A DNA stretch of 64,000 nt from contig CACLWE010000001.1 in the NCBI GenBank assembly GCA_902610585.1, positions 110,970 through 174,969 on the forward strand. The letters are read 5' to 3'. Below the pieces are notes generated by a model, which was given only the letters and a program-made list of their open reading frames with translations, was not told where the DNA came from and ran no database searches. The translations under genes and the position numbers were made by a program. This document shows positions 1 through 64,000 of this stretch, in pieces; within the stretch, counting starts at the first letter, position 1; each line of letters opens with the position of its first letter. The DNA is from an uncultured Pelagibacteraceae bacterium (GTDB taxonomy: Bacteria > Pseudomonadota > Alphaproteobacteria > Pelagibacterales > AG-422-B15).

Positions 1-87
1 TTAATTCTAGGTGCAATAAATGAAAATAAAGATGTGATCTTGCTACATCCACAACAAAAAGTAGATAATGGATCGAACGTTTACTGA
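1..87 (+). CDS. 3' end of a CDS truncated by the window edge (last 28 codons); product not assignable
   Basis: Frame 1 reads LILGAINENKDVILLHPQQKVDNGSNVY and then TGA at 85-87. There is no start codon in the window. Confidence 0.4.
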   Translation, partial: LILGAINENKDVILLHPQQKVDNGSNVY

Positions 88-94
88 CTTGTAT

Positions 95-171
95 TGGTGC
101 GCTCGAGATGATTCGAACATCCGACCCCAGGATTAGGAATCCTGTGCTCTATCCTGCTGAGCTACGAGCGC
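95..171 (-). tRNA. tRNA-Arg (anticodon CCT), CCA encoded
   Basis: The reverse complement GCGCTCGTAGCTCAGCAGGATAGAGCACAGGATTCCTAATCCTGGGGTCGGATGTTCGAATCATCTCGAGCGCACCA folds as a cloverleaf. Acceptor stem is GCGCTCG/CGAGCGC, anticodon stem is CAGGA/TCCTG, anticodon loop is TTCCTAA and T-loop is TTCGAAT. Confidence 0.95.
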
Positions 172-359
172 ATAATTAAAGATTTTTTCAAAAAAAAATA
201 ATTTTTATTTTATTTTAATTAAAATAAATAAAAAAAAATAAATTTTTGTTACTATAAAAAAAATCTAATAACTATAAGTATTTAAATACATTTACTAACA
301 ATTTAAAATACATTGAAAAAAAAATTTAAAATTCAAAAATTTCAAAAAACAGCGAAAAA

Positions 360-388
360 TTGACAGTTTTTCATAAAAGTTTAATCAT
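360..388 (+). promoter_or_regulatory. candidate sigma70-type promoter for the H1-like gene
   Basis: TTGACA lies at 360-365, followed by a 16-17 nt spacer and a weak -10 (TAATCA/AATCAT, 382-388). The leader has a small hairpin, GAATC-N6-GATTC, at 400-415. This is the only good -35 hexamer in the 286-bp AT-rich spacer. Confidence 0.3.
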
Positions 389-457
389 TGTAATAGAACG
401 AATCAATTTTGATTCATCTACTAACCTCTAACTAAACCCAAACGGGGGGAGATAATT

Positions 458-715
458 ATGGAGGAACTTAAAGTGATCTTTGCGAAAGCAAGGAAAAAAG
501 CTAAGAAAAAAGCAGCGCCTAAGAAAAAACGTAAAGCTGCTAAAAGGAAGCCAGCTAAGAAAAAAGCAGCTCCTAAAAAGAAAAAGCGTAAAGCAGCTAA
601 AAGGAAGCCAGCTAAGAAAAAAGCTGCTCCTAAAAAGAAAAAAAGGAAAGCCGCTAAGAAAAAAGCCGCTCCTAAAAAGAAAAAGAAAGCTGCTAAAAGA
701 AAAAAAAGAAGATAA
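458..715 (+). CDS. histone H1-like, Lys/Ala/Pro-rich nucleoid-associated protein (85 aa)
   Basis: A strong SD (GGGGGGAGA) lies 5-8 nt upstream of the ATG. The protein is almost entirely repeats of AKKKAAPKKK(K)RKAAKRKP. Two intrinsic terminators follow the gene. Confidence 0.8.
   Translation: MEELKVIFAKARKKAKKKAAPKKKRKAAKRKPAKKKAAPKKKKRKAAKRKPAKKKAAPKKKKRKAAKKKAAPKKKKKAAKRKKRR
500..712 (+). repeat. imperfect tandem repeat of 54-57 bp (about 3.5 copies) inside the H1-like CDS
   Basis: Repeat units start at 500, 554 and 611 (GCTAAGAAAAAAGC(A/T)GC(G/T)CCTAA...AAAAGGAAGCCA). A degenerate partial copy runs to the stop codon. Confidence 0.85.
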
Positions 716-717
716 TT

Positions 718-745
718 AGCATTGATTAATCAATGCTTTTTTTTT
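718..745 (+). terminator. Rho-independent terminator; palindromic, so potentially bidirectional
   Basis: Perfect 8-bp stem AGCATTGA/TCAATGCT with a TTAA loop at 718-737, followed by a T9 run. It lies between the convergent H1-like and carD genes. Confidence 0.7.
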
Positions 746-746
746 G

Positions 747-779
747 CGCCCTTAGTTCAATAAACTAGGGGCGTTTTTT
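747..779 (+). terminator. second tandem hairpin plus T-tract on the + strand, embedded in the 3' end of carD
   Basis: An 11-bp stem (CGCCCTTAGTT / AACTAGGGGCG, one G-T pair) with a 5-nt loop is followed by T6 at 774-779. It overlaps the last carD codons on the opposite strand. Confidence 0.55.
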
Positions 780-1564
780 AATTTATCTCTACCAAGAATC
801 TTATCGACTTTTTTTATTGCATTTTCCTCGGTAATTTTAAGTCCAGCAATCACTTCTCTCAAAAATCGATCATAAGATAATTCAAAAAGTTGGCGCTCAC
901 TATAAGATTGCTCTATTTGATTATTTGCTCTGTTTAGATCTCTAACAACTTCAGCAATTTGTTCAATGTCACCTGAGTTAATTTTAAGGTCATATTCCTG
1001 AGCCCTTCTACTCCACATTGTTCTCTTTATTTTTGGTTTCTGAGAAAGGATTTTTAACACAGTTTGAATTTTAGATGGTTTTGATACTTTTCTTAAATTA
1101 AGAGATTTAGCCTTTTCAACTGGAACTCTCAAAATTAATTTATCTCGTACAAACTCTATCACATACATTTCCAGTTTTTGTCCAACGACCTCTCTTTTTT
1201 CAATATCTATAACTTGGCCTACGCCGTGTGTTGGATAAACAACATGATCTTTTGTGTTAAAAATTTTTTTAACTTTTTTTTCTTTAATCGTCTTTATTTC
1301 TAAAAATTTTTTAACTTTTTTTGCTTGATAGTGAGCAGGATTAATAATTCGATTATTAACTTTTTTGTCAGATTGTGGAGGAAGTTTAGGCTCTACAAAT
1401 TTTCTTACTTCTTTTGTCTTTTTAACAACTTTTTTAACTTTATTCTTTATTGGGATCTTCTTTACTGAGGTTTTCTTTTTTACAACCTTAGTTTTTTTCT
1501 TTTTAGTTTTCTTTTTCAGAATTTTCTTTTTGGCGGCTTTACTGACTTTTTTCTTTTTTTTCAT
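752..1564 (-). CDS. carD: CarD/CdnL-family RNA-polymerase-binding regulator with a ~100-aa Lys-rich N-terminal extension (270 aa)
   Basis: Residues ~104-270 match the CarD_CdnL_TRCF pattern (HVVYPTHGVGQVIDIEKREVVGQKLEMYVIEF...). Residues 1-100 are a KKKK/KKV-type low-complexity tail. Confidence 0.85.
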   Translation of the reverse strand: MKKKKKVSKAAKKKILKKKTKKKKTKVVKKKTSVKKIPIKNKVKKVVKKTKEVRKFVEPKLPPQSDKKVNNRIINPAHYQAKKVKKFLEIKTIKEKKVKKIFNTKDHVVYPTHGVGQVIDIEKREVVGQKLEMYVIEFVRDKLILRVPVEKAKSLNLRKVSKPSKIQTVLKILSQKPKIKRTMWSRRAQEYDLKINSGDIEQIAEVVRDLNRANNQIEQSYSERQLFELSYDRFLREVIAGLKITEENAIKKVDKILGRDKLKNAPSLLN

Positions 1565-1572
1565 AGAACTGA

Positions 1573-1905
1573 TTAACTCCCAGATTTTTCGGAAAAATAT
1601 TTATCATATTTATTTTCTTCGCTCTCATACATTTTTGCATCAGTTGGAGAGTCTTTTTTCATAGTAATGTTCGGCCATATTTCAGAAAACTTTTGATTCA
1701 CTTCTAACCATTTTTCATTTTTATCATCTGTATCAGGGATGATTGCATCAACAGGACACTCTGGTTCACACACACCACAATCTATACATTCATCAGGATT
1801 AATTACTAACATATTTTCGCCTTCGTAGAAACAATCAACCGGACATACCTCAACGCAATCAGTATATTTGCATTTTATGCATTTTTCGTTAACTAGATAG
1901 GTCAT
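1573..1905 (-). CDS. fdxA: 7Fe-type ferredoxin (3Fe-4S + 4Fe-4S)
   Basis: Contains [18 protein letters not shown] and [12 protein letters not shown] cysteine clusters. Size is 110 aa. Confidence 0.9.
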
Positions 1906-1911
1906 TTTATA

Positions 1912-2349
1912 CTATTGTGAGATCTTTTTCTTTATTTCACCAACTTTAAAGTCATCGATATATAGAAGACCAGATATTTTACGCACTAAAGCATTTTCAT
2001 AATCATCAACTCTGCGATCAGCAATTACAATCTTCCATATCATTTCAATTATCATTATTTTTTCATCGTCAGTTAGTAAGCTATTAATCTTTGAAGTAAA
2101 TTGGTGAATATCACTCGCGTTATCAACTAGTTCGCAAGAAGCCTCAAAAAGTTTATTTAATTTGTCATTATCTAAATTATAAAAATTACCAAGTAATTTT
2201 AATATCTCATCTTTTTCAATCTTATCGAATTCACCGTCGTGCAGAGCAGTAGTAACCATCAACGACGCTACAGCTAATTGCGATGCCTCAAACTCTTCTT
2301 CTTTGACATCTTTCTTGTCTGATAACAGCGTTTTGAATTTATCTAACAT
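1912..2349 (-). CDS. TerB-family (tellurite-resistance-like / DjlA N-domain-like) protein
   Basis: A 145-aa acidic helical protein. It shows the TerB-like pattern ...HDGEFDKIEKDEI...IADRRVDDYENALVRKI... Confidence 0.6.
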   Translation of the reverse strand: MLDKFKTLLSDKKDVKEEEFEASQLAVASLMVTTALHDGEFDKIEKDEILKLLGNFYNLDNDKLNKLFEASCELVDNASDIHQFTSKINSLLTDDEKIMIIEMIWKIVIADRRVDDYENALVRKISGLLYIDDFKVGEIKKKISQ

Positions 2350-2528
2350 AATAACATATTTGTATATTAGAATTTAAAGAGTACTATATCTGGTGTCCAT
2401 TATAGAACAAAAGGTGTAGATTATATGTCCGAATCACCAACTTGGAATGTTCTTTAAATATTCTAATTTTTTTTATTTCTAATTAACTATATATATCACT
2501 TAATCAAAATTTAAAAGTTTCAATAAAA

Positions 2529-4682
2529 ATGACAAATAAATCAAATAATGGCTTTAATACTTGGCAAAAAAGTTTCGAAAAAGAAACTAAGAAAAAATTT
2601 AGTGATGTAAAATCAGAGACTGATGAAGGAATAGATATTAAGCCAGTATACACTAAAGACGACCTAGAAAACTTTACATTTGTTGAGAATAACTCTCTTC
2701 CTGGCCAATGGCCTTATACAAGAGGTCCCAAAGCATCAATGTATACAAATAGACCCTGGACGATCAGGCAGTATGCAGGATTTTCAACGGCTGAAGAGTC
2801 GAATGAATTTTATAAAAAAAATTTAGAGTCTGGTCAAAAAGGTCTATCAGTTGCTTTTGATTTGCCAACCCATAGAGGATATGACTCAGATGATGACTTG
2901 GTAATGGGGGATGTGGGTAAAGCTGGTGTAGCAATAGATACTGTTGAAGATATGAAAATTCTTTTTAATAATATTCCTCTAGATCAAATGTCTGTATCAA
3001 TGACTATGAACGGTGCTGTATTACCAGTACTTGCATCATTTATTGTTGCGGGAGAAGAACAGGGCGTTGATAGAAGTTTACTATCAGGAACAATTCAAAA
3101 CGACATCTTAAAAGAGTTTATGGTGAGAAATACATACATATATCCTCCTGAGCCATCAATGAAGATTGTTGCCGATATAATAGAGTTTACTTCAAAGGAG
3201 ATGCCCAAGTTTAATTCTATTTCAATTTCTGGTTATCATATGCAAGAAGCAGGTGCTGATAATGTTCTTGAATTAGCTTACACTTTAGCCGATGGAATGG
3301 AATATGTAAGAGCAGCAATGTCAAAGGATCTTGATGTTGATGATTTTGCACCAAGGCTCTCTTTCTTTTTTGCAATCGGAACGGACTTTTTTATGGAGAT
3401 TGCCAAACTTAGAGCCGCAAGAACATTGTGGGCAAAGATCATGAAAAATTTTGGAGCTAAAAATGAAAGATCTCTTATTTTAAGAACACACTGTCAAACA
3501 TCAGGTGTATCCTTAACCGAGAAAGATCCTTATAATAATATTATAAGAACATCTTATGAGGCCCTGTCTGCTATACTTGGTGGAACACAAAGTTTACACA
3601 CAAACTCATTTGATGAAGCAATTGCTTTACCAACAGACGAATCTGCAAGAATTGCAAGAAATACTCAATTGATTCTTCAAAATGAAACTGGTGTAACAAA
3701 AACGGTTGATCCTCTTGCGGGGTCATATTTCGTTGAAAACCTGACTGAAGAATTATCAAAAAAAGCTTGGGATATTATTACAGAAATTGAAGAATTAGGT
3801 GGGATGACCAAAGCTGTAAAAGCAGGTATTCCTAAATTAAAAATTGAAGAGTCTGCAACTAAGAAGCAAGCTAAAGTCGATAGTGGATCCAGGGTTGTAG
3901 TTGGAGTAAATAAATATAAAAATCCAAAAGAACCTTCGGTTGATGTGAGAGTAATTGATAATAATCGTGTTCGAGATGATCAAATAAAGAAAATCCAGGC
4001 AATAAAAAAGTCACGTGATATAACAGCTGTCGAAAAAGCACTTGATAAGTTAACAAATGCTGCAAAAGATGAAACAAATCTTCTAGCGCCTTGCATAGAA
4101 GCTATTAAACTAAGAGCAACGGTTGGAGAAGTATCAAAGGCATTAGAGCAAGTATATGGTAGACATTTTGCAAAAAGCTTAAGCGTCTCGGGAGTTTATG
4201 GTAAACATTTTGAGGGTGATCAAGAATTTATGAAGGTAGAAAATAAAATTAAGGAATTTGAAAATTTAAATGGTAGGAGGCCACGAATACTTGTAGTGAA
4301 GATGGGTCAAGATGGTCATGATAGAGGCGCAAAAATAGTTGCAACTTCGTTTGCGGATATGGGCTTTGATGTTGACATGGGTCCGCTATTTCAATCTCCT
4401 AGAGATGTTGCTAAAGATGCTATCGAAAATGATGTTCATGCAATTGGCGTTTCAACTTTAGCTGCTGGCCATAAAACTCTTGTACCTGAATTAATAAAAG
4501 GTCTAAAAGAAATTGATCCTAATTCAAAGATAATTGTTTTTGTAGGCGGGATAATTCCTGAACAAGATTATGAATTTCTATATGAAAATAATGTATCAGC
4601 TATTTTTGGTCCAGGTTCCAACATCATAGAGTCTGCCGAAAAAGTTATCGATTTAATTACAGATAACTTAAGTAAAGTGTAG
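2529..4682 (+). CDS. mcm: methylmalonyl-CoA mutase, single-chain form with a C-terminal B12-binding domain
   Basis: Contains [25 protein letters not shown] and [15 protein letters not shown]. The C-terminal region has the DxHxxG B12 motif ([12 protein letters not shown]). Size is 717 aa. Confidence 0.95.
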
Positions 4683-4685
4683 TCA

Positions 4686-5645
4686 ATGGATTTAATTGAT
4701 AATATTCTTAAGGGAGAACGTGCTGCCATTGCGAAAGCTATTACATTAGTCGAGTCTTCAAAGGACTCTGATCAACAAATTAGCAGGCAGATGATCTCAG
4801 AATTAATTAAAAAGCCTGGCAAATCAATAAGAGTAGGTTTTTCTGGCCCACCAGGAGTTGGAAAGTCAACATTCATAGAGTCCTTTGGAAGTTATTTGGT
4901 TGGTCAAAATTATAAGTTAGGCATTTTAGCTATTGATCCATCCTCACAAATTACTGGTGGGTCAATATTAGGAGATAAAACTCGAATGGTAGAGATATCA
5001 AAAAATCCAAATACTTTTATAAGATCTACACCCTCAAGAGGTTCTTTAGGAGGTATCTCTATGGGAACTCGCGAAGCATCAATCATATTAGATGCTGCGG
5101 GTTATGACTTTATATTTATTGAAACAGTTGGTGTGGGACAATCAGAAATTGTTGCAAGTAATTTAGTTGACATATTCACCCTTATTATAGGCCCCGGTTC
5201 TGGCGATGAGTTACAGGGAATTAAAAAAGGTATTACGGAGTATGCAGATATATTTATAGTCAATAAAAATGATGGCGAGTTGAAAATTGAAGCTTCAAAA
5301 ACTGCCTCTGACTATAAATCAGCTTTAAGTTACTATAAGAAAATAGATGAGCTTGAAAATCAGGTCTTATTAGTATCTGCAATTGAGCAAACTGGAATGG
5401 AGGATGTGATTAAAACCATTAATCAGATAATTGATCAAAATAAGTTAAAAGGGATATTTGAGGAAAGACGCGCTAATCAACTTGAATACTGGATAGAAGA
5501 AGAGGTAAAAAATATAATTGCTACAGGTATAACAAAACGACTGTCAAGTAAGGGAAATATTTCAAAATACTCTGAAAAAGTAATGAAAAATGAAATGTCA
5601 ATGTTTGAAGCAGTTGAAACAATAACAAAAGATACCCTTAAGTAA
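4686..5645 (+). CDS. meaB: methylmalonyl-CoA mutase-associated G-protein chaperone MeaB/ArgK
   Basis: Has P-loop GPPGVGKST and a later NKND motif. It starts 4 nt after the mcm stop. Confidence 0.9.
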   Translation: MDLIDNILKGERAAIAKAITLVESSKDSDQQISRQMISELIKKPGKSIRVGFSGPPGVGKSTFIESFGSYLVGQNYKLGILAIDPSSQITGGSILGDKTRMVEISKNPNTFIRSTPSRGSLGGISMGTREASIILDAAGYDFIFIETVGVGQSEIVASNLVDIFTLIIGPGSGDELQGIKKGITEYADIFIVNKNDGELKIEASKTASDYKSALSYYKKIDELENQVLLVSAIEQTGMEDVIKTINQIIDQNKLKGIFEERRANQLEYWIEEEVKNIIATGITKRLSSKGNISKYSEKVMKNEMSMFEAVETITKDTLK

Positions 5646-5691
5646 TAATCATATTGACAATAATTACCAAAAACTCTACTTAAAACTTACT

Positions 5692-5982
5692 ATGACAAAA
5701 GCATGTGATTTATCAGGAAAAAAAGTACAATTCGGCAATAATGTGAGCAAAGCCAATAATAAGACAAGAAGAAAATTTAATGTTAATCTTCAGTCTGTAA
5801 CTTTTAAAAGTGAGATTTTAAATAAGAATATAAGATTCTCTGTAGCTACTTCATCAATTAGAACAGTTTCCAAGTTTGGTGGTATCGATGAATTTTTAAC
5901 CAAGACAAAAAGCAAGAAGTTATCTCAAAAAGCAAAAAAAGTACAACGTGCTATGAATAACGCACAAAAAAAGGCTAGTTAA
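5692..5982 (+). CDS. rpmB: 50S ribosomal protein L28
   Basis: The sequence [34 protein letters not shown] is a typical L28 N-terminus. Size is 96 aa. Confidence 0.9.
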
Positions 5983-7810
5983 TAGTTTGACGATTTAAAT
6001 TATTTTCATTTTCTTCAAAAAGATCTACCAATTGCTCAGTCATTACGTCGGCTAATTGTTCGGCATCAACAATTGTTACAGCTCTCTTGTAGTATCTTGT
6101 AACATCGTGACCAATTCCAACAGCAAGTAATTGTATTGAAGACTTTGACTCTATCCAATTTATTACACCTCGAAGATGTTTCTCTAAATAATTACCTGTA
6201 TTTACTGAAAGTGTACTATCATCGACAGGTGCACCATCTGAAATAACCATTAATATTTTTCTTGCCTCATATCTTGCCTGAAGCCTTTTGTGCGCCCATA
6301 ACAATGCTTCACCATCGATATTCTCTTTTAAAAGTCCCTCACGCATCATTAATCCAAGATTTTTCTTTGATCTTCTCCATGGTTCATCAGCCGCTTTATA
6401 AATTATATGCCTTAAATCATTTAATCTTCCGGGAGATGGAATTTTTTTATTTTGCATCCAATGCTCTCTGCTCTTTCCACCTTTCCAAGCTTTAGTGGTA
6501 AAACCCAGTATCTCAACTTTAACGCCGCACCTTTCAAGTGTCCTCGCTAGAATATCAGCACTCATTGCTGCAACTGTTATAGGGCGACCTCTCATTGAAC
6601 CTGAGTTATCTATTAGTAATGAGACTACAGTATCTTTAAAATCTGTATCTTTTTCTTTTTTAAATGACAGTGAATGATATGGGTCCATAATTATTCTCGT
6701 AAGTCTTGAGGTATCAAGTAGTCCTTCCTCAAGATCGAAATCCCAGCTTCTATTTTGTTTAGCCAATAACTTTCTTTGTAGTCTGTTAGCTAATCTTGAA
6801 ATTATCATTTGATAAGCTTTTAATTGCTGATCCAGATAAGCCCTTAATCTATTTAGTTCTTCATCTTCACAGATATTTTTCGCAGTAATAACTTCATCAA
6901 ATTCCTCAGTATAGACTTCGTATTCGTTAAGTATTTTTTCTACTGAATTTTCTGCTTTGTATTGGGGAGTTGCGTTTTCAGTATTACCCTCATCTATTTC
7001 ACTTAATTCATCATCTTCTTGTTGGTCAATATTCATCTCAGTTTCATCATAACCTACCTCTTCCTCAGATTGAGTAGATTCTTCATCACTAAAGGAAGAC
7101 TGGTTTTCCATTTCATTCACCTCATCGTTTTCTAGTTGATCAATATTTTGATTTTCCTCTTCTTTATTGTCTTTATCATCACTATTTTCATTATCATAAT
7201 AGTCTAGCTCTCTAATTAGTTTGTTCACATTTTCAGCAAATAGTTTTTGATCATGTATATTTTTTAAAAGTTGATCAGATGCGTCACTAATTTTATTATT
7301 CAACCATTTCTTCCATAGATTAAGGGCATTATTTGAGTTAGATGGAAGATAATCATTATTGATTTTATTTCTTAAATACAAGTCTATTGCATCTTCAATA
7401 TTCAAATCTGATTGCTTTGAAACAGCGTCTAGGTTCTTCTCTCTAAATTTTTGTTCATAAAGTGTCTTTAAATTAGATTTAACTCCTCGCATTAACTTAC
7501 TGCCTATAAGCTGGATTCGAGTATTTTCTAAAACTTCATAAATTTTTCTATTTTTTTCACCAGAGGGTTCAAATTGTATATAGGTTTCTTTGTTATGATA
7601 TTTGTACCTAAGAGCCTCATTATCAGCATGCCCTCGTAATTGATTTAAATTTTTTAAGTCCTCACTATTTTCAATTTTAGGTAGTACAATTTTATTATCG
7701 GTTGATGAAAGATTATCCTCGAATACAACATCAATTTCTTTATCTTCAGCTATTGCTCGTGTAGTTGAAGATATAGCTTTTTTGATATCTTCTAAATAAT
7801 CTTCTTTCAC
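5975..7810 (-). CDS. cobT: CobT-family protein (aerobic cobaltochelatase subunit homologue, VWA domain)
   Basis: Has a C-terminal VWA/MIDAS motif ([11 protein letters not shown]) and a long acidic D/E/N-rich central insert. It uses a GTG start that overlaps the cobS stop by 1 nt. Confidence 0.85.
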
Positions 7811-8799
7811 TAAACTAAATCAAATTTGCTTGCTTCAGTTGTGACCTCTTCTCCAAAACAGCGTTGATAGTACTCGGCTATAATTTGTCTTTCACTTTCA
7901 TCACACTTATTTAAGAAAGTAAGTTTAAATGCTGCGGAATAATTGTGATCAAAAATTTCAGAATTTTGAGCCCAAGTTAGAACTGTCCTGGGACTCATAA
8001 CCGTTGATATATCTCCATTTGCAAGACCTTTTCTAGATAAATCAGCAACTTTTATCATCAATTCAATGATCTCTTCCTTTTCAGGGTTATTAAATGAAGG
8101 AACTTTCGAGAGCATTATCTTTTTTTCTTGTTCAAGATCTAAATAGTTAAGAGTAGTAACTATGCTCCACCTATCCATCTGCCCCTGATTTATTTGCTGT
8201 GTGCCATGATAAAGTCCAGTTGTATCTCCTAATCCAACTGTGTTTGTAGTTGCAAATAATCTAAAGTATGGATTTGGCGTTAAAACCCTGTTCTTATCTA
8301 ATAATGTAAATTTACCCTCAGACTCTAATACCCTTTGAATGACAAACATAACATCTGGTCTTCCAGCATCATATTCATCAAAAACCAAAGCTGTAGGTGT
8401 TTGTAATGACCAAGGTAAGATTCCGTCTTGAAATTCCGTAACTTGCTTTCCATCATTTAATACAATTGCATCTTTGCCAATCAAATCGATCCGACTAATG
8501 TGACTATCAAGATTGACTCTTACGCAAGGCCAATTAAGCCGAGCAGCAATCTGTTCAATATGTGTTGATTTTCCAGTCCCATGTAATCCTTGGACCATAA
8601 CCCTTCTGTTATATTTAAATCCAGACAGTATTGCCATGGTAGTTGCCTTATCAAAACAATAGTTAGAGTCGATTTCAGGAACATACTCTGATTTCTTAGA
8701 AAAACCCTCAACATGAAGATCTGTATCAAATCCAAAAGCTTGATTCACAGATATAGATATATCCGGCTTACTTTGCATGAGACTTTCTGTTGTTGTCAT
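7810..8799 (-). CDS. cobS: CobS-family AAA+ (MoxR-like) ATPase
   Basis: Has Walker [10 protein letters not shown] and Walker B LVFDEYD. Size is 329 aa and it lies directly upstream of cobT. Confidence 0.85.
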
Positions 8800-9307
8800 A
8801 TTGTTCCTTTATTATTTTATAGGCTTCTAAAACCTTAGTTAATTTTTCTTTATTTTTTTCATTTTTACCAACTGTATCAGGGTGTAATTCTTTTACAATC
8901 TTTTTGAATTTAGACTTGATTTCATTGAGCGAACATTCCTTATTTTCAATCCCTAAAGTTGCAAGAGCATTTAAATACTTAGAACTATAATAACTAGGAT
9001 GTACGAGCTTATTTTCAAGATTATTCATCCCCTGAAACATTCTCTCTGAAATTTTAGATATTTTTTCAAAATAACTTGTATCATTTGACCCTATTTGCTT
9101 GGTTTTTCTATGGCCAATTATGTCATTTTCGATAAATGCCTCAATTTCATCGGCTGTCATATCTGAAAAATAATTCCATTTTTTGTTATATTCTTTTATG
9201 TGTTTTAGACAGAACCAAATGTATTTTCTTAGATCTTTTGTGGAAGACGGAGCGCGATATTCTCCTATTTCTTCGCATCCTTTAAAATGACATTTTCTTT
9301 TGTTCAT
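8768..9307 (-). CDS. J-domain protein (C-terminal DnaJ domain)
   Basis: Carries the HPD motif in the context FKKIVKELHPDTVGKNEK. Its 3' end overlaps the cobS start by about 32 nt. Confidence 0.75.
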   Translation of the reverse strand: MNKRKCHFKGCEEIGEYRAPSSTKDLRKYIWFCLKHIKEYNKKWNYFSDMTADEIEAFIENDIIGHRKTKQIGSNDTSYFEKISKISERMFQGMNNLENKLVHPSYYSSKYLNALATLGIENKECSLNEIKSKFKKIVKELHPDTVGKNEKNKEKLTKVLEAYKIIKEQYDNNRKSHAK

Positions 9308-9342
9308 ATTGTCTTTTCATATGTTAGATTAGATTAATATAC

Positions 9343-9624
9343 ATGACTCTAGAAGAATCTATAGATAAGAAAATTAATGACAATCTAAACCCGTCCTTTT
9401 TTAAAATTATAAACTTTTCTAATCAACATAAAAATCATTATGAAGGTGATAACAAAGATACTTCACATATTAAAATCATTATTGTTTCAGAATCTTTTGA
9501 TGGATATTCAAGAATAGAAAGAGAGAGGATTGTTCATAACATACTTAAAGAAGAAATATTGACAGAGATACACTCAATACGATTAAAACTTTATATAAAG
9601 TCAGAATACGATTTAATTAAGTGA
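9343..9624 (+). CDS. bolA: BolA-family protein
   Basis: At 93 aa with ...HIKIIIVSESFDGYSRIERERIVHNIL... it matches the BolA fold pattern. Confidence 0.75.
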   Translation: MTLEESIDKKINDNLNPSFFKIINFSNQHKNHYEGDNKDTSHIKIIIVSESFDGYSRIERERIVHNILKEEILTEIHSIRLKLYIKSEYDLIK

Positions 9625-10881
9625 TGCAATCTTGACTTCCGAAATTAAATTTTTCTTTGTTTCAATGATTTCAAATTTAAATCCATAAAATTGAAAAACT
9701 TGTCCAGCTTTAGGAAATGACCTTGACTCATTAATTAATAAGCCAGAAATAGTATTTGCATCTTCATCAGGCAGATCCCAACCAAAACTTCTATTGATGT
9801 TTCTTATTTCTGTAGACCCTTGTACCTTGATTGAGCCATCTTTATTTCTAACTATATCAGCCAAATCGATATCATGCTCATCGCTGATTTCTCCAACAAT
9901 CTCTTCAATAATGTCTTCAAGGCTTATCATTCCATTTAACACACCATATTCATCAACCACCATGGCTAATTTAATTTTTCTGTTTAAGTGCATTTGTAAT
10001 TGATTTTTTAAAGGTGTAGTTTCTGGAACAAACCATGTTTTAATTAATGATTTTTTTATATCTTCTCTTGAAATTTTTACAGATTTAAGTTCATTTAGCT
10101 TCTTTAACAGATTTTTTGCGTGTACTAAGCCAATAATATTTTCATTATTATCTTTCCATACGGGTATTCTTGTGTAAGGACTTTCAACGACCTGGTTTAT
10201 TATTTTTTCAGGATCTTCATCAATATTAACCATAAAGATGTTGCTTCTGTGAACCATAATATCCTCAACAGTTGTTTCTGATAAATCTAAAATTCCAGTC
10301 ACCATATCCTTATCCATTTTAAATAATCTACCTTCTTTATGATGGAGATCTACAGTCCCCCTAATTTCATCAGCTACAGATAAACTTCTTGCATTCTGGT
10401 CATGTTTAATTCCAACTATATTTAAAATAGTAAAAACAATTTTTTCCATCAGCCATGTTACAGGCGCTAAGATGGTTACAAATGGTTTTAAAAATGGGCT
10501 TACTAATAGCGCCATTTTCTCTGCATTTGCAATAGCATAGCTTTTAGGAAGAATTTCAGCAAAAATCACAATTAATGCTGTCATTATGATTACGGCATAA
10601 GCAACACCTGTATTCCCAAAAATTTTAATTAATAAACTAGTAGCTAAAGCTGAAGCAAGAATATTAACTAAATTATTACCAAGTAAAATCGCTCCAATTA
10701 AGGCTTCTTTCTTATTCAATAAATCTATCGCGACATTAGAATTTTTTTTGCCCTTCATACCAAGGCCGGTTAACCTGCTCCGCGTACTTGCTGTTAATGC
10801 TGTTTCCGATCCCGAGAAAAATGCAGAAAATGCTAAAAGAACTATTATGGCTAAAAATAATACGATAACTTCAAATATCAT
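9613..10881 (-). CDS. HlyC/CorC-family (CNNM: DUF21 + CBS pair + CorC_HlyC) membrane protein
   Basis: Four N-terminal TM helices are followed by a CBS-pair region and a C-terminal CorC_HlyC-like domain. Size is 422 aa. Confidence 0.8.
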   Translation of the reverse strand: MIFEVIVLFLAIIVLLAFSAFFSGSETALTASTRSRLTGLGMKGKKNSNVAIDLLNKKEALIGAILLGNNLVNILASALATSLLIKIFGNTGVAYAVIIMTALIVIFAEILPKSYAIANAEKMALLVSPFLKPFVTILAPVTWLMEKIVFTILNIVGIKHDQNARSLSVADEIRGTVDLHHKEGRLFKMDKDMVTGILDLSETTVEDIMVHRSNIFMVNIDEDPEKIINQVVESPYTRIPVWKDNNENIIGLVHAKNLLKKLNELKSVKISREDIKKSLIKTWFVPETTPLKNQLQMHLNRKIKLAMVVDEYGVLNGMISLEDIIEEIVGEISDEHDIDLADIVRNKDGSIKVQGSTEIRNINRSFGWDLPDEDANTISGLLINESRSFPKAGQVFQFYGFKFEIIETKKNLISEVKIASLN

Positions 10882-11988
10882 CTAATTTATATACTTACTT
10901 ATTACGCTATCTAATTTTCTAGTTGAATATCGATTGGCTAAATAAGCTTTGCCTAATTTTTTTAAAAGTATCAGATTTATATGATTATTTTTTACTTTTT
11001 TGTCAGAACTCATTATCTTTTTAAATTTATTAAGTGATGACTTGCTCTTTATATTGATAGGTATTTTGGTTTTCATTTTTAATTTTTGGAAATGATCTTT
11101 TATTTTATTAATATTTTTATCTAAAATGTTTCCTTGAAGTGATGACATTTCAAGAGCCATCATAATGCCAATAGACACGGCTTCTCCATGTGTTAATGAT
11201 TTTTGGTAATTATTTATTGCTTCAATAGCATGTCCAAAAGTATGACCTAAATTCAGTATTGCTCTTATATTATTTTCTTTTTCATCTTGTCTTACAATTA
11301 TTGCTTTATTTTTGCAAGAGTGAAAAATAGCCTCAATAAGATATTTTTTGTTAAATGTAATAAGCTTTGACTCATTATCTAAAAGCCAATTAAGGAATTT
11401 TTTATCCATAATAAGTCCATATTTAATTATTTCAGCATAGCCAGATAAAATCTCCCTTTTTGGTAGAGTTTTTAATAGCGAGACGTCAGAAATCACTAAT
11501 TTAGGTTGATAAAAAGTACCTATCAGATTTTTGCCTTCTTTAGTATTGACGCCTGTTTTACCCCCTACTGCAGAGTCAACTTGTGATAATAATGTTGTAG
11601 GTATCTGAATAAAATTGATGCCTCTTAATGTGATACTTGCTGAAAAACCTACAATATCACCAATAACACCCCCTCCAAAAGCAATTAAAGTATCGTTTCT
11701 ATCAACCTTATATTTGAGAAGTTTAGTCGTAATTAAATTAATAGTTTTGATATTTTTGTATCGCTCGCCATCATTAATTATTATCTTGTTGAAACTTATT
11801 TTATTTTTTCTTAATGAGTTCTCTAATTTCTTTCCGTAAAGCTTATAAATAAATCTATTAGTTACTATAAAAACTCGTGGATTAATTAATTTCTTTTTTA
11901 TTAATGAGCCTGAGCTCGATAAAATATTATTACCAATAAAAATTTTATATTTGTCTGTCCCGCTCTTTACCTCTAAAGTTTTTTTCAT
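10882..11988 (-). CDS. aroB: 3-dehydroquinate synthase
   Basis: Contains GGGVIGDIVGF, VDSAVGGKTGVN and LNLGHTFGHAIE motifs. It is adjacent to aroK. Confidence 0.9.
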   Translation of the reverse strand: MKKTLEVKSGTDKYKIFIGNNILSSSGSLIKKKLINPRVFIVTNRFIYKLYGKKLENSLRKNKISFNKIIINDGERYKNIKTINLITTKLLKYKVDRNDTLIAFGGGVIGDIVGFSASITLRGINFIQIPTTLLSQVDSAVGGKTGVNTKEGKNLIGTFYQPKLVISDVSLLKTLPKREILSGYAEIIKYGLIMDKKFLNWLLDNESKLITFNKKYLIEAIFHSCKNKAIIVRQDEKENNIRAILNLGHTFGHAIEAINNYQKSLTHGEAVSIGIMMALEMSSLQGNILDKNINKIKDHFQKLKMKTKIPINIKSKSSLNKFKKIMSSDKKVKNNHINLILLKKLGKAYLANRYSTRKLDSVISKYIN

Positions 11989-11990
11989 TA

Positions 11991-12521
11991 TTAGATTTTT
12001 AAAGCTTTGGTAATTTCTTTGATAATTTGATATTTATTTTTTTTGCTCACATCGATTGTGATTTTAGCCTTGGAGTAATTTCTCTGCCTAATTTTATTTA
12101 ATTTTTCAAATTCTACTTTTATATTCTTATTAGATAAAAGTGGCCTTTTTTTTGATACTTTACATCTTTTTTCTAAAATATTCAAATCACATTTTAGCCA
12201 TATTGAAATACATTTCTTCAATATTAAGTTTCTTATTTTTGATTCTTCAAAGCCACCTCCACCTAGTGCAATAATCGAATCTTTTTTATCTAATAATTTT
12301 ATAGTAATCTTTTTTTCAATATTTCTGAAGATTCTTTCACCACTTTCATCAAAAATTTTCGAAATTTTTTGACCCATTTCTTTTTCAATTTCTTTATCTG
12401 TGTCATAAAAGTCTAAGCCCAATTTTTTCGATAAACCTCTACCAATAGTAGATTTACCAGAGCCCATATGGCCTAGAAATACTATATTTTTTTTTATTTG
12501 AGAGAGTCTTTTTTTTGACAT
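11991..12521 (-). CDS. aroK: shikimate kinase
   Basis: Has P-loop GHMGSGKSTIGR and an ALGGG motif. Size is 176 aa. Confidence 0.9.
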   Translation of the reverse strand: MSKKRLSQIKKNIVFLGHMGSGKSTIGRGLSKKLGLDFYDTDKEIEKEMGQKISKIFDESGERIFRNIEKKITIKLLDKKDSIIALGGGGFEESKIRNLILKKCISIWLKCDLNILEKRCKVSKKRPLLSNKNIKVEFEKLNKIRQRNYSKAKITIDVSKKNKYQIIKEITKALKI

Positions 12522-12576
12522 TATTAAATGTGAATAAATTTCACAGTTTTAAAATATTCTGTTAAAAGAAATTAAT

Positions 12577-14307
12577 ATGTTTGATAAAAGCATTTGCAAC
12601 AAAATTGTATTATATATCATTAGTTTATCTCTTATAAGCTCATTTTTCATTAATATTGATATTTTGGCGGAAGATAATTTGAGTCAAGAGCCATATGAAA
12701 TTTGGCAAGAGAACAGTGTTATAAGCGAAATTGAAATTTCTGTAGATAATTCAAACACTCAGGAAACTGCAAACTTAAAGAATCAAGCAGTAAAACAGGA
12801 AAATTTTCTATTCACTAAAGATGATGCTATAGGTTTATATGATCCTACTAACGGTGGATTCGATGCTAATCTATGGAATGGATCCAATTTAGAGGATATA
12901 GCATATTTATTTAACATATCCCCTGAAGAAAGTACTAGTTCAACTCTTACCAACCTGGTTAAAAATGCAATGTTAACTACCGCAGCCCCGCCTGATAAAT
13001 TAACTAATGATTCATTATCTTTTCTAAATCTCAAATCAGATTTTTTAATCTCAAGAGGCTATTACAAACATATCTCTGAATTATTTAGCTTAATAAGCAG
13101 TGATGAAAATAATGATATTTTAAGTGGTGGAATGATAGAGAATTTACTTATTTATAATCAATACAAAAGAATTTGTAATAGCAATGCTAATTTAATATCA
13201 GAAAGATTAAGTGACTTATATTTTGCATCATTTTGTAATGCGATGTCAGCCAATAAATTAACACTTGATCTAAATATTTCTTTGATGAGAGATGACGATA
13301 ATTATGATGAAGAGTACTTATCTCTGCTATCTGAAATTATATACAGTGATGAACTTAAAGTTGAAAATCTTAAAGAAATAAATCTAATTAATTTAAACTT
13401 ATTACAAAAATATAATGTTGATATAGATAAATATATCACTATAAATTCTCCAATAAAATTTAAATTATTCTACTTTTTAAATTATAAGAAAAATAATTTA
13501 AAAAAAGTTTCAATCGCTGAAGAGCTAGTAAAAAAAGGTTTGATAGAAACTAAATACCTTGGAGAGATTTACCAGTCCTTTGACATAAGTAACATCAAGG
13601 ATTCGAGTGACGACAATTCAGCTTTAATAGAGAGAATTAAAATCTTTAAAGATATAAGAAAAACCTCATCTCAGGCTGATTTAGTAAATAAAATACCTAA
13701 ATATGTTAGTTTATTTAGCACACATGGGATGTTGGAAATCGCATCTTTAATGATTTATGATAAAATAAAAATAGTTCAGCCAAAATTAGATTATATCGAC
13801 AAGGCTTCGGGTATTTGCCTAATCTTTATACTAAATGATGACCCTGAAAAGTGTAATGAGTGGGTAAGTCAATTGAATTTCAATTCATATAAACTAGAGC
13901 TCTCTAAAGCTGAGTTTTATCTTTCATTAGCAAATGGAAACGTAATAAAAGAAGCTAATTTAAATCAATTAATTGATTATCAAGGTTTTTCTGTTAGGCA
14001 GAAGAATATTATTGTGAAGTATTACGAACTTATGACAAATTCACAAAAAAATAGTTATTGGAAGACCCCAAATGAGTTGAATAAAGTCTCCTCAATAACG
14101 GCAAATATAAAGCTTCATAATTATTATAGATCTCTTGAAAATCAACTTGGCGAAAAAATTATTTTGCTAAATATATTACATGGAGATGACAATTTTAATG
14201 AAAATGATGAATTTACTATTTTTCTTATAATAGATGGATTATTTGAGATTAATGAAATTTATGCACAAGATTATATACTAGAGTATTTTGCAAAGTATAA
14301 TTTATAG
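12577..14307 (+). CDS. hypothetical exported or membrane-anchored protein (576 aa)
   Basis: Has an N-terminal hydrophobic signal/anchor (LYIISLSLISSFFINIDILA). I recognise no catalytic motif. It sits between aroK and xerD. Confidence 0.6.
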   Translation: MFDKSICNKIVLYIISLSLISSFFINIDILAEDNLSQEPYEIWQENSVISEIEISVDNSNTQETANLKNQAVKQENFLFTKDDAIGLYDPTNGGFDANLWNGSNLEDIAYLFNISPEESTSSTLTNLVKNAMLTTAAPPDKLTNDSLSFLNLKSDFLISRGYYKHISELFSLISSDENNDILSGGMIENLLIYNQYKRICNSNANLISERLSDLYFASFCNAMSANKLTLDLNISLMRDDDNYDEEYLSLLSEIIYSDELKVENLKEINLINLNLLQKYNVDIDKYITINSPIKFKLFYFLNYKKNNLKKVSIAEELVKKGLIETKYLGEIYQSFDISNIKDSSDDNSALIERIKIFKDIRKTSSQADLVNKIPKYVSLFSTHGMLEIASLMIYDKIKIVQPKLDYIDKASGICLIFILNDDPEKCNEWVSQLNFNSYKLELSKAEFYLSLANGNVIKEANLNQLIDYQGFSVRQKNIIVKYYELMTNSQKNSYWKTPNELNKVSSITANIKLHNYYRSLENQLGEKIILLNILHGDDNFNENDEFTIFLIIDGLFEINEIYAQDYILEYFAKYNL

Positions 14308-15233
14308 TGTCAAAAATAGAACAATCTATAATTGAGAATTTCTTAGAGTCGTTGATATCTGAGAAAGGATTAAGTAAAAATTCAATTGACTCTTATAAGA
14401 GTGATATAAATCAGTTTTTAGAAAAACAAACAAATAACAAAACATCTGTACAAATATTTTCTAGAAAATCGGTTGAAAAATATATTTCAACGATGAATGA
14501 CTTAGGATTTGAGAGGTCTACAATTCTCAGGAAATTGTCTTCTTTAGGACATTTTTTTGATTTTTTAGTTACTGAAAATATATTGAAAGATAATCCATTT
14601 CTTCAAATTTCAATTCCTAAAAAAAACTCAAAGCTACCAATTTTTTTAACAAATAATCAGGTAGACAGACTATTAGAGACAGCTAAAAATGATGAGTCTA
14701 TTAAAGGCCTGAGACTATTAACTATGATTGAAATATTATATGCAACAGGAATAAGAGTTTCTGAGTTAGTTGGATTAAAATTGTCATCTTTATATGAAAA
14801 GGAAAATTTTATTTTTGTTACAGGCAAAGGAAATAAAGAAAGACTTGTACCCGTTGATCAAAATACTTTATCTACAATAGAAAAGTACTTAAAAGTAAGA
14901 GTAGAATTTTTAAAAGCGGACAAAAAAGAAGACAAATGGCTTTTTCCTTCAAGAAATTCAAAGCTAGGTCATATTTCAAGGCAAAGATTTCATCAACTTT
15001 TAAAAGTATTGTGTAAAGAAGCGAATATCGATTCTAAATACGTAAGTCCTCACAAGCTTAGACATGCGTTTGCATCACATCTACTCGCTAATGGAATGGA
15101 TTTAAGATCACTACAAATGCTTCTTGGACATTCAGATATATCTACAACACAAATTTATACTCATGTTCTTAGTGATAGATTAAAAAGTACGGTGGAAGAC
15201 AATCACCCACTATCTAAGATATTCAAAGAATAA
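14307..15233 (+). CDS. xerD: site-specific tyrosine recombinase XerD
   Basis: Shows the R..HxxR..Y catalytic pattern (LRHAFASHLL...LLGHSDISTTQIYTHV). It uses a GTG start abutting the previous stop. Confidence 0.9.
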   Translation: MSKIEQSIIENFLESLISEKGLSKNSIDSYKSDINQFLEKQTNNKTSVQIFSRKSVEKYISTMNDLGFERSTILRKLSSLGHFFDFLVTENILKDNPFLQISIPKKNSKLPIFLTNNQVDRLLETAKNDESIKGLRLLTMIEILYATGIRVSELVGLKLSSLYEKENFIFVTGKGNKERLVPVDQNTLSTIEKYLKVRVEFLKADKKEDKWLFPSRNSKLGHISRQRFHQLLKVLCKEANIDSKYVSPHKLRHAFASHLLANGMDLRSLQMLLGHSDISTTQIYTHVLSDRLKSTVEDNHPLSKIFKE

Positions 15234-15286
15234 TTGTAATTCAAGTTGTCCTTGAAAAGAGGATTTTATAATGATAAACCAACAAA

Positions 15287-16267
15287 ATGAGTTTTACACA
15301 TGTACCCTCTAATACTATAAGAATTAATAGATCTCAGTTATTTGTTCCAGGGTCAAAGCCAGATTTGTTTGAGAAAGCTTCAGCAAGCAATGCAGATATA
15401 ATCTGTTTAGATCTTGAGGATGCTGTGGCACCGCAAGATAAGGAACAAGCAAAAAAAAATGTAATCAAAGCACTAAACAATCATGATTTTGGAAAAAAAA
15501 CTATTTCAGTAAGAATTAATGGATTGGATACTTATTATTGTTACAGAGATGTTGTTGACTTAATGGAAAATGGTGGTGAGCGATTAGATTTAATTATGAT
15601 ACCAAAAGTTGGCGTTCCAGAGGATGTTTATGCGATTGATATGCTAGTGACGCAAATAGAAGATAAAACTCAAAGACAAAAGAAAATAGGCTTTGAACTT
15701 ATAGTTGAAACATCAATGGGAATAACAAACCTAGATAAGATCTTAACTGGGAGTAAAAGAATTGAATCTCTCCATTTTGGTTACGCTGATTATGCAGCAT
15801 CAGTTAGAATGCGTACAACAAATATCGGCGGATCTAATCAAGACTATTCAATATTAACTGATGAAATTGATGGAGAGAGAAAAACTCACTGGAATGATAT
15901 GTGGCACTATCCAATATCAAAAATGACAACTATTGGAAGAGCTCATGGCGTAAGGATTATTGACGGTCCTTTTGGGGATTTTTCTGATCCAGAAGGTTTT
16001 AAGTCTCACGCAAGAAGAACAGCAATTCTTGGATGCGAGGGAAAATGGGCAATTCATCCTAGTCAGGTAGATCTTGCAAATGAGGTATTCACACTTCCGG
16101 AAAAAGAAGTACAAAAAGCCAGAGATATTCTTGAAGCGATGAAAAAAGCACAAGAGTCAGGTGCAGGTGCTGCTACACTAAATGGAAAATTAATAGACGC
16201 CGCTTCAATAAGGCAAGCCGAGCAAATTATCGAACAAACAAAATTAATAGAAACTCTAAGTAAATAA
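15287..16267 (+). CDS. mcl: L-malyl-CoA/beta-methylmalyl-CoA lyase (HpcH/HpaI aldolase/citrate-lyase-beta family)
   Basis: Close motif-by-motif resemblance to Mcl1-type lyases: NRSQLFVPGS.P.LFEKA, LDLEDAVAP, SVRINGLDT..YRDVVDL, GPFGDFSD.EGF and GKWAIHPSQV. Confidence 0.85.
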   Translation: MSFTHVPSNTIRINRSQLFVPGSKPDLFEKASASNADIICLDLEDAVAPQDKEQAKKNVIKALNNHDFGKKTISVRINGLDTYYCYRDVVDLMENGGERLDLIMIPKVGVPEDVYAIDMLVTQIEDKTQRQKKIGFELIVETSMGITNLDKILTGSKRIESLHFGYADYAASVRMRTTNIGGSNQDYSILTDEIDGERKTHWNDMWHYPISKMTTIGRAHGVRIIDGPFGDFSDPEGFKSHARRTAILGCEGKWAIHPSQVDLANEVFTLPEKEVQKARDILEAMKKAQESGAGAATLNGKLIDAASIRQAEQIIEQTKLIETLSK

Positions 16268-16278
16268 TTTATTATTAA

Positions 16279-17391
16279 ATGAACACCTATCTTGAGTTTG
16301 AAAAGCCCATCGAACAACTTGACAATAAGGTTCATGAGCTCAAAAGCTTAAATGATAATGCGCCATCAGATAATCTTCTTGAAGAAATTACGCAAGTTGA
16401 AGAACAAATATATGAAACTTATAAGAAGATATATTCTTCAATATCACCTTGGCAAAGGACACTTGTTGCAAGACATCCTCAACGACCAAAAACAAGAGAA
16501 TATATCCAAAATCTAATCGAGGATTTTTTTCCTTTATCAGGCGATCGTTTTTTTTCAGATGATAAGGCCATCCTTGGAGGTTTTGGAAAATTTAGAGGTA
16601 AAACAGTATTAGTCCTTGGTCATGAAAAGGGACACGATACGACATCAAGAATTGAACATAATTTTGGGATGCCTAGGCCTGAGGGATATAGAAAAGCTCA
16701 AAGATTAATGAAACTTGCAGAGGATTTTGATATTCCAGTTATATCTTTTGTTGATACCCCTGGCGCTTACCCTGGAGTAGGAGCAGAACAGAGAGGACAA
16801 TCTGAAGCAATTGCAAAAACAACTGAGTGTTGTTTGTCATTAGGTGTTCCTATTGTAGCAATAATAATTGGTGAAGGAGGGTCAGGTGGAGCAGTCGCCA
16901 TTGGAACAGGAAATACAGTACTTATGTTGGAAAATTCCATATATTCAGTAATTTCACCTGAGGGCTGTTCATCAATTTTATGGAAAGATAATACAAAAAC
17001 TGTTGAAGCAGCCTCAGCCCTTAAGCTAACAGCCGAAGATATGTTAAAAATTGACGTAATTGACGAAGTTATAAAAGAGCCAACAGGTGGCGCACATAGG
17101 AATCCGCATCGGGCAATTGAGTCTGTTGGTGATGAAATTGAAAAATATTTAAACTTACTCTCAAATCAACACGGAAATGACTTAAAACACGCAAGACAAG
17201 AAAGATATCTTCAAATAGGAAGGTCGGGATTATTTAGTGATAAGACTACAGCGGCTAACACTGTTCTTGATGAAAAGTTTGGTAAATCTGGTAATAAAAA
17301 AAGGTTTTATAACAATTTTTTAGGACGAATTACCTTGGGAACAATTCTTACCTTACTGTTTATAGGTATAATAACTTACTTAATTAGCTAA
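16279..17391 (+). CDS. accA: acetyl-CoA carboxylase carboxyltransferase alpha subunit with a ~50-aa C-terminal extension ending in a hydrophobic helix
   Basis: Contains ARHPQRP, FVDTPGAYPG and IGEGGSGGA motifs. The extension ends ...RITLGTILTLLFIGIITYLIS. Confidence 0.9.
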   Translation: MNTYLEFEKPIEQLDNKVHELKSLNDNAPSDNLLEEITQVEEQIYETYKKIYSSISPWQRTLVARHPQRPKTREYIQNLIEDFFPLSGDRFFSDDKAILGGFGKFRGKTVLVLGHEKGHDTTSRIEHNFGMPRPEGYRKAQRLMKLAEDFDIPVISFVDTPGAYPGVGAEQRGQSEAIAKTTECCLSLGVPIVAIIIGEGGSGGAVAIGTGNTVLMLENSIYSVISPEGCSSILWKDNTKTVEAASALKLTAEDMLKIDVIDEVIKEPTGGAHRNPHRAIESVGDEIEKYLNLLSNQHGNDLKHARQERYLQIGRSGLFSDKTTAANTVLDEKFGKSGNKKRFYNNFLGRITLGTILTLLFIGIITYLIS

Positions 17392-19987
17392 TTTTTCCAC
17401 AACAATGTTTATATTTTTTGCCTGAACCACAGGGACAGGAAGCATTTCTTGATATTTTTTTTATCTTTATAGCTGATTTATTTATTTTTTCAGGTACACC
17501 GTTTTCATTTGAAGTTTGAGTTTGTCTTTCTCTTAACCTCATTCTTGAAAATATTTTTGAAACATCGATTTTTAAATTATTTATTAATTCCTCAAACAGT
17601 CCAAATGCCTCATTTTTATATTCATTTAGAGGATCTCTTTGTCCATACCCTCTTAGCCCAATAGTTGATCTAAGTTGTTCAAGATTATTAATGTGATCTT
17701 TCCATTTATCGTCCAGAATTTTAAGCATCACCATTCGTTCCGCAGAATTAACCTCTTCCTCAGAATGATTACCTCTTCTATTTAAAGTATTTTCTCTTAT
17801 AAGTGCATAAACTTTATTCTTAATATATTGCTGAGTAATTTCATCATCTGAGTTATCTAAGATAACATCGACTTTTTTTGAAAAGTATTGACTTATTTCA
17901 TTTTGAAGCTCTTGTAAGTTCCATTGATCAGCATAAGATTTTTCTGGGCAATAACGTTCAATAATTTCGTCGGCAACATCGTATTGCATTTCATTTGCTA
18001 TTTCTGAAATGTTATCTGCATTCATTAATTCAAATCTTTGTTCAAAAATTGTTTTACGTTGATCATTCAAGACGTCATCAAACTTTAACAGAGTCTTCCT
18101 TATGTCAAAATTTCTTCCTTCTACTTTTTTTTGTGCTCTCTCAAGTGCTTTTGAAATCCATGCGTGTTTGATTGACTCTCCTTCCTTCAAACCAAGACTT
18201 TTTAAAACACTGTCAATTTTTTCTGATCCAAAAATTCTCATTAAATCATCTTCTAAACTAATAAAGAATTTTGTTTCTCCAGGATCTCCCTGACGACCAG
18301 ACCTTCCTCTCAACTGATTATCTATTCTTCTACTTTCATGCCTTTCACTTCCAATTACATAAAGACCTCCAGCTTCAATTACTTCATCTTTTTTTTGGGC
18401 AATTATATTTTTAAGTCCATCTAATTCTGCTTGATCATTCTTGTGAATAGAATTAAATTCGAAGTTACCACCAAGTTGAATATCCGTTCCTCTACCTGCC
18501 ATATTTGTCGCAATTGTGACAGCGCCTGGTTCACCAGCATTTGCAATAATTTTTGCCTCTTGCTCATGATGCTTTGCATTAAGTACCTCGTGTTTAATTT
18601 TATTGTTTCTTAGCTTTTTTGATATTTGTTCAGATTTTTCAATACTTGTTGTTCCAACCAATACGGGCTGGCTTTTTTGATTGCATTTTTTAACTTGTTC
18701 GACAATTGCATCATATTTTTCTTCAGCCGTTCTATAGATTTCATCTTCATTATCGACCCTTGAAACTGGAATATTTGTAGGTATTTCAAAAACGGACAAA
18801 TTGTATATGTCACCAAATTCCTCTGCTTCTGTAAGTGCGGTTCCTGTCATACCAGAAATTTTTTCATAAAGTCTAAAATAGTTTTGGTAGGTTATTGAGG
18901 CTAATGTTTGACTTTCATTTTGAACTTTTACATTTTCTTTTGCTTCTATTGCTTGATGCAATCCATCTCCGTATCTTCTACCTTCCATTGTTCTACCTGT
19001 AAATTCATCAACAATTACTACACTTCCTGACTTAACAATATAATCCCTATCTTTTTCAAATAGTTTGTTTGCTCTTAACGCTTGATTAATATGGTGAACT
19101 ACTGCAACATTAGAAATATCATATAAAGTTCCTTCTACTATAATATTTCTTTCTTTTAGTATTTTTTCTGCTTTATCATTTCCTACATCTGTCAAATTGG
19201 CAGTTTTTGATTTTTCATCTATCTCAAAATCGTCATTATTTAAAAAAGGGATTATTTTATTAATTGAATTATAAAGAGTTGTTTTATCCTCTATGGCACC
19301 TGAAATTACTAGTGGTGTCCTAGACTCATCTATCAATATGCTATCAACTTCATCAACAATACAGAAGTTGTGATCTCTTTGAACCATGTTTTGTTTTATT
19401 ACACGTAAATTATCTCTTAGATAATCAAATCCAAATTCATTATTGGTTCCATATGTAATATCACATGCATATTGTTCTTTTCTTTTTTCACGTCCCTCTA
19501 AATCATTAGTTAAACATCCAACTGAGAGACCTAAATAATTAAATATAGAACCCATCCATTTCGCATCTCGCTTTGCAAGGTAATCATTTACTGTAACTAT
19601 ATGAACACCTCGACCAGTAAGTGAATTTAAAAATGCTGCTAAAGTAGAGACAAGTGTTTTTCCTTCACCAGTTTTCATCTCTGAGATACCACCGTTGTGC
19701 AAAACCATACCACCGATCAATTGAACGTCAAAATGTCTTTGACCCAGTGTTCTTTTGGCAGCTTCACGCACCATTGCAAAAGACTCTATTAAATAGTCAT
19801 CAATATTTTTTCCAGATGAAATTTCAGATTTTATTTCTGAAATTCTTTTAAGAAGCATATCTTGAGATAGTTTTTCAATTTTGGGTTCTAAATCATTAAT
19901 TAATTGGACTGTGTGTTGGAATTCCGCTAATTTCTTCTTCTCACTGCGGCTGAAAATTGTATTAAAAAACGAGTTTACTTTTAACAT
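17384..19987 (-). CDS. secA: preprotein translocase ATPase SecA
   Basis: Has the MKTGEGKTLV Walker A and DEVDSILIDE DEAD-like box. The C-terminal zinc motif CPCGSGKKYKHCCG is present. Size is 867 aa. Confidence 0.97.
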   Translation of the reverse strand: MLKVNSFFNTIFSRSEKKKLAEFQHTVQLINDLEPKIEKLSQDMLLKRISEIKSEISSGKNIDDYLIESFAMVREAAKRTLGQRHFDVQLIGGMVLHNGGISEMKTGEGKTLVSTLAAFLNSLTGRGVHIVTVNDYLAKRDAKWMGSIFNYLGLSVGCLTNDLEGREKRKEQYACDITYGTNNEFGFDYLRDNLRVIKQNMVQRDHNFCIVDEVDSILIDESRTPLVISGAIEDKTTLYNSINKIIPFLNNDDFEIDEKSKTANLTDVGNDKAEKILKERNIIVEGTLYDISNVAVVHHINQALRANKLFEKDRDYIVKSGSVVIVDEFTGRTMEGRRYGDGLHQAIEAKENVKVQNESQTLASITYQNYFRLYEKISGMTGTALTEAEEFGDIYNLSVFEIPTNIPVSRVDNEDEIYRTAEEKYDAIVEQVKKCNQKSQPVLVGTTSIEKSEQISKKLRNNKIKHEVLNAKHHEQEAKIIANAGEPGAVTIATNMAGRGTDIQLGGNFEFNSIHKNDQAELDGLKNIIAQKKDEVIEAGGLYVIGSERHESRRIDNQLRGRSGRQGDPGETKFFISLEDDLMRIFGSEKIDSVLKSLGLKEGESIKHAWISKALERAQKKVEGRNFDIRKTLLKFDDVLNDQRKTIFEQRFELMNADNISEIANEMQYDVADEIIERYCPEKSYADQWNLQELQNEISQYFSKKVDVILDNSDDEITQQYIKNKVYALIRENTLNRRGNHSEEEVNSAERMVMLKILDDKWKDHINNLEQLRSTIGLRGYGQRDPLNEYKNEAFGLFEELINNLKIDVSKIFSRMRLRERQTQTSNENGVPEKINKSAIKIKKISRNASCPCGSGKKYKHCCGKIS

Positions 19988-20095
19988 TTGATTAGATATT
20001 TGTATTTTCTATTTAATTACAAGCTTTTATACCTTAAATACTAACTCCAATTAAGATAAAATTGCTTAAATCACTGGTATTGAATTGTTCGAAAA

Positions 20096-21322
20096 ATGTT
20101 AAAAAGATCACCTTTAGCGCCAAAAAACATAAAAACAATAAAACAGATTAATGGCATTGAATTGTATGTATATTCTGCGGGCTTATATAATAAGAAACGA
20201 CTAGATTTAACTTTATTTCTTTTCAAAAATAAAACCACGGTTGCTGAAGTTTTTACAAAGTCTTCACTTAGGTCATGCACGTTGGACTGGAATGAAAAAA
20301 ATTTAAAAAATAGGGAAATACAAGCTTTGGTTGTGAATTCTGGAAACGCAAATACTTTTACAGGTCGAGCAGGTATTAATTCGTTAACCAAAATAAGTAG
20401 CTTTGTTTCTAATAAGTTCAAAATCTCAGTTAAGAAGGTTTTTTTTGCATCTACAGGTGTTATAGGTGAAAAATTTCCTGAACAGAAAATACTAAATGCA
20501 TTAAAAAAAAACAAATCCAAATCTAAGAATTGGCTACAAGCAGCTCAATCAATTATGACAACCGATACTTTTCCAAAGGCAATTTCAGTAAAAACAATGA
20601 TTGAAAATAAGATGATCACTATCACAGGGATTGCGAAAGGTTCTGGAATGATAGAGCCGAACATGGCTACAATGCTGGGATTTATTTTTATAGATTGCTT
20701 GATACCTCAAAATATTTTGCAGAAATTATTAAAAGACCTTGTAGATAAGTCATTCAATAAAATAACTGTTGATGGAGATGAGTCTACTAACGATACTGTA
20801 ATTATGACTAGCACAAATAGTGTTTTATTAAAAAAAGCTATTTCATCTACAAAAGATAAGAGAATATCAAAAATAAAAAAAACTTTACTTCCTGTGTTTA
20901 AATATTTAGCTGAACAAATTGTAAGAGATGGTGAAGGTGCTACTAAATTATTAAATATAAATGTTGAAAGTGCTAAAAATATATATCAAGCAAAAAGAAT
21001 TGCTAAGGCTGTTGCAAATTCACCACTTGTAAAAACTGCCTTTTATGGAAATGATCCAAACTGGGGAAGAATCGTAATGGCCATCGGTAAAACATATGAA
21101 AAAATAAACCCAAAAAAGCTTAAGATTTATATTGGTAGGCAAATAGTTGTTGTTGACGGTGCAGAATATAAAAAATTAAATTTTCAAAGATTAAAAAAAT
21201 ATATGGCAGGTAAAGAAATTGATCTAAGACTCGATCTCGGACAAGGCAATTATTCCTATGAGTCACAAACTTGTGATTTTTCACACAGATATGTTGATAT
21301 CAATGCAGAATACAGGACATGA
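20096..21322 (+). CDS. argJ: bifunctional ornithine acetyltransferase / N-acetylglutamate synthase ArgJ
   Basis: Contains the autoproteolysis site context PNMATMLGFIF. Size is 408 aa. Confidence 0.9.
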   Translation: MLKRSPLAPKNIKTIKQINGIELYVYSAGLYNKKRLDLTLFLFKNKTTVAEVFTKSSLRSCTLDWNEKNLKNREIQALVVNSGNANTFTGRAGINSLTKISSFVSNKFKISVKKVFFASTGVIGEKFPEQKILNALKKNKSKSKNWLQAAQSIMTTDTFPKAISVKTMIENKMITITGIAKGSGMIEPNMATMLGFIFIDCLIPQNILQKLLKDLVDKSFNKITVDGDESTNDTVIMTSTNSVLLKKAISSTKDKRISKIKKTLLPVFKYLAEQIVRDGEGATKLLNINVESAKNIYQAKRIAKAVANSPLVKTAFYGNDPNWGRIVMAIGKTYEKINPKKLKIYIGRQIVVVDGAEYKKLNFQRLKKYMAGKEIDLRLDLGQGNYSYESQTCDFSHRYVDINAEYRT

Positions 21323-21711
21323 AGGTAGTATTTTGCTCTTCCGCAATTATCAAAAATAAAAATGGCGAAATTCTTTTAATGAGCAGAAAACGAAAAAAGT
21401 CTTTTGCCAGTTCTTGGGAGTTTCCAGGCGGTAAATTGAAAAATAACGAAAATTTTGTATTTGCATTATTCAGAGAGCTAAAAGAAGAGTTAAATATCAA
21501 AATAGACATAGGCAAATTATCAAATTATAAATTTTTTAAGCATCAGTATCGTTCATTTTTATTAATGATGTACGTTTTCGAGGTAACTGAATGGACAGGA
21601 AAAATTACAAGTAAAGAAGGTGAACGATTGAGGTGGGTGTCTGAAAAGGAGTTGAAAAAAGCGAAATTATTGCCTGCAAACACTAAAGTTACTAATTATT
21701 TTTTAAAATAA
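21319..21711 (+). CDS. mutT: NUDIX hydrolase (MutT-like 8-oxo-dGTP diphosphatase)
   Basis: Contains the Nudix box GGKLKNNENFVFALFRELKEELNI. Its ATG overlaps the argJ stop. Confidence 0.8.
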   Translation: MKVVFCSSAIIKNKNGEILLMSRKRKKSFASSWEFPGGKLKNNENFVFALFRELKEELNIKIDIGKLSNYKFFKHQYRSFLLMMYVFEVTEWTGKITSKEGERLRWVSEKELKKAKLLPANTKVTNYFLK

Positions 21712-22040
21712 CAACCAGTTTCCTCAGTGAATACAGAAACTATATTATATTCCCCATATTCAATTGAAATTTCTTTTTTTTCCTCATCTTTAATATAACC
21801 TAATAGCTTAATTTGATTGAACAATTCATCGTCAGACACTGATGCACTTATAATTCGATCATATGCTTCATCACAATAATCACTTTTCATCTCAGATATA
21901 AAGAAACAAACACAATAGTGCTTTGCTGAAGCATTTAAACCAATTAAAGTCTCATCAGACTTCACAGTATTAATATTTATAAAAAAAAATAATATAAATA
22001 TTATTAATGTGTTATAAGTTTTCAGAGATACTAAATGCAT
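21696..22040 (-). CDS. small secreted Cys-containing hypothetical protein (114 aa)
   Basis: Has a signal-peptide-like N-terminus (LIIFILFFFININTVKS). Its start codon is back-to-back with that of the next gene. Confidence 0.5.
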   Translation of the reverse strand: MHLVSLKTYNTLIIFILFFFININTVKSDETLIGLNASAKHYCVCFFISEMKSDYCDEAYDRIISASVSDDELFNQIKLLGYIKDEEKKEISIEYGEYNIVSVFTEETGCYFKK

Positions 22041-23138
22041 AAAATTATTAAACTTTTAACTTGTTTATCCTTTATTTTTATTTGGGTCAATCCATCATTA
22101 GCTATTATTAATCAATTACCACATAACGATGCAATCGAATGGCCAACAAATATATGGTCACAAAACCTAAAATTGATTGACGATAAAGAGTTTAGTTCAA
22201 TCATTAATTATACTTTCTCTGATAATTCCTACAATGAATTGGGACGTACGAATGCACTTTTAATTATTCAAGATGGAAGTATTGTATTTGAAAAGTACAA
22301 TTCTCCTATTACGCAAGATACCAAACTTGTCTCCTACTCAATGGCAAAAAGCTATATTGGTCTATTGACTGGGATGATGATTGAAAGGGGGTACATAAAA
22401 TCAAAAGACGAAACAAATCTCTTACCAAGTTGGGATGACAATAGAAAAAATATTTCCATAGGACATATGCTTAATATGCAGTCAGGGCTGGATTATGTTG
22501 AGGAATATGAATTAAGTGGAAGGTCAGATACATTGGATATGTTATTTGGGCAGGGAAGATTTGATCAAGCTGGGTTTGCATCATCCATGAAACTAAAAAC
22601 TCCTCTACCAGGTATGAAATACAACTACTCGACTGGAGAAACTAATATTATAAGTAAAATAATAAAAACAAGGCTTGAAGCTCAAGGAATTGACTATTTC
22701 GATTTCATAAAAAGCAATCTTATTGAAAAAATAGGTATAAAAAATTCGATCTTAGAATTTGATAATTCTGGAACTTTCATTGGTGGCAGCTCAATTTTTG
22801 CAAACGCAAGGGATTATGCAAGATTTGGATATTTATATTTAAGAGATGGATTATGGGATGGGGAGAGAATTGTATCAAAAGAATGGATTGATGATACAAG
22901 AACTCCAGCTAAAAACTCCTACCAAATGTATAGCAATCAGTTTTGGATGCCTCATCCAGCATTTATACGTGGACTTCCAAAGGATACTTACTACGCCGCA
23001 GGTTTTGGTGGGCAATATATATTAATTATTCCGTCTAAGGATATGATCGTTGTTCGATTAGGTGAAACTTACATGGAAAAAGATAAAGTTTTTAAAAATA
23101 TTTCTGAAATCATAAGTTATTTTGACGATAGGATCTAA
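22035..23138 (+). CDS. serine hydrolase of the beta-lactamase (class C / PBP4-like) family, secreted
   Basis: Has a signal peptide and the SxxK motif (YSMAKSY). Size is 367 aa. Confidence 0.75.
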   Translation: MHKIIKLLTCLSFIFIWVNPSLAIINQLPHNDAIEWPTNIWSQNLKLIDDKEFSSIINYTFSDNSYNELGRTNALLIIQDGSIVFEKYNSPITQDTKLVSYSMAKSYIGLLTGMMIERGYIKSKDETNLLPSWDDNRKNISIGHMLNMQSGLDYVEEYELSGRSDTLDMLFGQGRFDQAGFASSMKLKTPLPGMKYNYSTGETNIISKIIKTRLEAQGIDYFDFIKSNLIEKIGIKNSILEFDNSGTFIGGSSIFANARDYARFGYLYLRDGLWDGERIVSKEWIDDTRTPAKNSYQMYSNQFWMPHPAFIRGLPKDTYYAAGFGGQYILIIPSKDMIVVRLGETYMEKDKVFKNISEIISYFDDRI

Positions 23139-23142
23139 ATTT

Positions 23143-23406
23143 ATGAGTGACCAAATAATTATTTATTCATCCTATAATTGTGGATATTGCGACTTAGCAA
23201 AAAAACTTCTTGATAAAAAACAAATTAAATATCACGAAATTAATATTCAAGATAATCCCTCCCAAAGAGATATTATGTTAGATAGAGCTAATGGAAAAAG
23301 AACTGTTCCACAAATTTTTTTTAAAGAGCTGCATATTGGTGGATTTGAAGAACTAAATAAGCTTGAGATGTCGGGTACGCTTGATAAAATTTTGAATGAA
23401 AAATAA
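23143..23406 (+). CDS. grxC: glutaredoxin 3
   Basis: Contains CGYC active site, TVPQIF and GGFEEL motifs. I prefer the ATG at 23143 over the upstream TTG used in the ORF track. Confidence 0.9.
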   Translation: MSDQIIIYSSYNCGYCDLAKKLLDKKQIKYHEINIQDNPSQRDIMLDRANGKRTVPQIFFKELHIGGFEELNKLEMSGTLDKILNEK

Positions 23407-24211
23407 TTTAATAGTCGCCTGTCTTCAGCTTACATCAAATTCAGATATCTATAAAAACTTAAAAGAGACAATAGATCTTTCAAATAAAGCTATTGATAAA
23501 GGCGCATCTTTTATTTCAACACCAGAAGTTACAAATATTATCTCATTAGATCGACAAAAATTAAAAAGGTCAGTATTTCTGGAGAAGGACGATCCATTTC
23601 TTTTTGAATTTACAAAAATTGCAAAGAAAAAATCAGTATGGATATTGCTTGGCTCTATTGTTATCAAAGACAATAAGAACAAATTGTATAATCGTTCCTA
23701 TTTAATAAACAGCAAAGGCAATATTCAATGCAAGTATGATAAAATTCATATGTTTGATGTGAAAATATCCAAAAAAGAAAGCTATAAAGAGTCCAAAATC
23801 TTTAAACCAGGTAAAAAAATTGTGGTTACTAATACTCCTTGGGGAAAAATTGGTTTATCAATTTGTTATGATTTAAGATTCCCTGAACTTTATAGAAAAC
23901 AAGTGATGATGGGGGCAAAGTTAATTACTATTCCTTCAGCATTCACAACCACTACAGGTAGGGCTCACTGGCATAATCTTATAAAAACACGAGCTATTGA
24001 AAATGGTTCTTATGTTTTAGCTCCTGCACAATACGGAAAAAATTCACTAAAACGACATACCTATGGACACAGTTTAATTGTATCTCCATGGGGCGAGGTA
24101 TTAGCTGAAAAAAAGACAGGAAAAGGGATTATAATGGCTTGTTTGGACTTTAAAAAGCTTGCTAAAATTAGAGCTAATATACCAAGTTTCAGGACACAAA
24201 TATTGAAATAA
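23396..24211 (+). CDS. carbon-nitrogen hydrolase (nitrilase-superfamily amidase)
   Basis: Shows an E-K-C triad context: PE...K(YDKIHMFD)...ICYDLRFPE. Size is 271 aa. Confidence 0.8.
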   Translation: MKNNLIVACLQLTSNSDIYKNLKETIDLSNKAIDKGASFISTPEVTNIISLDRQKLKRSVFLEKDDPFLFEFTKIAKKKSVWILLGSIVIKDNKNKLYNRSYLINSKGNIQCKYDKIHMFDVKISKKESYKESKIFKPGKKIVVTNTPWGKIGLSICYDLRFPELYRKQVMMGAKLITIPSAFTTTTGRAHWHNLIKTRAIENGSYVLAPAQYGKNSLKRHTYGHSLIVSPWGEVLAEKKTGKGIIMACLDFKKLAKIRANIPSFRTQILK

Positions 24212-24238
24212 ACAAGATAATTACAATATAGAGTTATT

Positions 24239-24655
24239 ATGATCGTTTTTAATTTACAATGCAGTAACTGTTCTCATTCATTTGAAGGATGGTTTGGGTC
24301 ATCCAAATCATGTGAAACACAAATCAAAAAAAAGTTAGTTCAATGTGTTTCGTGCGGGTCCTCAAATATTACTAAAGAACTTTCATTGCCAAATGTATCC
24401 ATAAAAAAAACTAACTTTACTCCAAACGAAAAAGCACTCAGAGACTTTCGAAATAAAGTAAAAGAAGTAAATAAATTTGTTAAACAAAATTTTGAATTTG
24501 TTGGAGACCAGTTTGCATACGAAGCAAGAAAAATTCACTACAATAGATCTAATAAAAAGCCAGTATACGGCAACGCTTCTAAAGATGAAGTTACTGATTT
24601 AAATGATGAGGGTATTGAGGTAACTTCTATTCCATGGATTAAAGAAGATAATTAA
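24239..24655 (+). CDS. DUF1178-type zinc-ribbon protein
   Basis: Has an N-terminal CSNC...CVSCGS pair. At 138 aa it fits a small protein typically conserved in alphaproteobacteria. Confidence 0.6.
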   Translation: MIVFNLQCSNCSHSFEGWFGSSKSCETQIKKKLVQCVSCGSSNITKELSLPNVSIKKTNFTPNEKALRDFRNKVKEVNKFVKQNFEFVGDQFAYEARKIHYNRSNKKPVYGNASKDEVTDLNDEGIEVTSIPWIKEDN

Positions 24656-25383
24656 TTCTTTTTTCCAGAAACAATAAAATTTGCATCCATTCTTTTAGAC
24701 ATAAACCATTCGTCTCTTAATGGATTATAATTTACACCTGTATTACTAATCACATCAAAGTTGTTTTGAATAAAAAAAGAGTAAATGTCCTCAGGAGTTA
24801 AAAACTTATTCCAATCATGTGTACCTTTAGGAAGAAATCCTAATACATATTCAGCCATAAATTTTGCAAAAATAAGCGAAAAGATGGATTTATTAATAGT
24901 TGCTATAAACATAATACCATTATCAGATACCAGGCCACTACATTCTTTAATAAAATTTTTTGGATTGTTAACATGTTCTATTACTTCCAAATTTAAAATG
25001 ACATCATACTTTTTATTTTTATCAAGATTTTCAGCAGTTGTATTAAGATAGTTAATATCTAAATTATTTTCTTCAGCATGAATTTTTGCAGTGATGCAAT
25101 TTTTCTCTAAAGCGTCAATACCAGTTACTTCTGCACCTAACCTTGCTAATGGTTCAATCATTAGTCCCCCACCACATCCAATGTCCAAAACTGATAATCC
25201 CTTTAAAGGTAGTTCTTTTTTTTGGTCTATTGCATAATGATCTTTAATTGTATTAATTATATATTCCAGTCTTATGGGATTAAATTTATGCAGTGTTTTA
25301 AATTTGCCATCATGCTTCCACCATTCCTTGGCAAGATTTTTAAACTTGTTAATTTCAGTTTTATCAATCGAAGAAATGTCCAT
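24652..25383 (-). CDS. ubiG: bifunctional ubiquinone-biosynthesis O-methyltransferase UbiG
   Basis: Contains E..KF..LA..WW, LDIGCGGGL and VLNLEVIEHV motifs. Size is 243 aa. Confidence 0.9.
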   Translation of the reverse strand: MDISSIDKTEINKFKNLAKEWWKHDGKFKTLHKFNPIRLEYIINTIKDHYAIDQKKELPLKGLSVLDIGCGGGLMIEPLARLGAEVTGIDALEKNCITAKIHAEENNLDINYLNTTAENLDKNKKYDVILNLEVIEHVNNPKNFIKECSGLVSDNGIMFIATINKSIFSLIFAKFMAEYVLGFLPKGTHDWNKFLTPEDIYSFFIQNNFDVISNTGVNYNPLRDEWFMSKRMDANFIVSGKKN

Positions 25384-25484
25384 AAATCAACCATTTAACT
25401 AATACTTGATTAAAGTATAGTATTCAAGTAATCCTTGTTTTTGTTTAGAGTATTAAGTAACACAAATTAATAACGAAAAGTCAA

Positions 25485-26705
25485 ATGTCCACTATAGTTT
25501 TAAAATTTGGCGGAACATCAGTAGCTACTACTGAATTAATTGAATCCGCGGCTAATATTGTCAAATCAGAATATGATAAAGGCAATAATATAGTTGTAGT
25601 TGTTTCCGCCATGTCTGGAGCCACTAATCAGCTAATAGGGCATGTCGATAAGATAAATTATAATGATGATAGTGAATACGATGTTGTTGTTTCATCAGGA
25701 GAGCAAGTAACAGCAGGATTAATGTCACTGGCTCTAAAAAAAATTGGTCTACCATCTCGATCCTGGCTTGGTTGGCAAGTCCCGATAATTACTAGAGGAT
25801 CGCATAGAAACTCATTTATTGATAAAGTGATACCGGATAAAATCATTAACGATTTTGAAAACAAGAAGATTGCTGTCGTAGCTGGTTTTCAAGGTATTTC
25901 AAATGAGGGTAGAATTACGACTATTGGTCGTGGAGGTTCTGATAACACTGCAGTATTCATGGCTTCAGCTATAAATGCCGAAAGGTGCGATATTTATACT
26001 GATGTTGATGGAGTTTATACCTCCGATCCTAGGATGACAGAAAATGTAAGAAGACTAGATAAAATTTCTTATGAGGAGATGATCGAAATGGCTTCACAAG
26101 GGGCTAAAGTTTTACAAACAGCTTCAGTTGAATCTGCAATGAGCAATGATGTAGACGTATATGTTCGATCAACATTCAGTCCATCTGATAAGGGAACTTT
26201 AATTTCAAATGATGTAAATAATGAAAACGATAGGGCAGTAACAGGAGTTGCTTATTCTAAAGATGAGGCGAAAATAACTCTTATCGATGTGGAAGATAAA
26301 CCCGGAGTTGCTGCAGAGATTTTTAATAGGCTTGCAGAGAATTCTGTTAATGTTGATATGATAGTTCAGAACAATTTTGTTGAAAGAAAAATGACAAATC
26401 TTACTTTTACAATTCCAATGATAGATCTTGATAAAGCGCTAAAAATTTTAGAAAATTTACAAAAAAAACTCACGATTTCAAAAGTTTTAAACGAAAAAAA
26501 CCTCTCAAAAGTTTCTATTATTGGATCAGGAATGAGAAATCAGCCAGGTATAGCTGCGAAAATGTTTGAATGTTTATCCAAAAATAAAATCAATATCGAA
26601 GTAATCTCAACATCTGAAATAAAGATAAGCGTCTTAATAAATAAAGATAAAACAGAAGAAGCTGTAAATGCACTGCATGCTGTATTTCAGCTAGACCAGA
26701 TATAG
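25485..26705 (+). CDS. lysC: aspartate kinase with two C-terminal ACT domains
   Basis: Contains KFGGTSV, SAMSGATN and GRGGSDNTA motifs. Size is 406 aa. Confidence 0.92.
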   Translation: MSTIVLKFGGTSVATTELIESAANIVKSEYDKGNNIVVVVSAMSGATNQLIGHVDKINYNDDSEYDVVVSSGEQVTAGLMSLALKKIGLPSRSWLGWQVPIITRGSHRNSFIDKVIPDKIINDFENKKIAVVAGFQGISNEGRITTIGRGGSDNTAVFMASAINAERCDIYTDVDGVYTSDPRMTENVRRLDKISYEEMIEMASQGAKVLQTASVESAMSNDVDVYVRSTFSPSDKGTLISNDVNNENDRAVTGVAYSKDEAKITLIDVEDKPGVAAEIFNRLAENSVNVDMIVQNNFVERKMTNLTFTIPMIDLDKALKILENLQKKLTISKVLNEKNLSKVSIIGSGMRNQPGIAAKMFECLSKNKINIEVISTSEIKISVLINKDKTEEAVNALHAVFQLDQI

Positions 26706-26806
26706 TGCCGATGCTTGATATTAACTACTATTCTATAAGAAATAATCATTTTGGGTAATTGATGGGTTTATTTTTTTTATTTTAAGGTTTAATTAATTCA
26801 CAGTGT

Positions 26807-27598
26807 ATGTACCAGAATTTTCTATTTGAACTTAAGAACCAGAGAGAAGCTAGGGGCTGTTCAGTAGACGATTTAAGTAAAGAGACAAAGATTTCAAAAA
26901 AAGTTATTATTGAAATTGAAAATCTTAATGAAAGTGAAGTGGACTCATTTCCACAAAAGCATCTACTTTTTTTATACGCAAAACACCTAGGCGTAGTTGT
27001 TCCTGAAAAAAAAATTACTTTTACTCATTCCACAATAGAAAGTTCTACTAAGTTATCGAGCAATCTATCAGCGGCCAACTCTTTTTTATCGCTAATAAAT
27101 AATTTTAAATTCCAAATTCTATTTCCTTTATTTTTAATTTTTATAATTTTAAGCTTTAATCATTCCTTAAAAAATAACAATTTATCTGTTGAATTAAGAT
27201 TAGATAATACTGAAATAATAACTCAAAATGATTTAGAAAATAATTTAGCTGAAAATAGTTTTTTTAGTTTTAATCAAACAAATACAGAAAAATTAAATCC
27301 ACATTTAAGTTATTCTAAACAATCTGCCAGGTTATCCAGCAATAAGCAAAATTTTTTGGAAACAGTTAGTTTATCAATATTATTTGACAACGAAGTTTGG
27401 ATAGAGGTTGATAATGCAAAGGAAATATTAATTAGTCAGGTTTTCAAAGAGGGTGAAGAGCTTAATCTTGAGGTATCAAAAAATGACGAAATATTTGTAA
27501 CCTCGGGGAATATGGGTCTTATTTCAATAAAAGTTAACAATGGCCAAATAAAATTTCTAGGCTCCATAGGCGAGATAGGTAGAAAACAGATTTTTTAA
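26807..27598 (+). CDS. rodZ: RodZ-like cytoskeleton-associated protein (HTH + TM + DUF4115)
   Basis: Has an XRE-type HTH near the N-terminus and a single TM segment (ILFPLFLIFIILSF). The C-terminal beta-rich domain reads VWIEVDNAKE...VTSGNMGLISIKVNNG. It lies upstream of ispG, as rodZ does in many bacteria. Confidence 0.65.
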   Translation: MYQNFLFELKNQREARGCSVDDLSKETKISKKVIIEIENLNESEVDSFPQKHLLFLYAKHLGVVVPEKKITFTHSTIESSTKLSSNLSAANSFLSLINNFKFQILFPLFLIFIILSFNHSLKNNNLSVELRLDNTEIITQNDLENNLAENSFFSFNQTNTEKLNPHLSYSKQSARLSSNKQNFLETVSLSILFDNEVWIEVDNAKEILISQVFKEGEELNLEVSKNDEIFVTSGNMGLISIKVNNGQIKFLGSIGEIGRKQIF

Positions 27599-27653
27599 GT
27601 TTTCAAATCAACTCTTTCATTATATTTAATACCTACCTAATTTATAAATAAAT

Positions 27654-28745
27654 ATGAGCCAGTACTCTCAAAACAAAATAATACGCCGGCGTACAAAGAA
27701 GATTAAGGTTGGAAGTTTAGAAGTTGGTGGCGATGCAAGAATTTCTGTGCAATCAATGACAAACACGCTTACATCAAATGCTGATGCAACATTAAAACAA
27801 ATTAATGATTTAGTATCTGAAGGCGCAGATATCGTTAGGGTGTCTTGTCCCGACCGAGAGTCCACAAAATCTCTTAAAGAGATTATTAATAATGTGGATG
27901 TACCAATCGTTGCAGATATTCACTTTCACTACAAGCGTGCGATCGAAGCTGCTGAAGCGGGCGCTGCTTGCTTGAGAATAAATCCTGGTAATATTGGAGT
28001 AGATAAAATTATTGAGGTTATTGATGCAGCTAAACAAAATAACATTTGTATGCGTATAGGAGTAAATGCAGGCTCTATTGATGAAAAAATTCTAAAAAAA
28101 TACAGTGAACCTTGTGCTGATGCCTTAGTCGAGAGCGCAATAGCAAATATACGCCTGCTCGAAGATAATAATTTTGATAATTTTAAAATAAGTGTCAAGG
28201 CATCAGATGTATTTACTACAATTGAAGCTTATGAAAAATTAGCAAAACTATGTGATTATCCATTTCATGTTGGGTTGACAGAAGCAGGAACTTATTTATC
28301 AGGCTCGATTAAGTCATCCATAAGTATTGGCAATCTTCTCTCACAAGGGATTGGAGACACAATTAGAGTTTCATTAACAGCAGATCCTGTTGAGGAAATT
28401 AAAGTAGGTCACGAGATATTGAAGAGTTTGAATTTAGGTTCTAGGGGCATTAAAATTATTTCCTGCCCTTCTTGCGCTAGACAGGCTTTCCCAGTAATAG
28501 ATACAGTTCGTGAGCTTGAAAGAAGATTGTCACACATTAAAGATCCTATAACTCTCTCAATTATTGGCTGTGTTGTAAATGGTCCGGGAGAAGCATTAAA
28601 TAGTGATATAGGGGTAACCGGTGGCGGAAAGGGAAATAATATGATTTATTTGTCAGGAGTTGCTGATCATAAAATAAAAAATCCCGAAATAGTTGATCAC
28701 GTAGTTAATCTTGTAGAGAAAAAGATTCAATCACTTCATGATTAA
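27654..28745 (+). CDS. ispG: 4-hydroxy-3-methylbut-2-en-1-yl diphosphate synthase
   Basis: Contains [15 protein letters not shown] and CPSCAR...GCVVNGPGE motifs. Confidence 0.95.
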
Positions 28746-29787
28746 GCAGGATGAATTAGAAAAGATTCAAGATAAATACAAAAATCTTGAAAATGAATTA
28801 AACCAATCAGTAAATGATAAAGATAAATATGTATCCCTTTCAAAAGAATATGCTGATTTAAAGCCTTTATATGATCAAGTTAATTTATACTTAGCTCAAC
28901 AGTCAGAATTAGAAGAATTAAATAGTGTGATCAACGGTAACGACACTGATTTAATTGAAATAGCCAAATCTGAAATCAATAATGTTAAAGAAAAATTATT
29001 AGTGGCTGAAAATGCTTTGAAAGAATTAATGATTCCAAAAGATCCATTGGATCAAAAAAATGTAATTCTAGAGGTCAGGGCTGGTACTGGCGGCGATGAG
29101 GCCGCTTTATTTGCTAATGATCTTTTGCGCATGTATCAGCGCTATGCTGAAAATCAGGGCTGGAAAATTGAATATATTTCTATTTCAGACTCTGAAAAAG
29201 GAGGCATTAAAGAAGCCGTTGCAAAAATTTCAGGTAACAGCGTTTATTCAAAACTTAAGTTCGAGTCAGGTGTCCATCGAGTTCAAAGAGTTCCAGAAAC
29301 TGAGTCTCAGGGAAGAGTTCATACTTCTGCAGCGAGTGTAGTTGTATTACCTGAAGCTGAGGATCTAGATATTCAAGTCGATGATAAAGATATTAGAGTC
29401 GATGTATTTAGATCTAGTGGTGCAGGAGGGCAACATGTTAATACAACTGATAGTGCAGTTAGAATAACTCATCTTCCATCTGGTATCGTCGTACAACAAC
29501 AGGATGAAAAATCTCAACATAAGAATAAAGCCAAAGCTATGTTAGTTTTAAAAACAAGATTATATGATTTCGAGCGTAAAAAACAAGATGATGATATAGC
29601 AGATAAAAGAAAATCACAGATAGGTTCAGGTGATAGATCAGAAAGGATCAGGACCTATAATTTTCCTCAGGGAAGAGTGACTGATCATCGCATAAATTTA
29701 ACGCTCTACAAACTAGAGCAAATATTGAATTCTACAGGATTAGAGGAAGTGATCACAAATCTAATACTTGAAGATCAAGGAAGATGA
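28738..29787 (+). CDS. prfA: peptide chain release factor 1
   Basis: Contains the GGQ motif ([16 protein letters not shown]) and a PET-type tripeptide region. It overlaps the ispG end by 8 nt. Confidence 0.95.
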
Positions 29788-29788
29788 T

Positions 29789-30616
29789 ATGTCCTCATTA
29801 AATAAACTTCTATATTATGAAGACTCTTGTATACCTATTTTAGAAAAAAAAATACTTTTGAAGTATATTCTGAATACTTCTAATGAAGAAATTAATATTA
29901 GTCATAATAAGTCACTAGATCATATTGAATTGGGTCAATATAAAGAACTAATTCAGAGAAGAAAAAAAAGTGAGCCAATTGCATACATAATAAATAAAAA
30001 AGAATTTTGGAACGATACATTCTTTATAGATAATTCAGTATTAATTCCAAGACCTGACAGTGAGATTATCATTGAAACTGCTATCAAATACTTTCCTGAT
30101 ACAGACCAAAATCTTAAAATATTAGATCTAGGCACAGGCTCCGGATGCCTGATAATATCGCTCCTGAGGGAATTTAAAAATAGTCAGGGTATTGGCATCG
30201 ATTTCGATAAAAAGGCTTTAAAAGTAGCGAAGCAGAATAAAAGTAATTTACTAAATGAAAATAGATTAAAATTTTGCAATGCGGATTTTTCTGAATTCAA
30301 TACGATAAATTATGATCTTATAGTTTGTAATCCACCATATGTTTCAATCTCATCAAGAGATATTATGCTCAAGGATGTTCAAGATTTCGAGCCTGAAATC
30401 GCTCTTTTTGCAAAAGATAACGGATTAAGGTGTTTTAAAATGGTTTTAGATAATCTGATTAAATATGAAAATAAAAAACAATTGATCATTTTTGAAATCG
30501 GTTACAATCAATTGAAACCAATTCAAAAACTGCTAAAAAATACTGGTTTTCAGCTTATTTCAGTAGAAAAAGACATTTCTGATATACCAAGGTGTATCGT
30601 TACAAAAAGAATATAA
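29789..30616 (+). CDS. prmC: release-factor glutamine N5-methyltransferase PrmC/HemK
   Basis: Contains LDLGTGSGC and NPPY motifs. I prefer the ATG at 29789, 1 nt after the prfA stop, over the upstream TTG at 29768. Confidence 0.88.
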   Translation: MSSLNKLLYYEDSCIPILEKKILLKYILNTSNEEINISHNKSLDHIELGQYKELIQRRKKSEPIAYIINKKEFWNDTFFIDNSVLIPRPDSEIIIETAIKYFPDTDQNLKILDLGTGSGCLIISLLREFKNSQGIGIDFDKKALKVAKQNKSNLLNENRLKFCNADFSEFNTINYDLIVCNPPYVSISSRDIMLKDVQDFEPEIALFAKDNGLRCFKMVLDNLIKYENKKQLIIFEIGYNQLKPIQKLLKNTGFQLISVEKDISDIPRCIVTKRI

Positions 30617-30703
30617 ATTAAAACTTGATTAATTTTGTACTTAACACTAGTTTACATAATCTCGAACAATAAATTACCTAAAAATTAGGTTTAAATTTTC
30701 AAA

Positions 30704-31042
30704 GTGAAAAATAGAAGAAGCCGACCTTTTAAAAGGTCAAACAATAGGAACAATGACAACTTTGCTAATGGTAATAATAATACCAGAGTCAGAGGTAATC
30801 TATCCACAGTTCTTGAAAAGTATAAGGTTTTAGCAAAAGATGCAGCAGCATCAGGCGATTATGTAGGTGCGGAAAACTATTTGCAGCACGCCGAACATTA
30901 CAGCAGACTAATCAATGATCGCCAAGACCGCTATAATGACAAAAATGGCTCGATAAAAACTAATGTAAATGAAGCATCTAGCGTCGATGAGACTGTTGAA
31001 ACTCTGGATCCTGCAAAGGCTATTGAAGAAGCTAATTCATAG
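30704..31042 (+). CDS. DUF4167-type small basic protein
   Basis: Uses a GTG start and has an R/N-rich N-terminus. It contains the conserved ...KY..LA.DA..SGD.V.AENY.QHAEHY... pattern. Confidence 0.65.
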   Translation: MKNRRSRPFKRSNNRNNDNFANGNNNTRVRGNLSTVLEKYKVLAKDAAASGDYVGAENYLQHAEHYSRLINDRQDRYNDKNGSIKTNVNEASSVDETVETLDPAKAIEEANS

Positions 31043-32309
31043 AGTTTAATTCAGATACTTCAGCATTAATTCGATTTTTTTCAGCTAAAAAAATTTCCAA
31101 GTTTTTGTCTTTAAGTTGTTTACCTGAAGGTAATTTCATTTTCATTGGATTGATTCTTTTTCCATTAAAAATTACTTCATAGTGTAAATGAGGGCCTGTA
31201 GATAGTCCCGTATTACCAACATAGCCAATTACTTGTCCTTGCCGAACTTTGATGTTTTTTTGAATACCTGAAGCATATTTACTTAGGTGAGAGTAACTAG
31301 TTTTATACCCATTGAGATGCTTGATACGAATATATTTTCCAGCTCCCCCATTATTGCCGACAAATTCTATATGGCCTGTGCCTGCAGCCATAATAGGTGT
31401 TCCAGTAGGCGCTGCAAAATCAACTCCTTGATGTTTTTTATTGTACCCCAAAATTGGATGTTTTCTCATTCCAAAACCAGAGGATAGCCTTGCCCCATTA
31501 ATTGGTGTTTTCATAAGTGCTTTAGTTGCGCTTTTGCCATCACTATTAAAGTATTCAACAAATTCATCCCCCTCTGATTGGAATCTATAAAGCTCATAGG
31601 ATTCATCATTAAGAATAATCTCTGAAAAAAAAATGTTCCCAGATTTAATATAATTATTCTGTGAATCTGTATAAATCTCGAAAAATATTTTGATCTTATT
31701 TCCTTTTCTAATATCTCTTTGAAAATCGATGTCGAAACTATACAACTGAACAAACTCCATTATAATTTCATCTGGTGTATCTATTTTTTTAAGAGACCCA
31801 TAAATACTGTTATGGATTTCAACTTCGTAGAGTTTTAGCTTACTGAATAGTTTTTTTCTGTCTTCACCTGCAACAAATTTATTGTTAACTTTTTTTACAT
31901 AGATTTTTTTTTCAACATCAGGATATATAATTATTTCATTAATTATCTTTTTATCATTAATGGACTTAGTGTAAGTTTCAATTAGTGTTCCTACTTTTAA
32001 TTTTCTTAAATCTATTTTTTTAGATATAATATTAACAACATCATTAATTTCATCATCTTTAAGATCTGCTTGCTTTAAGACTCCAGTAAAAGTCTCTCCA
32101 TCCTGTAGGTAGTATTTTTGGACGAATGTAAAATGAATTTCTAATTTTTCCTCAATATGGATTGGGTCTTCATCTGTTATAATTTTCTTAGAAACTTTTT
32201 TTTCTCTAGCTAAATTTTCTCCGAACGAAATAGACAAAAAATATGAAATACCCAGTAAGAAGATAAAGCTCAGTAACAGAATAATCTGATTTCTATTGAT
32301 GATGGTCAT
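31032..32309 (-). CDS. M23-family (LytM-type) peptidoglycan metallo-endopeptidase, membrane-anchored
   Basis: Has an N-terminal TM segment. The C-terminal region carries HQGVDFAAP.GTPI and GNTGLSTGPHLHYE motifs. Confidence 0.88.
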   Translation of the reverse strand: MTIINRNQIILLLSFIFLLGISYFLSISFGENLAREKKVSKKIITDEDPIHIEEKLEIHFTFVQKYYLQDGETFTGVLKQADLKDDEINDVVNIISKKIDLRKLKVGTLIETYTKSINDKKIINEIIIYPDVEKKIYVKKVNNKFVAGEDRKKLFSKLKLYEVEIHNSIYGSLKKIDTPDEIIMEFVQLYSFDIDFQRDIRKGNKIKIFFEIYTDSQNNYIKSGNIFFSEIILNDESYELYRFQSEGDEFVEYFNSDGKSATKALMKTPINGARLSSGFGMRKHPILGYNKKHQGVDFAAPTGTPIMAAGTGHIEFVGNNGGAGKYIRIKHLNGYKTSYSHLSKYASGIQKNIKVRQGQVIGYVGNTGLSTGPHLHYEVIFNGKRINPMKMKLPSGKQLKDKNLEIFLAEKNRINAEVSELNSMN

Positions 32310-32464
32310 TTTGGGATATTGGTATAAACATTTTTAGAGTTTTTTCATAAATATTTGTTTTGATTAATACGAAACTCTTACTTAATCAAATAAGTAATTG
32401 AATTCGTTATATAATTGTAATTCTATAAAAATACTAGTTTTCTGCCTTTTATGTCCTTTGCTGC

Positions 32465-32492
32465 TTGACTTTTTGGCTCTATACAGTAAAAA
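32465..32492 (+). promoter_or_regulatory. candidate rrn promoter
   Basis: CTTGACT (-35) at 32464-32470 is followed by a 16-nt spacer and TAAAAA at 32487-32492. It lies about 255 nt upstream of the 16S gene. The -10 is weak, so this is tentative. Confidence 0.25.
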
Positions 32493-32632
32493 ACGCTCAC
32501 CCTTGTTCGGTGATGCTCTGAGCTTGCGGCATATGACTATTTATAGTCTTAATATAATCTATCCGGCATTTAATTCCTTATCTTTAGGGTAAGGACTTTA
32601 TGCTTGTTGGTTATGCTATTGGAAAAGTAAAT

Positions 32633-32655
32633 TGAAAGAGAAACGTGGGCGGTAA
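32633..32655 (+). other. 5' arm of the 16S rRNA processing stem (pairs with 34298-34320)
   Basis: TGAAAGAGAAACGTGGGCGGTAA is complementary at 21 of 23 positions to TTACCGTCCTCGTTTCTCTTTCA downstream of the 16S gene. Confidence 0.8.
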
Positions 32656-32745
32656 TTCCGCAGTACAGAATAACCGTACACGTTTATTGGATTGCATAAT
32701 TTATTTTATGCAACTCCGCCAATAAGTTTGTGTGCGTCATTTTTA

Positions 32746-34233
<1,488 letters not shown>

Positions 34234-34348
34234 CTAAGAGTAATTTTTTGAGTTTCTAGGAATTTAAAAAATATTTTACTTAGTAATTATATGTGGCTTA
34301 CCGTCCTCGTTTCTCTTTCATTGTTTAAAACTATAAAGCCTTACGTTT

Positions 34349-34426
<78 letters not shown>

Positions 34427-34442
34427 TGACGTGGTATCTCTT

Positions 34443-34518
34443 GGGGCTGTAGCTCAGCTGGGAGAGCACCTGCTTTGCAAGCAGGGGGTCACCGGTTCGA
34501 TCCCGGTCAGCTCCACCA
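34443..34518 (+). tRNA. tRNA-Ala (anticodon TGC), CCA encoded
   Basis: Sequence runs GGGGCTGTAGCTCAGCTGGGAGAGCACCTGCTTTGCAAGCAGGGGGTCACCGGTTCGATCCCGGTCAGCTCCACCA. A G3:U70 pair is present. Confidence 0.97.
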
Positions 34519-34611
34519 AGTTTTAAGCTTTTCCATTTACATCGTGAAGTGACATCAATACTAAATTAAAATTTTATTGAGAATTCAAATCTAAGTGTCA
34601 CAAGAAACATA

Positions 34612-34634
34612 AGTTTGTTTTTTGTACATAGAAT

Positions 34635-34642
<8 letters not shown>
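34612..34642 (+). other. 5' arm of the 23S rRNA processing stem (pairs with 37361-37390)
   Basis: AGTTTGTTTTTTTGTACATAGAATAATCAAGC pairs with GCTTGATTTTCTATGTACTAGAAACAAACT. The blocks ATCAAGC, GTACATAGAA and AGTTTGTTT pair, leaving two small internal loops. Confidence 0.8.
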
Positions 34643-37368
<2,726 letters not shown>

Positions 37369-37460
37369 TTCTATGTACTAGAAACAAACTAGCAATTTCA
37401 AGCAACACTTAATTTAGATGAACAAAAAATTAAATTAGTATTGTATTCACGTTTTGTTGA

Positions 37461-37576
37461 TCTGGTGACTTTAGCGGAGAGGTAACACACGATCCCATTT
37501 CGAACTCGAACGTTAAGGGCTCCAGCGCCGATGGTACTTTGTCTTAAGGCATGGGAGAGTAGGACGTTGCCAGATC
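37461..37576 (+). rRNA. rrf: 5S ribosomal RNA
   Basis: Runs TCTGGTGACTTTAGCGGAGAGGTAACACACGATCCCATTTCGAACTCGAACGTTAAG...GGGAGAGTAGGACGTTGCCAGATC. The flanks TTCACGTTT (37446-37454) and AAACGTGAA (37581-37589) extend the terminal stem. Confidence 0.95.
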
Positions 37577-37600
37577 TACTAAACGTGAAATATTGTCACT

Positions 37601-38161
37601 TCATGTCTTAAAAAAATAATTTTCAATATATTCACAAATAATTTGCCCAACAGCTATATGCATTTCTTGGATTCTATCAGGTCTTGAAGATGGGACTTTG
37701 ATTAAAAAATCGCACTTTCCAACTAGATCACCTCCTCCTTCACCTGTTACACCGATAACTTTACAGCCATTTTTTTTTGCTTCTCTAACGGCATTTAAAA
37801 TATTTTTACTCTTACCACTTGTGGAAGTAGCGTAAAGAACATCACCTTCTTTACATAATGCATTAATTTGTCTTGAGAATATGTCATCAAATGAAAAATC
37901 GTTAGCTATAGCAGTAATCGTTGAAGTATCTGTAGACAAAGCTAAAGCAGCTAATGGTGCTCTATTCTTTCTGTACCTTCCAATTAACTCAGCAGCTAGA
38001 TGTTGAGAGTCTGCAGCGGAACCGCCATTGCCACAAAACATAATTTTCCCACCATTTTTAAGGCACTTAATTATAACTTGAATAGAATCATGGATTTCCC
38101 TGTCATTATTTGAAAGTTTATTAAAATTTTGTGAAATTTCTAAAAGTGTTTCTTTTATCAA
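37601..38161 (-). CDS. gmhA: D-sedoheptulose-7-phosphate isomerase (SIS domain)
   Basis: Contains GNGGSAADSQHLAAEL and ..STSGKS.N. motifs. Size is 186 aa. Confidence 0.88.
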   Translation of the reverse strand: MIKETLLEISQNFNKLSNNDREIHDSIQVIIKCLKNGGKIMFCGNGGSAADSQHLAAELIGRYRKNRAPLAALALSTDTSTITAIANDFSFDDIFSRQINALCKEGDVLYATSTSGKSKNILNAVREAKKNGCKVIGVTGEGGGDLVGKCDFLIKVPSSRPDRIQEMHIAVGQIICEYIENYFFKT

Positions 38162-38261
38162 TGTAATTCTTTTTTTTCTATTAGTTTTGAATATGATAAT
38201 ACAGTAAAAAGTAAAATATACTTATCAAATAAATTTATTTTTTATATGACAGGAATTTTGA

Positions 38262-39221
38262 ATGCATATTATAACGGGTGCTGCAGGTTTTATAGGATCT
38301 AATATTTCCATTGAACTGGATAGATTGGGATATGATCTAGTATTGTGTGATATTTTAGATCATGAAATGAAAATTAAGAATATTTCAAGTCTAAAAAAAC
38401 CATTAATAATTAAGCCCTCCCAATTGATAAATTTTATAAAAAAAAACTCAAAAAAAATTGAGTCAGTGATTCATATGGGGGCAATCAGTTCAACTGCAGA
38501 AACAAATTTAGAATTATTGATAAATAATAACTTAATATACTCTGAAAATTTATTTTTTATATGTAACAAATATAAAATCAAACTTATTTATGCCTCTTCT
38601 GCTGCAACTTATGGAAATGGAGAAAATGGGTTTGATGATAAAAACACTCTTTTAAATTTTATTCGACTCAATCCAATCAATTTATACGGACTGTCAAAAC
38701 ACTTATTTGATCTTAAAGTTTTAGAATCCATAGGAATAGGCAACATGGATAGTCGCCCGGTGGGCTTGAAATTTTTTAATGTCTATGGACCAAATGAGAT
38801 GCATAAAGGGTTTATGATGAGTCCTGTGCCAAAATTTTTAAAACAAATAAAAGAAACAAAAAAATTAAATCTCTTCAAGTCTCATAACTCGAAGATTAAA
38901 GATGGTAAACAGGCAAGAGATTTTATATACGTTAAAGATTGTGTTGATATTATTTTGTGGTTGATCAAAAATGACTCAATTATAGGAATCATAAATGTAG
39001 GAACAGGAATAAAAAAAACATTTCTAGAGCTTGCAAAGATCATTTTTAAAAATCAAAAAATAAAAGAAAATATTCAATTTATTCCAACTCCTAAAGAAAT
39101 AAGAAAAGGTTATCAATACATGACTAGGGCAAACATCTCTTTAATAAGAAAAAAAGGCTACAAAAAAAATTTTACCTCTCTCAAAGATGGCGTTAATGAC
39201 TACATTAATAATTACTTATAA
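38262..39221 (+). CDS. hldD: ADP-L-glycero-D-manno-heptose 6-epimerase
   Basis: Aligns block-by-block with HldD/RfaD as I remember it: TGAAGFIGSN, YASSAATYG, NLYGLSKHLFD, FNVYGPNE.HKG, RDFIYV.D and NVGTG. Confidence 0.85.
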   Translation: MHIITGAAGFIGSNISIELDRLGYDLVLCDILDHEMKIKNISSLKKPLIIKPSQLINFIKKNSKKIESVIHMGAISSTAETNLELLINNNLIYSENLFFICNKYKIKLIYASSAATYGNGENGFDDKNTLLNFIRLNPINLYGLSKHLFDLKVLESIGIGNMDSRPVGLKFFNVYGPNEMHKGFMMSPVPKFLKQIKETKKLNLFKSHNSKIKDGKQARDFIYVKDCVDIILWLIKNDSIIGIINVGTGIKKTFLELAKIIFKNQKIKENIQFIPTPKEIRKGYQYMTRANISLIRKKGYKKNFTSLKDGVNDYINNYL

Positions 39222-39230
39222 GGAGTTTTT

Positions 39231-40403
39231 ATGATCATTGGAGTTGTAGGATGTGGTTATGTAGGTTTGAGTCTTGCTGTATTAATATCTCAAAAATATG
39301 AAGTACGAGCTTTTGATATTTCAGAGGAAAAAATCAAAAATATAAATGATAAAAAATCTCCTATAAAAGATACAGAATTAGAAGAGTTTCTTCAAAATAA
39401 ACCACTTAATCTCATTGCCACTTCTGATAAAGAGGTAGTGTATAAAAATTCTGATTATGTGATAATAGCTACTCCAACAAATTATGACATTGAGAGCGGC
39501 TCATTTGACACTTCTACAGTAGAAGATGTAATTGGAGATTGTATTGAACTAAATGAGAATGCAACTATCGTAATTAAATCTACTGTGCCTCTAGGTTTTA
39601 CAGACTCAATAAGAAAAAAATATAAAAAAAGGGACATTTTTTTTTCTCCAGAATTCTTAAGAGAAAGTAAAGCTTTATATGATAATCTTTATCCTGCACG
39701 CATTGTAATGGGTGATACGACTAAGAAAGCTCAAATTTTTAGCAAAATTTTAACTGAGTGCTCTAACTTAAATCCAAATGAAATTTCGTTAATTAATATG
39801 GGCTCAAAAGAAGCCGAAGCTGTAAAACTATTCTCAAATACGTTCTTAGCGATGAGAATAGCTTTTTTTAATGAATTAGACAGTTTTTCAGAAATTTATG
39901 ATCTTTCGCCTGAAAAAATTATTGCTGGTGTAAGCGCTGACCCTAGAATAGGAAATTATTATAATAACCCATCTTTTGGTTACGGAGGTTATTGTTTGCC
40001 AAAGGACACTAAGCAGCTTTTAGATAATTACCAAAGTATTCCAAATAAATTAATAAAAGCAGTTGTTGAGGCAAATCAAACAAGAAAAGGTTTCATTGTT
40101 GAATCTATTTTAAAAAAAAATCCCAAAACAATAGGAGTTTATCGTATAATTATGAAAGAGGGCTCTGACAACTTTAGGGAAAGTGCGGTATTAGATATCA
40201 TAAATGATCTGATACAAAACGATGTAAAGTTAATTCTTTTTGAACCACTAATTTTTGATGATTATTTTGATGGCATAAGAGTAATTAAAGATATTGGTGA
40301 TTTTATAAATCAATCAGATTTAATTATTGCTAATCGTCTCTCAAATGAATTGGAAAATGTTATACACAAAGTTTATTCTAGAGATATATTTAGAGAAAAT
40401 TAA
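39231..40403 (+). CDS. ugd: UDP-glucose 6-dehydrogenase
   Basis: Contains GCGYVGLS, IIATPTNYD, FSPEFLRESKALYDNLYP.RI and NPSFGYGGYCLPKDTKQL motifs. Size is 390 aa. Confidence 0.92.
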   Translation: MIIGVVGCGYVGLSLAVLISQKYEVRAFDISEEKIKNINDKKSPIKDTELEEFLQNKPLNLIATSDKEVVYKNSDYVIIATPTNYDIESGSFDTSTVEDVIGDCIELNENATIVIKSTVPLGFTDSIRKKYKKRDIFFSPEFLRESKALYDNLYPARIVMGDTTKKAQIFSKILTECSNLNPNEISLINMGSKEAEAVKLFSNTFLAMRIAFFNELDSFSEIYDLSPEKIIAGVSADPRIGNYYNNPSFGYGGYCLPKDTKQLLDNYQSIPNKLIKAVVEANQTRKGFIVESILKKNPKTIGVYRIIMKEGSDNFRESAVLDIINDLIQNDVKLILFEPLIFDDYFDGIRVIKDIGDFINQSDLIIANRLSNELENVIHKVYSRDIFREN

Positions 40404-40414
40404 TTATATCTAAA

Positions 40415-40987
40415 ATGGAAAAATTAGATCAAATACTAAAAATATTAAAAAATAAGAGTATCTTTGTAATATCAGCATTAGAAATAGAGACTAATAATTC
40501 AAATCAAATAATACATTCTGGGGTAGGTAAAGTTAATGCGGCGTTAGCAGTGGAAAATATAATCAATTTAAAAAAACCCAAAGCGATAATTAATTATGGT
40601 ACAGTTGGTAAAATTAATTCATCACTAACTGGTTTGGTTGAATGCACTCAATTTATTCAACATGACATTGATGCTTCTCCTTTAGGTTTTCAAAGGGGAG
40701 AGACTCCATTTGATAAAATTAGTCAAATCAAACTATCAGAAGAAGGCTATATTTGTGCAACTGGAGATAGCTTTGTTACGAACAAAACCAATATCAATGC
40801 TGATGTTGTAGATATGGAAGCTTTTGCACTTGCAAAAGGTTGTTTCTTAAAAAATACAATTTTTAAATGCTATAAGTATATCACAGACGAGGCAGATACT
40901 GCGGCATCAGAAGATTGGCAGACTAATTGTAATAAAGGTATAAAGATTTTTACAGAATTCCTTATAAATAAATATGGCCCAATGTAG
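40415..40987 (+). CDS. PNP_UDP_1-family nucleosidase, short MTA/SAH-nucleosidase (Pfs/MtnN)-like
   Basis: Contains GVGKVNAALAV, VVDMEAFALAK and ITDEAD motifs in the order seen in Pfs/MqnB-type enzymes. At 190 aa it is shorter than typical Pfs. Confidence 0.6.
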   Translation: MEKLDQILKILKNKSIFVISALEIETNNSNQIIHSGVGKVNAALAVENIINLKKPKAIINYGTVGKINSSLTGLVECTQFIQHDIDASPLGFQRGETPFDKISQIKLSEEGYICATGDSFVTNKTNINADVVDMEAFALAKGCFLKNTIFKCYKYITDEADTAASEDWQTNCNKGIKIFTEFLINKYGPM

Positions 40988-40999
40988 TTTTTCCATTAA

Positions 41000-41028
41000 T
41001 TGACATCTTCATCAATAATCTATATGAA
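41000..41028 (+). promoter_or_regulatory. candidate promoter for tRNA-fMet
   Basis: TTGACA at 41000-41005 is followed by a 17-nt spacer and TATGAA at 41023-41028, about 15 nt before the tRNA. The same region can form a weak hairpin (CTTCAT-N11-ATGAAG plus T6) that could instead terminate the upstream operon. Confidence 0.3.
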
Positions 41029-41042
41029 GTTTTTTATTATAA

Positions 41043-41119
<77 letters not shown>

Positions 41120-41131
41120 ATTCTTTGATTT

Positions 41132-42490
41132 TTAATTAATCAATCCGCCTTCTTTTAATATTATATCTTTAATATCTGCTGTCATAATATTTTTATATTT
41201 ACTTTCGCTATTTAAAATTGCCATTGATCCTTCAGGAATGTGATATGCACTTCCAGGCTCAACTTTATTGAACTTTATTCCCCCGTTATCCCATGAAATT
41301 TTTTTATTTTTTCCGTTAGTAATTATGAAATAGCCTTTTTCTATATCTAACTTTTTTGGAGTTATAATAGATATATTTAAGCTGTTTCCCTCCTCAAGAA
41401 TCGCAAAAATTTTCCTTCCGGAAGCAGTTTCAATTGAACTAATTTCATCAATGATAGTTTTTCTTACATTCTGATTTTTTACTTCTAGAGCTACTTGAGG
41501 AACCATTGCCAATCTTTTATTATATTTAGATCTATCAATACCTATAGACTTCATTAAATTTTCAACAGATACTATTGCCGCTTCTAAACCCTCATGATTT
41601 TCATAAATGACCGCTTCTTGCCCCATTCCTGATATAAAAAAGACCTTTATATTTTGTAATTTTTTATCAAGTTTCATTGTGTCCGCTAGAATTTCATCAA
41701 GTATTTGCATAGCAAAATCTATTGTTTTTTTATGCTCTTTATTAAATTTAGTACTTTTTTCCATAAAGTCCTCTGGAAATATATGTTTCCAATATCTATG
41801 CATGACGTTAGCAACATGGTTAGTAAAGAAAGATGCAAATTGCGGTGGATTTTTCTTAAAATATAAATACTTAAATATATCCCAACAAATAATTGATTGA
41901 TATATAGGTCTTCGCTCATAAAAACTTTTATCATATAGTTCCAATATGAGCTGTTTTATAATTCTAAAGATTGTCCTAATCTTAAGAAATCTGAGAAGTC
42001 TCAAGAAAATTAATAGACTTTTAAATGAGATATAGCTTGTTCTTTTAACTACCCTTCCGTTTTCTGATACTTGCTCAAGATTAAATTCTTGAAAAAATTC
42101 AAGAGAGTTTGGATAACATGCTTTGTTGTGTGCAAATGTGTCAGGAATATAAAATCCACCATTTCCTGGTTCAATTGGAGGCCAACTTTGTAGTGATCCA
42201 AATACTCCAATATTAAATCCTTTTTGTCTGTATTCTTTCCATATAGGATTACCTTTAAAAGTATTCGGATCTTGACCAAGATTTTTAATATTATGTTTTT
42301 TGTAGTTCATTCCTCTGTGAACTGTAGGCCAAATAAGCCATGGATCTAACATTCCTATCTTATCGGAACAAATTGTTTTGTATTTATCTGCTTTTTCAAA
42401 AAATAGTTTAATGTTTTTGTATTTAGTTTTATACTTATTAATAATCTTCCAAGGTACTTCATTGATTTCTAACAATAGTATTTTATGCAT
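41132..42490 (-). CDS. hypothetical protein (452 aa), possibly a divergent alkaline-phosphatase-superfamily fold
   Basis: A long ORF with normal codon use. Motif order ILLLEINEV / WPTVHRG / TNHVANVMHRYW / ISGMGQE / GSAYHIPEG is reminiscent of type-I phosphodiesterase/AP-core proteins. This is my reading only. Confidence 0.55.
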   Translation of the reverse strand: MHKILLLEINEVPWKIINKYKTKYKNIKLFFEKADKYKTICSDKIGMLDPWLIWPTVHRGMNYKKHNIKNLGQDPNTFKGNPIWKEYRQKGFNIGVFGSLQSWPPIEPGNGGFYIPDTFAHNKACYPNSLEFFQEFNLEQVSENGRVVKRTSYISFKSLLIFLRLLRFLKIRTIFRIIKQLILELYDKSFYERRPIYQSIICWDIFKYLYFKKNPPQFASFFTNHVANVMHRYWKHIFPEDFMEKSTKFNKEHKKTIDFAMQILDEILADTMKLDKKLQNIKVFFISGMGQEAVIYENHEGLEAAIVSVENLMKSIGIDRSKYNKRLAMVPQVALEVKNQNVRKTIIDEISSIETASGRKIFAILEEGNSLNISIITPKKLDIEKGYFIITNGKNKKISWDNGGIKFNKVEPGSAYHIPEGSMAILNSESKYKNIMTADIKDIILKEGGLIN

Positions 42491-42551
42491 TAAATAAATT
42501 CAGGATTAACATAAGAAATAAATTATATAGATCAAATTATTAAAAGAATAT

Positions 42552-43247
42552 ATGAAAAACCTTTATCTGAAGACAGTTTATTCAAAAGAAAGAAGACCAG
42601 AGACGGATTACCCAATAAAACTAGCCAATCATTTGATTTCAAAATATGGATTAATAAAGGGTAAGATACTTGATTTAGGTTGTGGGCGAGGTGAAATGTT
42701 AAACGCATTTTCTCACGGAGGATTTGAAGTTTATGGTGCTGATCTAGATAGTGATGCTAGAGAATTATGTAGACCTCACAGAGTTGAAGTATGTGACTTT
42801 GAAAATGAAAAAATTACTTATGATGATAATTATTTCGATTACATATTTAGCAAGTCCGTCATTGAACACTTAAATAATCCCCTTCTGGTTTCAAAAGAAA
42901 TATATCGGATGCTTAAGCCTGGTGGAAAAATTATCTTGATGACACCGAGCTGGCAGCACACACGCTGGGGGCCTTTTTACCTAGATTTTACTCACAAGAC
43001 ACCTTTTACTATTCCATCTTTGAAAGATTTACTATTGTTATCAGGTTTTAAAGAAATCAATGCTAGCTTTTTCTTTCAATTGCCATTGTTATGGAAGTAT
43101 CCCTTTTTAAAATTCATGTTTGCTTTTATCTCAATACTACCAATTAAATATAGCCCTATGCATGAAAAGCTATTCATTTCTGAAAAGTTAAATAAAGTGA
43201 TTAGGTTCTCCAAAGAAGCAATGATTATTGGTGTTGGAGAAAAATAA
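42552..43247 (+). CDS. class I SAM-dependent methyltransferase (Methyltransf_11-like) with a hydrophobic C-terminus
   Basis: Contains ILDLGCGRGEM, DYIFSKSVIEHL and LKPGGKIIL motifs. Confidence 0.8.
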   Translation: MKNLYLKTVYSKERRPETDYPIKLANHLISKYGLIKGKILDLGCGRGEMLNAFSHGGFEVYGADLDSDARELCRPHRVEVCDFENEKITYDDNYFDYIFSKSVIEHLNNPLLVSKEIYRMLKPGGKIILMTPSWQHTRWGPFYLDFTHKTPFTIPSLKDLLLLSGFKEINASFFFQLPLLWKYPFLKFMFAFISILPIKYSPMHEKLFISEKLNKVIRFSKEAMIIGVGEK

Positions 43248-43547
43248 AATAACTTAAAGAAAACAAAATAGACGCTTATATAATCTTAGTATCAAAATAA
43301 AATTCTTATTCCGAAAAAAATTTTTTCTTAAAAATATTAGAAATGACATAAAGTTTTTTTGTTTATATTTCTCATATTATTAGAATAAGATTTATTTACT
43401 CGTTACACTTTAATGCATATTCTGTTGCTTTTATTTGCTGATTAAGAAAAAGCCACAAATGGCGTTGATTTTTCTATTAATTCTATTTTCATATTTTTTT
43501 AGGTAATTCAAGTTTAATCACAAAATCTCTTAGGGATCTTACAATTA

Positions 43548-43580
43548 ATATGCATTTAAATTGACAACTCAAATGCATAT
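43548..43580. promoter_or_regulatory. operator-like perfect 10-bp inverted repeat bracketing a TTGACA hexamer
   Basis: ATATGCATTT (43548-43557) and AAATGCATAT (43571-43580) are separated by 13 nt containing TTGACA (43561-43566). An ATAATT/TAATTA -10 candidate lies at 43583-43589, about 70 nt upstream of the 12-gene operon. Confidence 0.45.
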
Positions 43581-43603
43581 AAATAATTATTTTAAATATA
43601 GAT

Positions 43604-43621
43604 ATAATAATAATAATAATA
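43604..43621. repeat. trinucleotide microsatellite (ATA)6
   Basis: ATAATAATAATAATAATA lies in the presumed 5' leader of the operon that starts at 43658. Confidence 0.8.
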
Positions 43622-43657
43622 TAGTTAATATCTAAATACTATACACATGTATTAACA

Positions 43658-44320
43658 ATGAATTCTGATATTTTTAATAACTATAATAAATTACTCCTAA
43701 GTTCTGATCTTGAAAGAATCAAAAAACTTATAGTCAGGTATAAAATTTTTGAAGAGACATTGAATGTCCCTGGGGACATAATAGAGTGTGGGGTATTTAA
43801 GGGTACAGGAATTATATATTGGTTAAAATTACTTAAGATCTTTTCTCCAAACTCAAGAAAAAAAGTTGTTGGTTTTGACTTGTTTGACGCATTTAATGAT
43901 GATCAAGCACAAGAATATGAAAAAAAGAGTATTCAAGAATTTGTTAAAGAAGCAAATTTTAGCGGTCAGGACATAGAAGAGCTTAATAAGATTGCGAATT
44001 CAATTTCTATGTCAGACAGATTTGAATTAGTAAAAGGTGACATAGTTTCTACTTCAAAAGACTATGTAAAAAATAACAGAGGATTTAAAATTTCTCTTCT
44101 GCATCTTGATCTAGATACATACAATGCAACAAAAAGTGCCCTCGAGAATTTTTTTCAATTTGTATCAAAAGGTGGCATTATATTAATAGATGAGTATGGA
44201 GAAAGAGGATGGGGCGAGAGTGAAGCTGTCGATGAATTTTTTAGAGATAAAGACATTCAAATTATAACAGTTCCTAATTCATCAAAACCCACCGCGTATA
44301 TTAAAAAAATTAATTTTTAA
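43658..44320 (+). CDS. TylF/MycF-like (macrocin-type) SAM-dependent sugar O-methyltransferase
   Basis: Contains GDIIECGVFKGTG, a HLDLDTY metal-site pattern and GGIILIDEY. Size is 220 aa. Confidence 0.75.
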   Translation: MNSDIFNNYNKLLLSSDLERIKKLIVRYKIFEETLNVPGDIIECGVFKGTGIIYWLKLLKIFSPNSRKKVVGFDLFDAFNDDQAQEYEKKSIQEFVKEANFSGQDIEELNKIANSISMSDRFELVKGDIVSTSKDYVKNNRGFKISLLHLDLDTYNATKSALENFFQFVSKGGIILIDEYGERGWGESEAVDEFFRDKDIQIITVPNSSKPTAYIKKINF

Positions 44321-44322
44321 GC

Positions 44323-45126
44323 ATGATAAATTTTGGAGTTATGCAGGGTAGATTGTCTAAAAAACAGAAACTGCAGGAATTTCCGTACGAAAATTGGCAA
44401 AAAGAATTAAAATTGTTATCTAATTTTGGATTTAATTGTATCGAATGGCTCATTGATAAAAGAGATGATGATAAAAATATATTTTTTGATAAAAATTTTA
44501 CTTTTTTTAAAAACGAGCAAGAAATAAAAAATATACTAATTAGAAGTGTATGTCTTCACTATTTTATTGATAATCCAATTAATTTTGATGATGCACCTAA
44601 AAACTATTCATTTACATTTTTAGAATCTATTCTATCCATATGTTGTATTAATAATATCAATAATATAATTTTTCCAATTTCTGATGAATTACTAAAATTT
44701 AAAGGTCAGCAATTAGTCTGCTTCTTTGAAAGAATTTCTCGTTTAAAATTCATCAAACCAAATATTAGAATTTTATTTGAGGTTGATAGTGAATTTGAAC
44801 TGTCAATTAATTTAATAGATAGGTTAAATAAAAATTTCGATATTTTTGGTCTATGTTACGATTTAGGTAATGCAAACTATCATGGACGCAGCATAATTTA
44901 CGACTTCAAATTACTAAATAAGTATATTTATGAAATTCATGTAAAAGATAAGGATAAACTCGGTAATAATGTTTATCTAGGCAAAGGCAACGTAAAATTT
45001 GAAGAATTTAAAACAGAATATCCAAAACTTGGAAAATTAAATAATATAATATTTGAGACAAACACTTATCTTGATCCTTTGGATACAATGAAAAAAAATG
45101 TTAAATTCATTAGAGCTTTTTTATGA
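44323..45126 (+). CDS. xylose-isomerase-like TIM-barrel protein (sugar phosphate isomerase/epimerase family)
   Basis: At 267 aa it shows the pattern GVMQGRL...FP...W..E......G...IEW, later EIHVKD and FET. The assignment is moderate. Confidence 0.5.
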   Translation: MINFGVMQGRLSKKQKLQEFPYENWQKELKLLSNFGFNCIEWLIDKRDDDKNIFFDKNFTFFKNEQEIKNILIRSVCLHYFIDNPINFDDAPKNYSFTFLESILSICCINNINNIIFPISDELLKFKGQQLVCFFERISRLKFIKPNIRILFEVDSEFELSINLIDRLNKNFDIFGLCYDLGNANYHGRSIIYDFKLLNKYIYEIHVKDKDKLGNNVYLGKGNVKFEEFKTEYPKLGKLNNIIFETNTYLDPLDTMKKNVKFIRAFL

Positions 45127-46121
45127 GATTCTTAATTATTGGATTGGGATCAGCAGGACAAAGACACTTAAAGAATATTTATAGTATTTATCCGGGAAGT
45201 CATTGTTATGCACTTAAAAGCACAAATATTAATAAATTAATAAACCATAAAAATCAGCTTTTAATAGATAAAAGAATAGAGCATGCTTACAAAATAAAAT
45301 TTCTTAAAACAATAAACGAAGCCAAAATTATAAAGCCAAATTTTGTTATCATATCATCTGTAACATCCAAGCATCTGGAACATGTAGAGTTTCTTTTAAA
45401 GCTCGATTGTAAAATACTAATTGAAAAACCTCTTTCAAGTAATTGGCGGCATATTGATAAGTTAAAAAAAATAAAAAATATTGATAATAAGGTATTTGTA
45501 GGTTTTCAATATAGATTCCATCCAATTTTAAACAAAATTAAGAACACAATTAAAAAAAAATCATTTGGAAATTTAGTTTCTGTACATTTTTATAATGGAG
45601 AGTATCTGCCATATATGCATAAATATGAAAATTATCAAAATGGTTATGCTGCAGTTAAAAAACTAGGCGGAGGGTCATTACTTACTCAGATTCACGAGAT
45701 TGACTTAGCGCTATACTTTTTTGGCAATCCTATAAAAATTTTCTCAGTGGGAGGGAAACTGTCTAATTTGAAAATTAATGTGGAAGATTCTGTTCACCTT
45801 TTAATGGAATTCAAAAGGTTCCAGAAAAAATTCCCCACTTCAATTATATTAAATTTTTTGTCACCATTAAAAAAAGAAATAGAAATACTAAGTGATAAAT
45901 ATAAAATTACATTTAATTTTAAAGATAAGTTTTATAATTGTTATAATTTGAAAACTTTAAGAGAAAATAAAATTAAATTTAATTTTACAAGGGATGATAT
46001 GTTTATTGCAGAACTAAAGGCCTTAGTAAGTGGAAAAAATTCAAATAAATTAGTTACTTTTAATGAATCTATAGAAGGCTTAAAAATCATTAAAAGGGTA
46101 AAAAAAAATATTAGCGTTTAA
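45123..46121 (+). CDS. Gfo/Idh/MocA-family NAD(P)-dependent oxidoreductase
   Basis: Has an N-terminal Rossmann motif FLIIGLGSAGQRH and the EKP motif (LIEKPLS). It has an ATGA overlap with the upstream gene. Confidence 0.75.
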   Translation: MRFLIIGLGSAGQRHLKNIYSIYPGSHCYALKSTNINKLINHKNQLLIDKRIEHAYKIKFLKTINEAKIIKPNFVIISSVTSKHLEHVEFLLKLDCKILIEKPLSSNWRHIDKLKKIKNIDNKVFVGFQYRFHPILNKIKNTIKKKSFGNLVSVHFYNGEYLPYMHKYENYQNGYAAVKKLGGGSLLTQIHEIDLALYFFGNPIKIFSVGGKLSNLKINVEDSVHLLMEFKRFQKKFPTSIILNFLSPLKKEIEILSDKYKITFNFKDKFYNCYNLKTLRENKIKFNFTRDDMFIAELKALVSGKNSNKLVTFNESIEGLKIIKRVKKNISV

Positions 46122-46124
46122 TCA

Positions 46125-46871
46125 ATGAAAAATATTAAAACTTTTTATGCTTTAATTCCGGCAAGAGGAGGATCAAAAGGTGTTCCTAGAAAAAATATTG
46201 TCAAAATCAATGGAAAACCTCTAATCTCATATACAATTGAGCAATCAATCAAGTCTAAACTAATTGACAAAACTTTTGTTTCAACAGATGATCCAGAAAT
46301 TGCATTGATATCAAAAAAATATGGTGCAATCGTTCCATTTAAAAGGCCAAAAAAAATATCAGGGGATTTTGCTACAGATCTTGATGTGTTCTTTAACTTT
46401 GCAAAGTTTTTAGAAAAAAATGGTGATTTGCCAGATTATTTTGTCCATTTAAGGGCAACAAATCCAATGAGAAAGTTAACCACAATTGATAAGGCCATTA
46501 AGATAATGAGACAAAATTATAGTTATGATACTCTCAGGTCTGTAAACATAGCCAGTCAATCCCCATATAAAATGTGGCTGATAAAAAATAACAATTTGGA
46601 ACAATTAATAAAATATAGAAATTCTGATAATTCTCATTCTATGCCAAGACAGTCATTACCAATCGTATATTGGCAAAATGGATATATTGATATTATTAAA
46701 TCGTCAGTGATTTTAAAAAAAAGCTCAATGACTGGTAGCAAAATATACCCATTAATAATTAGTGAAAAGATATATGAAGTTGATTATCCTGAGGACGTAA
46801 TAAAATTAGAAAAAGCTATGAAGAAAAAAAAATCCACAAGCTTGAAAAAAGGAATAAGGTATCCAGTGTGA
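46125..46871 (+). CDS. acylneuraminate-type cytidylyltransferase (CMP-ulosonic-acid synthetase, CTP_transf_3)
   Basis: Has the N-terminal signature ALIPARGGSKGVPRKN. Size is 248 aa. Confidence 0.82.
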   Translation: MKNIKTFYALIPARGGSKGVPRKNIVKINGKPLISYTIEQSIKSKLIDKTFVSTDDPEIALISKKYGAIVPFKRPKKISGDFATDLDVFFNFAKFLEKNGDLPDYFVHLRATNPMRKLTTIDKAIKIMRQNYSYDTLRSVNIASQSPYKMWLIKNNNLEQLIKYRNSDNSHSMPRQSLPIVYWQNGYIDIIKSSVILKKSSMTGSKIYPLIISEKIYEVDYPEDVIKLEKAMKKKKSTSLKKGIRYPV

Positions 46872-47683
46872 AAGGGGATAAACTGAGAAACTTCAACCTA
46901 GATGGTAAACTTATCATTTTAACAGGTGGCGCGGGTTACTTAGCTGAAGAATTTACTGAGGAAATACTTAAATTTAATGGAAGAGTTATATTAGTTGATA
47001 TTAATTTAAAACTATTAAAATTAAGAATTAAGAAATTTGAAAAAGAATATAGAAATAAAATATTTACATATAAATGTGATCTTACTTCTGAGTCGCAGGT
47101 AAAAAAAATGTTTGGGGATATTGAAAAAAAGATTGGTCTGCCTAACGTATTAATAAATAATGCCGCTTCAAATCCAACCATGATTAAATCTTCAAAAGGA
47201 AGCAATAATTTTGAGAATTTTTCAATTAACCAGTGGCAATTCGATATAGCATCTGGTCTTACCAGTGCTTTTTTATGTTCAAAATATTTCGGAAAGATAA
47301 ATACATCTCAAAATAGAGTAATACTCAATATTTCATCAGATTTAGGATTAATTGCTCCAAATCAAGGGCTTTACCAGGACAAAACAGGAAGTAACTTTAA
47401 ACCAGTAAGCTATTCAGTAGTAAAGCACGGGATTATTGGTCTTACAAAATATACAGCAACGTTTTGGAATGAAAAAAATATCAGGTGCAATGCAGTAGCG
47501 TTTGGGGGAGTTTTTAATAATCAAAACCTAAAATTTTTAAATAAAATTAAAAAACTGATTCCAATGAATAGAATGGCAAATAAATCTGAGTATAATTCGG
47601 CGATAGTATTTTTAATATCTGATGCTTCATCTTATATGAACGGATCTGTAACAGTAATTGATGGAGGAAGAACTGCTTGGTAA
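46868..47683 (+). CDS. short-chain dehydrogenase/reductase (SDR)
   Basis: Contains LTGGAGYLA (TGxxxGxG-like), NNAA and the catalytic YSVVK motif. It has a GTGA start/stop overlap. Confidence 0.8.
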   Translation: MKGDKLRNFNLDGKLIILTGGAGYLAEEFTEEILKFNGRVILVDINLKLLKLRIKKFEKEYRNKIFTYKCDLTSESQVKKMFGDIEKKIGLPNVLINNAASNPTMIKSSKGSNNFENFSINQWQFDIASGLTSAFLCSKYFGKINTSQNRVILNISSDLGLIAPNQGLYQDKTGSNFKPVSYSVVKHGIIGLTKYTATFWNEKNIRCNAVAFGGVFNNQNLKFLNKIKKLIPMNRMANKSEYNSAIVFLISDASSYMNGSVTVIDGGRTAW

Positions 47684-48531
47684 AAAAAAATTCAGAATGC
47701 TATTTATGTAAATCTAAAGATTTTAAAAAATTATTGAATTCTACTAGAGATTTAAAAGGCGTCTATCCAATTATTTGCAATAAGTGTAACCTCGTTACTC
47801 TGAATTCATTTACTCACATAAAAGAAAATCATTATGAAAATTCCGGTATTCATGGAAAAAATAAATTATCAATTTCTGATTGGATTAAACTTGCAAAAAA
47901 AGATGATGAAAGAAGATATAATTACTTAAATAAATTTATAAAAGGTAAAAAGGTACTCGATTTCGGATGCGGTGCAGGTGGTTTTTTAGCTATGTCTAAA
48001 AAGATTGCAAAATATGTAGCAGGGGTTGAACCAGAGATAAGAGTTCAAAAGTATTGGGATAGTAAAATAAATATACAACCAGAAATTGAAAAATTTAATC
48101 AAAAATTTGATTTAATTACTTGCTTCCATGTAATAGAACATGTGATGGAGCCAATAAATACAATAAAAATTTTAAAAAAATTTTTAAATAAAAATGGTAC
48201 ATTGATCATAGAAGTTCCGAATCATGAAGATGCACTATTGTCACTATACAACTCAAAGAGTTTTATTAACTCTTATTACTGGAGTCAGCACTTATATGTC
48301 TTTAATGAAAAAACACTTAAGCAGCTGATAAAAAAAACAGGTTTTAAAAATATTAATATCAAACAAATTCAAAGATACCCTTTATCAAATCATTTATACT
48401 GGCTCTCTAAAGGTCTACCAGCTGGTCAAGTACATTGGAGTTTTTTAAATGATACTGTAATTGAACAGAAATATTCACAGCAATTAGCTAGTCAAAGTAA
48501 ATGTGATACTATCCTTGCGCTTTGTAAATAA
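47677..48531 (+). CDS. class I SAM methyltransferase with an N-terminal CxxC...CxxC zinc ribbon
   Basis: Contains CYLC...CNKC, then VLDFGCGAGGF, FDLITCFHVIEHV and GTLIIEVPN motifs. It appears to use a TTG start, as there is no in-frame ATG nearby. Confidence 0.75.
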   Translation: MVKKNSECYLCKSKDFKKLLNSTRDLKGVYPIICNKCNLVTLNSFTHIKENHYENSGIHGKNKLSISDWIKLAKKDDERRYNYLNKFIKGKKVLDFGCGAGGFLAMSKKIAKYVAGVEPEIRVQKYWDSKINIQPEIEKFNQKFDLITCFHVIEHVMEPINTIKILKKFLNKNGTLIIEVPNHEDALLSLYNSKSFINSYYWSQHLYVFNEKTLKQLIKKTGFKNINIKQIQRYPLSNHLYWLSKGLPAGQVHWSFLNDTVIEQKYSQQLASQSKCDTILALCK

Positions 48532-48569
48532 ACCCTTTTTTTTAGATAAAATTAATATATTAGTTACTA

Positions 48570-49412
48570 ATGAAAAAAATATTTTTTATTGCTGAAATTG
48601 GAATTAACCATAATGGCGATTTGGATATTGCTAAAAAACTAATTGATGAGTCAGCTAAAGCAGGTTTTGACGCAGTTAAGTTTCAGAAAAGGACAATTGA
48701 TATAGTATATGATAAAGCTCTTTTAGATAGTCCAAGAGAAAGTCCTTGGGGAACAACTCAAAGAGATCAAAAAGAAGGTTTAGAGTTTTCGGAGAAAGAT
48801 TATCTCGAAATTGATAAGTACTGCAGGATGAAGAATATTGAATGGTTTGCTTCAGCATGGGATATCGAAAGTCTAGATTTTTTAGATCAGTTTAATCTTA
48901 AATTCAATAAAATTGCCTCAGCAATGATAGTTGATGAAGATTTTTTGACAGCAGTTGCGGAAAAAAAATTGCATACATTTATCTCAACTGGCATGTCCAC
49001 AATAAAAGATATTGAAAAAGCAGTTTCAATTTTCAGAAATGTGAACACTTCATTTGAGCTTATGCACTGTTTTTCCACCTATCCAATGAGGACTGAAGAT
49101 GCAAATTTATTAACCATAAAAGATATGAAAGAAAAATTTAATTGTGATGTTGGATATAGTGGACATGAAAATGGATTAGCAGTTTCATATGCCGCTTCAA
49201 TGCTTGGAATTTCCTCATTAGAAAGACATGTAACTCTTGATAGGACTATGTATGGATCAGATCAAGCAGCCTCCATTGAACCCAGAGGAATGCAAGAACT
49301 TATATCTGTAATTAATAAAATGTATATTGCTCTTGGAAAAATAAAGACGGGAGAAATATTGAAAGATGAAATTGCAATTGCAGAAAAATTAAGGGCTCAT
49401 ATTAAGAGATAG
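48570..49412 (+). CDS. NeuB-family sialic/ulosonic-acid synthase, catalytic barrel only (no C-terminal SAF domain)
   Basis: Contains FFIAEIGINHNGDLDIAKKLID.AK.AGFDAVKFQ, STGMS, GYSGHENG and LERHVT motifs. At 280 aa it is much shorter than the ~340-350 aa of canonical NeuB. Confidence 0.85.
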   Translation: MKKIFFIAEIGINHNGDLDIAKKLIDESAKAGFDAVKFQKRTIDIVYDKALLDSPRESPWGTTQRDQKEGLEFSEKDYLEIDKYCRMKNIEWFASAWDIESLDFLDQFNLKFNKIASAMIVDEDFLTAVAEKKLHTFISTGMSTIKDIEKAVSIFRNVNTSFELMHCFSTYPMRTEDANLLTIKDMKEKFNCDVGYSGHENGLAVSYAASMLGISSLERHVTLDRTMYGSDQAASIEPRGMQELISVINKMYIALGKIKTGEILKDEIAIAEKLRAHIKR

Positions 49413-49423
49413 AATCTATCCAG

Positions 49424-49753
49424 ATGAAAAAAATTTGCTTTGATTTAGATGGAGTAATTTGTAGTAACACATATGGTGAATACGATAAAGCCAAACCTAT
49501 TCCAAAAGCTATACAAAAAATTAATAGGCTATATGAAGAGGGAAATGAAATAATCATTTTTACAGCAAGATTCATGGGAAGGACAGGTGGCGATTTTAAA
49601 AAATCCTATGAATTTGGATTTGATCAGGCAAAATCTCAAATAGACTCTTGGGGATTAAAATATCATCAACTGAAATTGGGAAAACCTGAGTATGATATTA
49701 TTGTTGATGATAAAGGATTTGGATATAGTGAGAAATGGATTGATGAATTATGA
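49424..49753 (+). CDS. minimal capless HAD-superfamily phosphatase-like protein (109 aa)
   Basis: All four HAD motifs are present in order: FDLDGVI (I), IIIFTAR (II), KLGKP (III) and IIVDDKG (IV). Confidence 0.6.
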   Translation: MKKICFDLDGVICSNTYGEYDKAKPIPKAIQKINRLYEEGNEIIIFTARFMGRTGGDFKKSYEFGFDQAKSQIDSWGLKYHQLKLGKPEYDIIVDDKGFGYSEKWIDEL

Positions 49754-49783
49754 AACACTTATTTATAATTTTTGTATAATGTT

Positions 49784-50779
49784 ATGAAGATACTCGTTAC
49801 AGGAAGTGGTGGATTTATAGGTTTTCACTTATCTAAGTACCTTCTTGACAAAAATCATACGGTCTTTGGATATGATAATATGAACTCTTACTATGATGTA
49901 AAATTAAAAAGAGATAGAATTAAAATTTTATCAAAAAGCAAAAAAAAATTCATTTTTACTAAAGGTAATTTGGAAGATTTTAAAAAATTAGATAATGTAG
50001 TAAAAAAAAATAAAATAAAAATAATTGTTCATCTAGCTGCCCAAGCCGGTGTAAGGCATTCTGTCCAGAATCCGAGAGATTATTTTAATAGTAATATTAA
50101 AGGATTTTTCAATATATTAGAAACTTCTAAAATCAATAAAATTGAGCATCTTCTATTTGCATCTACTAGTTCAGTGTACGGTGATGGAAAAAATTTTCCA
50201 CTTAAAGAAACTGAAAATACCGATCATCCATTGTCTTTTTATGCTGCAACCAAAAAAAGTAATGAAGTAATGGCGTATGCTTATAGTCACATATACAATT
50301 TACCAGCTACAGGATTAAGATTCTTTACAGTATATGGCCCTTACGGTCGGCCTGATATGGCGTTATTTAAATTTATTAAAAATATGATGATGAAAAGACC
50401 TATTGAGTTATATAATAAAGGAAATCATATTCGAGATTTCACTTATGTGGATGATGTAGTTGTTTCAATATCGAAGCTTATAAATAAACCTCCAGTTAAG
50501 AAAGTGCCATATGATGTTTTTAATATAGCTGGTAATGAGCCTAGGCACCTAAAGGAATTTTTACGTATTATAGAGAAATATTTAAATATCAAACCAAAAG
50601 TTAAGCTTTTAAAGATGCAAATTGGAGACGTACATAAAACAGATGCTAATGTAAATAAACTTATTAATAAAATAAAATTCAAACCAAAAATAAAAGCTGA
50701 AGAAGGAATATCGAAGTTTATCGATTGGTATAAAAATCAATTCAATCAAGAAAGTAAAAAAAATGAAAATAGTTGTTGA
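49784..50779 (+). CDS. NAD-dependent nucleotide-sugar epimerase, UDP-glucuronate 4-epimerase-like
   Basis: Contains MKILVTGSGGFIGFHL, DN.NSYYDV.LK, YAATKKSNE (YxxxK) and RFFTVYGPYGRPDMA motifs. I prefer the ATG at 49784. Confidence 0.82.
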   Translation: MKILVTGSGGFIGFHLSKYLLDKNHTVFGYDNMNSYYDVKLKRDRIKILSKSKKKFIFTKGNLEDFKKLDNVVKKNKIKIIVHLAAQAGVRHSVQNPRDYFNSNIKGFFNILETSKINKIEHLLFASTSSVYGDGKNFPLKETENTDHPLSFYAATKKSNEVMAYAYSHIYNLPATGLRFFTVYGPYGRPDMALFKFIKNMMMKRPIELYNKGNHIRDFTYVDDVVVSISKLINKPPVKKVPYDVFNIAGNEPRHLKEFLRIIEKYLNIKPKVKLLKMQIGDVHKTDANVNKLINKIKFKPKIKAEEGISKFIDWYKNQFNQESKKNENSC

Positions 50780-51488
50780 TCTTTTTAACCAACATTCAGG
50801 AAATTTCTCAGAATTAAAGAGATTATCTAGTTTAGCATTTATTAATGGTGCTGATGTAGCAAAAATACAAATTTTAAACTCAGAGAGGATCTGGGGCGAT
50901 AAATCTAGAGAATATCTAGAACTTGATTATTACCAGGTAGAAGAAATATTTGATCATTGCAAAAAAGTTGGAATAGAGTTTTTAGCTACGGTCTTTACAG
51001 CTGAACATTTAGAATGGTTAGATAAACTTGGTATTGATAAATATAAAATTGCAAGTGTCACATCCAGCTTTAAAACTCAGAGTCCTGAAGATGATAAAGC
51101 ATTATGTAGAGAAATCATTGAAAGAAAAAAAGAAACCTATTTATCTCTTGGCTTTCAGAGTCCTAATGATTTTCCTTTTGGACTGAAAAGTCATATTAAG
51201 TATTTATTCTGTATTCCAAAATATCCTACCTTACTTGATGATGAAGACTTAATTAATTTTCCTGATAAATTTTCTTCTCAAGGATATTATGGTTACAGTG
51301 ATCACACATTGGGACTTGCAGCAGGCATTAAAGCATACATGAACGGATCCCAGATCATTGAAAAGCATTTTACATTTTCAAATTCATATCAAAAAACAAA
51401 TGAAAAAGGTCATTTATGCTCTTTTAATCCAGAAAGCTTAAGAGTATTTAGAAAAATCATCACTGAATTGTCTATTTTAAATCAATAA
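50763..51488 (+). CDS. second, divergent NeuB-family synthase-like protein, SAF-less (241 aa)
   Basis: Contains FNQHSGNFSELKRL...GADVAKIQ, GIEFLATVFT...YKIASVT, YGYSDHTLG and IEKHFT motifs. Both His-containing metal motifs are retained. Confidence 0.7.
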   Translation: MKIVVDLFNQHSGNFSELKRLSSLAFINGADVAKIQILNSERIWGDKSREYLELDYYQVEEIFDHCKKVGIEFLATVFTAEHLEWLDKLGIDKYKIASVTSSFKTQSPEDDKALCREIIERKKETYLSLGFQSPNDFPFGLKSHIKYLFCIPKYPTLLDDEDLINFPDKFSSQGYYGYSDHTLGLAAGIKAYMNGSQIIEKHFTFSNSYQKTNEKGHLCSFNPESLRVFRKIITELSILNQ

Positions 51489-51510
51489 ATATCTAATATC
51501 GAAGGGAATT

Positions 51511-52755
51511 ATGGAAATCTCAGTAATCGTCACAAGTTATAATTATGATCTTTACATAGAAACTTGTCTTCGAAGTTTAATAAATCAGTCATTTAATAAA
51601 GAAAAATATGAAATTATTGTTGTAGACGATTGTTCAACTGACAATACAAAAAAAATTTTAGATTATTTTAAAGACATTAAAAATTTAAGAATAATTAGAA
51701 ATAAAAAAAATTTAGGCGTAGCTGAGTCATCAAATATTGGAATAAGAGCTGCACTTGGTAAATATATTATCAGAGTTGATGCAGATGATTATGTAAATGA
51801 GGAATTTTTATATCAACTTCATTTATTTTATCGATACAACTCACAAGCTTTTGGAGTAGCCTGCGATTATATATATGTTAATAACAATGGGACTAAATTA
51901 AAACGCGTCTCTGCGAAAGAGGTACCAGTTTCATGTGGTATCATGTATTCAAAAGACAAACTTGTTAAGAATGGTCTTTATAAGAGATCTTGGCGTCATA
52001 GAGAAGAAGAAGAGCTAAGAAAAAGAATTGGAGAGGATTATAAGATCGAATATCTTTCGATGCCTTTATACAGATATAGAATGCATAAGAGTAATAAAAC
52101 TAAACAACTCAAAAATATGCGTTCATTCAAACAAAAATTAAGCAAAAGTCTAAGATTAAAAAAATCAGCTGGGCATACCGTAGTTGTTATTCCTGCAAGA
52201 AAAAATTCAAAAAGATTAAAAAATAAAAATAAAACATTATTGTGGGGTGAGCCATTAATTAGTTGGTCAATTAAAGCTGCAATGAATGCAGAGTATGTTG
52301 ATGCTGTATTTGTCTCAAGCGATTGCCACACCATTCTAGAAATTGCAAAAGAATTGGGGGCCTCAGTTATAAAACGACCTGCAAGCTTAAGTCTTAATAG
52401 TATTCCAAAACAAAAAGTTATAGAACATGCTATCAAATATATTGAAAAGAAAAAGAATTTAAAAGCTAAAGTAGTAGTGAGTTTACAGCCTAATTCACCT
52501 GAAGTCACATCTCAAGATATTAATAATTGTATAGAGATGTTAGTAAAAAATAGGAATAATGAAGTAATGTCTGTTGATGAGGACGGAAAACAAAATGCTG
52601 CAATCAGGGTTATGAAGTATGAAACTGTTTTTGATAGAAAGTTGAGTACATACTTTCAAGTATACACTAAAAATATTATTGATGTTCATACTTACCACGA
52701 TATTCAAATTCTTGAAAACAGAAACCAGATTTCTAAAGATGTTGAAGAAATATAG
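51511..52755 (+). CDS. fusion protein: N-terminal GT2 glycosyltransferase + C-terminal CMP-sugar cytidylyltransferase (CTP_transf_3) domain
   Basis: The N-terminal part has ISVIVTSYNYDLYIETCLRSLINQS, VVDDCSTDNT and RVDADD (DxD). From about residue 222 it reads VVVIPARKNSKRLKNKN, followed by a NeuA/KdsB-like core. The ORF is a continuous 414 aa. Confidence 0.8.
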   Translation: MEISVIVTSYNYDLYIETCLRSLINQSFNKEKYEIIVVDDCSTDNTKKILDYFKDIKNLRIIRNKKNLGVAESSNIGIRAALGKYIIRVDADDYVNEEFLYQLHLFYRYNSQAFGVACDYIYVNNNGTKLKRVSAKEVPVSCGIMYSKDKLVKNGLYKRSWRHREEEELRKRIGEDYKIEYLSMPLYRYRMHKSNKTKQLKNMRSFKQKLSKSLRLKKSAGHTVVVIPARKNSKRLKNKNKTLLWGEPLISWSIKAAMNAEYVDAVFVSSDCHTILEIAKELGASVIKRPASLSLNSIPKQKVIEHAIKYIEKKKNLKAKVVVSLQPNSPEVTSQDINNCIEMLVKNRNNEVMSVDEDGKQNAAIRVMKYETVFDRKLSTYFQVYTKNIIDVHTYHDIQILENRNQISKDVEEI

Positions 52756-52761
52756 TTTTAT

Positions 52762-54498
52762 ATGTGTGGCTTTTCAGTAATCTTAAATTCCAATAAAAAT
52801 AAGTCAGAACAATTAAAATTAATTAAAGAAATGAATCGTTCTATTCAGAATAGAGGACCAGATCATTCAGGAGTCTATAATGATGAGTATATCATCTTGG
52901 GTCATCAAAGGTTGTCAATTATTGATTTAAGCAGCGCCTCTAACCAACCAATGATTAATAATGAGTATGTGATTGTTTTCAATGGTGAAATTTATAATTT
53001 TAAAGATATAAGATCTGAATTGATTTCTGTTCACAATGAGAAGTTCGAGACTCATGGCGATACTGAGGTGCTACTTAAATCATATAAATATTGGGGTAAA
53101 GATTGTCTAAAAAAACTAAATGGTATTTTTTCATTTGCGATATGGAATCGAAAAAAGAAAGAACTATTTTGCGCCAGAGACAGATTTGGTGTTAAACCAA
53201 TTTATTATGCTTTTCAAAATGATGGAGAATTTATTTGTTCATCAGAAGTCAAAGGAATTTTTGCTTACGGTAAAAAAAAATCACCTAATTACAATACATT
53301 AAAGCATTATTTAATTCAGGGTGTTTATGGGTATAATGGACAAACTTTCTTTGAAGATATTTTTCAGTTACAAGCTGGGCATTATCTATACCTCAATAGT
53401 AATAATCAAATTACAGTGGAGAAATACTATCAGCTTGAGGATAGTATTAAAAACTCAACAAAATACAAAAGTGAAATGGAGGCATACGAGGAATATTCAA
53501 AATTAATTAATGATAGTATTCAATTACAACTTGTAAGTGATGTAAATTTAGGGGTAACACTTAGTAGTGGTTTAGACTCTTCTATATTATTTTCTCATGC
53601 ATTAGCAAACACAAATAAAAATGATCTTACAGCCTATACTTATACGTTTAATGATAGTAAATATGACGAGTCAATATATGTTAAGGACTGGGTTGCAGAA
53701 AATAAATGGAGAAAGATTTCTTGTGGTGGATCTGATTTTTTTGATGATATAAAAAAATTAATCATTAATCAATGTGAGCCAATAGGCGGCTTATCATTAC
53801 TTGGTGTTTCAGAGATATTTAAAACAGGACGTACACTTGATGATACAATTGTATATTTGTGCGGTGAAGGAATTGATGAGCAATGGTGCGGTTATGATTA
53901 CTATCAAGAGGCAAAAAAAACGAATTTACAGAATATTAGTATGATTCAGGGAACTAATAGTGCCATTAATAAAGGAATTCTTCATGAAGACTTTAAACAA
54001 TTTTATGAGAAAATAATATTTCCCACTCCATTTGAAACAAATATTGATAATCTAAAATTTAGAGACTTATTTCTCACAAAGGTACCTCGAAATTTAGGAT
54101 TTCTTGATAGAATTAGCATGCTCTATAGTGTTGAAGCAAGAGTTCCATTTTTAGATCATAGACTTGTTGAAGCTAGTTTTCGGTTACCTGAAAAATTTAT
54201 GTTAAAAAAAAATCAAGGTAAATATTTACTAAGAGATTGGTACAGTCAAAAACTTCCTAATTATGCAACTAGAAAAACTAAGCAATTTATTCAAAGTCCA
54301 CAAAGAGAATGGCTTGGAAATAGTGAGTATATCGAAGATATGATAAGTTCCAAAAGTTTCAAAGAGAGATCAATTTTTAATAATAAAGAGGTTAAAAAAT
54401 CCTTTAAAAGGTATAAAAATGGAGTCTTTGATAATTCCTTTTTTATATGGCAATGGCTTAATATAGAAATCTGGTTTCAAACAATTATTGAAAATTAA
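52762..54498 (+). CDS. asparagine synthetase B-type glutamine amidotransferase (sugar/carboxylate amidotransferase candidate)
   Basis: Has the N-terminal nucleophile in MCGF and a GHQRLSI.D motif. The PP-loop variant reads LSSGLDSS. Size is 578 aa. Confidence 0.85.
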   Translation: MCGFSVILNSNKNKSEQLKLIKEMNRSIQNRGPDHSGVYNDEYIILGHQRLSIIDLSSASNQPMINNEYVIVFNGEIYNFKDIRSELISVHNEKFETHGDTEVLLKSYKYWGKDCLKKLNGIFSFAIWNRKKKELFCARDRFGVKPIYYAFQNDGEFICSSEVKGIFAYGKKKSPNYNTLKHYLIQGVYGYNGQTFFEDIFQLQAGHYLYLNSNNQITVEKYYQLEDSIKNSTKYKSEMEAYEEYSKLINDSIQLQLVSDVNLGVTLSSGLDSSILFSHALANTNKNDLTAYTYTFNDSKYDESIYVKDWVAENKWRKISCGGSDFFDDIKKLIINQCEPIGGLSLLGVSEIFKTGRTLDDTIVYLCGEGIDEQWCGYDYYQEAKKTNLQNISMIQGTNSAINKGILHEDFKQFYEKIIFPTPFETNIDNLKFRDLFLTKVPRNLGFLDRISMLYSVEARVPFLDHRLVEASFRLPEKFMLKKNQGKYLLRDWYSQKLPNYATRKTKQFIQSPQREWLGNSEYIEDMISSKSFKERSIFNNKEVKKSFKRYKNGVFDNSFFIWQWLNIEIWFQTIIEN

Positions 54499-54512
54499 TT
54501 ACAAATCCAAGT

Positions 54513-54680
54513 ATAAAAACAGCGTTTATAATAGAAACACAGTTTGAGTATCGCTATCTTGGTCCGTTTATAGAAATATATTTATTCACCTGACTTGAAA
54601 TATTCGAGCAAGTTTATTTACAAAGTGACTTTAAAGGGTTAAATTTCTTCAATCTTAAACTGATCAATCAAAAATAGAGA
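54513..54680 (+). pseudogene. decayed 5' fragment of a paralogue of the 428-aa gene at 55845-57131
   Basis: The frame from 54513 reads (ATA)KTAFIIETQFEYRYLGPFIEIYLFT and then TGA. The intact gene begins MKTGFVIESQSEYRQLGPLIDELLLN, giving 14/26 identical residues plus conservative changes. Weaker similarity (EQVYL vs EDVYI) continues past the stop. The ATG has become ATA. Confidence 0.6.
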
Positions 54681-54686
54681 AAATAC

Positions 54687-55733
54687 ATGGAATCAAAAAA
54701 TAAATTGAAAATGAGAAAGAATCTTTTTTCTAAAGAAAAATTATTTTTTAATAAATTAAAAAAAATAATTAAGTCTCAACCCTATTTTGTGATTATTGTA
54801 CTTCACGAATATTTTCGTAACATTTACCCATCAGATCCCCACATAAAATTTAAGAACCAAGATGCATATTCAAGAATTAATAATAAACTTGATGAACTTT
54901 TAGAAGCAATCAAGATTTTTTCTTCGTTTGGTGTCTATTCACTTAATTTTGATTTTAAAAAAAATAGGCAGGAAATTAAGAAAAAAACAGGCGCACTTTA
55001 TGGTGATCTTTGGGAGATTTTGACAAAAGAAGAAAACTTAAGAGCTAAAGACTTTATAATAAAAAGATTTAAAAAAAATATAAATGTAAAAAATTATTTT
55101 AAAAACAAAATTGTTCTCGATGTAGGCTGTGGAGATGGTCGTTATTCTCACGCGATATGTCAGCTAGGAGCAAAAAAAGTGTATGGAATTGACTATGGCA
55201 CCAAGGGACTTTCTATTGGAAGAAAAATTTTTAAAACAAAAAAATTAACTCTTAAACAAGCAGATGCACTGAAGATCCCTTTCAAAGATAATACTTTTGA
55301 TTTTGTATGGAATAGTGGCGTTGCACATCATACAACTAATTTTGAAAAAGCAATAAAAGAATTGGTAAGAGTATGTAAAGATAAAGGGCAAATATATTTT
55401 TATGTTTATGGGAAAGGTGGAATTTTATGGTCATCAAGAAGAAAAATGAACGAGCTTATAAAAAATAATATTCCCCAAGAATACTCACAACAGATACTAA
55501 ATATGATTGGCATGCCCTCAAACAGATGGATATTCATGGATAATTGGTATGTGCCTATAGAAAGGCATAATACTTACAGTGAGGTAATAAAAATATTTAA
55601 TAAATTGGGTGTAAGAAAAATTGAAAAAATAAAATCAGGTAGATCAATTGATTTACATATTGCTGCTACTGAGGATAAAAATGGAGAACTTATTTGGGGT
55701 AATGGTGAGATAAGATTATTAATTACTAAATAA
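54687..55733 (+). CDS. class I SAM-dependent methyltransferase with a ~130-aa N-terminal extension
   Basis: Contains VLDVGCGDGRYS, FDFVWNSGVAHH and DKGQIYFYVYG motifs. Size is 348 aa. Confidence 0.8.
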   Translation: MESKNKLKMRKNLFSKEKLFFNKLKKIIKSQPYFVIIVLHEYFRNIYPSDPHIKFKNQDAYSRINNKLDELLEAIKIFSSFGVYSLNFDFKKNRQEIKKKTGALYGDLWEILTKEENLRAKDFIIKRFKKNINVKNYFKNKIVLDVGCGDGRYSHAICQLGAKKVYGIDYGTKGLSIGRKIFKTKKLTLKQADALKIPFKDNTFDFVWNSGVAHHTTNFEKAIKELVRVCKDKGQIYFYVYGKGGILWSSRRKMNELIKNNIPQEYSQQILNMIGMPSNRWIFMDNWYVPIERHNTYSEVIKIFNKLGVRKIEKIKSGRSIDLHIAATEDKNGELIWGNGEIRLLITK

Positions 55734-55844
55734 AAAGAATATTAAAAGTTAGAACAAATGAAGCAATTATCGTCAAAATTTAAATATATTTAATTTTTAT
55801 TTATGGTTTTAAAAAATCTTTTAAAATTATGCAAGTTGCTCTAA

Positions 55845-57131
55845 ATGAAGACTGGGTTTGTAATAGAATCTCAAAGTGAATACCGCCAATTGGGACCTCT
55901 TATTGATGAACTTTTACTTAATAAAGAAGATGTTTATATCTTTATAAATAGTGGTTTTTACTCTCTTTTAATGAAAAATTCAATTAGGCCCTGGTTAGTG
56001 CCCAATCAAGAAAACGTTCCAAATTTTATGAACGGGAAACCAATGATAGTTTTTACTCAAGATGAAAAAGATATTTGTGAGAAAATATGTAATACAAAAC
56101 CTGACCAATTATTTTTTCATTCAGGTGTTCACCCAGATAGTAATCTTGTTTTTCGACCAAGAAAGTATATTCAATATTTAAAACAAGAACTCAATAGAAA
56201 AACAAAATTTTACAGTTTTGCTGGAGAGTATTACGATAGTGCACTCTGGGGATTAGAAGCAATTCAAGGATTCGATAATATATTTATTATCAATGAACAT
56301 GCTAAAAAAGTTCAGTTTGATATTTTAAATAAAAGAAATTATGAAAAACAAGACATTAAAAATTCATTTAATAAATTAGTAGTTAGTGGGAAACCAGTTT
56401 TAGACCATATTATAAATCAAAAAATACCTGATTTAAAAGACTCAGTTATATTAATGACTCACAACTTCTCAAACAGTCAGTTTAGTAGAATTTGCTTTGC
56501 AAATAATAAATATATACAACTTCTTAAAATCTTTATAAAGGAAGACAAATTTGATTATAAGACCTTATCTCACTTATTCAAAAACACTTCATATAAAGAC
56601 ATTATTTCAACGATTTATAAATCATCAAAAGGATCAAAACTTAACTTCATTATACAATCAAGAGCAAAAGACTCTCAAAATAAAGTGTATCAAAATTTTT
56701 ACGCCCTAAATAGCGATATTTATAATTTAGATGGGAATAAAATACCGTATCCAAATATTAATACGCACCAAATGATTATGAATTCGAAAAAACTTATTGC
56801 TTTTAAATCGTTTTCTTTCATTGAAGCAGTGATTTCAAAAACTAAGGCGCTTCACTTAGAAATACCGACTGAGAATGCTTTCCATAAGATTGATAAGTAT
56901 AATATTTTCAATAAGTCAGTGAGAGGATGTGATCAAGGATCTCTAAATAATTACAAGAGTTGTATTCAAAGTATTAAATGGCATAATTTAAAAAAAATAG
57001 AGCAATTTATTGAAAAAGATGAACCAATTTTAGAGCATGATAGAAATGAATATTTGGAGAAATACGTTTACCCTCCTAATTTTGACACGTCAAGTGAGTT
57101 CATTTATAAAACCATTTTGGAAAATCACTAA
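55845..57131 (+). CDS. hypothetical protein (428 aa), possible GT-B-fold glycosyl/phosphoglycosyl-transferase-like
   Basis: A long ORF with no motif I can name. The C-terminal half has a Rossmann-like alternation and an S.S..EA pattern (KSFSFIEAVISKTKAL). A decayed paralogue fragment lies at 54513. Confidence 0.55.
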   Translation: MKTGFVIESQSEYRQLGPLIDELLLNKEDVYIFINSGFYSLLMKNSIRPWLVPNQENVPNFMNGKPMIVFTQDEKDICEKICNTKPDQLFFHSGVHPDSNLVFRPRKYIQYLKQELNRKTKFYSFAGEYYDSALWGLEAIQGFDNIFIINEHAKKVQFDILNKRNYEKQDIKNSFNKLVVSGKPVLDHIINQKIPDLKDSVILMTHNFSNSQFSRICFANNKYIQLLKIFIKEDKFDYKTLSHLFKNTSYKDIISTIYKSSKGSKLNFIIQSRAKDSQNKVYQNFYALNSDIYNLDGNKIPYPNINTHQMIMNSKKLIAFKSFSFIEAVISKTKALHLEIPTENAFHKIDKYNIFNKSVRGCDQGSLNNYKSCIQSIKWHNLKKIEQFIEKDEPILEHDRNEYLEKYVYPPNFDTSSEFIYKTILENH

Positions 57132-57151
57132 AAAAAATTATAAATAAACAC

Positions 57152-57817
57152 ATGGGTGACTCAAATAAAATTATATTGCCGTTTCAAAAAAAAGTTGTTG
57201 ACCAATTTTTGAAGAATAAAGATTCTGATGAAATTAATAAAATAGCATTTCTAGGTAGCAGAAAACACAACTTAGAATTTAGTAATACAGTTGAAAGCTA
57301 TTGTAAAATGAAATTTAATGCAAATCATATTGATACATATGACATATTAGATGATGGTTGGGATTTAAATAATGACTGGAATATCAAAGGCTATGACTTA
57401 GTTATTTGTCTTAGAGCAACTCCATTTATTAAGTCAAAGAATCATTTTTTTACTCAATTGAAGGCTTGCTGCGATGATAACAAAAGAGTTTTATTTGATT
57501 TTACGATATATTCTGGAAGTATTTCTAAAAATAATGATGATGAATTTAAATCATTAATACCACCATTTAGCAATCGTGTAAGATTGCCTCCCCATAAACT
57601 AGAGACATTGAGTTATGATTTTAGAAATCAAATAAGCAAAATATTACAATATAGATTAATTTTATTTTACGGAATGGGTCTTAAATATCTTAAAAATGAA
57701 ATGATTAATAGTTTTAATTATGAAGACTTAGTAAATAGCAGCTTAGTTCCAAAAAACTCCATTTACTATTTTAATCATATAAAACGTGATTTATTAGCAT
57801 TTTTATATTGGGATTAA
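57152..57817 (+). CDS. hypothetical protein (221 aa)
   Basis: An ORF with a plausible start 20 nt after the upstream stop. It shows weak Rossmann-like strand patterns (KIAFLGS...YDLVICLR) but no SAM-binding glycine motif. Confidence 0.5.
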   Translation: MGDSNKIILPFQKKVVDQFLKNKDSDEINKIAFLGSRKHNLEFSNTVESYCKMKFNANHIDTYDILDDGWDLNNDWNIKGYDLVICLRATPFIKSKNHFFTQLKACCDDNKRVLFDFTIYSGSISKNNDDEFKSLIPPFSNRVRLPPHKLETLSYDFRNQISKILQYRLILFYGMGLKYLKNEMINSFNYEDLVNSSLVPKNSIYYFNHIKRDLLAFLYWD

Positions 57818-57856
57818 GAATAAGAAAAAATTATAAGTCTCAAATACGATTTTAGA

Positions 57857-59011
57857 CTAGGAGTATAGTTCTTTCCAAAATCTTTCTTTATTAGTTTCAA
57901 ACCAATTATCAAGAAAAATATCAATAGTGTCTTTATAACCTTTTATATTTTCTGTTGAAATTTTATTAAAAATTAGATTTTTATTAATCATATCTTTAAT
58001 AGGCGGTGAAATATAGTCAGTATTGTTTATAATATTTTTTTTACTGCCAGGAAAAGGACAATAAACAGGACACTTCATCAAAGCCGCTTCAACAGATGCA
58101 ATTCCACTTTGATCAGAAAGATATAAAAGTTCTGATATGTACAAAAGCTTATAAATTGCTGATGGAAATCCCTCGTTATGATTAATTTCTAAATCAATTA
58201 GATGTTTTATTTTAGATGTATCAATATTAGGAGATTTTTTAACTTTATAAAAATCTATGTCTTTAGGATCTACTCTTCTTCTGCAGATGATGAAATAACC
58301 ATTAGTTTTTAGTAATTCAAGATTAGATCTTACTGAGTCCATGTATTCACTGTCTGATTTGAAAAAGCTAAAACCGTTTCCAGCTTTTCTAAAGCTAAAT
58401 AAAGCTATTTTTTTATTTTTTGGGATACCAAATTCTTCTTTAATATTGTTAATCCCAATATCATCCAAGATTTCTCTTGTGCAACCAAGTATGTCGACAT
58501 AATTCACCTTATCCATATTTTGTATAAGTAAACTATCATCAATCCCATCCATTAATTCCCAGTTATTAACCATTTGAGGATTTAACCAGTTTCTACCTGA
58601 AAACATTATTTTAAAATTAATTTTTTTCTTTAAAAAGTACGGGAGACAGAGATTTAATCTGGTATAAAAAATACGATTGATGCAAATGATCCGATATTTA
58701 ATTCTTTTACTTGGTTTTATTACATATAAATCAAGTCCACGTGTTAAATGAACTTTTGTTCTAAGCATAATCCATTTGTAAGCAATGTATGATTTTACAT
58801 GATAAAAATCATTTTTAGAAAAATAATTTTGTAAATCAACTATTTGTTCATTCGAAAATTCTTTTTTTAGATATTTTCTTTTATACTTATATTTATACTG
58901 ATCTTTTTTGTAGAAATCTAAAGCTAATATTTTTACCCTCTGCGGTGAAAGCTTATAAATTATTTTTGCTAGTTGTATATCTTTACTATCATATAGTGCA
59001 AAAGTAATCAT
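57857..59011 (-). CDS. hypothetical protein (384 aa), possible GT-B / capsule-synthesis-like transferase
   Basis: The C-terminal pattern LYLSDQSGIASVEAALMKCPVY resembles the donor-binding helix region of GT-B and KpsS/KpsC-type enzymes. This is the only minus-strand gene in this part of the island. Confidence 0.55.
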   Translation of the reverse strand: MITFALYDSKDIQLAKIIYKLSPQRVKILALDFYKKDQYKYKYKRKYLKKEFSNEQIVDLQNYFSKNDFYHVKSYIAYKWIMLRTKVHLTRGLDLYVIKPSKRIKYRIICINRIFYTRLNLCLPYFLKKKINFKIMFSGRNWLNPQMVNNWELMDGIDDSLLIQNMDKVNYVDILGCTREILDDIGINNIKEEFGIPKNKKIALFSFRKAGNGFSFFKSDSEYMDSVRSNLELLKTNGYFIICRRRVDPKDIDFYKVKKSPNIDTSKIKHLIDLEINHNEGFPSAIYKLLYISELLYLSDQSGIASVEAALMKCPVYCPFPGSKKNIINNTDYISPPIKDMINKNLIFNKISTENIKGYKDTIDIFLDNWFETNKERFWKELYS

Positions 59012-59201
59012 GATTATAATCTAATGGCTAAATTGTTTAAAATTCACTAATTGTTCTAAGTTTATTTAATTATATAGTAAGTTTATAGCAATGAAATTCA
59101 ATTGTGATATTATCTAGTTATATATATATAATCTTTAATTATGATTATTTATATCTAGTTTAAATAATATATTCATAAATTAGCCTTTATTTATTTAGTA
59201 T

Positions 59202-60944
59202 ATGTCTTCTTCTTTAAAAAAAATTTTTAGTATCTTAAATTTCAGTCAAAAAAGAAAAGTACTAATTTTGTTTATTGCAATGGTCATTGTAATTTTTTTT
59301 GAAATGCTAAGTTTAGCTGCCGTAATTCCATTTATTGCTGTAGTCCTGGGCGAAAGTGAATCTTATTTTTTTTCTAATGTTTTTATGCAAGATTTTTATT
59401 CTTTATATAATAAAAATCAGATTATTTATTTTTGTAGCATATTATTACTTAGCGCTTTTTTAATAAAGGCAACTCTCTTAATATTTTTAACCTGGCTTCA
59501 ATCAAAATTTATCGTTTCTTTGAGAAATGAATTATCTGAAGTTCTTTTTGATTATTACATGAAATATCAACCATTTTTAAGTCATGTTATGAGAAGTTCA
59601 CCGGAACTTATTAGGAATATCAATTCTTATGTAACAGCTGCTATTCAAGGATATTTAAACAGTCTTCTATTATATATTTTAGAGGCCTTTATAATTGCAA
59701 GCATCTGTTTATTTTTATTAATTTATGAGCCTGTAGGATTTTTTATAAGTTTATTTGTATTTGGAATATCAGTTTCCTGTTATTATTTGTACACTAGAAA
59801 AAAATTCACTTATTGGAGCGAGGGCCAGCTTCATCATGATAAACTTCGACTTAAAGCGCTATTTGAAGGTTTGCAAGCAATTAAAGAAATTAGAATTTTA
59901 AGAAGACAAGAAAAGTTTATTAATTCATTTATATATAATCAGGAAAAAAGCCTGGAAATAGGAATTAATCTTATTGTTTTCAACGCAATTCCAAGAATTG
60001 CACTAGAATTTTTAGCTGTATTTGCCATGTCAGTTATGGTGATTTATTTAAATTTAAGAGGATTTGATAACTCTCAAATTATTACGACATTAGGTTTATT
60101 TGCTGTCGCAGCTTTTAGAACGATGCCAGGACTAAATAAATTAACAGTTAATCTACAAAACATGAAATATGGTGCAGTGCATGTAGATTTCCTCTACGAA
60201 GAAATATCTAATTTAAACAATGAGATAAATAATGAGAAAATTAATTATTCAGAATTTAAAGACAAAAAAATTAATTCATTCAAAGAAATTCAAATTTCAA
60301 ATATCAGGTTCAAATATAAAAGAGATAAAGAATTAAAAACACTCAACGATATATCTTTTAGTATTAAAAAAAATGAAACAATTGGAATAATTGGTCCTAG
60401 TGGCTCGGGTAAAAGTACACTTATAAATTTAATAATGGGGCTATTTAGCCCTGACGAGGGTGAGATTTTTTTAGATGGAGTGAATATAAATCATGTTAAA
60501 GAATCTTATCAAAAATTAATTGGCTATGTGTCTCAAAATATTTATTTATCTGATGATACAATCAGAAACAATATAGCTTTTGGTATCAATCCAAAAAATA
60601 TAGATAATGAGAAGATATTGAAGGTAATCAAATTAGCATCCTTAGAAGAGTTTGTTGGCTCTTTACCAGATAGAGAAAATACTATTGTTGGTGAAACAGG
60701 AGCAAGAATATCAGGTGGTGAGAAACAAAGAATTGGTATTGCACGAGCCCTTTACAATGATCCAAAATTATTAGTTCTTGATGAAGCCACCAGTTCCCTG
60801 GATACGATTACTGAAGAAAATATTATCTCAAGTGTTATCAATAATTTTAAAGGCAAGATTACTATGATAATCATTTCACATCGTAAGTCTCCAATTAAAG
60901 ACTGTGACAAAATAATTGACTTAGAAAAAATATCCAAATTGTGA
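59202..60944 (+). CDS. fused TMD-NBD ABC exporter (MsbA/PglK-type half transporter)
   Basis: Six N-terminal TM helices precede Walker A GPSGSGKST, signature ISGGEKQRIGIARA and Walker B LLVLDEATSSLD. Size is 580 aa. Confidence 0.9.
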   Translation: MSSSLKKIFSILNFSQKRKVLILFIAMVIVIFFEMLSLAAVIPFIAVVLGESESYFFSNVFMQDFYSLYNKNQIIYFCSILLLSAFLIKATLLIFLTWLQSKFIVSLRNELSEVLFDYYMKYQPFLSHVMRSSPELIRNINSYVTAAIQGYLNSLLLYILEAFIIASICLFLLIYEPVGFFISLFVFGISVSCYYLYTRKKFTYWSEGQLHHDKLRLKALFEGLQAIKEIRILRRQEKFINSFIYNQEKSLEIGINLIVFNAIPRIALEFLAVFAMSVMVIYLNLRGFDNSQIITTLGLFAVAAFRTMPGLNKLTVNLQNMKYGAVHVDFLYEEISNLNNEINNEKINYSEFKDKKINSFKEIQISNIRFKYKRDKELKTLNDISFSIKKNETIGIIGPSGSGKSTLINLIMGLFSPDEGEIFLDGVNINHVKESYQKLIGYVSQNIYLSDDTIRNNIAFGINPKNIDNEKILKVIKLASLEEFVGSLPDRENTIVGETGARISGGEKQRIGIARALYNDPKLLVLDEATSSLDTITEENIISSVINNFKGKITMIIISHRKSPIKDCDKIIDLEKISKL

Positions 60945-60960
60945 TATACAAAACTATTAA

Positions 60961-61974
60961 ATGATTTTCAATCCTTTCTCTAAAATATTTATGCACATGG
61001 AAAATAGTGGATGGGTACTTACAAGAGAAGCTGAAGCAGTAAAAAAAATATTAAAACAAATAAACATACCGCTTACAAATATACCAGTCAGACAGGTATG
61101 TTATTTACCTGATAAATACTATGCCATTAATCAAAGTCAATTCCATTTACTTGGAAACAGACAAGTTTTTGACTATTTTCACGGCATACCATCTGTTTCT
61201 CCTCAATTCTCAGAATTATTTAAGTCTCTCAAATTAAAAAAAAATAATTTTGCAAAAATTAGAGTTTCTAATAATTTAGTAAAAAATTTTTTTTTAAATG
61301 AAGGATTTTCTGAAAAAATTTCTATGATACCAATTGGTATTGACTTGAGTTTTTTTAGTAATATTGAAAAAAAAGAAAGTACTAAATTAAGAATTGCTTA
61401 TGATATTCCATTAAGTTCGGTGGTAGTAGGTTCATTTCAGAAAGATGGCGTAGGTTGGGGTGAAGGGAATGAACCAAAATTAATAAAAGGTCCTGACATT
61501 TTTTTGAAAACCATAGAGTTACTTAAAGAAGATATTACAGAGTTGTACGTATTATTAACGGGCCCATCTAGGGGTTATATGAAGAAAGGTCTAGCAAAGC
61601 TTAATATTCCTTATAAACATATCTATTTAAAAGATTATAGAGAAATCTCTAAATTTTATTCAATGCTTGATTTGTATTTAATTTCCTCAAGAGAAGAAGG
61701 TGGCCCAAAGTCAGTTTTAGAGTCAATGGCATCAGGTATACCAATTGTATCTACTCCTGTAGGGCAGGCATTTGATATGATAACAAATGATGTCAATGGT
61801 TATTCAAGTGAAACTTGGGACCCAGATGAATTAAAAACATTATCTTTAAAAGCAATAAATAAAAAAAACGACTTTAATAAAAATTCTAGACAAACTGCTG
61901 AACAATATGATTATTTTAAGCAGCAAGGTTTATGGAGAGATTTTTTTAATGATATTATGAAAAAAAATGACTAG
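60961..61974 (+). CDS. GT4-type (GT-B, retaining) glycosyltransferase family 1
   Basis: Has the C-terminal EX7E region SSREEGGPKSVLESMASGIPIVSTPVG. Confidence 0.8.
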   Translation: MIFNPFSKIFMHMENSGWVLTREAEAVKKILKQINIPLTNIPVRQVCYLPDKYYAINQSQFHLLGNRQVFDYFHGIPSVSPQFSELFKSLKLKKNNFAKIRVSNNLVKNFFLNEGFSEKISMIPIGIDLSFFSNIEKKESTKLRIAYDIPLSSVVVGSFQKDGVGWGEGNEPKLIKGPDIFLKTIELLKEDITELYVLLTGPSRGYMKKGLAKLNIPYKHIYLKDYREISKFYSMLDLYLISSREEGGPKSVLESMASGIPIVSTPVGQAFDMITNDVNGYSSETWDPDELKTLSLKAINKKNDFNKNSRQTAEQYDYFKQQGLWRDFFNDIMKKND

Positions 61975-62713
61975 TAAGAAAATTATTGCTTTAAGGATGG
62001 ATGATGTAGGAGCATCAACAAAAAAATATGAAGTTTATTCAAAAAAACTTTTCGGTAATTTTTTATTTCTTAAACGTTTAAAGTATTTTAAAGCTTGGGG
62101 TCCTTATAGAGAACTAAATGAATTTGAATGGAATGATATTCTAAAATTATTATATAATTTTAATTGTAAATTAACTGTAGGGGTAACTGCTGGGTGGGTT
62201 GAAAGAAATGGAGAAATTGTACCGTTTAATAAAAAGTTTCCAAATTTATTAGGTGTAATCAAAGAAGGAGTTGAGAGTGGTTTATTAGAAATTGCAAATC
62301 ATGGTTTAACCCATTGTATAGTAGGTAAACATTTACCTAAATATTTTAAGTCAAATAGGTTTTATCACAGAGAATTTTACGATTTTTTACCAGAGAAGGT
62401 TCATTTTGAACATATTAAAATTTCACAACAAATATTACATGATACATTTGGAAAATCGATTACAACTCTTATTCCTCCTGGAAATGTATATTCTGCGAAA
62501 ACTGTGAGAAGTATGAGAAATAATCGAATTAAGGTACTAAACTCATCAATAAAGATACCTGAAATTGATGATCAGGAATATATCAATGAAGAACAAGTAA
62601 TTGCCTTCCATGATCGTGAATTAGTTATATATGGAATTGAATGGTTGAAAAATTTAGTTAAAAATATTGCCGAAGAAAATGAATTTAGATTTATAAAAGA
62701 GTTAAAAAAATAA
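61967..62713 (+). CDS. polysaccharide-deacetylase-like (CE4/DUF2334-like) protein
   Basis: Contains ALRMDDVGAS (a TFDD-like motif), ANHGLTHC (His motif) and LIPPGN. The assignment is moderate. Confidence 0.5.
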   Translation: MTSKKIIALRMDDVGASTKKYEVYSKKLFGNFLFLKRLKYFKAWGPYRELNEFEWNDILKLLYNFNCKLTVGVTAGWVERNGEIVPFNKKFPNLLGVIKEGVESGLLEIANHGLTHCIVGKHLPKYFKSNRFYHREFYDFLPEKVHFEHIKISQQILHDTFGKSITTLIPPGNVYSAKTVRSMRNNRIKVLNSSIKIPEIDDQEYINEEQVIAFHDRELVIYGIEWLKNLVKNIAEENEFRFIKELKK

Positions 62714-62867
62714 ATTTTGTTAATCTTATAATTGTATTGATAGTTAAACTAATTTATAAAATAATGGCAATCAATTACATTGGATGTAAGTAAAAGTGGG
62801 TATTCCAAACAATAAAATTACTTTCTTATATTGGGAAAATTTAAATTAATTATTTTAGAAATAGTTT

Positions 62868-63503
62868 ATGAGTAGTATTAGACGTGACTTACTTGATAAG
62901 ATTCTTAAAAAAAATATTCATTTATTCACTGGAAAAGTATTAGATGTTGGTGGTAAAAAGATTGGTAAAAGAGGCAAATTCATTCCCCCAATTAAAAACA
63001 TTGAGCGGTGGGAATATCTTAATACTGATGAGAAAACAAATCCTGATTTTTTAGCTGATATTTGTTCAATGCCTTTTGAAGACGATTCCTATGATGTATT
63101 ATTGGTTACTGAAGTATTAGAGTATATAAAAGAACCTGTAAAAGCGGTTCAAGAATGCTATCGAGTATTAAAAAAAGGGGGTAATCTAATTATATCTGTA
63201 CCTTTCATGCACCCAATGCACTACGATGCTGATTTTGATATGCAAAGATTTACTCAAATATATCTTAGAAATATATTGAGTAACTGCTCATTTTCAGAAA
63301 TTAATTTTTATGAGATGGGATCGGTAGGAGCAGTTCTATTTGATTTCTTAAATATTGCCACTTCATATGCAAGTAAAAATAAAAAAAGTTACTTAAATAT
63401 GCTATTACAAAGATCAAAATTTATTTTCTTATTAATTGATAAATATACACCCCACCAAAAAAAGTACATAAATACTGGATATTTTATCGTTATAAAAAAA
63501 TGA
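62868..63503 (+). CDS. class I SAM-dependent methyltransferase
   Basis: Contains VLDVGGKK, DVLLVTEVLEYI and LKKGGNLIISVP motifs. Size is 211 aa. Confidence 0.7.
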   Translation: MSSIRRDLLDKILKKNIHLFTGKVLDVGGKKIGKRGKFIPPIKNIERWEYLNTDEKTNPDFLADICSMPFEDDSYDVLLVTEVLEYIKEPVKAVQECYRVLKKGGNLIISVPFMHPMHYDADFDMQRFTQIYLRNILSNCSFSEINFYEMGSVGAVLFDFLNIATSYASKNKKSYLNMLLQRSKFIFLLIDKYTPHQKKYINTGYFIVIKK

Positions 63504-64000
63504 AGGTTTGTATAAATATTGATATAACAGATGAACCGTATGGAGGCGGCAATCAATTTTTGAAGGCACTTAAAAACTATTTAATAGAAAAAGATATTTA
63601 TACTGAAAATAAAATAGAGGCGGACACAATACTCTTTAATAGTCATCATAAAATGTTTGATAATCTAAATCTTAAATACAATTTTCCTAAAAAAATATTT
63701 ATACATAGAATTGATGGGCCAATGTCTTATAGAGGAAAAGCTGGACAGCAACTAGATAAAAAGATATTCAGTTTAAGTAATAAAATTTCACAGGGACAAA
63801 TATTTCAATCAAAATGGAGCCTTGATCAAAGTATATCTAACGGGTTAAAAATAAATAGAAATAAATGTATAATTCATAATGCGCCAAATCCAAATATTTT
63901 TTATGATAATAAAAATAAAAAATCAGGTAAAAAAATTAAATTAATTGCCAGCAGTTGGTCTAACAATATTAATAAAGGTTATGAATTATATCACAAGCTT
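63500..64000 (+). CDS. 5' part of a glycosyltransferase-like CDS running off the window (167 codons seen)
   Basis: Has an ATGA overlap with the upstream stop. It reads MKVCINIDITDEPYGGGNQFLKALKNYL...ILFNSHH..., typical of GT-B (GT1/GT4) N-terminal domains. It is not in the ORF track because it has no stop in the window. Confidence 0.6.
   Translation, partial: MKVCINIDITDEPYGGGNQFLKALKNYLIEKDIYTENKIEADTILFNSHHKMFDNLNLKYNFPKKIFIHRIDGPMSYRGKAGQQLDKKIFSLSNKISQGQIFQSKWSLDQSISNGLKINRNKCIIHNAPNPNIFYDNKNKKSGKKIKLIASSWSNNINKGYELYHKL

What the first reader, a model, noticed from the sequence alone, without database searches (positions are those of the whole stretch)
43658..54498. Twelve-gene operon with two NeuB-type synthases and two CMP-transferase domains, but none of the canonical upstream sialic-acid enzymes
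Twelve + strand genes are packed with 0-20 nt gaps or overlapping start/stop codons:
- a TylF-like O-methyltransferase
- a TIM-barrel isomerase
- a Gfo/Idh/MocA oxidoreductase
- a CMP-transferase
- an SDR
- a zinc-ribbon methyltransferase
- NeuB-like 1
- a 109-aa HAD protein
- a UDP-GlcA-epimerase-like gene
- NeuB-like 2
- a GT2::CMP-transferase fusion
- an AsnB-type amidotransferase

Known nonulosonic-acid routes (Neu5Ac, pseudaminic acid, legionaminic acid) need other enzymes. These are a 4,6-dehydratase (PseB/LegB), a DegT-type aminotransferase (PseC/LegC), an N-acetyltransferase, and a hydrolysing 2-epimerase or UDP-sugar hydrolase (NeuC/LegG/PseG). I see no homologue of any of them in this window.

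The duplicated synthase-plus-activator pairs, together with redox, methylation and amidation enzymes, suggest one or two non-canonical ulosonic acids. These could be non-aminated, methylated or amidated, KDN-like or Kdo-like. This is the strongest candidate for an undescribed pathway in the window.
Basis: partly seen in the sequence, partly recalled or inferred. Interest (0 to 1): 0.75.

Follow-up and report, generated by a model that had tools for sequence, protein, structure and literature searches.

The report
Two unusual acidic-sugar modules in SAR11
A cell-surface sugar island of a SAR11 ocean bacterium carries two separate gene modules for sialic-acid-like sugars: one most likely works like the known Kdn route that starts from a sugar phosphate, and the other is an uncharacterised type that also turns up in marine virus contigs.

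Summary
The 12 co-directional genes are real and their domain assignments hold. No PseB/C, LegB/C, acetyltransferase or NeuC/LegG/PseG homologue lies in the window. None lies in the 5 kb beyond it either; that stretch encodes a dTDP-sugar route.

It is not one 12-step pathway. It is a mosaic inside a Pelagibacterales glycan island beside the rRNA operon.

- **Module A (43658-49753).** A SAF-less NeuB groups (88/100) with the characterised Man-6-P-specific Kdn-9-P synthetase and a HAD::NeuB fusion, and shares clade-specific motifs with them. A 109-aa HAD phosphatase follows it. A NeuA/LegF-like cytidylyltransferase, PtmF/PtmA-like oxidoreductases, a TIM-barrel enzyme and methyltransferases accompany it. 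The likely product is a CMP-activated, non-aminated, methylated Kdn-like acid made through a phosphorylated intermediate.
- **g09** is a UDP-GlcA 4-epimerase-like gene.
- **Module C (50763-52755).** A compact, deep-branching NeuB ("NeuB2") with intact metal and PEP residues sits beside GT2::cytidylyltransferase. This trio recurs in at least 72 IMG/VR viral contigs. Its product is unknown.
- **AsnB plus a methyltransferase** is a 3-kb insertion, absent from a 96%-identical contig.

Verdict: a new variant of a known kind, of moderate interest. NeuB2 is the novel part.

The parts
39231..40403 (+). UDP-glucose 6-dehydrogenase. It supplies UDP-GlcA and is the likely partner of the epimerase at 49772.
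   Evidence: NCBIfam PRK15057 479.5 bits and TIGR03026 319.9 bits. UGD lies within 6 kb of NeuB2 in 39 of 72 viral loci.
42552..43247 (+). Class I SAM methyltransferase (231 aa), possibly part of module A.
   Evidence: Methyltransferase hits. A homologue is fused to the mini-HAD in P0279 (E 1.6e-65). It co-occurs with NeuB-short in 17 of 79 IMG/VR loci.
43658..44320 (+). TylF-like O-methyltransferase (module A tailoring).
   Evidence: PF05711 53.6 bits.
44323..45126 (+). Xylose-isomerase-like TIM-barrel enzyme, a sugar or sugar-phosphate isomerase/epimerase.
   Evidence: PF01261 44.6 bits. Weak hits to L-ribulose-5-P 3-epimerase. Present in 20 of 42 NeuB-short loci with at least 6 genes.
45123..46121 (+). 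Gfo/Idh/MocA oxidoreductase, in the PtmF-like position next to the cytidylyltransferase.
   Evidence: PF01408 and PF22725. IolG HMM 69.6 bits, below cut-off. PtmA-LegF-PtmF are consecutive ORFs in a legionaminic acid cluster (PMC4481668).
46125..46871 (+). CMP-ulosonate synthetase, NeuA/LegF/PseF-like.
   Evidence: PF02348 84.4 bits. PseF HMM 128.5 bits, below the 205.7 cut-off. Best PDB hit is V. cholerae NeuA 6IFD at 99.9 bits, against KdsB at about 30 bits. 28% identity to P. parvum CMP-Kdn synthetase, E 2e-19.
46868..47683 (+). PtmA-like short-chain dehydrogenase.
   Evidence: PRK09186 167.5 bits and FlagModPtmA 111.9 bits, both below cut-off. An SDR is present in 27 of 42 NeuB-short loci.
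47677..48531 (+). Methyltransferase with an N-terminal CxxC...CxxC zinc ribbon.
   Evidence: PF13489 92.7 bits. Cysteine pattern read from the sequence.
48570..49412 (+). NeuB-short: a SAF-less NeuB-family synthase, Kdn-9-P-synthase-like.
   Evidence: PF03102 232.7 bits and no SAF domain. Below the NeuB and PseI equivalog cut-offs. Catalytic, metal and PEP residues are kept. 33% identity to PpKdn9PS, E 2e-40. Clade with PpKdn9PS and the HAD::NeuB fusion at 88/100, with shared motifs.
49424..49753 (+). 109-aa capless HAD phosphatase, proposed ulosonate-phosphate phosphatase.
   Evidence: TIGR01689 36.4 bits and HAD-IIIA 29.6 bits. Motifs D7xD9, T47, K87 and D95D96 read from the sequence. Family fusions to NeuB (P0325) and CTP_transf_3 (P0375).
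49772..50779 (+). UDP-glucuronate 4-epimerase-like extended SDR. Its stop overlaps the NeuB2 start by 17 nt.
   Evidence: Best PDB hit is 5U4Q at 314 bits, followed by B. cereus UDP-GlcA 4-epimerase 6ZL6 and WbgU. A homologue lies near NeuB2 in 41 of 72 viral loci.
50763..51488 (+). NeuB2: a compact, deep-branching NeuB-family TIM barrel. A putative PEP-dependent synthase of unknown substrate.
   Evidence: PF03102 97.6 bits. Across 48 homologues K34, Q36, K95, S128, S179, D180, H181, E200 and H202 are invariant. AF2 model pLDDT 96.5 with 8 strands. Top fold matches are NeuB, PseI and 6NCS. Forms its own clade at 100/100.
51511..52755 (+). Fusion protein. GT2 glycosyltransferase (about residues 1-205, 51511-52125) joined to a short CTP_transf_3 cytidylyltransferase (about residues 221-414, 52171-52755).
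   Evidence: PF00535 108.6 bits plus PF02348 76.5 bits. Best PDB hits are 6P61 (180.5 bits) and 6IFD (83.3 bits). The two domains are separate genes flanking NeuB2 in most other loci.
52762..54498 (+). Glutamine-hydrolysing AsnB-type amidotransferase, inside a 3,038-bp insertion (52692-55729).
   Evidence: TIGR01536 370.7 bits, above the 267.1 cut-off. Absent from L001. Its 90% cluster has a single member.
54687..55733 (+). 348-aa methyltransferase, the second gene of the insertion.
   Evidence: PF08241 81.1 bits. Absent from L001.
55735..55793 (+). Degenerate relic of the former 3' end of the GT2::cytidylyltransferase gene, left behind by the insertion.
   Evidence: Aligns to the last roughly 60 nt of the L001 gene, with one indel.
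55845..57131 (+). 428-aa protein with no family assignment. Homologues sit between the cytidylyltransferase and NeuB2 in L007 and L008.
   Evidence: No Pfam, NCBIfam or PDB hit. phmmer co-occurrence. Only 4 homologues found. The AF2 model is unusable, pLDDT 41.6.
57152..57817 (+). 221-aa protein with no family assignment. Homologues lie in NeuB2-bearing viral loci.
   Evidence: No Pfam hit. phmmer hits near NeuB2 in 11 of 72 viral loci.
57857..59011 (-). 384-aa protein with no family assignment. Homologues follow the GT2 gene in L003-L005.
   Evidence: No Pfam or PDB hit. Co-occurrence.

Best explanation
The region is part of the hypervariable cell-surface glycan island of a Pelagibacterales (SAR11) genome, directly downstream of the rRNA operon. 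The 12 genes are a mosaic of cassettes. Together they supply activated sugars for an O-antigen- or capsule-like glycan.

**Module A (43658-49753).** It makes a CMP-activated, non-aminated, probably O-methylated Kdn-like 3-deoxy-ulosonic acid by the sugar-phosphate route.
1. NeuB-short condenses PEP with a hexose-6-phosphate. Man-6-P or an epimer is the most likely substrate.
2. The 109-aa HAD removes the phosphate.
3. The NeuA/LegF-like cytidylyltransferase adds CMP.
4. The TIM-barrel enzyme, the Gfo/Idh/MocA enzyme and the PtmA-like SDR remodel either the sugar-phosphate precursor or the product.
5. The methyltransferases decorate it.

Because the substrate is a central-metabolism sugar phosphate, no NDP-sugar dehydratase, aminotransferase, acetyltransferase or hydrolysing epimerase is needed.

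**g09.** Together with the upstream UGD, it makes UDP-GalA.

**Module C (50763-52755).** NeuB2 is a second PEP-dependent synthase with its own cytidylyltransferase, which is fused to a GT2. It makes and uses a second ulosonic acid of unknown structure.

**AsnB plus methyltransferase.** This is a later insertion. It probably amidates a carboxyl group, most likely of the uronic acid.

**Shown:** gene content, domain identities, phylogenetic placement, conserved catalytic residues, co-occurrence and fusions.
**Inferred:** substrates, order of steps and products.
For: **Context**
- rRNA operon at 32745-37575.
- The IspG 90% cluster contains a protein that its source names as from a Pelagibacterales MAG.
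- Core proteins sit in 90% clusters of 113-706 members. Island proteins sit in clusters of 1-9.
- HVR2 of HTCC1062 is a cell-surface island at the rRNA genes (PMC2217521).

**Module A: the synthase**
- NeuB-short keeps E25, K53, Q55, K129, S132, S154, Y186, S213, H215, E234, H236 and D247 (NmNeuB numbering), but has no SAF domain.
- It is 33% identical to the Man-6-P-specific, SAF-less P. parvum Kdn-9-P synthetase, E 2e-40.
- The NJ tree gives (NeuB-short family + PpKdn9PS + HAD::NeuB fusion P0325) 88/100.
- The clade shares the motifs KFQKR, SxWD, SGH, AAS(I/L)EPxG and a non-acidic residue at position 134.

**Module A: phosphatase link**
- The HAD gene starts 11 nt after NeuB-short.
- The HAD family is fused to NeuB (P0325) and to CTP_transf_3 (P0375).
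- A HAD is present in 31 of 79 NeuB-short IMG/VR loci.
- A Leptospira NeuB::phosphatase fusion has been described (PMC3438082).

**Module A: conserved neighbourhood**
- Among the 42 metagenome loci with at least 6 genes: CTP_transf_3 in 38, SDR in 27, SIS_2 in 24, AP_endonuc_2 in 20 and Gfo in 9.
- g04 is NeuA-like rather than KdsB-like.

**Module C**
- NeuB2 metal and PEP residues are invariant across 48 homologues.
- It models as a full TIM barrel at pLDDT 96.5 and matches NeuB folds.
- CTP_transf_3 lies near it in 62 of 72 viral loci, and GT2 in 51 of 72.

**Mosaic structure**
- The L001 comparison and the relic of the old gene end show the insertion.

**No canonical enzymes**
-.
Against: - NeuB-short is only 31-33% identical to PpKdn9PS. 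That is no closer overall than to 6NCS (34%). The clade rests on a neighbour-joining tree of 228 columns and on motifs, so the substrate could differ from Man-6-P.
- The mini-HAD is unrelated to the characterised Kdn-9-P phosphatase BT1713.
- The mini-HAD family is also fused to SIS_2, GT9 heptosyltransferase and class II aldolase domains. It could therefore serve heptose metabolism.
- In the closest metagenome relatives of NeuB-short, the usual neighbour is a GmhA-like SIS_2 isomerase and a HAD is rare. The window lacks SIS_2.
- g04 scores no better against CMP-Kdn synthetase (76 bits) than against NeuA (100 bits).
- No biochemical data exist for any of the window's proteins.
- The rest of the 191-kb source contig could not be read, so canonical genes further away cannot be excluded.
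- Nothing shows that the genes are co-transcribed. The promoter and terminator scan was uninformative.
Confidence: 0.55

Rival explanations
1. The cluster makes a canonical nonulosonic acid (legionaminic, pseudaminic or N-acetylneuraminic acid). The missing dehydratase, aminotransferase, acetyltransferase and hydrolysing epimerase would be encoded elsewhere in the island or genome.
For: - The Gfo-cytidylyltransferase-SDR trio matches the consecutive PtmF, LegF and PtmA ORFs of a legionaminic acid cluster.
- The SDR hits the PtmA HMM.
- The cytidylyltransferases score best against PseF and NeuA.
- The island continues past the window, where a DegT gene and a 4,6-dehydratase lie 0.5-2.7 kb beyond its end.
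- Some related loci pair NeuB-short with DegT (7 of 42).
Against: - The dehydratase beyond the window passes the RmlB (dTDP-glucose) equivalog cut-off (399.4 > 365.1).
- The DegT gene is RfbH-like (264 bits). It scores far below the PseC cut-off (153.8 vs 423.5) and the LegC cut-off (132.9 vs 420).
- Both sit with RmlC- and reductase-like genes.
- NeuB-short lacks the SAF domain, whose Arg314 binds the N-acetyl group.
- NeuB-short groups with the Kdn-9-P synthetase.
- Both NeuBs fall below the NeuB and PseI equivalog cut-offs.
- No acetyltransferase or Epimerase_2 gene occurs in 69 kb.
Confidence: 0.1
2. The mini-HAD belongs to heptose metabolism in a GmhB-like role, alongside the HldD epimerase at 38262. 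NeuB-short would then use an unphosphorylated sugar, or a heptose phosphate, giving an 8- or 10-carbon acid rather than a Kdn-like 9-carbon acid.
For: - The HAD family is fused to SIS_2 (P0254) and to a GT9 heptosyltransferase (P0294).
- The HAD gives a weak HAD-IIIA hit.
- A GmhA-like SIS_2 gene is the commonest gene immediately downstream of NeuB-short (21 of 66).
- ADP-glyceromanno-heptose 6-epimerase is present in the window.
- CMP-activated C10 ulosonic acids of unknown genetic basis have been reported (SugarBase preprint).
Against: - The window has no SIS_2 gene, heptose kinase or nucleotidyltransferase in this cassette.
- The HAD sits 11 nt after NeuB-short.
- HAD::NeuB and HAD::CTP_transf_3 fusions exist.
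- The HAD-fused NeuB is 49% identical to the Man-6-P-specific Kdn-9-P synthetase, with 100/100 support.
- The cytidylyltransferase is NeuA-like, not KdsB-like.
Confidence: 0.15
3. NeuB2 is not an independent ulosonic acid synthase. It could be a degenerate paralogue, or an enzyme that modifies or extends the product of the neighbouring classical synthase. The GT2::cytidylyltransferase would then serve the same sugar as module A.
For: - NeuB2 is short (241 aa) and gives a weak Pfam score (97.6 bits).
- It lacks the E25, E134 and D247 equivalents in their usual form.
- In the window, L003-L006 and L092 it sits beside another NeuB-family gene.
Against: - Metal-binding His and PEP-binding Lys, Ser and Gln residues are invariant across 48 homologues with 45% mean identity.
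- It models as a complete 8-stranded barrel at pLDDT 96.5.
- PpKdn9PS is active without an acidic residue at position 134 (and PMC6200933).
- In L007/L008 and many viral loci, NeuB2 plus a cytidylyltransferase occurs without any other NeuB gene.
Confidence: 0.1

Closest known systems
[quoted passage not shown]
   Same: - The logic is the same: PEP plus a hexose-6-phosphate gives an ulosonate-9-phosphate, then a phosphatase, then a CTP-dependent cytidylyltransferase. No NDP-sugar steps are needed.
- PpKdn9PS is likewise SAF-less.
- PpKdn9PS shares with NeuB-short the motifs KFQKR, SxWD, SGH and AAS(I/L)EPxG, and a clade at 88/100.
   Different: - Identity is only about 33% for the synthase and about 28% for the cytidylyltransferase.
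- The phosphatase is a different, 109-aa HAD subfamily with no similarity to BT1713.
- The window adds Gfo/Idh/MocA, SDR, TIM-barrel and two or three methyltransferase genes that the Kdn pathway lacks.
- The substrate is untested.
Leptospira interrogans NeuB::phosphatase fusion, and the SAF-less L. borgpetersenii NeuB (PDB 6NCS)
   Same: - A SAF-less or phosphatase-linked NeuB was proposed to use a phosphorylated substrate in an 'animal-like' route (PMC3438082).
- 6NCS is the best solved-structure match of NeuB-short, at 153 bits.
- The GT2 domain of g11 best matches PDB 6P61, at 180.5 bits.
   Different: - In the window the synthase and phosphatase are separate genes.
- 6NCS is 34% identical and does not share the KFQKR and SGH motifs. 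It falls outside the Kdn-9-P synthetase and NeuB-short clade; S+6NCS is recovered in only 2 of 100 replicates.
- The Leptospira cluster also carries a complete legionaminic acid pathway.
Legionaminic acid clusters with the PtmF-LegF-PtmA trio (Campylobacter, Vibrio fischeri, Plesiomonas shigelloides; PMC4481668)
   Same: - A Gfo/Idh/MocA oxidoreductase, a CMP-sugar synthetase and a PtmA-type SDR lie adjacent to one another, near a NeuB-family synthase.
   Different: - No LegB, LegC, LegH, LegG or PtmE is present.
- The PtmA HMM score is 111.9 against a cut-off of 350.
- The synthase lacks the SAF domain.
SAR11 hypervariable region 2 (HVR2) of 'Candidatus Pelagibacter ubique' HTCC1062 (PMC2217521)
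   Same: - It is a hypervariable island of cell-surface and LPS genes at the rRNA genes.
- Here the island genes are rare (90% clusters of 1-9 members) beside abundant core genes.
   Different: - In HTCC1062 the island lies between the 23S and 5S genes. Here 23S and 5S are adjacent and the island follows the 5S gene.
- No ulosonic acid module was found reported for SAR11 in the text searches.
Bacillus subtilis sps operon (SpsA GT2, SpsE NeuB-type synthase, SpsF cytidylyltransferase). Recalled from memory; only SpsE (1VLI) was compared here.
   Same: - It combines a GT2, a NeuB-family synthase and a CTP_transf_3 enzyme in one locus.
- JGI annotates several NeuB2 homologues as 'sialic acid synthase SpsE'.
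   Different: - SpsE has a SAF domain and is about 25% identical to NeuB2.
- As recalled, the sps route includes aminotransferase, acetyltransferase and PseG-like genes, which are absent here.

Membership tests
Classical nonulosonic acid synthases (NeuB/PseI/LegI) | NeuB TIM-barrel domain (PF03102) with metal-binding His pair and PEP-binding Lys/Ser residues | tested here: met
   - NeuB-short scores 232.7 bits and NeuB2 97.6 bits.
- The H215/H236, K53, K129, S154 and S213 equivalents are present in both.
Classical nonulosonic acid synthases (NeuB/PseI/LegI) | C-terminal SAF / antifreeze-like domain contributing Arg314 to the sugar site | tested here: not met
   - Neither protein has a PF08666 hit.
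- Lengths are 280 and 241 aa, against about 350 aa for the classical enzymes.
- The role of the domain is described in PMC8208679 and PMC11339185.
Classical nonulosonic acid synthases (NeuB/PseI/LegI) | Score above the NCBIfam equivalog cut-offs (TIGR03569 NeuB_NnaB 399.65; TIGR03586 PseI 340.25) | tested here: not met
   - NeuB-short scores 236.5 and 182.7.
- NeuB2 scores 83.7 and 69.4.
Kdn-9-phosphate synthase type (SAF-less, sugar-6-phosphate-using NeuB relatives) | [quoted passage not shown] | tested here: met
   - For NeuB-short the clade is recovered at 88/100.
- It shares the motifs KFQKR, SxWD, SGH and AAS(I/L)EPxG, at E 2e-40.
- NeuB2 does not meet this feature. It forms its own clade and has the SDH motif.
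Kdn-9-phosphate synthase type (SAF-less, sugar-6-phosphate-using NeuB relatives) | Dedicated phosphatase and CMP-synthetase partners | tested here: met
   - The HAD lies 11 nt downstream, and CTP_transf_3 lies in the same cassette.
- HAD::NeuB and HAD::CTP_transf_3 fusions exist.
- The phosphatase is not orthologous to BT1713.
Kdn-9-phosphate synthase type (SAF-less, sugar-6-phosphate-using NeuB relatives) | Specific use of mannose 6-phosphate with PEP | not testable with these tools
   This needs an enzyme assay. It was shown only for the P. parvum and B. thetaiotaomicron enzymes (PMC6200933).
Canonical Pse/Leg/Neu5Ac pathways | PseB/LegB 4,6-dehydratase and PseC/LegC aminotransferase | tested here: not met
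   - None is present in the window.
- Beyond the window, the dehydratase is RmlB (399.4 > 365.1) and scores only 110.5 against a LegB cut-off of 475.
- The DegT gene scores 153.8 against the PseC cut-off of 423.5, and 132.9 against the LegC cut-off of 420.
Canonical Pse/Leg/Neu5Ac pathways | N-acetyltransferase (PseH/LegH) and a UDP-sugar hydrolase or hydrolysing 2-epimerase (PseG/LegG/NeuC) | tested here: not met
   No acetyltransferase, Epimerase_2 or Glyco_tran_28-type hit was found among the scanned ORFs of the window or in L091.
CMP-nonulosonate synthetases (NeuA/LegF/PseF) | CTP_transf_3 fold with a score above the PseF equivalog cut-off (205.7) | tested here: inconclusive
   - PF02348 is met for both: 84.4 bits for g04 and 76.5 bits for the g11 C-terminal domain.
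- PseF HMM scores are 128.5 and 87.1, both below cut-off.
- Both score higher against NeuA structures than against KdsB.
SAR11 HVR2-type glycan island | Hypervariable block of cell-surface genes at the rRNA genes of a Pelagibacterales genome | tested here: met
   - The rRNA operon lies at 32745-37575 and glycan genes run from 38262 to beyond 64000.
- Cluster sizes are 1-9 for island proteins against 113-706 for core proteins.
- There are indels relative to L001.
- The 23S and 5S genes are not split here, unlike in HTCC1062.

The most novel reading that the evidence does not exclude
The NeuB2 / short cytidylyltransferase / GT2 trio may be a self-contained module for a structurally new CMP-activated ulosonic acid. 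It is often found with UGD, a UDP-GlcA epimerase, a mini-HAD, PIG-L deacetylase, formyltransferase or sulfotransferase genes. It would be exchanged between marine viruses and the SAR11 surface-glycan island. Viruses might use it to remodel the host surface or to glycosylate virions, since in some contigs it lies a few kb from the major head protein gene.

In parallel, relatives of NeuB-short that are paired with GmhA-like isomerases may build higher-carbon (C10) ulosonic acids from heptose phosphates. That would provide a genetic basis for the recently reported C10 CMP-sugars.
Probability: 0.3. Interest if true: 0.75.

Novelty: new variant of a known kind. Interest (0 to 1): 0.55.

Why it matters
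SAR11 is described as the most abundant bacterial clade in the ocean. Its hypervariable surface-glycan island has been postulated to be shaped by viral predation (PMC2217521), yet the text searches here found no report of ulosonic acid genes in that island.

- **Surface chemistry.** If module A makes a methylated Kdn-like acid, a sialic-acid-family sugar would be a common surface component of marine bacterioplankton. That bears on phage recognition, grazing and the composition of dissolved organic carbon.
- **Scale of the family.** NeuB-short has more than 8,000 close homologues. This would assign a likely function to a very large set of 'N-acetylneuraminate synthase' annotations that are probably wrong about the substrate.
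- **NeuB2.** The module has no characterised counterpart, and its presence in many viral contigs suggests glycan-gene traffic between virus and host.
- **Testability.** All of this can be tested with a handful of recombinant enzymes and CMP-sugar mass spectrometry.

Tried and rejected
**Searches that led nowhere**
No species-level survey was possible.
- The look-up of encoding contigs could not retrieve the window's own 191-kb contig: AsnB is 'not on record'. The extension beyond 64000 therefore rests on L091, a contig 100% identical to the window's last 3.5 kb.
- AF2 of the 428-aa orphan with a 4-sequence alignment gave pLDDT 41.6, and no fold search was attempted.
- PDB sequence searches found nothing for the 428-aa and 384-aa orphans or the TIM-barrel protein, and only weak matches for the Gfo enzyme.
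- The promoter/terminator scan found fewer sites than shuffled sequence, so it was uninformative for operon structure.
- Literature searches for a described NeuB, xylose-isomerase-like and MocA cluster, or for SAR11 nonulosonic acids, found nothing specific.
- GenBank phage records hold only two or three distant matches.

**Ideas considered and rejected**
- A recent duplication of the synthase/activator pair. The paralogues are only 24% and 31% identical.
- AsnB as an integral pathway step. It is absent from L001.
- The M119 replacement of Glu134 as evidence that NeuB-short is inactive. The active Kdn-9-P synthetase also lacks an acidic residue there.
- The downstream DegT and dehydratase genes as completing a Pse or Leg pathway.

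Full report
**Observation**

The window is AT-rich (about 29% GC). It carries a complete rRNA operon at 32745-37575 (16S, tRNA-Ile, tRNA-Ala, 23S, 5S). From 38262 to the window end, almost every gene is a sugar-nucleotide, glycosyltransferase, methyltransferase or transporter gene.

Junctions range from a 17-nt overlap to a 38-nt gap.

Pfam or NCBIfam scans of 59 window ORFs of at least 100 aa, all but two overlapped ones, found no DegT aminotransferase, Epimerase_2 (NeuC/LegG), PseG-type hydrolase or sugar N-acetyltransferase.

**Organism and setting**

The window's IspG sits in a 90%-identity cluster that contains a protein which its source names as from a Pelagibacterales MAG. Core proteins of the window belong to 90% clusters of 113-706 members. 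The island proteins belong to clusters of 1-9.

In 'Ca. Pelagibacter ubique' HTCC1062, the largest hypervariable region (HVR2, 48 kb) encodes cell-surface genes and lies at the rRNA genes (PMC2217521). This window is the same kind of island, except that here 23S and 5S are adjacent and the island follows the 5S gene.

**It is a mosaic, not one pathway**

Contig L001, from a single-cell assembly, is 96-99% identical to window 39423-62455 but lacks 52692-55729, which holds AsnB and the 348-aa methyltransferase. A degenerate copy of the original 3' end of the GT2::cytidylyltransferase gene survives at 55735-55793. AsnB therefore arrived as a two-gene insertion.

The two NeuB-like proteins are 24% identical. 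The two cytidylyltransferase domains are 31% identical. They are ancient paralogues belonging to different modules.

**Beyond the window**

L091 is 100% identical to window 60520-64000 and extends 5 kb further. It encodes:
- a GT4
- a dehydratase above the dTDP-glucose 4,6-dehydratase equivalog cut-off (399.4 vs 365.1)
- an RfbH-like DegT protein, which scores 153.8 against the PseC cut-off of 423.5 and 132.9 against the LegC cut-off of 420
- a reductase
- an RmlC-like epimerase
- another GT4

This is a dTDP-deoxyhexose route.

**Module A (43658-49753)**

*The synthase.* NeuB-short (280 aa) has the NeuB barrel but no SAF domain. It scores below the NeuB and PseI equivalog cut-offs. Aligned to N. 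meningitidis NeuB, it keeps E25, K53, Q55, K129, S132, S154, Y186, S213, H215, E234, H236 and D247. It has more than 8,000 homologues, the best 120 at about 70% identity.

*Link to the Kdn pathway.* The decisive comparison used the sequence of the P. parvum Kdn-9-P synthetase, taken from the supplement of PMC6200933. That enzyme is 312 aa, also SAF-less, and was shown to use only Man-6-P.
- NeuB-short matches it at 33% identity over 280 residues, E 2e-40.
- In a neighbour-joining tree, the Kdn-9-P synthetase pairs 100/100 with P0325, a natural HAD::NeuB fusion (49% identity).
- The NeuB-short family joins that pair at 88/100.
- NeuB, PseI, SpsE and 6NCS all fall outside.
- The three share KFQKR, SxWD, SGH (the others have SDH), AAS(I/L)EPxG and a non-acidic residue at the Glu134 position.

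*The phosphatase.* The next gene, 11 nt downstream, is a 109-aa HAD with all four catalytic motifs. Its family (1,870 representatives) includes fusions to NeuB (P0325), to a g04-like cytidylyltransferase (P0375, E 2.5e-42) and to a homologue of the methyltransferase at 42552 (P0279). A NeuB::phosphatase fusion in Leptospira was earlier read as evidence for a phosphorylated-intermediate route (PMC3438082).

*The cytidylyltransferase.* g04 is NeuA-like (6IFD, 99.9 bits) rather than KdsB-like (about 30 bits).

*Reading.* Together these point to PEP plus a hexose-6-phosphate giving an ulosonate-9-phosphate, then the free acid, then the CMP-acid. This explains why no NDP-sugar enzymes are needed.

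*Accessory enzymes.* In 42 metagenome loci with at least 6 genes, the neighbours of NeuB-short are:

| Neighbour | Loci (of 42) |
|---|---|
| CTP_transf_3 | 38 |
| SDR | 27 |
| GmhA-like SIS_2 | 24 |
| AP_endonuc_2 | 20 |
| Methyltransferases | 13 |
| Gfo/Idh/MocA | 9 |
| Glyoxalase-like | 8 |
| DegT | 7 |
| Radical SAM | 6 |
| Class IV aminotransferase | 6 |

The core is synthase plus cytidylyltransferase. The rest is a variable tailoring set, which implies a family of related acids.

The window's Gfo-cytidylyltransferase-SDR trio mirrors the consecutive PtmF, LegF and PtmA ORFs of a legionaminic acid cluster. There, ptmA is assigned to the first, precursor-supply segment, and PtmF is listed with those precursor-supply components in the SugarBase preprint (PMC4481668). 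Whether these enzymes reshape the sugar phosphate or the finished acid cannot be told from sequence.

**g09**

Its PDB matches after the top one (5U4Q, 314 bits) are B. cereus UDP-glucuronate 4-epimerase and WbgU. A UDP-glucose dehydrogenase lies at 39231. The pair most simply gives UDP-GalA.

In viral loci, an epimerase and a UGD accompany NeuB2 far more often than they accompany NeuB-short (UGD 39 of 72 against 4 of 79). g09 may therefore belong functionally with module C.

**Module C (50763-52755)**

*NeuB2.*
- It is 241 aa and 24-26% identical to every other NeuB group.
- It forms its own clade at 100/100, on the deepest branch.
- Across 48 homologues with 45% mean identity, K34, Q36, K95, S128, S179, D180, H181, E200 and H202 are invariant. 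These are the equivalents of the PEP- and metal-binding residues.
- AlphaFold gives a complete eight-stranded barrel at pLDDT 96.5.
- Its best structural matches are NeuB, PseI and 6NCS (TM 0.83).

It is therefore very probably an active PEP-dependent synthase with a different sugar pocket.

*Its partners.* It is almost always accompanied by a cytidylyltransferase of about 190 aa and a GT2 of about 210 aa. These are fused here and in L006, and separate elsewhere. The GT2 domain has the usual DD and DxD motifs, as read from the sequence. Orphan proteins g14, g15 and g16 co-occur with it. Their function could not be determined.

*Product.* It is unknown. Options include an acid made from a central sugar phosphate (a mini-HAD lies near NeuB2 in 17 of 72 viral loci) or from a UDP-uronic-acid-derived sugar.

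**Viral connection (seen in passing)**

Alignment-based scans of IMG/VR found 446 NeuB2-like and 521 NeuB-short-like stretches. The flanks include a major head protein (phrog_267, E 4.9e-33), an exonuclease (phrog_69, E 6e-25) and a weak late sigma factor hit. They also include PIG-L deacetylase, formyltransferase, sulfotransferase, APS kinase and LicD genes. One viral contig carries NeuB2 (56%) and NeuB-short (47%) 2 kb apart, as in the window.

**Comparison and verdict**

Module A works like the described CMP-Kdn pathway. By phylogeny and motifs it is a divergent member of that synthase clade. It differs in having a non-orthologous phosphatase and extra redox and methylation enzymes, and its substrate is untested.

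Module C has no characterised counterpart.

SAF-less environmental NeuBs have been noted but not explained (PMC8208679).

The finding is a new variant of a known kind. Interest is moderate, and is raised by the abundance of SAR11, the size of the NeuB-short family and the virus-host sharing of NeuB2.

Noticed in passing
L092-L171 and L172-L251 (IMG/VR contigs), e.g. L122:3990-4940 and L098:14531-15244: NeuB2-like and NeuB-short-like genes occur in hundreds of IMG/VR viral contig stretches (446 and 521). They sit in syntenic glycan blocks. The flanks include a major head protein (phrog_267, E 4.9e-33), an exonuclease (phrog_69) and a weak late sigma factor hit. PIG-L, formyltransferase, sulfotransferase, APS kinase and LicD genes lie nearby.
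   Followed up: partly
window 52692-55793: AsnB plus a 348-aa methyltransferase form a 3,038-bp insertion relative to the 96%-identical contig L001. A degenerate 59-nt relic of the old 3' end of the GT2::cytidylyltransferase gene remains at 55735-55793.
   Followed up: yes
window 41043-41119 (tRNA-Met); L001:1621-2532: L001 carries an extra stretch of about 790 bp with a Methyltransf_21 gene at this spot. The first 60 nt of the tRNA-Met gene are present on both sides of it, which looks like a cassette insertion at the tRNA.
   Followed up: partly
L091:2981-8553 (equivalent to window 63500 to about 69070): Just past the window end lies a dTDP-deoxyhexose set: RmlB, an RfbH-like DegT protein, a reductase and an RmlC-like epimerase, flanked by two GT4 genes. 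The island therefore continues, and supplies at least one further unusual sugar.
   Followed up: yes
P0230-P0379 (homologues of window 49424-49753): The 109-aa HAD belongs to a family of about 1,870 representatives that is fused in different genomes to many partners: NeuB, CTP_transf_3, SIS_2, class II aldolase, GT9 heptosyltransferase, an ATP-grasp domain and a methyltransferase. It looks like a general 'plug-in' sugar-phosphate phosphatase of glycan loci.
   Followed up: partly
window 41132-42490 (-), 55845-57131 (+), 57152-57817 (+), 57857-59011 (-), 12577-14307 (+): Five sizeable ORFs (452, 428, 221, 384 and 576 aa) have no Pfam match; the four in the island also have no NCBIfam match. All five lack predicted membrane helices apart from the untested 576-aa ORF. 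Three of them co-occur with NeuB2 modules elsewhere.
   Followed up: partly
window 1-32309 versus 38262-64000: There is a sharp contrast in population frequency. Core proteins such as SecA, PrfA, IspG, AccA and the methylmalonyl-CoA mutase sit in 90% clusters of 113-706 members. Island proteins sit in clusters of 1-9, and AsnB is a singleton.
   Followed up: yes
metagenome loci L012-L089: In the closest relatives of NeuB-short, a GmhA-like SIS_2 isomerase is the commonest immediate downstream neighbour (21 of 66) and a HAD is rare. In the viral-collection loci the reverse holds (HAD 31 of 79, SIS 5 of 79). The reason is unknown. It may reflect different sugar-phosphate substrates.
   Followed up: no

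Follow-up and report, generated by a model that had tools for sequence, protein, structure and literature searches.

Few bacteria are as abundant in the ocean as those of the SAR11 group. How phages and grazers recognise these cells is believed to be shaped by hypervariable glycan islands in their genomes; the sugars that these islands encode are, to our knowledge, almost unknown. In the stretch of DNA analysed here (the window, 64,000 nucleotides from an uncultured Pelagibacteraceae bacterium) a gene for a NeuB homologue, P0001, is directly followed by a gene for a small HAD phosphatase, P0002. The initial annotation took this pairing to suggest a route through phosphorylated intermediates, as in animals and Bacteroides, rather than through the free sugar of the usual bacterial pathway. 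Do the two proteins act in succession on a phosphorylated sugar, and, if so, on which one? The evidence presented here, which comes from comparative genomics and not from biochemistry, supports the phosphorylated route. Our main reading, to which we give a probability of roughly one half, is that P0001 and P0002 are a synthase–phosphatase pair in a Kdo- or KDN-style route to a CMP-activated ulosonic acid of the cell surface.

A NeuB-family synthase that ends before the SAF domain

P0001 (280 amino acids) carries the NeuB barrel motifs INHNGD, AVKFQ, GYSGHENG and ERHVT, and its sole Pfam domain, at residues 24–258, is the NeuB barrel (PF03102), with a score of 232.7 bits where 22.1 would suffice, which places the protein in the NeuB family. 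The match to the NCBIfam NeuB equivalog (TIGR03569) reaches 236.5 bits, under the cut-off of 399.65, and spans model positions 2–262 of 329; that to the PseI model (TIGR03586) reaches 182.7 bits, under the cut-off of 340.25. In NeuB and PseI the SAF (antifreeze-like) domain is C-terminal and contributes a substrate-binding arginine. Neither Pfam nor NCBIfam models detected this domain in P0001, about 67 C-terminal positions of TIGR03569 have no counterpart in the protein and, because the HAD gene begins 11 nt past the stop codon, there is no room for the domain in another frame. The initial description of a 280-residue synthase with NeuB motifs that stops short of the SAF domain is therefore correct on both counts. 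Loss of the domain is common and has already been described bioinformatically, SAF being absent from 30% of NulO synthases in UniProt (PMC8208679). The SAF-less family is very large, a homology search for the synthase having returned 8,000 scored relatives, and in the literature we found no report of an assayed SAF-less member of the family.

Residues E9, K37, Q39, K114, S117, Y171, N179, S197, H199, E218, H220 and D231 are invariant across 16 orthologues. Mapped to N. meningitidis numbering by motif position, without a residue-by-residue structural overlay, they are the putative catalytic and metal-binding residues, and they supply both the histidine pair for the metal and the Glu/Lys/Ser/Asn/Tyr/Asp active site expected of the NeuB family. 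Basic residues in the loop after strand 2 (K40, R41, R56 and K68) are also invariant across the P0001 clade and are candidates, and only candidates, for binding the terminal phosphate of the sugar. Among solved structures P0001 is closest to PDB 6ncs (E 8.5e-44), and this sequence match is enough to settle its fold; 6ncs is a structural-genomics entry named "N-acetylneuraminic acid synthetase" for which we found no functional test in the literature. At 290 residues the 6ncs protein is, like P0001, too short for a SAF domain, but it lacks 11 residues of the post-strand-2 loop that the P0001 clade conserves. The loop was considered as an insertion specific to phosphate-using enzymes; although absent from 6ncs, it has equal length in the PseI structure 8h2c and was therefore dropped as evidence. 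Nor do we use as evidence a resemblance to animal NANS that the loop and the GYSGHE and ERHxTLD motifs presumably have; the literature yielded no usable source on the phosphate-binding determinants of NANS.

A capless HAD protein outside the KdsC family

P0002 was initially described as a 109-residue capless HAD protein with all four motifs, and this is borne out. The motifs are DLDGV (D7 and D9), T47, K87 and D95–D96, and 24 homologues with 45–64% identity all share D7, D9, T47, D95 and D96, while at least 90% of them keep K87. AlphaFold gives a model (pLDDT 88, pTM 0.82) that consists of the Rossmann-like core alone, with no cap. Motifs I–IV and this predicted fold together identify P0002 as a HAD superfamily phosphatase. 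The first aspartate, whose loss the initial annotation had singled out as a warning sign along with loss of the frame in relatives, is thus conserved, and the reading frame is intact in near relatives, as judged from a homologue with 98% identity and from the gene order NeuB, HAD, epimerase and second NeuB, which is repeated on a metagenome contig (L137) whose NeuB is 91% identical to P0001. One detail of the earlier comparison was imprecise, namely the C0 type given for animal Neu5Ac-9-P phosphatase, which is a capped (C1) HAD.

The nearest relatives of P0002 lie elsewhere than initially supposed. Compared with the families then in mind, P0002 has no match at E up to 0.01 to the KdsC and KDN-9-P phosphatase models (TIGR01670, NF058599) or to the GmhB models (TIGR00213, TIGR01656), and its similarity to GmhB structures is at the fold level only (2gmw, E 1.2e-3, TM 0.56; also 3l8h). 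The best NCBIfam match is TIGR01689 (EcbF/BcbF capsule biosynthesis phosphatase) at 36.4 bits, so far under the cut-off of 162 that P0002 is related to this family and not a member of it; Pfam Hydrolase_6 scores 20.1, under its cut-off of 27. Sequence searches of the PDB matched 9iqw and 1xpj, and the same two capless HADs are the top Foldseek matches of the model. The former structure is AfhF from E. coli phage HY126, a capless, Mg-dependent D-arabinose 1,5-bisphosphate phosphatase that takes off a terminal sugar phosphate in a UDP-arabinose route of DNA hypermodification (PMC13326640). Of all characterised proteins it is the nearest to P0002 (E 4.5e-11, 31–32% identity, TM 0.72). AfhE, the partner of AfhF, is a bifunctional kinase/nucleotidyltransferase, whereas the partner of P0002 is a PEP-condensing synthase; we found no AfhE-like gene in the operon of the window, and on the HAD tree AfhE-like partners are limited to a separate deep clade. 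As the only characterised relative of P0002, AfhF also speaks against our main reading, in that it acts on a sugar 1,5-bisphosphate and not on an ulosonate phosphate.

Setting in the window and the genome

The features that bear on the pathway are collected in Table 1.

Table 1. Genes of the window relevant to the proposed pathway
Feature	Position	Strand	Basis
GmhA-like sugar-phosphate (phosphoheptose) isomerase	37601..38161	-	SIS_2 103 bits; gmhA model 199 bits, cut-off 209
HldD-like NAD-dependent epimerase, ADP-heptose module	38262..39221	+	resembles epimerase-family genes at related loci
CMP-ulosonate synthetase-type cytidylyltransferase	46125..46871	+	Pfam CTP_transf_3 84 bits, PseF-like 128.5 bits
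SDR oxidoreductase	46868..47683	+	adh_short_C2 126.5 bits
SAF-less NeuB-family PEP-condensing synthase, P0001	48570..49412	+	Pfam NeuB, TIGR03569 partial, PDB 6ncs
Capless HAD phosphatase, AfhF/1xpj/TIGR01689 group, P0002	49424..49753	+	HAD motifs, PDB matches, structure model
NDP-sugar epimerase/dehydratase, next after the HAD gene	49772..50779	+	Pfam Epimerase 187 bits
Second, divergent SAF-less NeuB-like gene	50763..51488	+	Pfam NeuB 97.6 bits

P0002 lies inside a 12-gene operon. Pfam and NCBIfam searches of this operon found no NeuC-, Pse- or Leg-type precursor genes and no kinase, so that a central sugar phosphate would be the simplest substrate. The cytidylyltransferase is the probable activating enzyme. 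Homologues of the SDR (41–48% identity) stand beside orthologous synthases in L033, L121, L122, L123 and L143, and homologues of the epimerase that follows P0002 (54–60% identity) occur in L011, L124 and L208. The GmhA-like and HldD-like genes, which diverge in orientation, are 11 kb away, beyond a tRNA gene. The isomerase is the only one of its kind found in the source genome (G000, 77% assembled) and is 48–51% identical to isomerases directly beside orthologous synthases in L121 and L033. In addition to these two genes the source genome has a split hldE on another contig (contig 15). Searches of the assembled 77% turned up neither a canonical GmhB nor a KdsC/KDN-9-P-phosphatase-type HAD.

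One synthase clade with two kinds of phosphatase

We compared about 170 related loci. The commonest neighbour of the window-type HAD is a NeuB homologue (14 of 80 loci). The stop and start codons of the two genes overlap or lie within a few nucleotides of each other in L011, L014, L038, L049, L053 and L060. In L056 they are direct neighbours, and an apparent 438-residue NeuB–HAD fusion there proved to be a longest-ORF artefact of a GC-rich contig, the NeuB match being in another frame. Pseudomonadota, Thermodesulfobacteriota and Chloroflexota are all represented among the coupled loci, as is an unclassified MAG; in Actinomycetota the adjacency is divergent. The gene pair, with its catalytic residues conserved, is thus coupled repeatedly, in four phyla, and the NeuB label requires at least six changes on the HAD tree.

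Viewed from the side of the synthase, the picture includes a different phosphatase. Full flanks are available for 44 orthologue loci from metagenomes. A KdsC/KDN-9-P-phosphatase-type HAD is directly adjacent to the synthase in 16 of these and a GmhA-like isomerase lies within 700 nt in 21; one or both are present in 28 and neither in the other 16. A CMP-transferase is the commonest immediate neighbour (20 of 83 neighbours). In two SAR11 relatives, G009 and G003, a KdsC-type HAD is found at the 5' end of the orthologous synthase (57–61% identity), overlapping its start in G009. These HADs score 80–96 bits against KdsC and KDN-9-P phosphatase models; their best NCBIfam match is NF058599, which we take to be the model for the Bacteroides KDN-9-P phosphatase, at 96 bits for G009 and 83 for G003 against an equivalog cut-off of 180.

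The window-type and KdsC-type HADs were never together in any examined locus. Among 61 relatives, one of the two is present in 6 of the 8 genomes with an orthologous synthase and in 6 or 7 of the other 53. Two complete genomes with a synthase orthologue, G056 and G040, carry neither HAD type, and a dedicated phosphatase is therefore not obligatory; these genomes, and the 16 loci in which the synthase has neither neighbour, count against our main reading. These comparisons indicate that the usual KdsC-type phosphatase of the cassette is replaced in the window by an unrelated AfhF-type HAD, a non-orthologous displacement, and this phosphatase swap is the new point of our analysis. The presence of two unrelated HAD families at the same position suggests that selection acts on the step itself and not on the protein that carries it out. 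As a natural experiment, the swap also links this step to the heptose bisphosphate phosphatases. The phosphorylated route proposed at the outset thus gains support from the KdsC-type HADs, the GmhA-like isomerases and the coupling in four phyla, but not in the form first imagined, since P0002 lies outside the KdsC/KDN-9-P-phosphatase family. If this synthase clade does run on phosphorylated intermediates, thousands of "N-acetylneuraminate synthase" annotations would change and the phosphate-tagged route of animals and Bacteroides would be widespread among environmental microbes.

A proposed pathway and its nearest parallels

We envision a pathway in which the GmhA-like isomerase would convert a central ketose phosphate into an aldose omega-phosphate, P0001 would condense this with PEP to give a 3-deoxy-ulosonate omega-phosphate, P0002 would remove the terminal phosphate and the cytidylyltransferase would activate the free acid, with the products of SDR, Gfo/Idh/MocA, TIM-barrel and methyltransferase genes serving to tailor it. 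Each chemical step is deduced from the genes, as is the identity of the sugar, which could be a KDN-like C9 acid or a C10 acid made from heptose phosphate; the GmhA-like partner points as much to heptose phosphate as to Man-6-P or ManNAc-6-P. In the C10 version, which we consider unlikely, P0001 would use D-glycero-D-manno-heptose 7-phosphate (the GmhA-like product) and PEP to make a C10 3-deoxy-ulosonic acid 10-phosphate. An AfhF-type HAD could then have replaced the KdsC type by virtue of already recognising the heptose 7-phosphate tail in heptose 1,7-bisphosphate, and a single small HAD would be enough for ADP-heptose and C10-acid synthesis alike in a streamlined genome. We know of no described pathway for ten-carbon 3-deoxy-ulosonic acids.

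The KDN pathway of Bacteroides thetaiotaomicron reportedly consists of the KDN-9-P synthase BT1714, the KDN-9-P phosphatase BT1713 and a CMP-KDN synthetase (Wang et al. 2008; Lu et al. 2009). The likeness is one of pathway logic: a NeuB-family synthase, a small capless HAD and a CMP-transferase occur without NeuC, Pse or Leg genes, and the phosphatases of orthologous loci find their best NCBIfam match in the Bacteroides model (83–96 bits). The systems differ in that the phosphatase of the window belongs to another family, that the KdsC-type HADs of its orthologues remain below the cut-off of 180, and that the synthase clade has one more regular partner, a GmhA-like isomerase. The Kdo pathway, composed of the isomerase KdsD, the synthase KdsA, the phosphatase KdsC and the CMP-transferase KdsB, has the same succession of ketose phosphate isomerization, PEP condensation with an aldose phosphate, omega-dephosphorylation and CMP activation; here, however, the synthase is of the NeuB family and not KdsA, the isomerase is GmhA-like and not KdsD, and the phosphatase is of the AfhF type.

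Alternative functions of P0002

The initial annotation allowed that P0002 might instead be a GmhB-like enzyme of the heptose module, and this idea has found real support. P0002 would then be the GmhB analogue of this genome, taking the 7-phosphate off D-glycero-D-manno-heptose 1,7-bisphosphate in the ADP-heptose pathway, and its position behind NeuB would be an accident of island assembly. AfhF performs the equivalent step on arabinose 1,5-bisphosphate, and GmhB is, as P0002 would be, a small HAD for the removal of a terminal sugar phosphate. HADs of the P0002 type fill the GmhB slot in the gmhA/rfaE heptose operons of G050, G058 and L033, an observation that in itself weighs against our main reading. 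In G050 the HAD is the last gene of an operon that starts with gmhA and transaldolase and continues to the genes for the rfaE kinase and rfaE adenylyltransferase, and in L033 the order is gmhA, HAD, gmhA, epimerase and an RfaE-like gene (adenylyltransferase fused to a PfkB kinase). RfaE kinase and adenylyltransferase genes lie within 6 kb in 14 of 85 HAD loci. Six SAR11 relatives have the RfaE kinase, of which three have canonical GmhB and three (G000, G050 and G058) the window-type HAD instead, although this three-to-three pattern comes from small numbers and related genomes. That no canonical GmhB was found in the source genome is a weak argument when taken alone, given that only 18 of the 61 relatives have one, that 6 of 61 have the RfaE kinase and that a GmhB may merely be unassembled in a genome 77% complete. 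P0002 is also 109 residues long compared with about 180 for GmhB, and matches no GmhB model. Its gene is 11 nt behind the synthase, whereas the heptose genes are 11 kb off or on another contig. The nearest relatives on the HAD tree (L011, L014, L012, L013, L019, L035 and L021) are NeuB-coupled or in housekeeping contexts, and none has an RfaE kinase within 6 kb. Finally, the genomes of L049 and L053 have canonical GmhB, RfaE kinase and GmhA elsewhere and yet keep the NeuB-coupled copy; in the L060 genome none of the three was found. We therefore regard a purely GmhB-like role as somewhat unlikely, but P0002 may, in addition to acting with P0001, be the GmhB of this genome.

The order of the two reactions could also be reversed: the HAD would strip the isomerase product, an aldose phosphate, of its phosphate before the SAF-less NeuB condenses the free sugar with PEP, as classical NeuB, PseI and LegI do. 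Many KdsC-type loci have their genes in the order isomerase, HAD, synthase, which agrees equally well with such a scheme, and the solved structures of bacterial NeuB-family proteins that match P0001 are all annotated as free-sugar synthases. However, this synthase clade is usually partnered by the KdsC family, whose characterised members use ulosonate omega-phosphates (Kdo-8-P and KDN-9-P), the HAD gene comes after the synthase in the window and in L011, L014, L049, L053 and L060, and free aldoses such as heptose would presumably be lost to a cell that has no step to trap them. This makes the reversed order quite improbable. It is harder still to credit that the two proteins share no function and that P0002, a phosphatase of general use for small molecules or nucleotides, merely travels with a hypervariable glycan island. 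In line with such a role, recognised partner genes are missing from about half of the 85 HAD loci, and several HAD homologues reside in conserved non-glycan settings, for example with an Fe-S assembly gene or the gene of a CLC channel as neighbour. But chance would hardly explain why, in several phyla, the stop and start codons of the HAD gene and of one and the same synthase clade overlap, or why a second family of sugar-acid phosphatase takes the place of this HAD at the same position.

Our preferred reading, of a synthase and phosphatase acting in succession, has an earlier counterpart in a hypothesis on Leptospira interrogans, in which a NeuB with a fused C-terminal "phosphatase" domain led to the proposal of an animal-like phosphorylated route in a bacterium (Ricaldi et al. 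2012, PMC3438082). There the synthase is physically linked to a putative phosphatase, although the linked domain is endonuclease-like and not a HAD.

Results

The synthase P0001 is a TIM barrel of the NeuB family (232.7 bits against the Pfam model) and, as the initial annotation proposed, has no SAF domain: its match covers positions 2-262 of the 329-position model and ends where that domain would start. Every NeuB motif quoted in that annotation was found, and 16 orthologues show no variation at the positions putatively assigned to catalysis and metal binding. The closest solved structure, 6ncs, has 290 aa and likewise no length for a SAF domain. Homology searches indicate that the SAF-less clade is very abundant; such homologues have been counted before, without characterisation (PMC8208679).

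The start codon of P0002 lies 11 nt beyond the P0001 stop codon. Its HAD motifs are kept across 24 homologues and its predicted structure is a confident bare core (pLDDT 88), in agreement with the capless fold first assigned to it. The pair is intact in relatives, with near-identical copies of both genes in unchanged order in metagenomes. By family-model search the P0002 sequence is neither KdsC-like nor GmhB-like. Its sequence relatives are TIGR01689 (36 bits, under the cut-off), 1xpj from Vibrio cholerae, 2obb (BT0820) and above all 9iqw, a Foldseek match corresponding to AfhF, the D-arabinose 1,5-bisphosphate phosphatase of phage HY126. AfhF is Mg-dependent and takes off the terminal phosphate, letting AfhE make UDP-arabinose (PMC13326640, 2026).

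Coordinates of features in the window and in related loci
Feature	Location	Remarks
rRNA operon	32.7-37.6 kb	followed by cell-surface glycan island
Same-strand gene run holding P0001-P0002	43.6-54.5 kb	
Xylose-isomerase-like TIM barrel and Gfo/Idh/MocA oxidoreductase	44323-46121	oxidoreductase with weak inositol-dehydrogenase similarity
P0001, synthase	48570-49412 (+)	280 aa
P0002, HAD	49424-49753 (+)	109 aa
Nucleotidyltransferase-HAD fusion, genome G044	L009:8371-10227	618 aa
ATP-grasp with C-terminal P0002-like HAD, Gammaproteobacteria	L061:5029-6288; L065:5035-6279; also L064, L070	414-419 aa
ThDP (thiamine-diphosphate) enzyme immediately 5' of NeuB-HAD pair, Thermodesulfobacteriota	L049:3244-5031; L053:3203-5014	~600 aa
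NeuB-family matches within longer open frames	G007:C7:51168-51953; G038:C1:476221-476961	frames of 810 and 830 aa
Heptose operon, relative G050	L218:3587-9763	
Two gmhA paralogues	L033:5359-6917	193 and 181 aa; 174 and 120 bits, gmhA model

Four recurrent contexts of the P0002-type HAD emerged from a survey of the window, 80 genome loci and four more in SAR11 relatives. A NeuB homologue is the commonest neighbour family (14 loci among six flanking genes, 15 within 1 kb). The NeuB stop and HAD start codons overlap in L011, L038, L049 and L053 and are 0-14 nt apart in L014, L060, L137 and the window, and several phyla are represented among these loci. In 14 loci the HAD stands with a GmhA-like isomerase and the RfaE kinase and adenylyltransferase. 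The remaining two contexts are ATP-grasp fusions and AfhE-like nucleotidyltransferase/kinase partners, the latter marking a separate deep clade on the tree.

The G044 fusion joins an N-terminal nucleotidyltransferase and a P0002-like HAD to a 273-aa C-terminal part without a Pfam match, and looks like AfhE and AfhF in a single chain; homologues of its C-terminal part stand alongside the HAD at 11 loci, including Akkermansiaceae and Myxococcota. A NeuB homologue lies ~2 kb upstream of the ATP-grasp-HAD fusion in L061, L065 and L070, and a CMP-transferase is likewise present in L061 and L065.

Two SAR11 relatives without a P0002-type HAD (G009 and G003) carry another small HAD 5' of the orthologous synthase, with the B. 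thetaiotaomicron KDN-9-P phosphatase model as top NCBIfam match and KdsC a close second. A GmhA-like isomerase abuts the synthase in relative G056 and in locus L033. A metagenome scan yielded 80 further orthologue loci, 44 of them with at least 700 nt on each side. Among these 44, a KdsC-type HAD is adjacent to the synthase in 16, a GmhA-like isomerase lies within 700 nt in 21, and one or both are present in 28. A separate Pfam tally of immediate neighbours gave CTP_transf_3 in 20/83, SIS_2 in 13/83 and Hydrolase_3 in 13/83. Since an RfaE kinase occurs in just one of the 80 loci, the isomerase of this locus set lies outside an ADP-heptose operon.

P0002-type and KdsC-type HADs were never found together at any locus examined, and on the synthase tree orthologues with one or the other partner are interleaved. 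The 24 near-complete genomes of the sister family (SAR11 relatives G037-G060) yielded no KdsC-family gene; in the SAR11-relative group, KdsC-type HADs are confined to glycan islands with NeuB genes.

Discussion

The isomerase, HAD, NeuB-type synthase and CMP-transferase form a cassette with the same logic as KdsD/KdsA/KdsC/KdsB and as the Bacteroides KDN route, for which a phosphorylated pathway in bacteria is established. Such a route has also been proposed for Leptospira (PMC3438082). What the window adds is a variant of the cassette, with an AfhF-type HAD in place of the KdsC-type phosphatase, and the same HAD type documented in a second setting, in SAR11 heptose operons. We conclude that the phosphatase of the cassette has undergone non-orthologous displacement; no other argument speaks as strongly for the importance of the step and for P0002 as the enzyme that carries it out in the window. 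We favor, with a probability of about one half, the model in which P0002 takes the phosphate off the synthase's phosphorylated product, possibly on top of a GmhB role.

The phosphorylated route raised in the initial annotation gains from the cassette and the displacement. The GmhB-like alternative offered beside it has real support of its own. The G050 operon starts with gmhA and a transaldolase, a source of sedoheptulose 7-P, contains rfaE kinase and adenylyltransferase genes, and ends with the HAD. The L033 HAD is flanked by two gmhA paralogues and precedes an epimerase and an RfaE-like fusion, the whole set lying just downstream of a synthase at 70% identity. Furthermore, an RfaE kinase is present in six of the 61 relatives; canonical GmhB accompanies it in three, and the remaining three, among them the window's own genome, have a P0002-type HAD instead. 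The window holds that genome's gmhA and hldD-like genes, and a split hldE lies on contig 15; neither canonical GmhB nor KdsC was found in the assembly (~1.2 Mb, 30% G+C, 77% complete; genomes of relatives, 1.2-1.5 Mb; nearest public contigs labelled Pelagibacterales or Pelagibacteraceae). However, the L049 and L053 genomes encode canonical GmhB, RfaE and GmhA elsewhere and keep the NeuB-coupled HAD all the same, and heptose genes were sought in the L060 genome and none found. The window's HAD also clusters with NeuB-coupled or housekeeping-context homologues, none with RfaE genes beside it, a grouping that is suggestive rather than firm on a tree of only 112 columns. Altogether, we regard a purely GmhB-like role as rather unlikely. 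That P0002 works upstream of the synthase seems improbable, and a pairing without shared function very improbable; readings beyond these take up the remainder.

A GmhA-type partner that keeps its usual specificity would provide heptose 7-phosphate, leading to a ten-carbon acid as product; Man-6-P-like chemistry would be expected only if that specificity has shifted. One of the L033 paralogues may have altered specificity. The G050 operon also holds a methyltransferase-like gene between the rfaE genes and the small HAD.

The NeuB matches in relatives G007 and G038 lie inside long open frames and are thus fused to other domains, reminiscent of the Leptospira NeuB fusion of Ricaldi et al. The TIM barrel and Gfo/Idh/MocA genes of the window accompany the synthase in several relatives (L033, L121, L019) and may tailor the ulosonic acid.

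Follow-up and report, generated by a model that had tools for sequence, protein, structure and literature searches.

A widespread natural fusion of a family 2 glycosyltransferase and a CMP-sugar acid synthetase-type domain in a conserved three-enzyme cassette

Related systems and the locus

In described pathways, the step that frees an aldose for a NeuB-type synthase is carried out by PseG or by NeuC/LegG. PseG is a homologue of GT-B glycosyltransferases that proved to be a UDP-sugar hydrolase, and both PseG and NeuC have a GT-B/epimerase fold and are metal-independent. Enzymes in which sugar release or activation is combined with an adjacent step are also known: animal GNE is a bifunctional hydrolysing epimerase and kinase of sialic acid metabolism, and fusions of CMP-Neu5Ac synthetase with sialyltransferase have been engineered. 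The fusion described here follows the same idea, although its domains and partners differ from theirs.

The sps operon of Bacillus subtilis (SpsC-G, CMP-legionaminic acid) resembles our cassette in placing a family 2 glycosyltransferase (GT2), SpsA, beside a NeuB-type enzyme (SpsE) and a CTP_transf_3-type enzyme (SpsF). It differs in having its own PseG-like protein, SpsG, and SpsA is unfused and 18-19% identical to our GT2 domain in a structural alignment. SpsA lies beside the CMP-legionaminic acid genes, but it was tested and shown not to be the Leg transferase: Leg transfer does not depend on it (PMC7439481).

Among solved structures, our GT2 domain is closest to 6P61, a 228-aa 'glycosyltransferase' of Leptospira borgpetersenii deposited as a structural-genomics entry (45% identity, TM-score 0.92-0.94, E 4e-52), with which it has the RVDADD and YRYRxH motifs in common. 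6P61 is a stand-alone protein, and its partners are a full-length NeuB with the SAF domain present and an ordinary cytidylyltransferase of ~230 aa; an 89%-identical orthologue in Leptospira idonii lies in the order Fe-ADH, GT2, NeuB, CTP. Our literature searches returned no paper on 6P61 and no function for it, nothing on a GT2, NeuB and cytidylyltransferase unit in SAR11 or beyond, and no characterised natural GT2 and CTP_transf_3 enzyme.

We analysed a stretch of 64,000 nucleotides (the window) from an uncultured Pelagibacteraceae bacterium, which contains the following features:

49772..50779, + strand: NAD-dependent nucleotide-sugar epimerase (PF01370, E 4e-55; NCBIfam TviC-type match, 137 bits)
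50763..51488, + strand: minimal NeuB-type PEP-condensing synthase, 241 aa (PF03102)
51511..52755, + strand: GT2::CTP_transf_3 fusion ORF, 414 aa, ATG start, no internal stop between the domains
51511..52125, + strand: GT2 (GT-A fold) domain, fusion residues 1-205 (PF00535, alignment A1, AF2)
52108..52176, + strand: basic helical linker, fusion residues ~200-222, KQLKNMRSFKQKLSKSLRLKKSAGH
52177..52755, + strand: minimal CTP_transf_3 (CMP-ulosonate synthetase-type) domain, fusion residues 223-414 (PF02348)
52762..54498, + strand: AsnB-family glutamine-dependent amidotransferase (TIGR01536, 370.7 bits, cut-off 267.1)
59202..60944, + strand: MsbA/PglK-type ABC exporter, fused TMD-NBD (PF00005, E 1e-33)
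60961..63503, + strand: GT4 glycosyltransferase, polysaccharide-deacetylase-like protein and methyltransferase (Pfam)

The genes around the fusion are tightly packed. The epimerase stop and the NeuB-like start overlap by 17 nt, the fusion starts 22 nt past the stop of the NeuB-like ORF, and the AsnB-family gene begins 6 nt past the fusion stop. The epimerase is probably UDP-uronate 4-epimerase-like, and its family is present in 19 related loci. The AsnB family adjoins the cassette in 11 loci, from Pelagibacteraceae, Patescibacteria, Magasanikbacteria and Myxococcota, and the exporter cluster recurs beside it in 26. The GT4, deacetylase-like and methyltransferase genes recur where the locus occurs in candidate-phyla-radiation (CPR) bacteria and Chloroflexi, with families c20, c42 and c41 occurring together in L026, L029, L031 and L035. 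Another NeuB gene of the window, at 48570, has a HAD phosphatase as its partner and no GT2.

A natural fusion with split counterparts

The ORF at 51511..52755 genuinely joins two members of a conserved three-enzyme cassette, and this natural fusion is widespread. Its translation matches PF00535 (Glycos_transf_2) at residues 4-132 (E 4.1e-31, 108.6 bits, cut-off 23.3) and PF02348 (CTP_transf_3) at residues 224-383 (E 3.3e-21, 76.5 bits, cut-off 22.6), scores that are far above chance. The glycosyltransferase motifs VVDDCSTDNT and DADD lie at residues 37-46 and 90-93, and the cytidylyltransferase motif VVVIPARKNSKRLKNKN at residues 224-240, at about nt 52180. An earlier note on this DNA had described a single unbroken 414-aa ORF with two domains, which the ORF call and both Pfam matches bear out, and had put the start of the second domain near residue 222 (about nt 52170), close enough to the position found here. 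The span it gave, 50763-52755, holds for the NeuB-like gene and the fusion taken together, but the fusion alone covers 51511-52755.

Both Pfam domains were present in all of the best 120 database relatives (45-96% identity), which are 405-433 aa long except for one 279-aa fragment. Fused ORFs came from independent assemblies and sources (NCBI, JGI, ENA, TARA and Logan) at 96%, 67-68% and 45-55% identity, and their carriers include the cultured Ca. Pelagibacter sp. HIMB1509. An independent Logan contig encodes a 96%-identical fusion in the order HAD, epimerase, short NeuB, fusion, AsnB, and ENA contigs keep the pair of short NeuB and fusion, with fusion copies 67-68% identical to ours. An exact-sequence look-up returned no record of the window's own fusion protein.

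The single ORF could in principle have arisen from an assembly error or frameshift that merged two genes, as orthologues in other lineages, and in one Pelagibacteraceae single-cell genome (L038), have a stop between the domains. The same fused ORF nevertheless recurs across the many sources and identity levels given above, with a linker that can be aligned among the fused homologues (alignment A1). We consider an artefact highly improbable and reject it because so many independent fused copies exist. The earlier note had held that orthologues encoded as separate genes would imply such an artefact. That criterion was wrong: separate genes do occur in Chloroflexi, Patescibacteria, Myxococcota and some Pelagibacteraceae, but independent assemblies carry the fused ORF, and the split loci are a natural alternative arrangement. 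The linker differs in length among homologues (alignment A1), and the stop and start codons of split orthologues fall within its region. In the AF2 model it forms a helix at residues 200-220 with a pLDDT of 56-65; the whole-fusion pTM of 0.57 reflects two good domains whose mutual packing is modelled without confidence, and the model thus contains no confident inter-domain interface.

GT2, NeuB-type and CTP_transf_3 proteins form a three-enzyme unit that is conserved over many bacterial phyla. All three were encoded within 6 kb in 68 of 80 species-representative loci, several of the others being cut by contig ends; 11 of the 68 carry the fusion and 57 are split. The NeuB-like gene adjoins the GT2 and CTP genes in most related loci. 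The enzymes flanking the triad include several that act at the NDP-sugar level (a LegC/PseC-like aminotransferase, a nucleotide-sugar dehydrogenase, WecB and an epimerase), and the order aminotransferase, GT2, NeuB, CTP was seen, which puts the GT2 in the position of PseG. A LIC12162-family transferase, a separate candidate, is the last gene of several operons and co-occurs in at least 13 loci. No PseG homologue was found in 91 loci and the window, and no hydrolysing NeuC in the triad loci; searches with annotated PseG and annotated NeuC (phmmer) matched neither the fusion nor any other ORF of the window. The Epimerase_2 proteins that we scanned with NCBIfam, from two Chloroflexi loci, were non-hydrolysing WecB (TIGR00236, 306-312 bits, cut-off 210).

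Domains and motifs of the three enzymes

Of the three parts, the GT2 domain shows the strongest conservation, with a median identity to the window of 52% over 40 loci, compared with 43% and 35% for the other two. Its features are D39/D40, R88-V-D90-A-D92-D93, a helix H163-R-E-E-E-E-L-R and Y187/Y189/H192; D39/D40 and D90-A-D92-D93 are invariant among 24 homologues (alignment A1), and these correspond to the Asp pair of the GT2 family and, further along, its DXD metal/nucleotide motif. The AF2 model (10-residue-block pLDDT 83-98 for residues 1-160 and 74-92 for 161-190) and Foldseek place it in the GT-A fold, with 6P61 as well as TarS, K4CP and SpsA among the structural matches. In the model it is a minimal GT-A domain of ~205 residues with no added acceptor or membrane module. 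Only GT2-type Pfam models matched it, and the sialyl and ulosonate transferase families GT29, 38, 42, 52, 80, 30, 99 and 107 were absent both from the domain and from the ORFs scanned between 38 and 63.5 kb. All of its NCBIfam equivalog matches fell far under cut-off (for example, TuaG with 81.7 bits against 400). A polyprenyl-phosphate glycosyltransferase of the ArnC/DPMS type was considered and rejected, as matches were weak (23 bits against 529) and the AF2 model has no transmembrane segments. On plasmids, a search for close annotated homologues returned none at E 1e-20 and only generic GT2s, ~31% identical, at E 1e-8. Separately, an orphan ORF at 55845..57131, considered as a candidate CMP-sugar transferase, has four relatives and an unusable AF2 model (pLDDT 41.6).

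The upstream 241-aa protein matches PF03102 (NeuB; E 1e-27, 97.6 bits against 22.1), and its alignment with full-length NeuB and PseI sequences (alignment A2) shows that the conserved lysines and serine of the PEP-condensing family are kept, as are both histidines that bind the metal. GYSDH(181) and EKH(202) are retained, and K34, Q36, K95, S128, Y154/P155, S179, H181, E200 and H202 are invariant. It has the TIM-barrel core of NeuB, PseI and LegI in common, with the KxQ, KIAS, S-x-G, YP, GYSDH and EKH positions conserved. Unlike those enzymes, it ends ~80 residues short and so has no SAF domain, has lost a loop of ~22 residues and has a changed N-terminal motif. It also stays below equivalog cut-offs (NeuB_NnaA, 83.7 bits against 399.65; PseI, 69.4 against 340.25), with the NCBIfam profile matched at positions 70-252 of 329 only.

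The C-terminal domain of the fusion is similarly reduced. Its motifs comprise a P-loop (I227-P-A-R230, S233, K239-N240), Q326-x-N-S-P330 and D391-x-H393; I227-P-A-R230, S233, R235 and K239-N240 are invariant (alignment A1), indicating that it retains the CTP-binding loop (IPARxxSKRLxxKN) of the PF02348 enzymes NeuA, PseF, LegF and KdsB, whose fold, QxxSP motif and C-terminal acidic motif it also has. Apart from being fused to a GT2, it differs from them in the absence of a ~45-residue arm with the RQ motif, implicated in dimerisation and sugar binding; this deletion was measured against the window's 248-aa PseF-like enzyme and the enzyme of locus L063, both of which have R-Q-S/D-L (alignment A4). 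Its best NCBIfam match, PseF, is below equivalog level (87.1 bits, cut-off 205.7), and KdsB models scored 31-58 bits against cut-offs of 155-281 (31.5 against 155.2 in one case). The best solved relatives are 6IFD, 9FTC and 1QWJ, of which 6IFD, a Vibrio cholerae CMP-Neu5Ac synthetase, is 28-32% identical over its chains. Two further claims of the earlier note fit these results: that the divergent NeuB-like protein keeps both His metal motifs, and that the fusion and its NeuB-like neighbour belong to one functional unit, a statement that holds more widely than the note could tell, as the triad is conserved across phyla both fused and split. The loss of conserved CTP-binding residues from the C-terminal domain, which the note had named as a ground for refutation, is not seen. 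Because each minimal enzyme lacks the trans-acting lid of its classical relatives (the SAF domain in the NeuB-type enzyme, the RQ arm in the synthetase-type domain), we speculate that the three activities may work as one complex.

Possible roles of the GT2 domain

We tentatively favour a role in which the GT2 domain frees a sugar from an NDP-sugar for NeuB, a proposal that we consider plausible while stopping short of calling it probable. The domain would use an NDP-sugar and a divalent metal bound through the DXD motif and would most likely transfer the sugar to water, thereby filling the step done elsewhere by PseG or NeuC/LegG. The NeuB-type enzyme would condense the freed aldose with PEP, and the resulting 2-keto-3-deoxy sugar acid would be converted to its CMP ester by the C-terminal domain. 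The epimerase, NeuB-like, GT2::CTP and AsnB-like enzymes, encoded in one gene-dense stretch, could then form one route from a UDP-(N-acetyl)hexuronic-type sugar through free sugar and sugar acid to a CMP-sugar acid, with a carboxyl group amidated at some stage; a transferase whose gene lies in another part of the island would then use the product. The likeness to PseG and NeuC/LegG is a proposed functional analogy only, drawn from a glycosyltransferase-like protein lying just ahead of the synthase in the operon; they share neither sequence nor fold with the GT2 domain, which is a GT-A enzyme with DXD.

We favour sugar release because no related locus encodes PseG or a hydrolysing NeuC, and the high conservation of the GT2 domain suits a pathway enzyme with fixed substrates. 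The NDP-sugar-level enzymes that flank the triad, the place of the GT2 in the gene order, the LIC12162-family transferase at the end of several operons, the minimal build of the domain and the lack of a GT2 beside the other NeuB of the window also speak for this role, and PseG and SpsA serve as precedents. Several points count against it. To our knowledge, no GT2 or GT-A enzyme is a dedicated NDP-sugar hydrolase, the fusion would join the non-consecutive steps 1 and 3 of the proposed route, an arrangement that would suit a transferase better, and the AF2 model offers no confident interface between the domains. The absence of NeuC and PseG is also weaker evidence in this lineage, because the window's other NeuB gene set lacks both too. 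NeuB could instead take a sugar phosphate or another non-nucleotide aldose. KdnB and KdnA act on the free sugar acid, and by analogy the Fe-ADH and aminotransferase pair of more distant operons could do so as well, rather than acting on an NDP-sugar.

In the main rival explanation, the CMP-activated acid made by the fused partner is the donor for the GT2 domain, which would pass it with inversion to an acceptor, either a glycan or a lipid-linked one. The fusion would serve to channel the CMP donor, which is labile. The synthase/activator/transferase unit of the earlier note presupposes such a transfer. The inverting chemistry agrees with that of the known CMP-sugar-acid transferases, and fusions usually join consecutive steps; here the GT2 is fused to the activating enzyme, and NeuB::CTP and CTP::methyltransferase fusions were found too. 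The short NeuB and the GT2::CTP fusion travel between contexts as a two-gene unit, MsbA-type or Wzm/Wzt exporters often lie beside the triad, and the GT2 is the sole glycosyltransferase in several Ilumatobacteraceae operons. The domain would then be the first GT-A/DXD enzyme of family 2 with a CMP-2-keto-3-deoxy sugar acid as donor, in a cassette that makes, activates and attaches a surface decoration; the fusion and the minimal NeuB would be a self-contained, mobile two-gene cassette, and the metal, instead of binding a diphosphate, could link the phosphate to the adjacent carboxylate. We regard both the transfer itself and this wider proposal as possible but rather unlikely. The canonical DXD metal site and GT2 catalytic helix are kept, as is typical for NDP-sugar donors, whereas a DXD is usually missing from the known sialyl- and ulosonate transferases, which are members of other families, and SpsA sets the precedent of a GT2 beside Leg genes that is not the Leg transferase (PMC7439481). 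Transfer of the acid would also leave the source of NeuB's free aldose unexplained, the LIC12162-family protein could supply the transferase in the loci in which it co-occurs, and an acceptor-specific glycosyltransferase would not usually keep a median identity as high as 52% across phyla. Given the retained DXD motif, the absence of PseG and hydrolysing NeuC, the LIC12162-family transferase and the SpsA precedent, we therefore hold sugar release to be at least as likely as transfer of the CMP-acid.

In a third explanation, which seems to us distinctly unlikely, the domain is a conventional NDP-sugar glycosyltransferase acting on some other sugar, with an acceptor or product tied to the sugar-acid residue: it would either build the acceptor for that residue or glycosylate it. 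The sugar might be GalA or GalNAcA from the adjacent epimerase, later amidated by the AsnB-like enzyme, and the fusion would merely co-regulate two steps on different sugars. GT2 enzymes with a DXD motif act in this way by default, and the nearest GT2 structures with a characterised function (heparosan and chondroitin synthases, TarS, TarP and RmlT) act on polymers. The epimerase, nucleotide-sugar dehydrogenase and AsnB-type amidotransferase moreover resemble a uronamide-forming trio, which we take to be comparable to WbpO/WbpP/WbpS. Such a role leaves unexplained both the linkage of this GT2 subfamily with NeuB and CTP_transf_3, found in 68 of 80 loci over very different glycan contexts (among them compact operons with housekeeping flanks and no uronic-acid genes), and its higher conservation relative to its partners.

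Sialic-acid-like sugars shape the interactions of bacterial surfaces with phages, grazers and hosts, and the variable surface-glycan island of SAR11 probably has this role. The three-enzyme unit occurs in abundant and diverse bacteria, including SAR11, SAR86, Ilumatobacteraceae, Leptospira, Chloroflexi and Patescibacteria, and its third member is annotated merely as 'glycosyltransferase'. If the GT2 domain releases sugar, a GT-A enzyme would stand in place of PseG/NeuC; if it transfers the CMP-acid, a GT2 would use CMP-sugars, and an undescribed sugar acid would be present on the surfaces of SAR11, CPR bacteria, Chloroflexi and others. Each would be a new activity in a well-studied class of pathway, and either would probably reveal a new sugar acid. 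With a solved structure (6P61) and cultivable carriers at hand, the question is directly testable.

The fused gene and its relatives

A single ORF of 414 codons runs without interruption through 51511..52755 (+), starting 22 nt past the stop of a 241-codon neighbour, and its Pfam scores are well outside the chance range. The ORF call, together with Pfam matches on both halves, confirms the uninterrupted two-domain gene claimed in the earlier note, and all the motifs quoted there are present in the translation: VVDDCSTDNT at residues 37-46, DADD at 90-93 and VVVIPARKNSKRLKNKN at 224-240.

The fused gene (GT2::CTP) and its upstream neighbour (Pfam)
50763..51488 (+): 241-codon ORF, NeuB family (E 1e-27), here called short NeuB
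51511..52755 (+), residues 4-132: Glycos_transf_2 (E 4e-31)
51511..52755 (+), residues 224-383: CTP_transf_3 (E 3e-21)

Searching 5.8 billion proteins yielded 1036 relatives of the fusion. The best 120 of these 1036 (45-96% identity; NCBI, JGI, ENA, TARA and Logan assemblies) all contained both Pfam domains and were 405-433 aa long, except for one 279-aa fragment. The architecture is already in public databases, where these 120 bear generic names only: that from Ca. Pelagibacter communis is called 'glycosyltransferase family 2 protein', that from Ca. Magnetomorum 'acylneuraminate cytidylyltransferase'. A literature search found no functional study of the fusion or of the stand-alone GT2 subfamily. 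Fused copies also turned up in independent assemblies, as the earlier note had proposed to check: one contig encodes a copy at 96% identity in a gene order identical to that of the window, and copies at 67-68% identity keep the pair of short NeuB and fusion in rearranged surroundings. An alignment of 24 homologues revealed conservation across both domains and an alignable linker.

A gene triad in several phyla

One genome per species (GTDB) was scanned, and the ORFs of 80 retrieved loci were searched with domain profiles from the 24-homologue alignment. Genes encoding a GT2 of the fusion's subfamily, a NeuB-type protein and a CTP_transf_3 protein (hereafter, the triad) were found within 6 kb in 68 of the 80 loci, and several of the 12 loci without a complete triad end at a contig edge. 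The synthase/activator/transferase unit proposed earlier is real as a unit, but the transferase role is putative. Four arrangements recur.

Recurring arrangements of the triad
Fused: GT2::CTP with short NeuB; Pelagibacteraceae, Magnetomorum
Split, minimal: GT2 (~220 aa), minimal CTP (~195 aa) and short NeuB (~243 aa) as three adjacent genes in varying order; Chloroflexi, Patescibacteria/Magasanikbacteria, Myxococcota, Lysobacterales
Dehydrogenase fusion: CTP::2-hydroxyacid dehydrogenase with GT2 and short NeuB; SAR86, Halobacteriovorax, some Pelagibacteraceae
Full-length partners: more distant GT2, full-length NeuB (with its C-terminal SAF domain) and ordinary cytidylyltransferase, usually opening with an Fe-dependent alcohol dehydrogenase (Fe-ADH) and a LegC/PseC-like aminotransferase; Ilumatobacteraceae, Roseateles, Synechococcus, Leptospira

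Because these arrangements recur, split orthologues represent a natural alternative rather than an assembly error in the window. Separate genes in orthologous loci had been put forward as a sign of artefact, which was a mistaken test; given the fused copies in independent assemblies, an artefactual ORF is extremely improbable.

A compact conserved operon was observed in several loci (L058, L062, L064, L068, L070, L075, L078, L080 (Ilumatobacteraceae), L087 (Leptospira idonii) and L089), in the order Fe-ADH, LegC/PseC-like aminotransferase, GT2, NeuB with SAF, cytidylyltransferase. Some have an HpcH aldolase, Gfo/Idh/MocA or IMPase-like phosphatase gene upstream, and some a LIC12162-family transferase gene downstream. 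This operon probably represents an undescribed amino sugar-acid pathway. L089 encodes a 584-aa NeuB::CTP_transf_3 fusion, and the minimal, arm-less cytidylyltransferase domain is also fused to SAM methyltransferases, a GSCFA-family domain and D-2-hydroxyacid (phosphoglycerate) dehydrogenase (proteins P0250, P0256, P0259, P0285, P0355 and P0279; loci L048, L053, L055, L057, L063, L066 and L079); this domain acts as a fusion hub. On JGI metagenome contig Ga0366829_1000062 (L001/L002), the pair of fusion and short NeuB lies beside B12-binding radical SAM enzymes, with a PEP-mutase::nucleotidyltransferase protein and a TPP enzyme also near; this neighbourhood is one of phosphonate biosynthesis. 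In L001-L004 and L087, the gene 5' of the pair encodes a small MarR-family EPS regulator (TIGR04176).

Genomic setting in the window

A complete rRNA operon (16S, tRNA-Ile, tRNA-Ala, 23S, 5S) occupies 32745-37575, and a gene-dense surface-glycan island of >25 kb (38262-63503) begins directly after its 5S gene. G+C is 26-30% in the island, compared with ~30% in the window's left half. In its layout the region matches SAR11-type variable glycan islands, and at species level the fusion has its nearest relatives in Pelagibacteraceae. Within the island, 49772-54498 is tightly packed and encodes, in order, a nucleotide-sugar epimerase, short NeuB, the fusion and an AsnB-type amidotransferase; there is a 17-nt overlap between the epimerase stop and the NeuB start, and 6 nt separate the fusion stop from the start of the AsnB-type gene. 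Downstream of the triad, 11 loci from four phyla have an AsnB-type gene, and 26 loci have an MsbA-type exporter close to the triad.

A tRNA-Met (cat) at 41043-41119, also inside the island, adjoins an orphan gene at 41132..42490 (-). Its product is one of four soluble proteins without a match in Pfam or NCBIfam (the others at 55845-57131, 57152-57817 and 57857-59011 (-)), which could be the missing transferases. For the 428-aa orphan at 55845-57131, the 5.8 billion proteins contained no more than 4 relatives; it lies directly 3' of the fusion in relatives (L093/L094) and gave an unusable AF2 model (pLDDT 41.6). Further along, the module at 59202-63503 (MsbA-type ABC exporter, GT1/GT4, deacetylase-like protein and methyltransferase) is common to L026, L029, L031 and L035, which are candidate-phyla-radiation and Chloroflexi loci. 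The sharing of these genes, downstream of the triad, suggests that a larger glycan module has spread horizontally between the SAR11-type island and those groups.

A separate second sugar-acid gene set, which has no GT2, lies upstream and looks like a phosphosugar-type route. Its pairing of NeuB with an AP-endonuclease-like protein recalls the NeuB2 fusion of Leptospira (PMC3438082).

Second sugar-acid gene set (43658-49753)
from 46125: PseF-like cytidylyltransferase, 248 aa, with the RQ arm (a ~45-residue insertion with an R-Q motif)
from 48570: NeuB, 280 aa, without SAF domain
from 49424: HAD phosphatase, 109 aa, the last gene, after NeuB
also in the set: TylF-like methyltransferase, AP_endonuc_2 TIM-barrel protein and Gfo/Idh/MocA oxidoreductase; SDR and methyltransferase

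Anatomy and role of the three parts

The GT2 domain is a complete minimal GT-A of ~205 residues. Its D39/D40 Asp pair, its R-V-D-A-D-D and Y-R-Y-R-x-H motifs and an acidic helix, H-R-E-E-E-E-L-R, at the usual catalytic-base position are invariant or nearly so among the 24 homologues. The nearest solved structure, at 45% identity and a TM-score of 0.92-0.94, is 6P61, an uncharacterised 'glycosyltransferase' from Leptospira borgpetersenii for which a literature search found no publication; its orthologue in L. idonii follows genes for a MarR-type regulator, an epimerase and Fe-ADH and precedes NeuB and cytidylyltransferase. AF2 modelled both domains of the fusion with confidence (mean pLDDT 87.9). 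Given the model's weak basic linker helix and pTM of 0.57, the interdomain interface sought in the earlier note is not predicted.

The C-terminal domain keeps the CTP-binding loop, whose possible loss had been raised, and the other core motifs across the 24 homologues, with CMP-Neu5Ac and CMP-Pse synthetases as its best structural matches. Unlike the window's own PseF-like enzyme, it lacks the RQ arm, which in NeuA-type structures extends into the sugar site of the partner subunit. Short NeuB retains both His residues noted earlier, with invariant lysines and serine, but two elements of full-length NeuB enzymes, the SAF domain and a 22-residue loop, are missing from it. With these elements absent, both partners of the GT2 domain are stripped-down versions that have lost trans-acting substrate lids. 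By sequence assignment, the parts belong to GT2, the CTP_transf_3 superfamily and the NeuB family; none of the three reaches a named-enzyme threshold, the C-terminal domain scoring well under every NCBIfam cut-off, and each partner enzyme fails a structural hallmark (RQ arm or SAF domain).

Three readings fit the tight link of the GT2 to NeuB and cytidylyltransferase: aldose supply, transfer of the CMP-acid, and glycosylation beside the acid residue. We tentatively favour, at somewhat under even odds, that the GT2 domain supplies NeuB's free aldose by sugar release. All bacterial NeuB-dependent routes from an NDP-sugar that we know of use a dedicated releasing enzyme, PseG or NeuC/LegG. Queries with an annotated PseG and an annotated NeuC found no PseG across 91 loci and the window. 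Epimerase_2 proteins turned up in three loci only, all Chloroflexi; two of these, scanned against NCBIfam, were both non-hydrolysing WecB by NCBI curated models. The absence of PseG and NeuC is weaker evidence here because the lineage's other sugar-acid set lacks both enzymes too. The triad is flanked by NDP-sugar-level enzymes (LegC/PseC-like aminotransferases, nucleotide-sugar dehydrogenases, WecB and epimerases), and in compact operons running aminotransferase, GT2, NeuB, cytidylyltransferase, the GT2 takes the usual PseG position; the window's other NeuB is partnered by a phosphatase, not a GT2. PseG offers a parallel, as a glycosyltransferase homologue that turned out to be a hydrolase, although we know of no dedicated hydrolase among GT2 enzymes. 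Also against supply, an Fe-ADH and aminotransferase pair works on the free acid in the Kdo8N pathway, and by analogy the pair in the distant operons could do so as well.

Transfer of the CMP-activated acid by the GT2 domain is rather unlikely. In its favour, fusion to the activating enzyme suggests consecutive steps; CTP_transf_3 fusions to NeuB and to methyltransferases also exist, the pair of short NeuB and fusion behaves like a mobile two-gene unit, and MsbA-type or Wzm/Wzt exporters often adjoin the triad. Against it, and in favour of supply, the last gene of several compact operons encodes a 'transferase' of the LIC12162 family (TIGR04331, 129 bits), which is itself a candidate for the final transfer. 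The Bacillus subtilis GT2 SpsA, encoded beside CMP-legionaminic acid genes, is not a Leg transferase (PMC7439481). Median identity over 40 loci is 52% for the GT2 domain and 43% and 35% for the other two parts; being the best conserved part is unusual for an acceptor-specific glycosyltransferase. An ordinary transferase of another sugar, glycosylating something next to the acid residue, is improbable.

With sugar release as the preferred reading, the epimerase would provide a UDP-uronic-type sugar (in relatives, also a UDP-HexNAc dehydrogenase) that the GT2 domain would free; short NeuB would condense it with PEP, the C-terminal domain would make the CMP ester and the AsnB-type enzyme would amidate a carboxyl group. 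We rate the cassette as a pathway to a sialic-acid-like sugar in which the obligatory GT-A partner is uncharacterised. The triad system is abundant and broadly distributed, and a solved structure and cultivable carriers make it accessible to experiment; if either leading mechanism, release or CMP-acid transfer, is true, it would be a new activity for the enzyme family.
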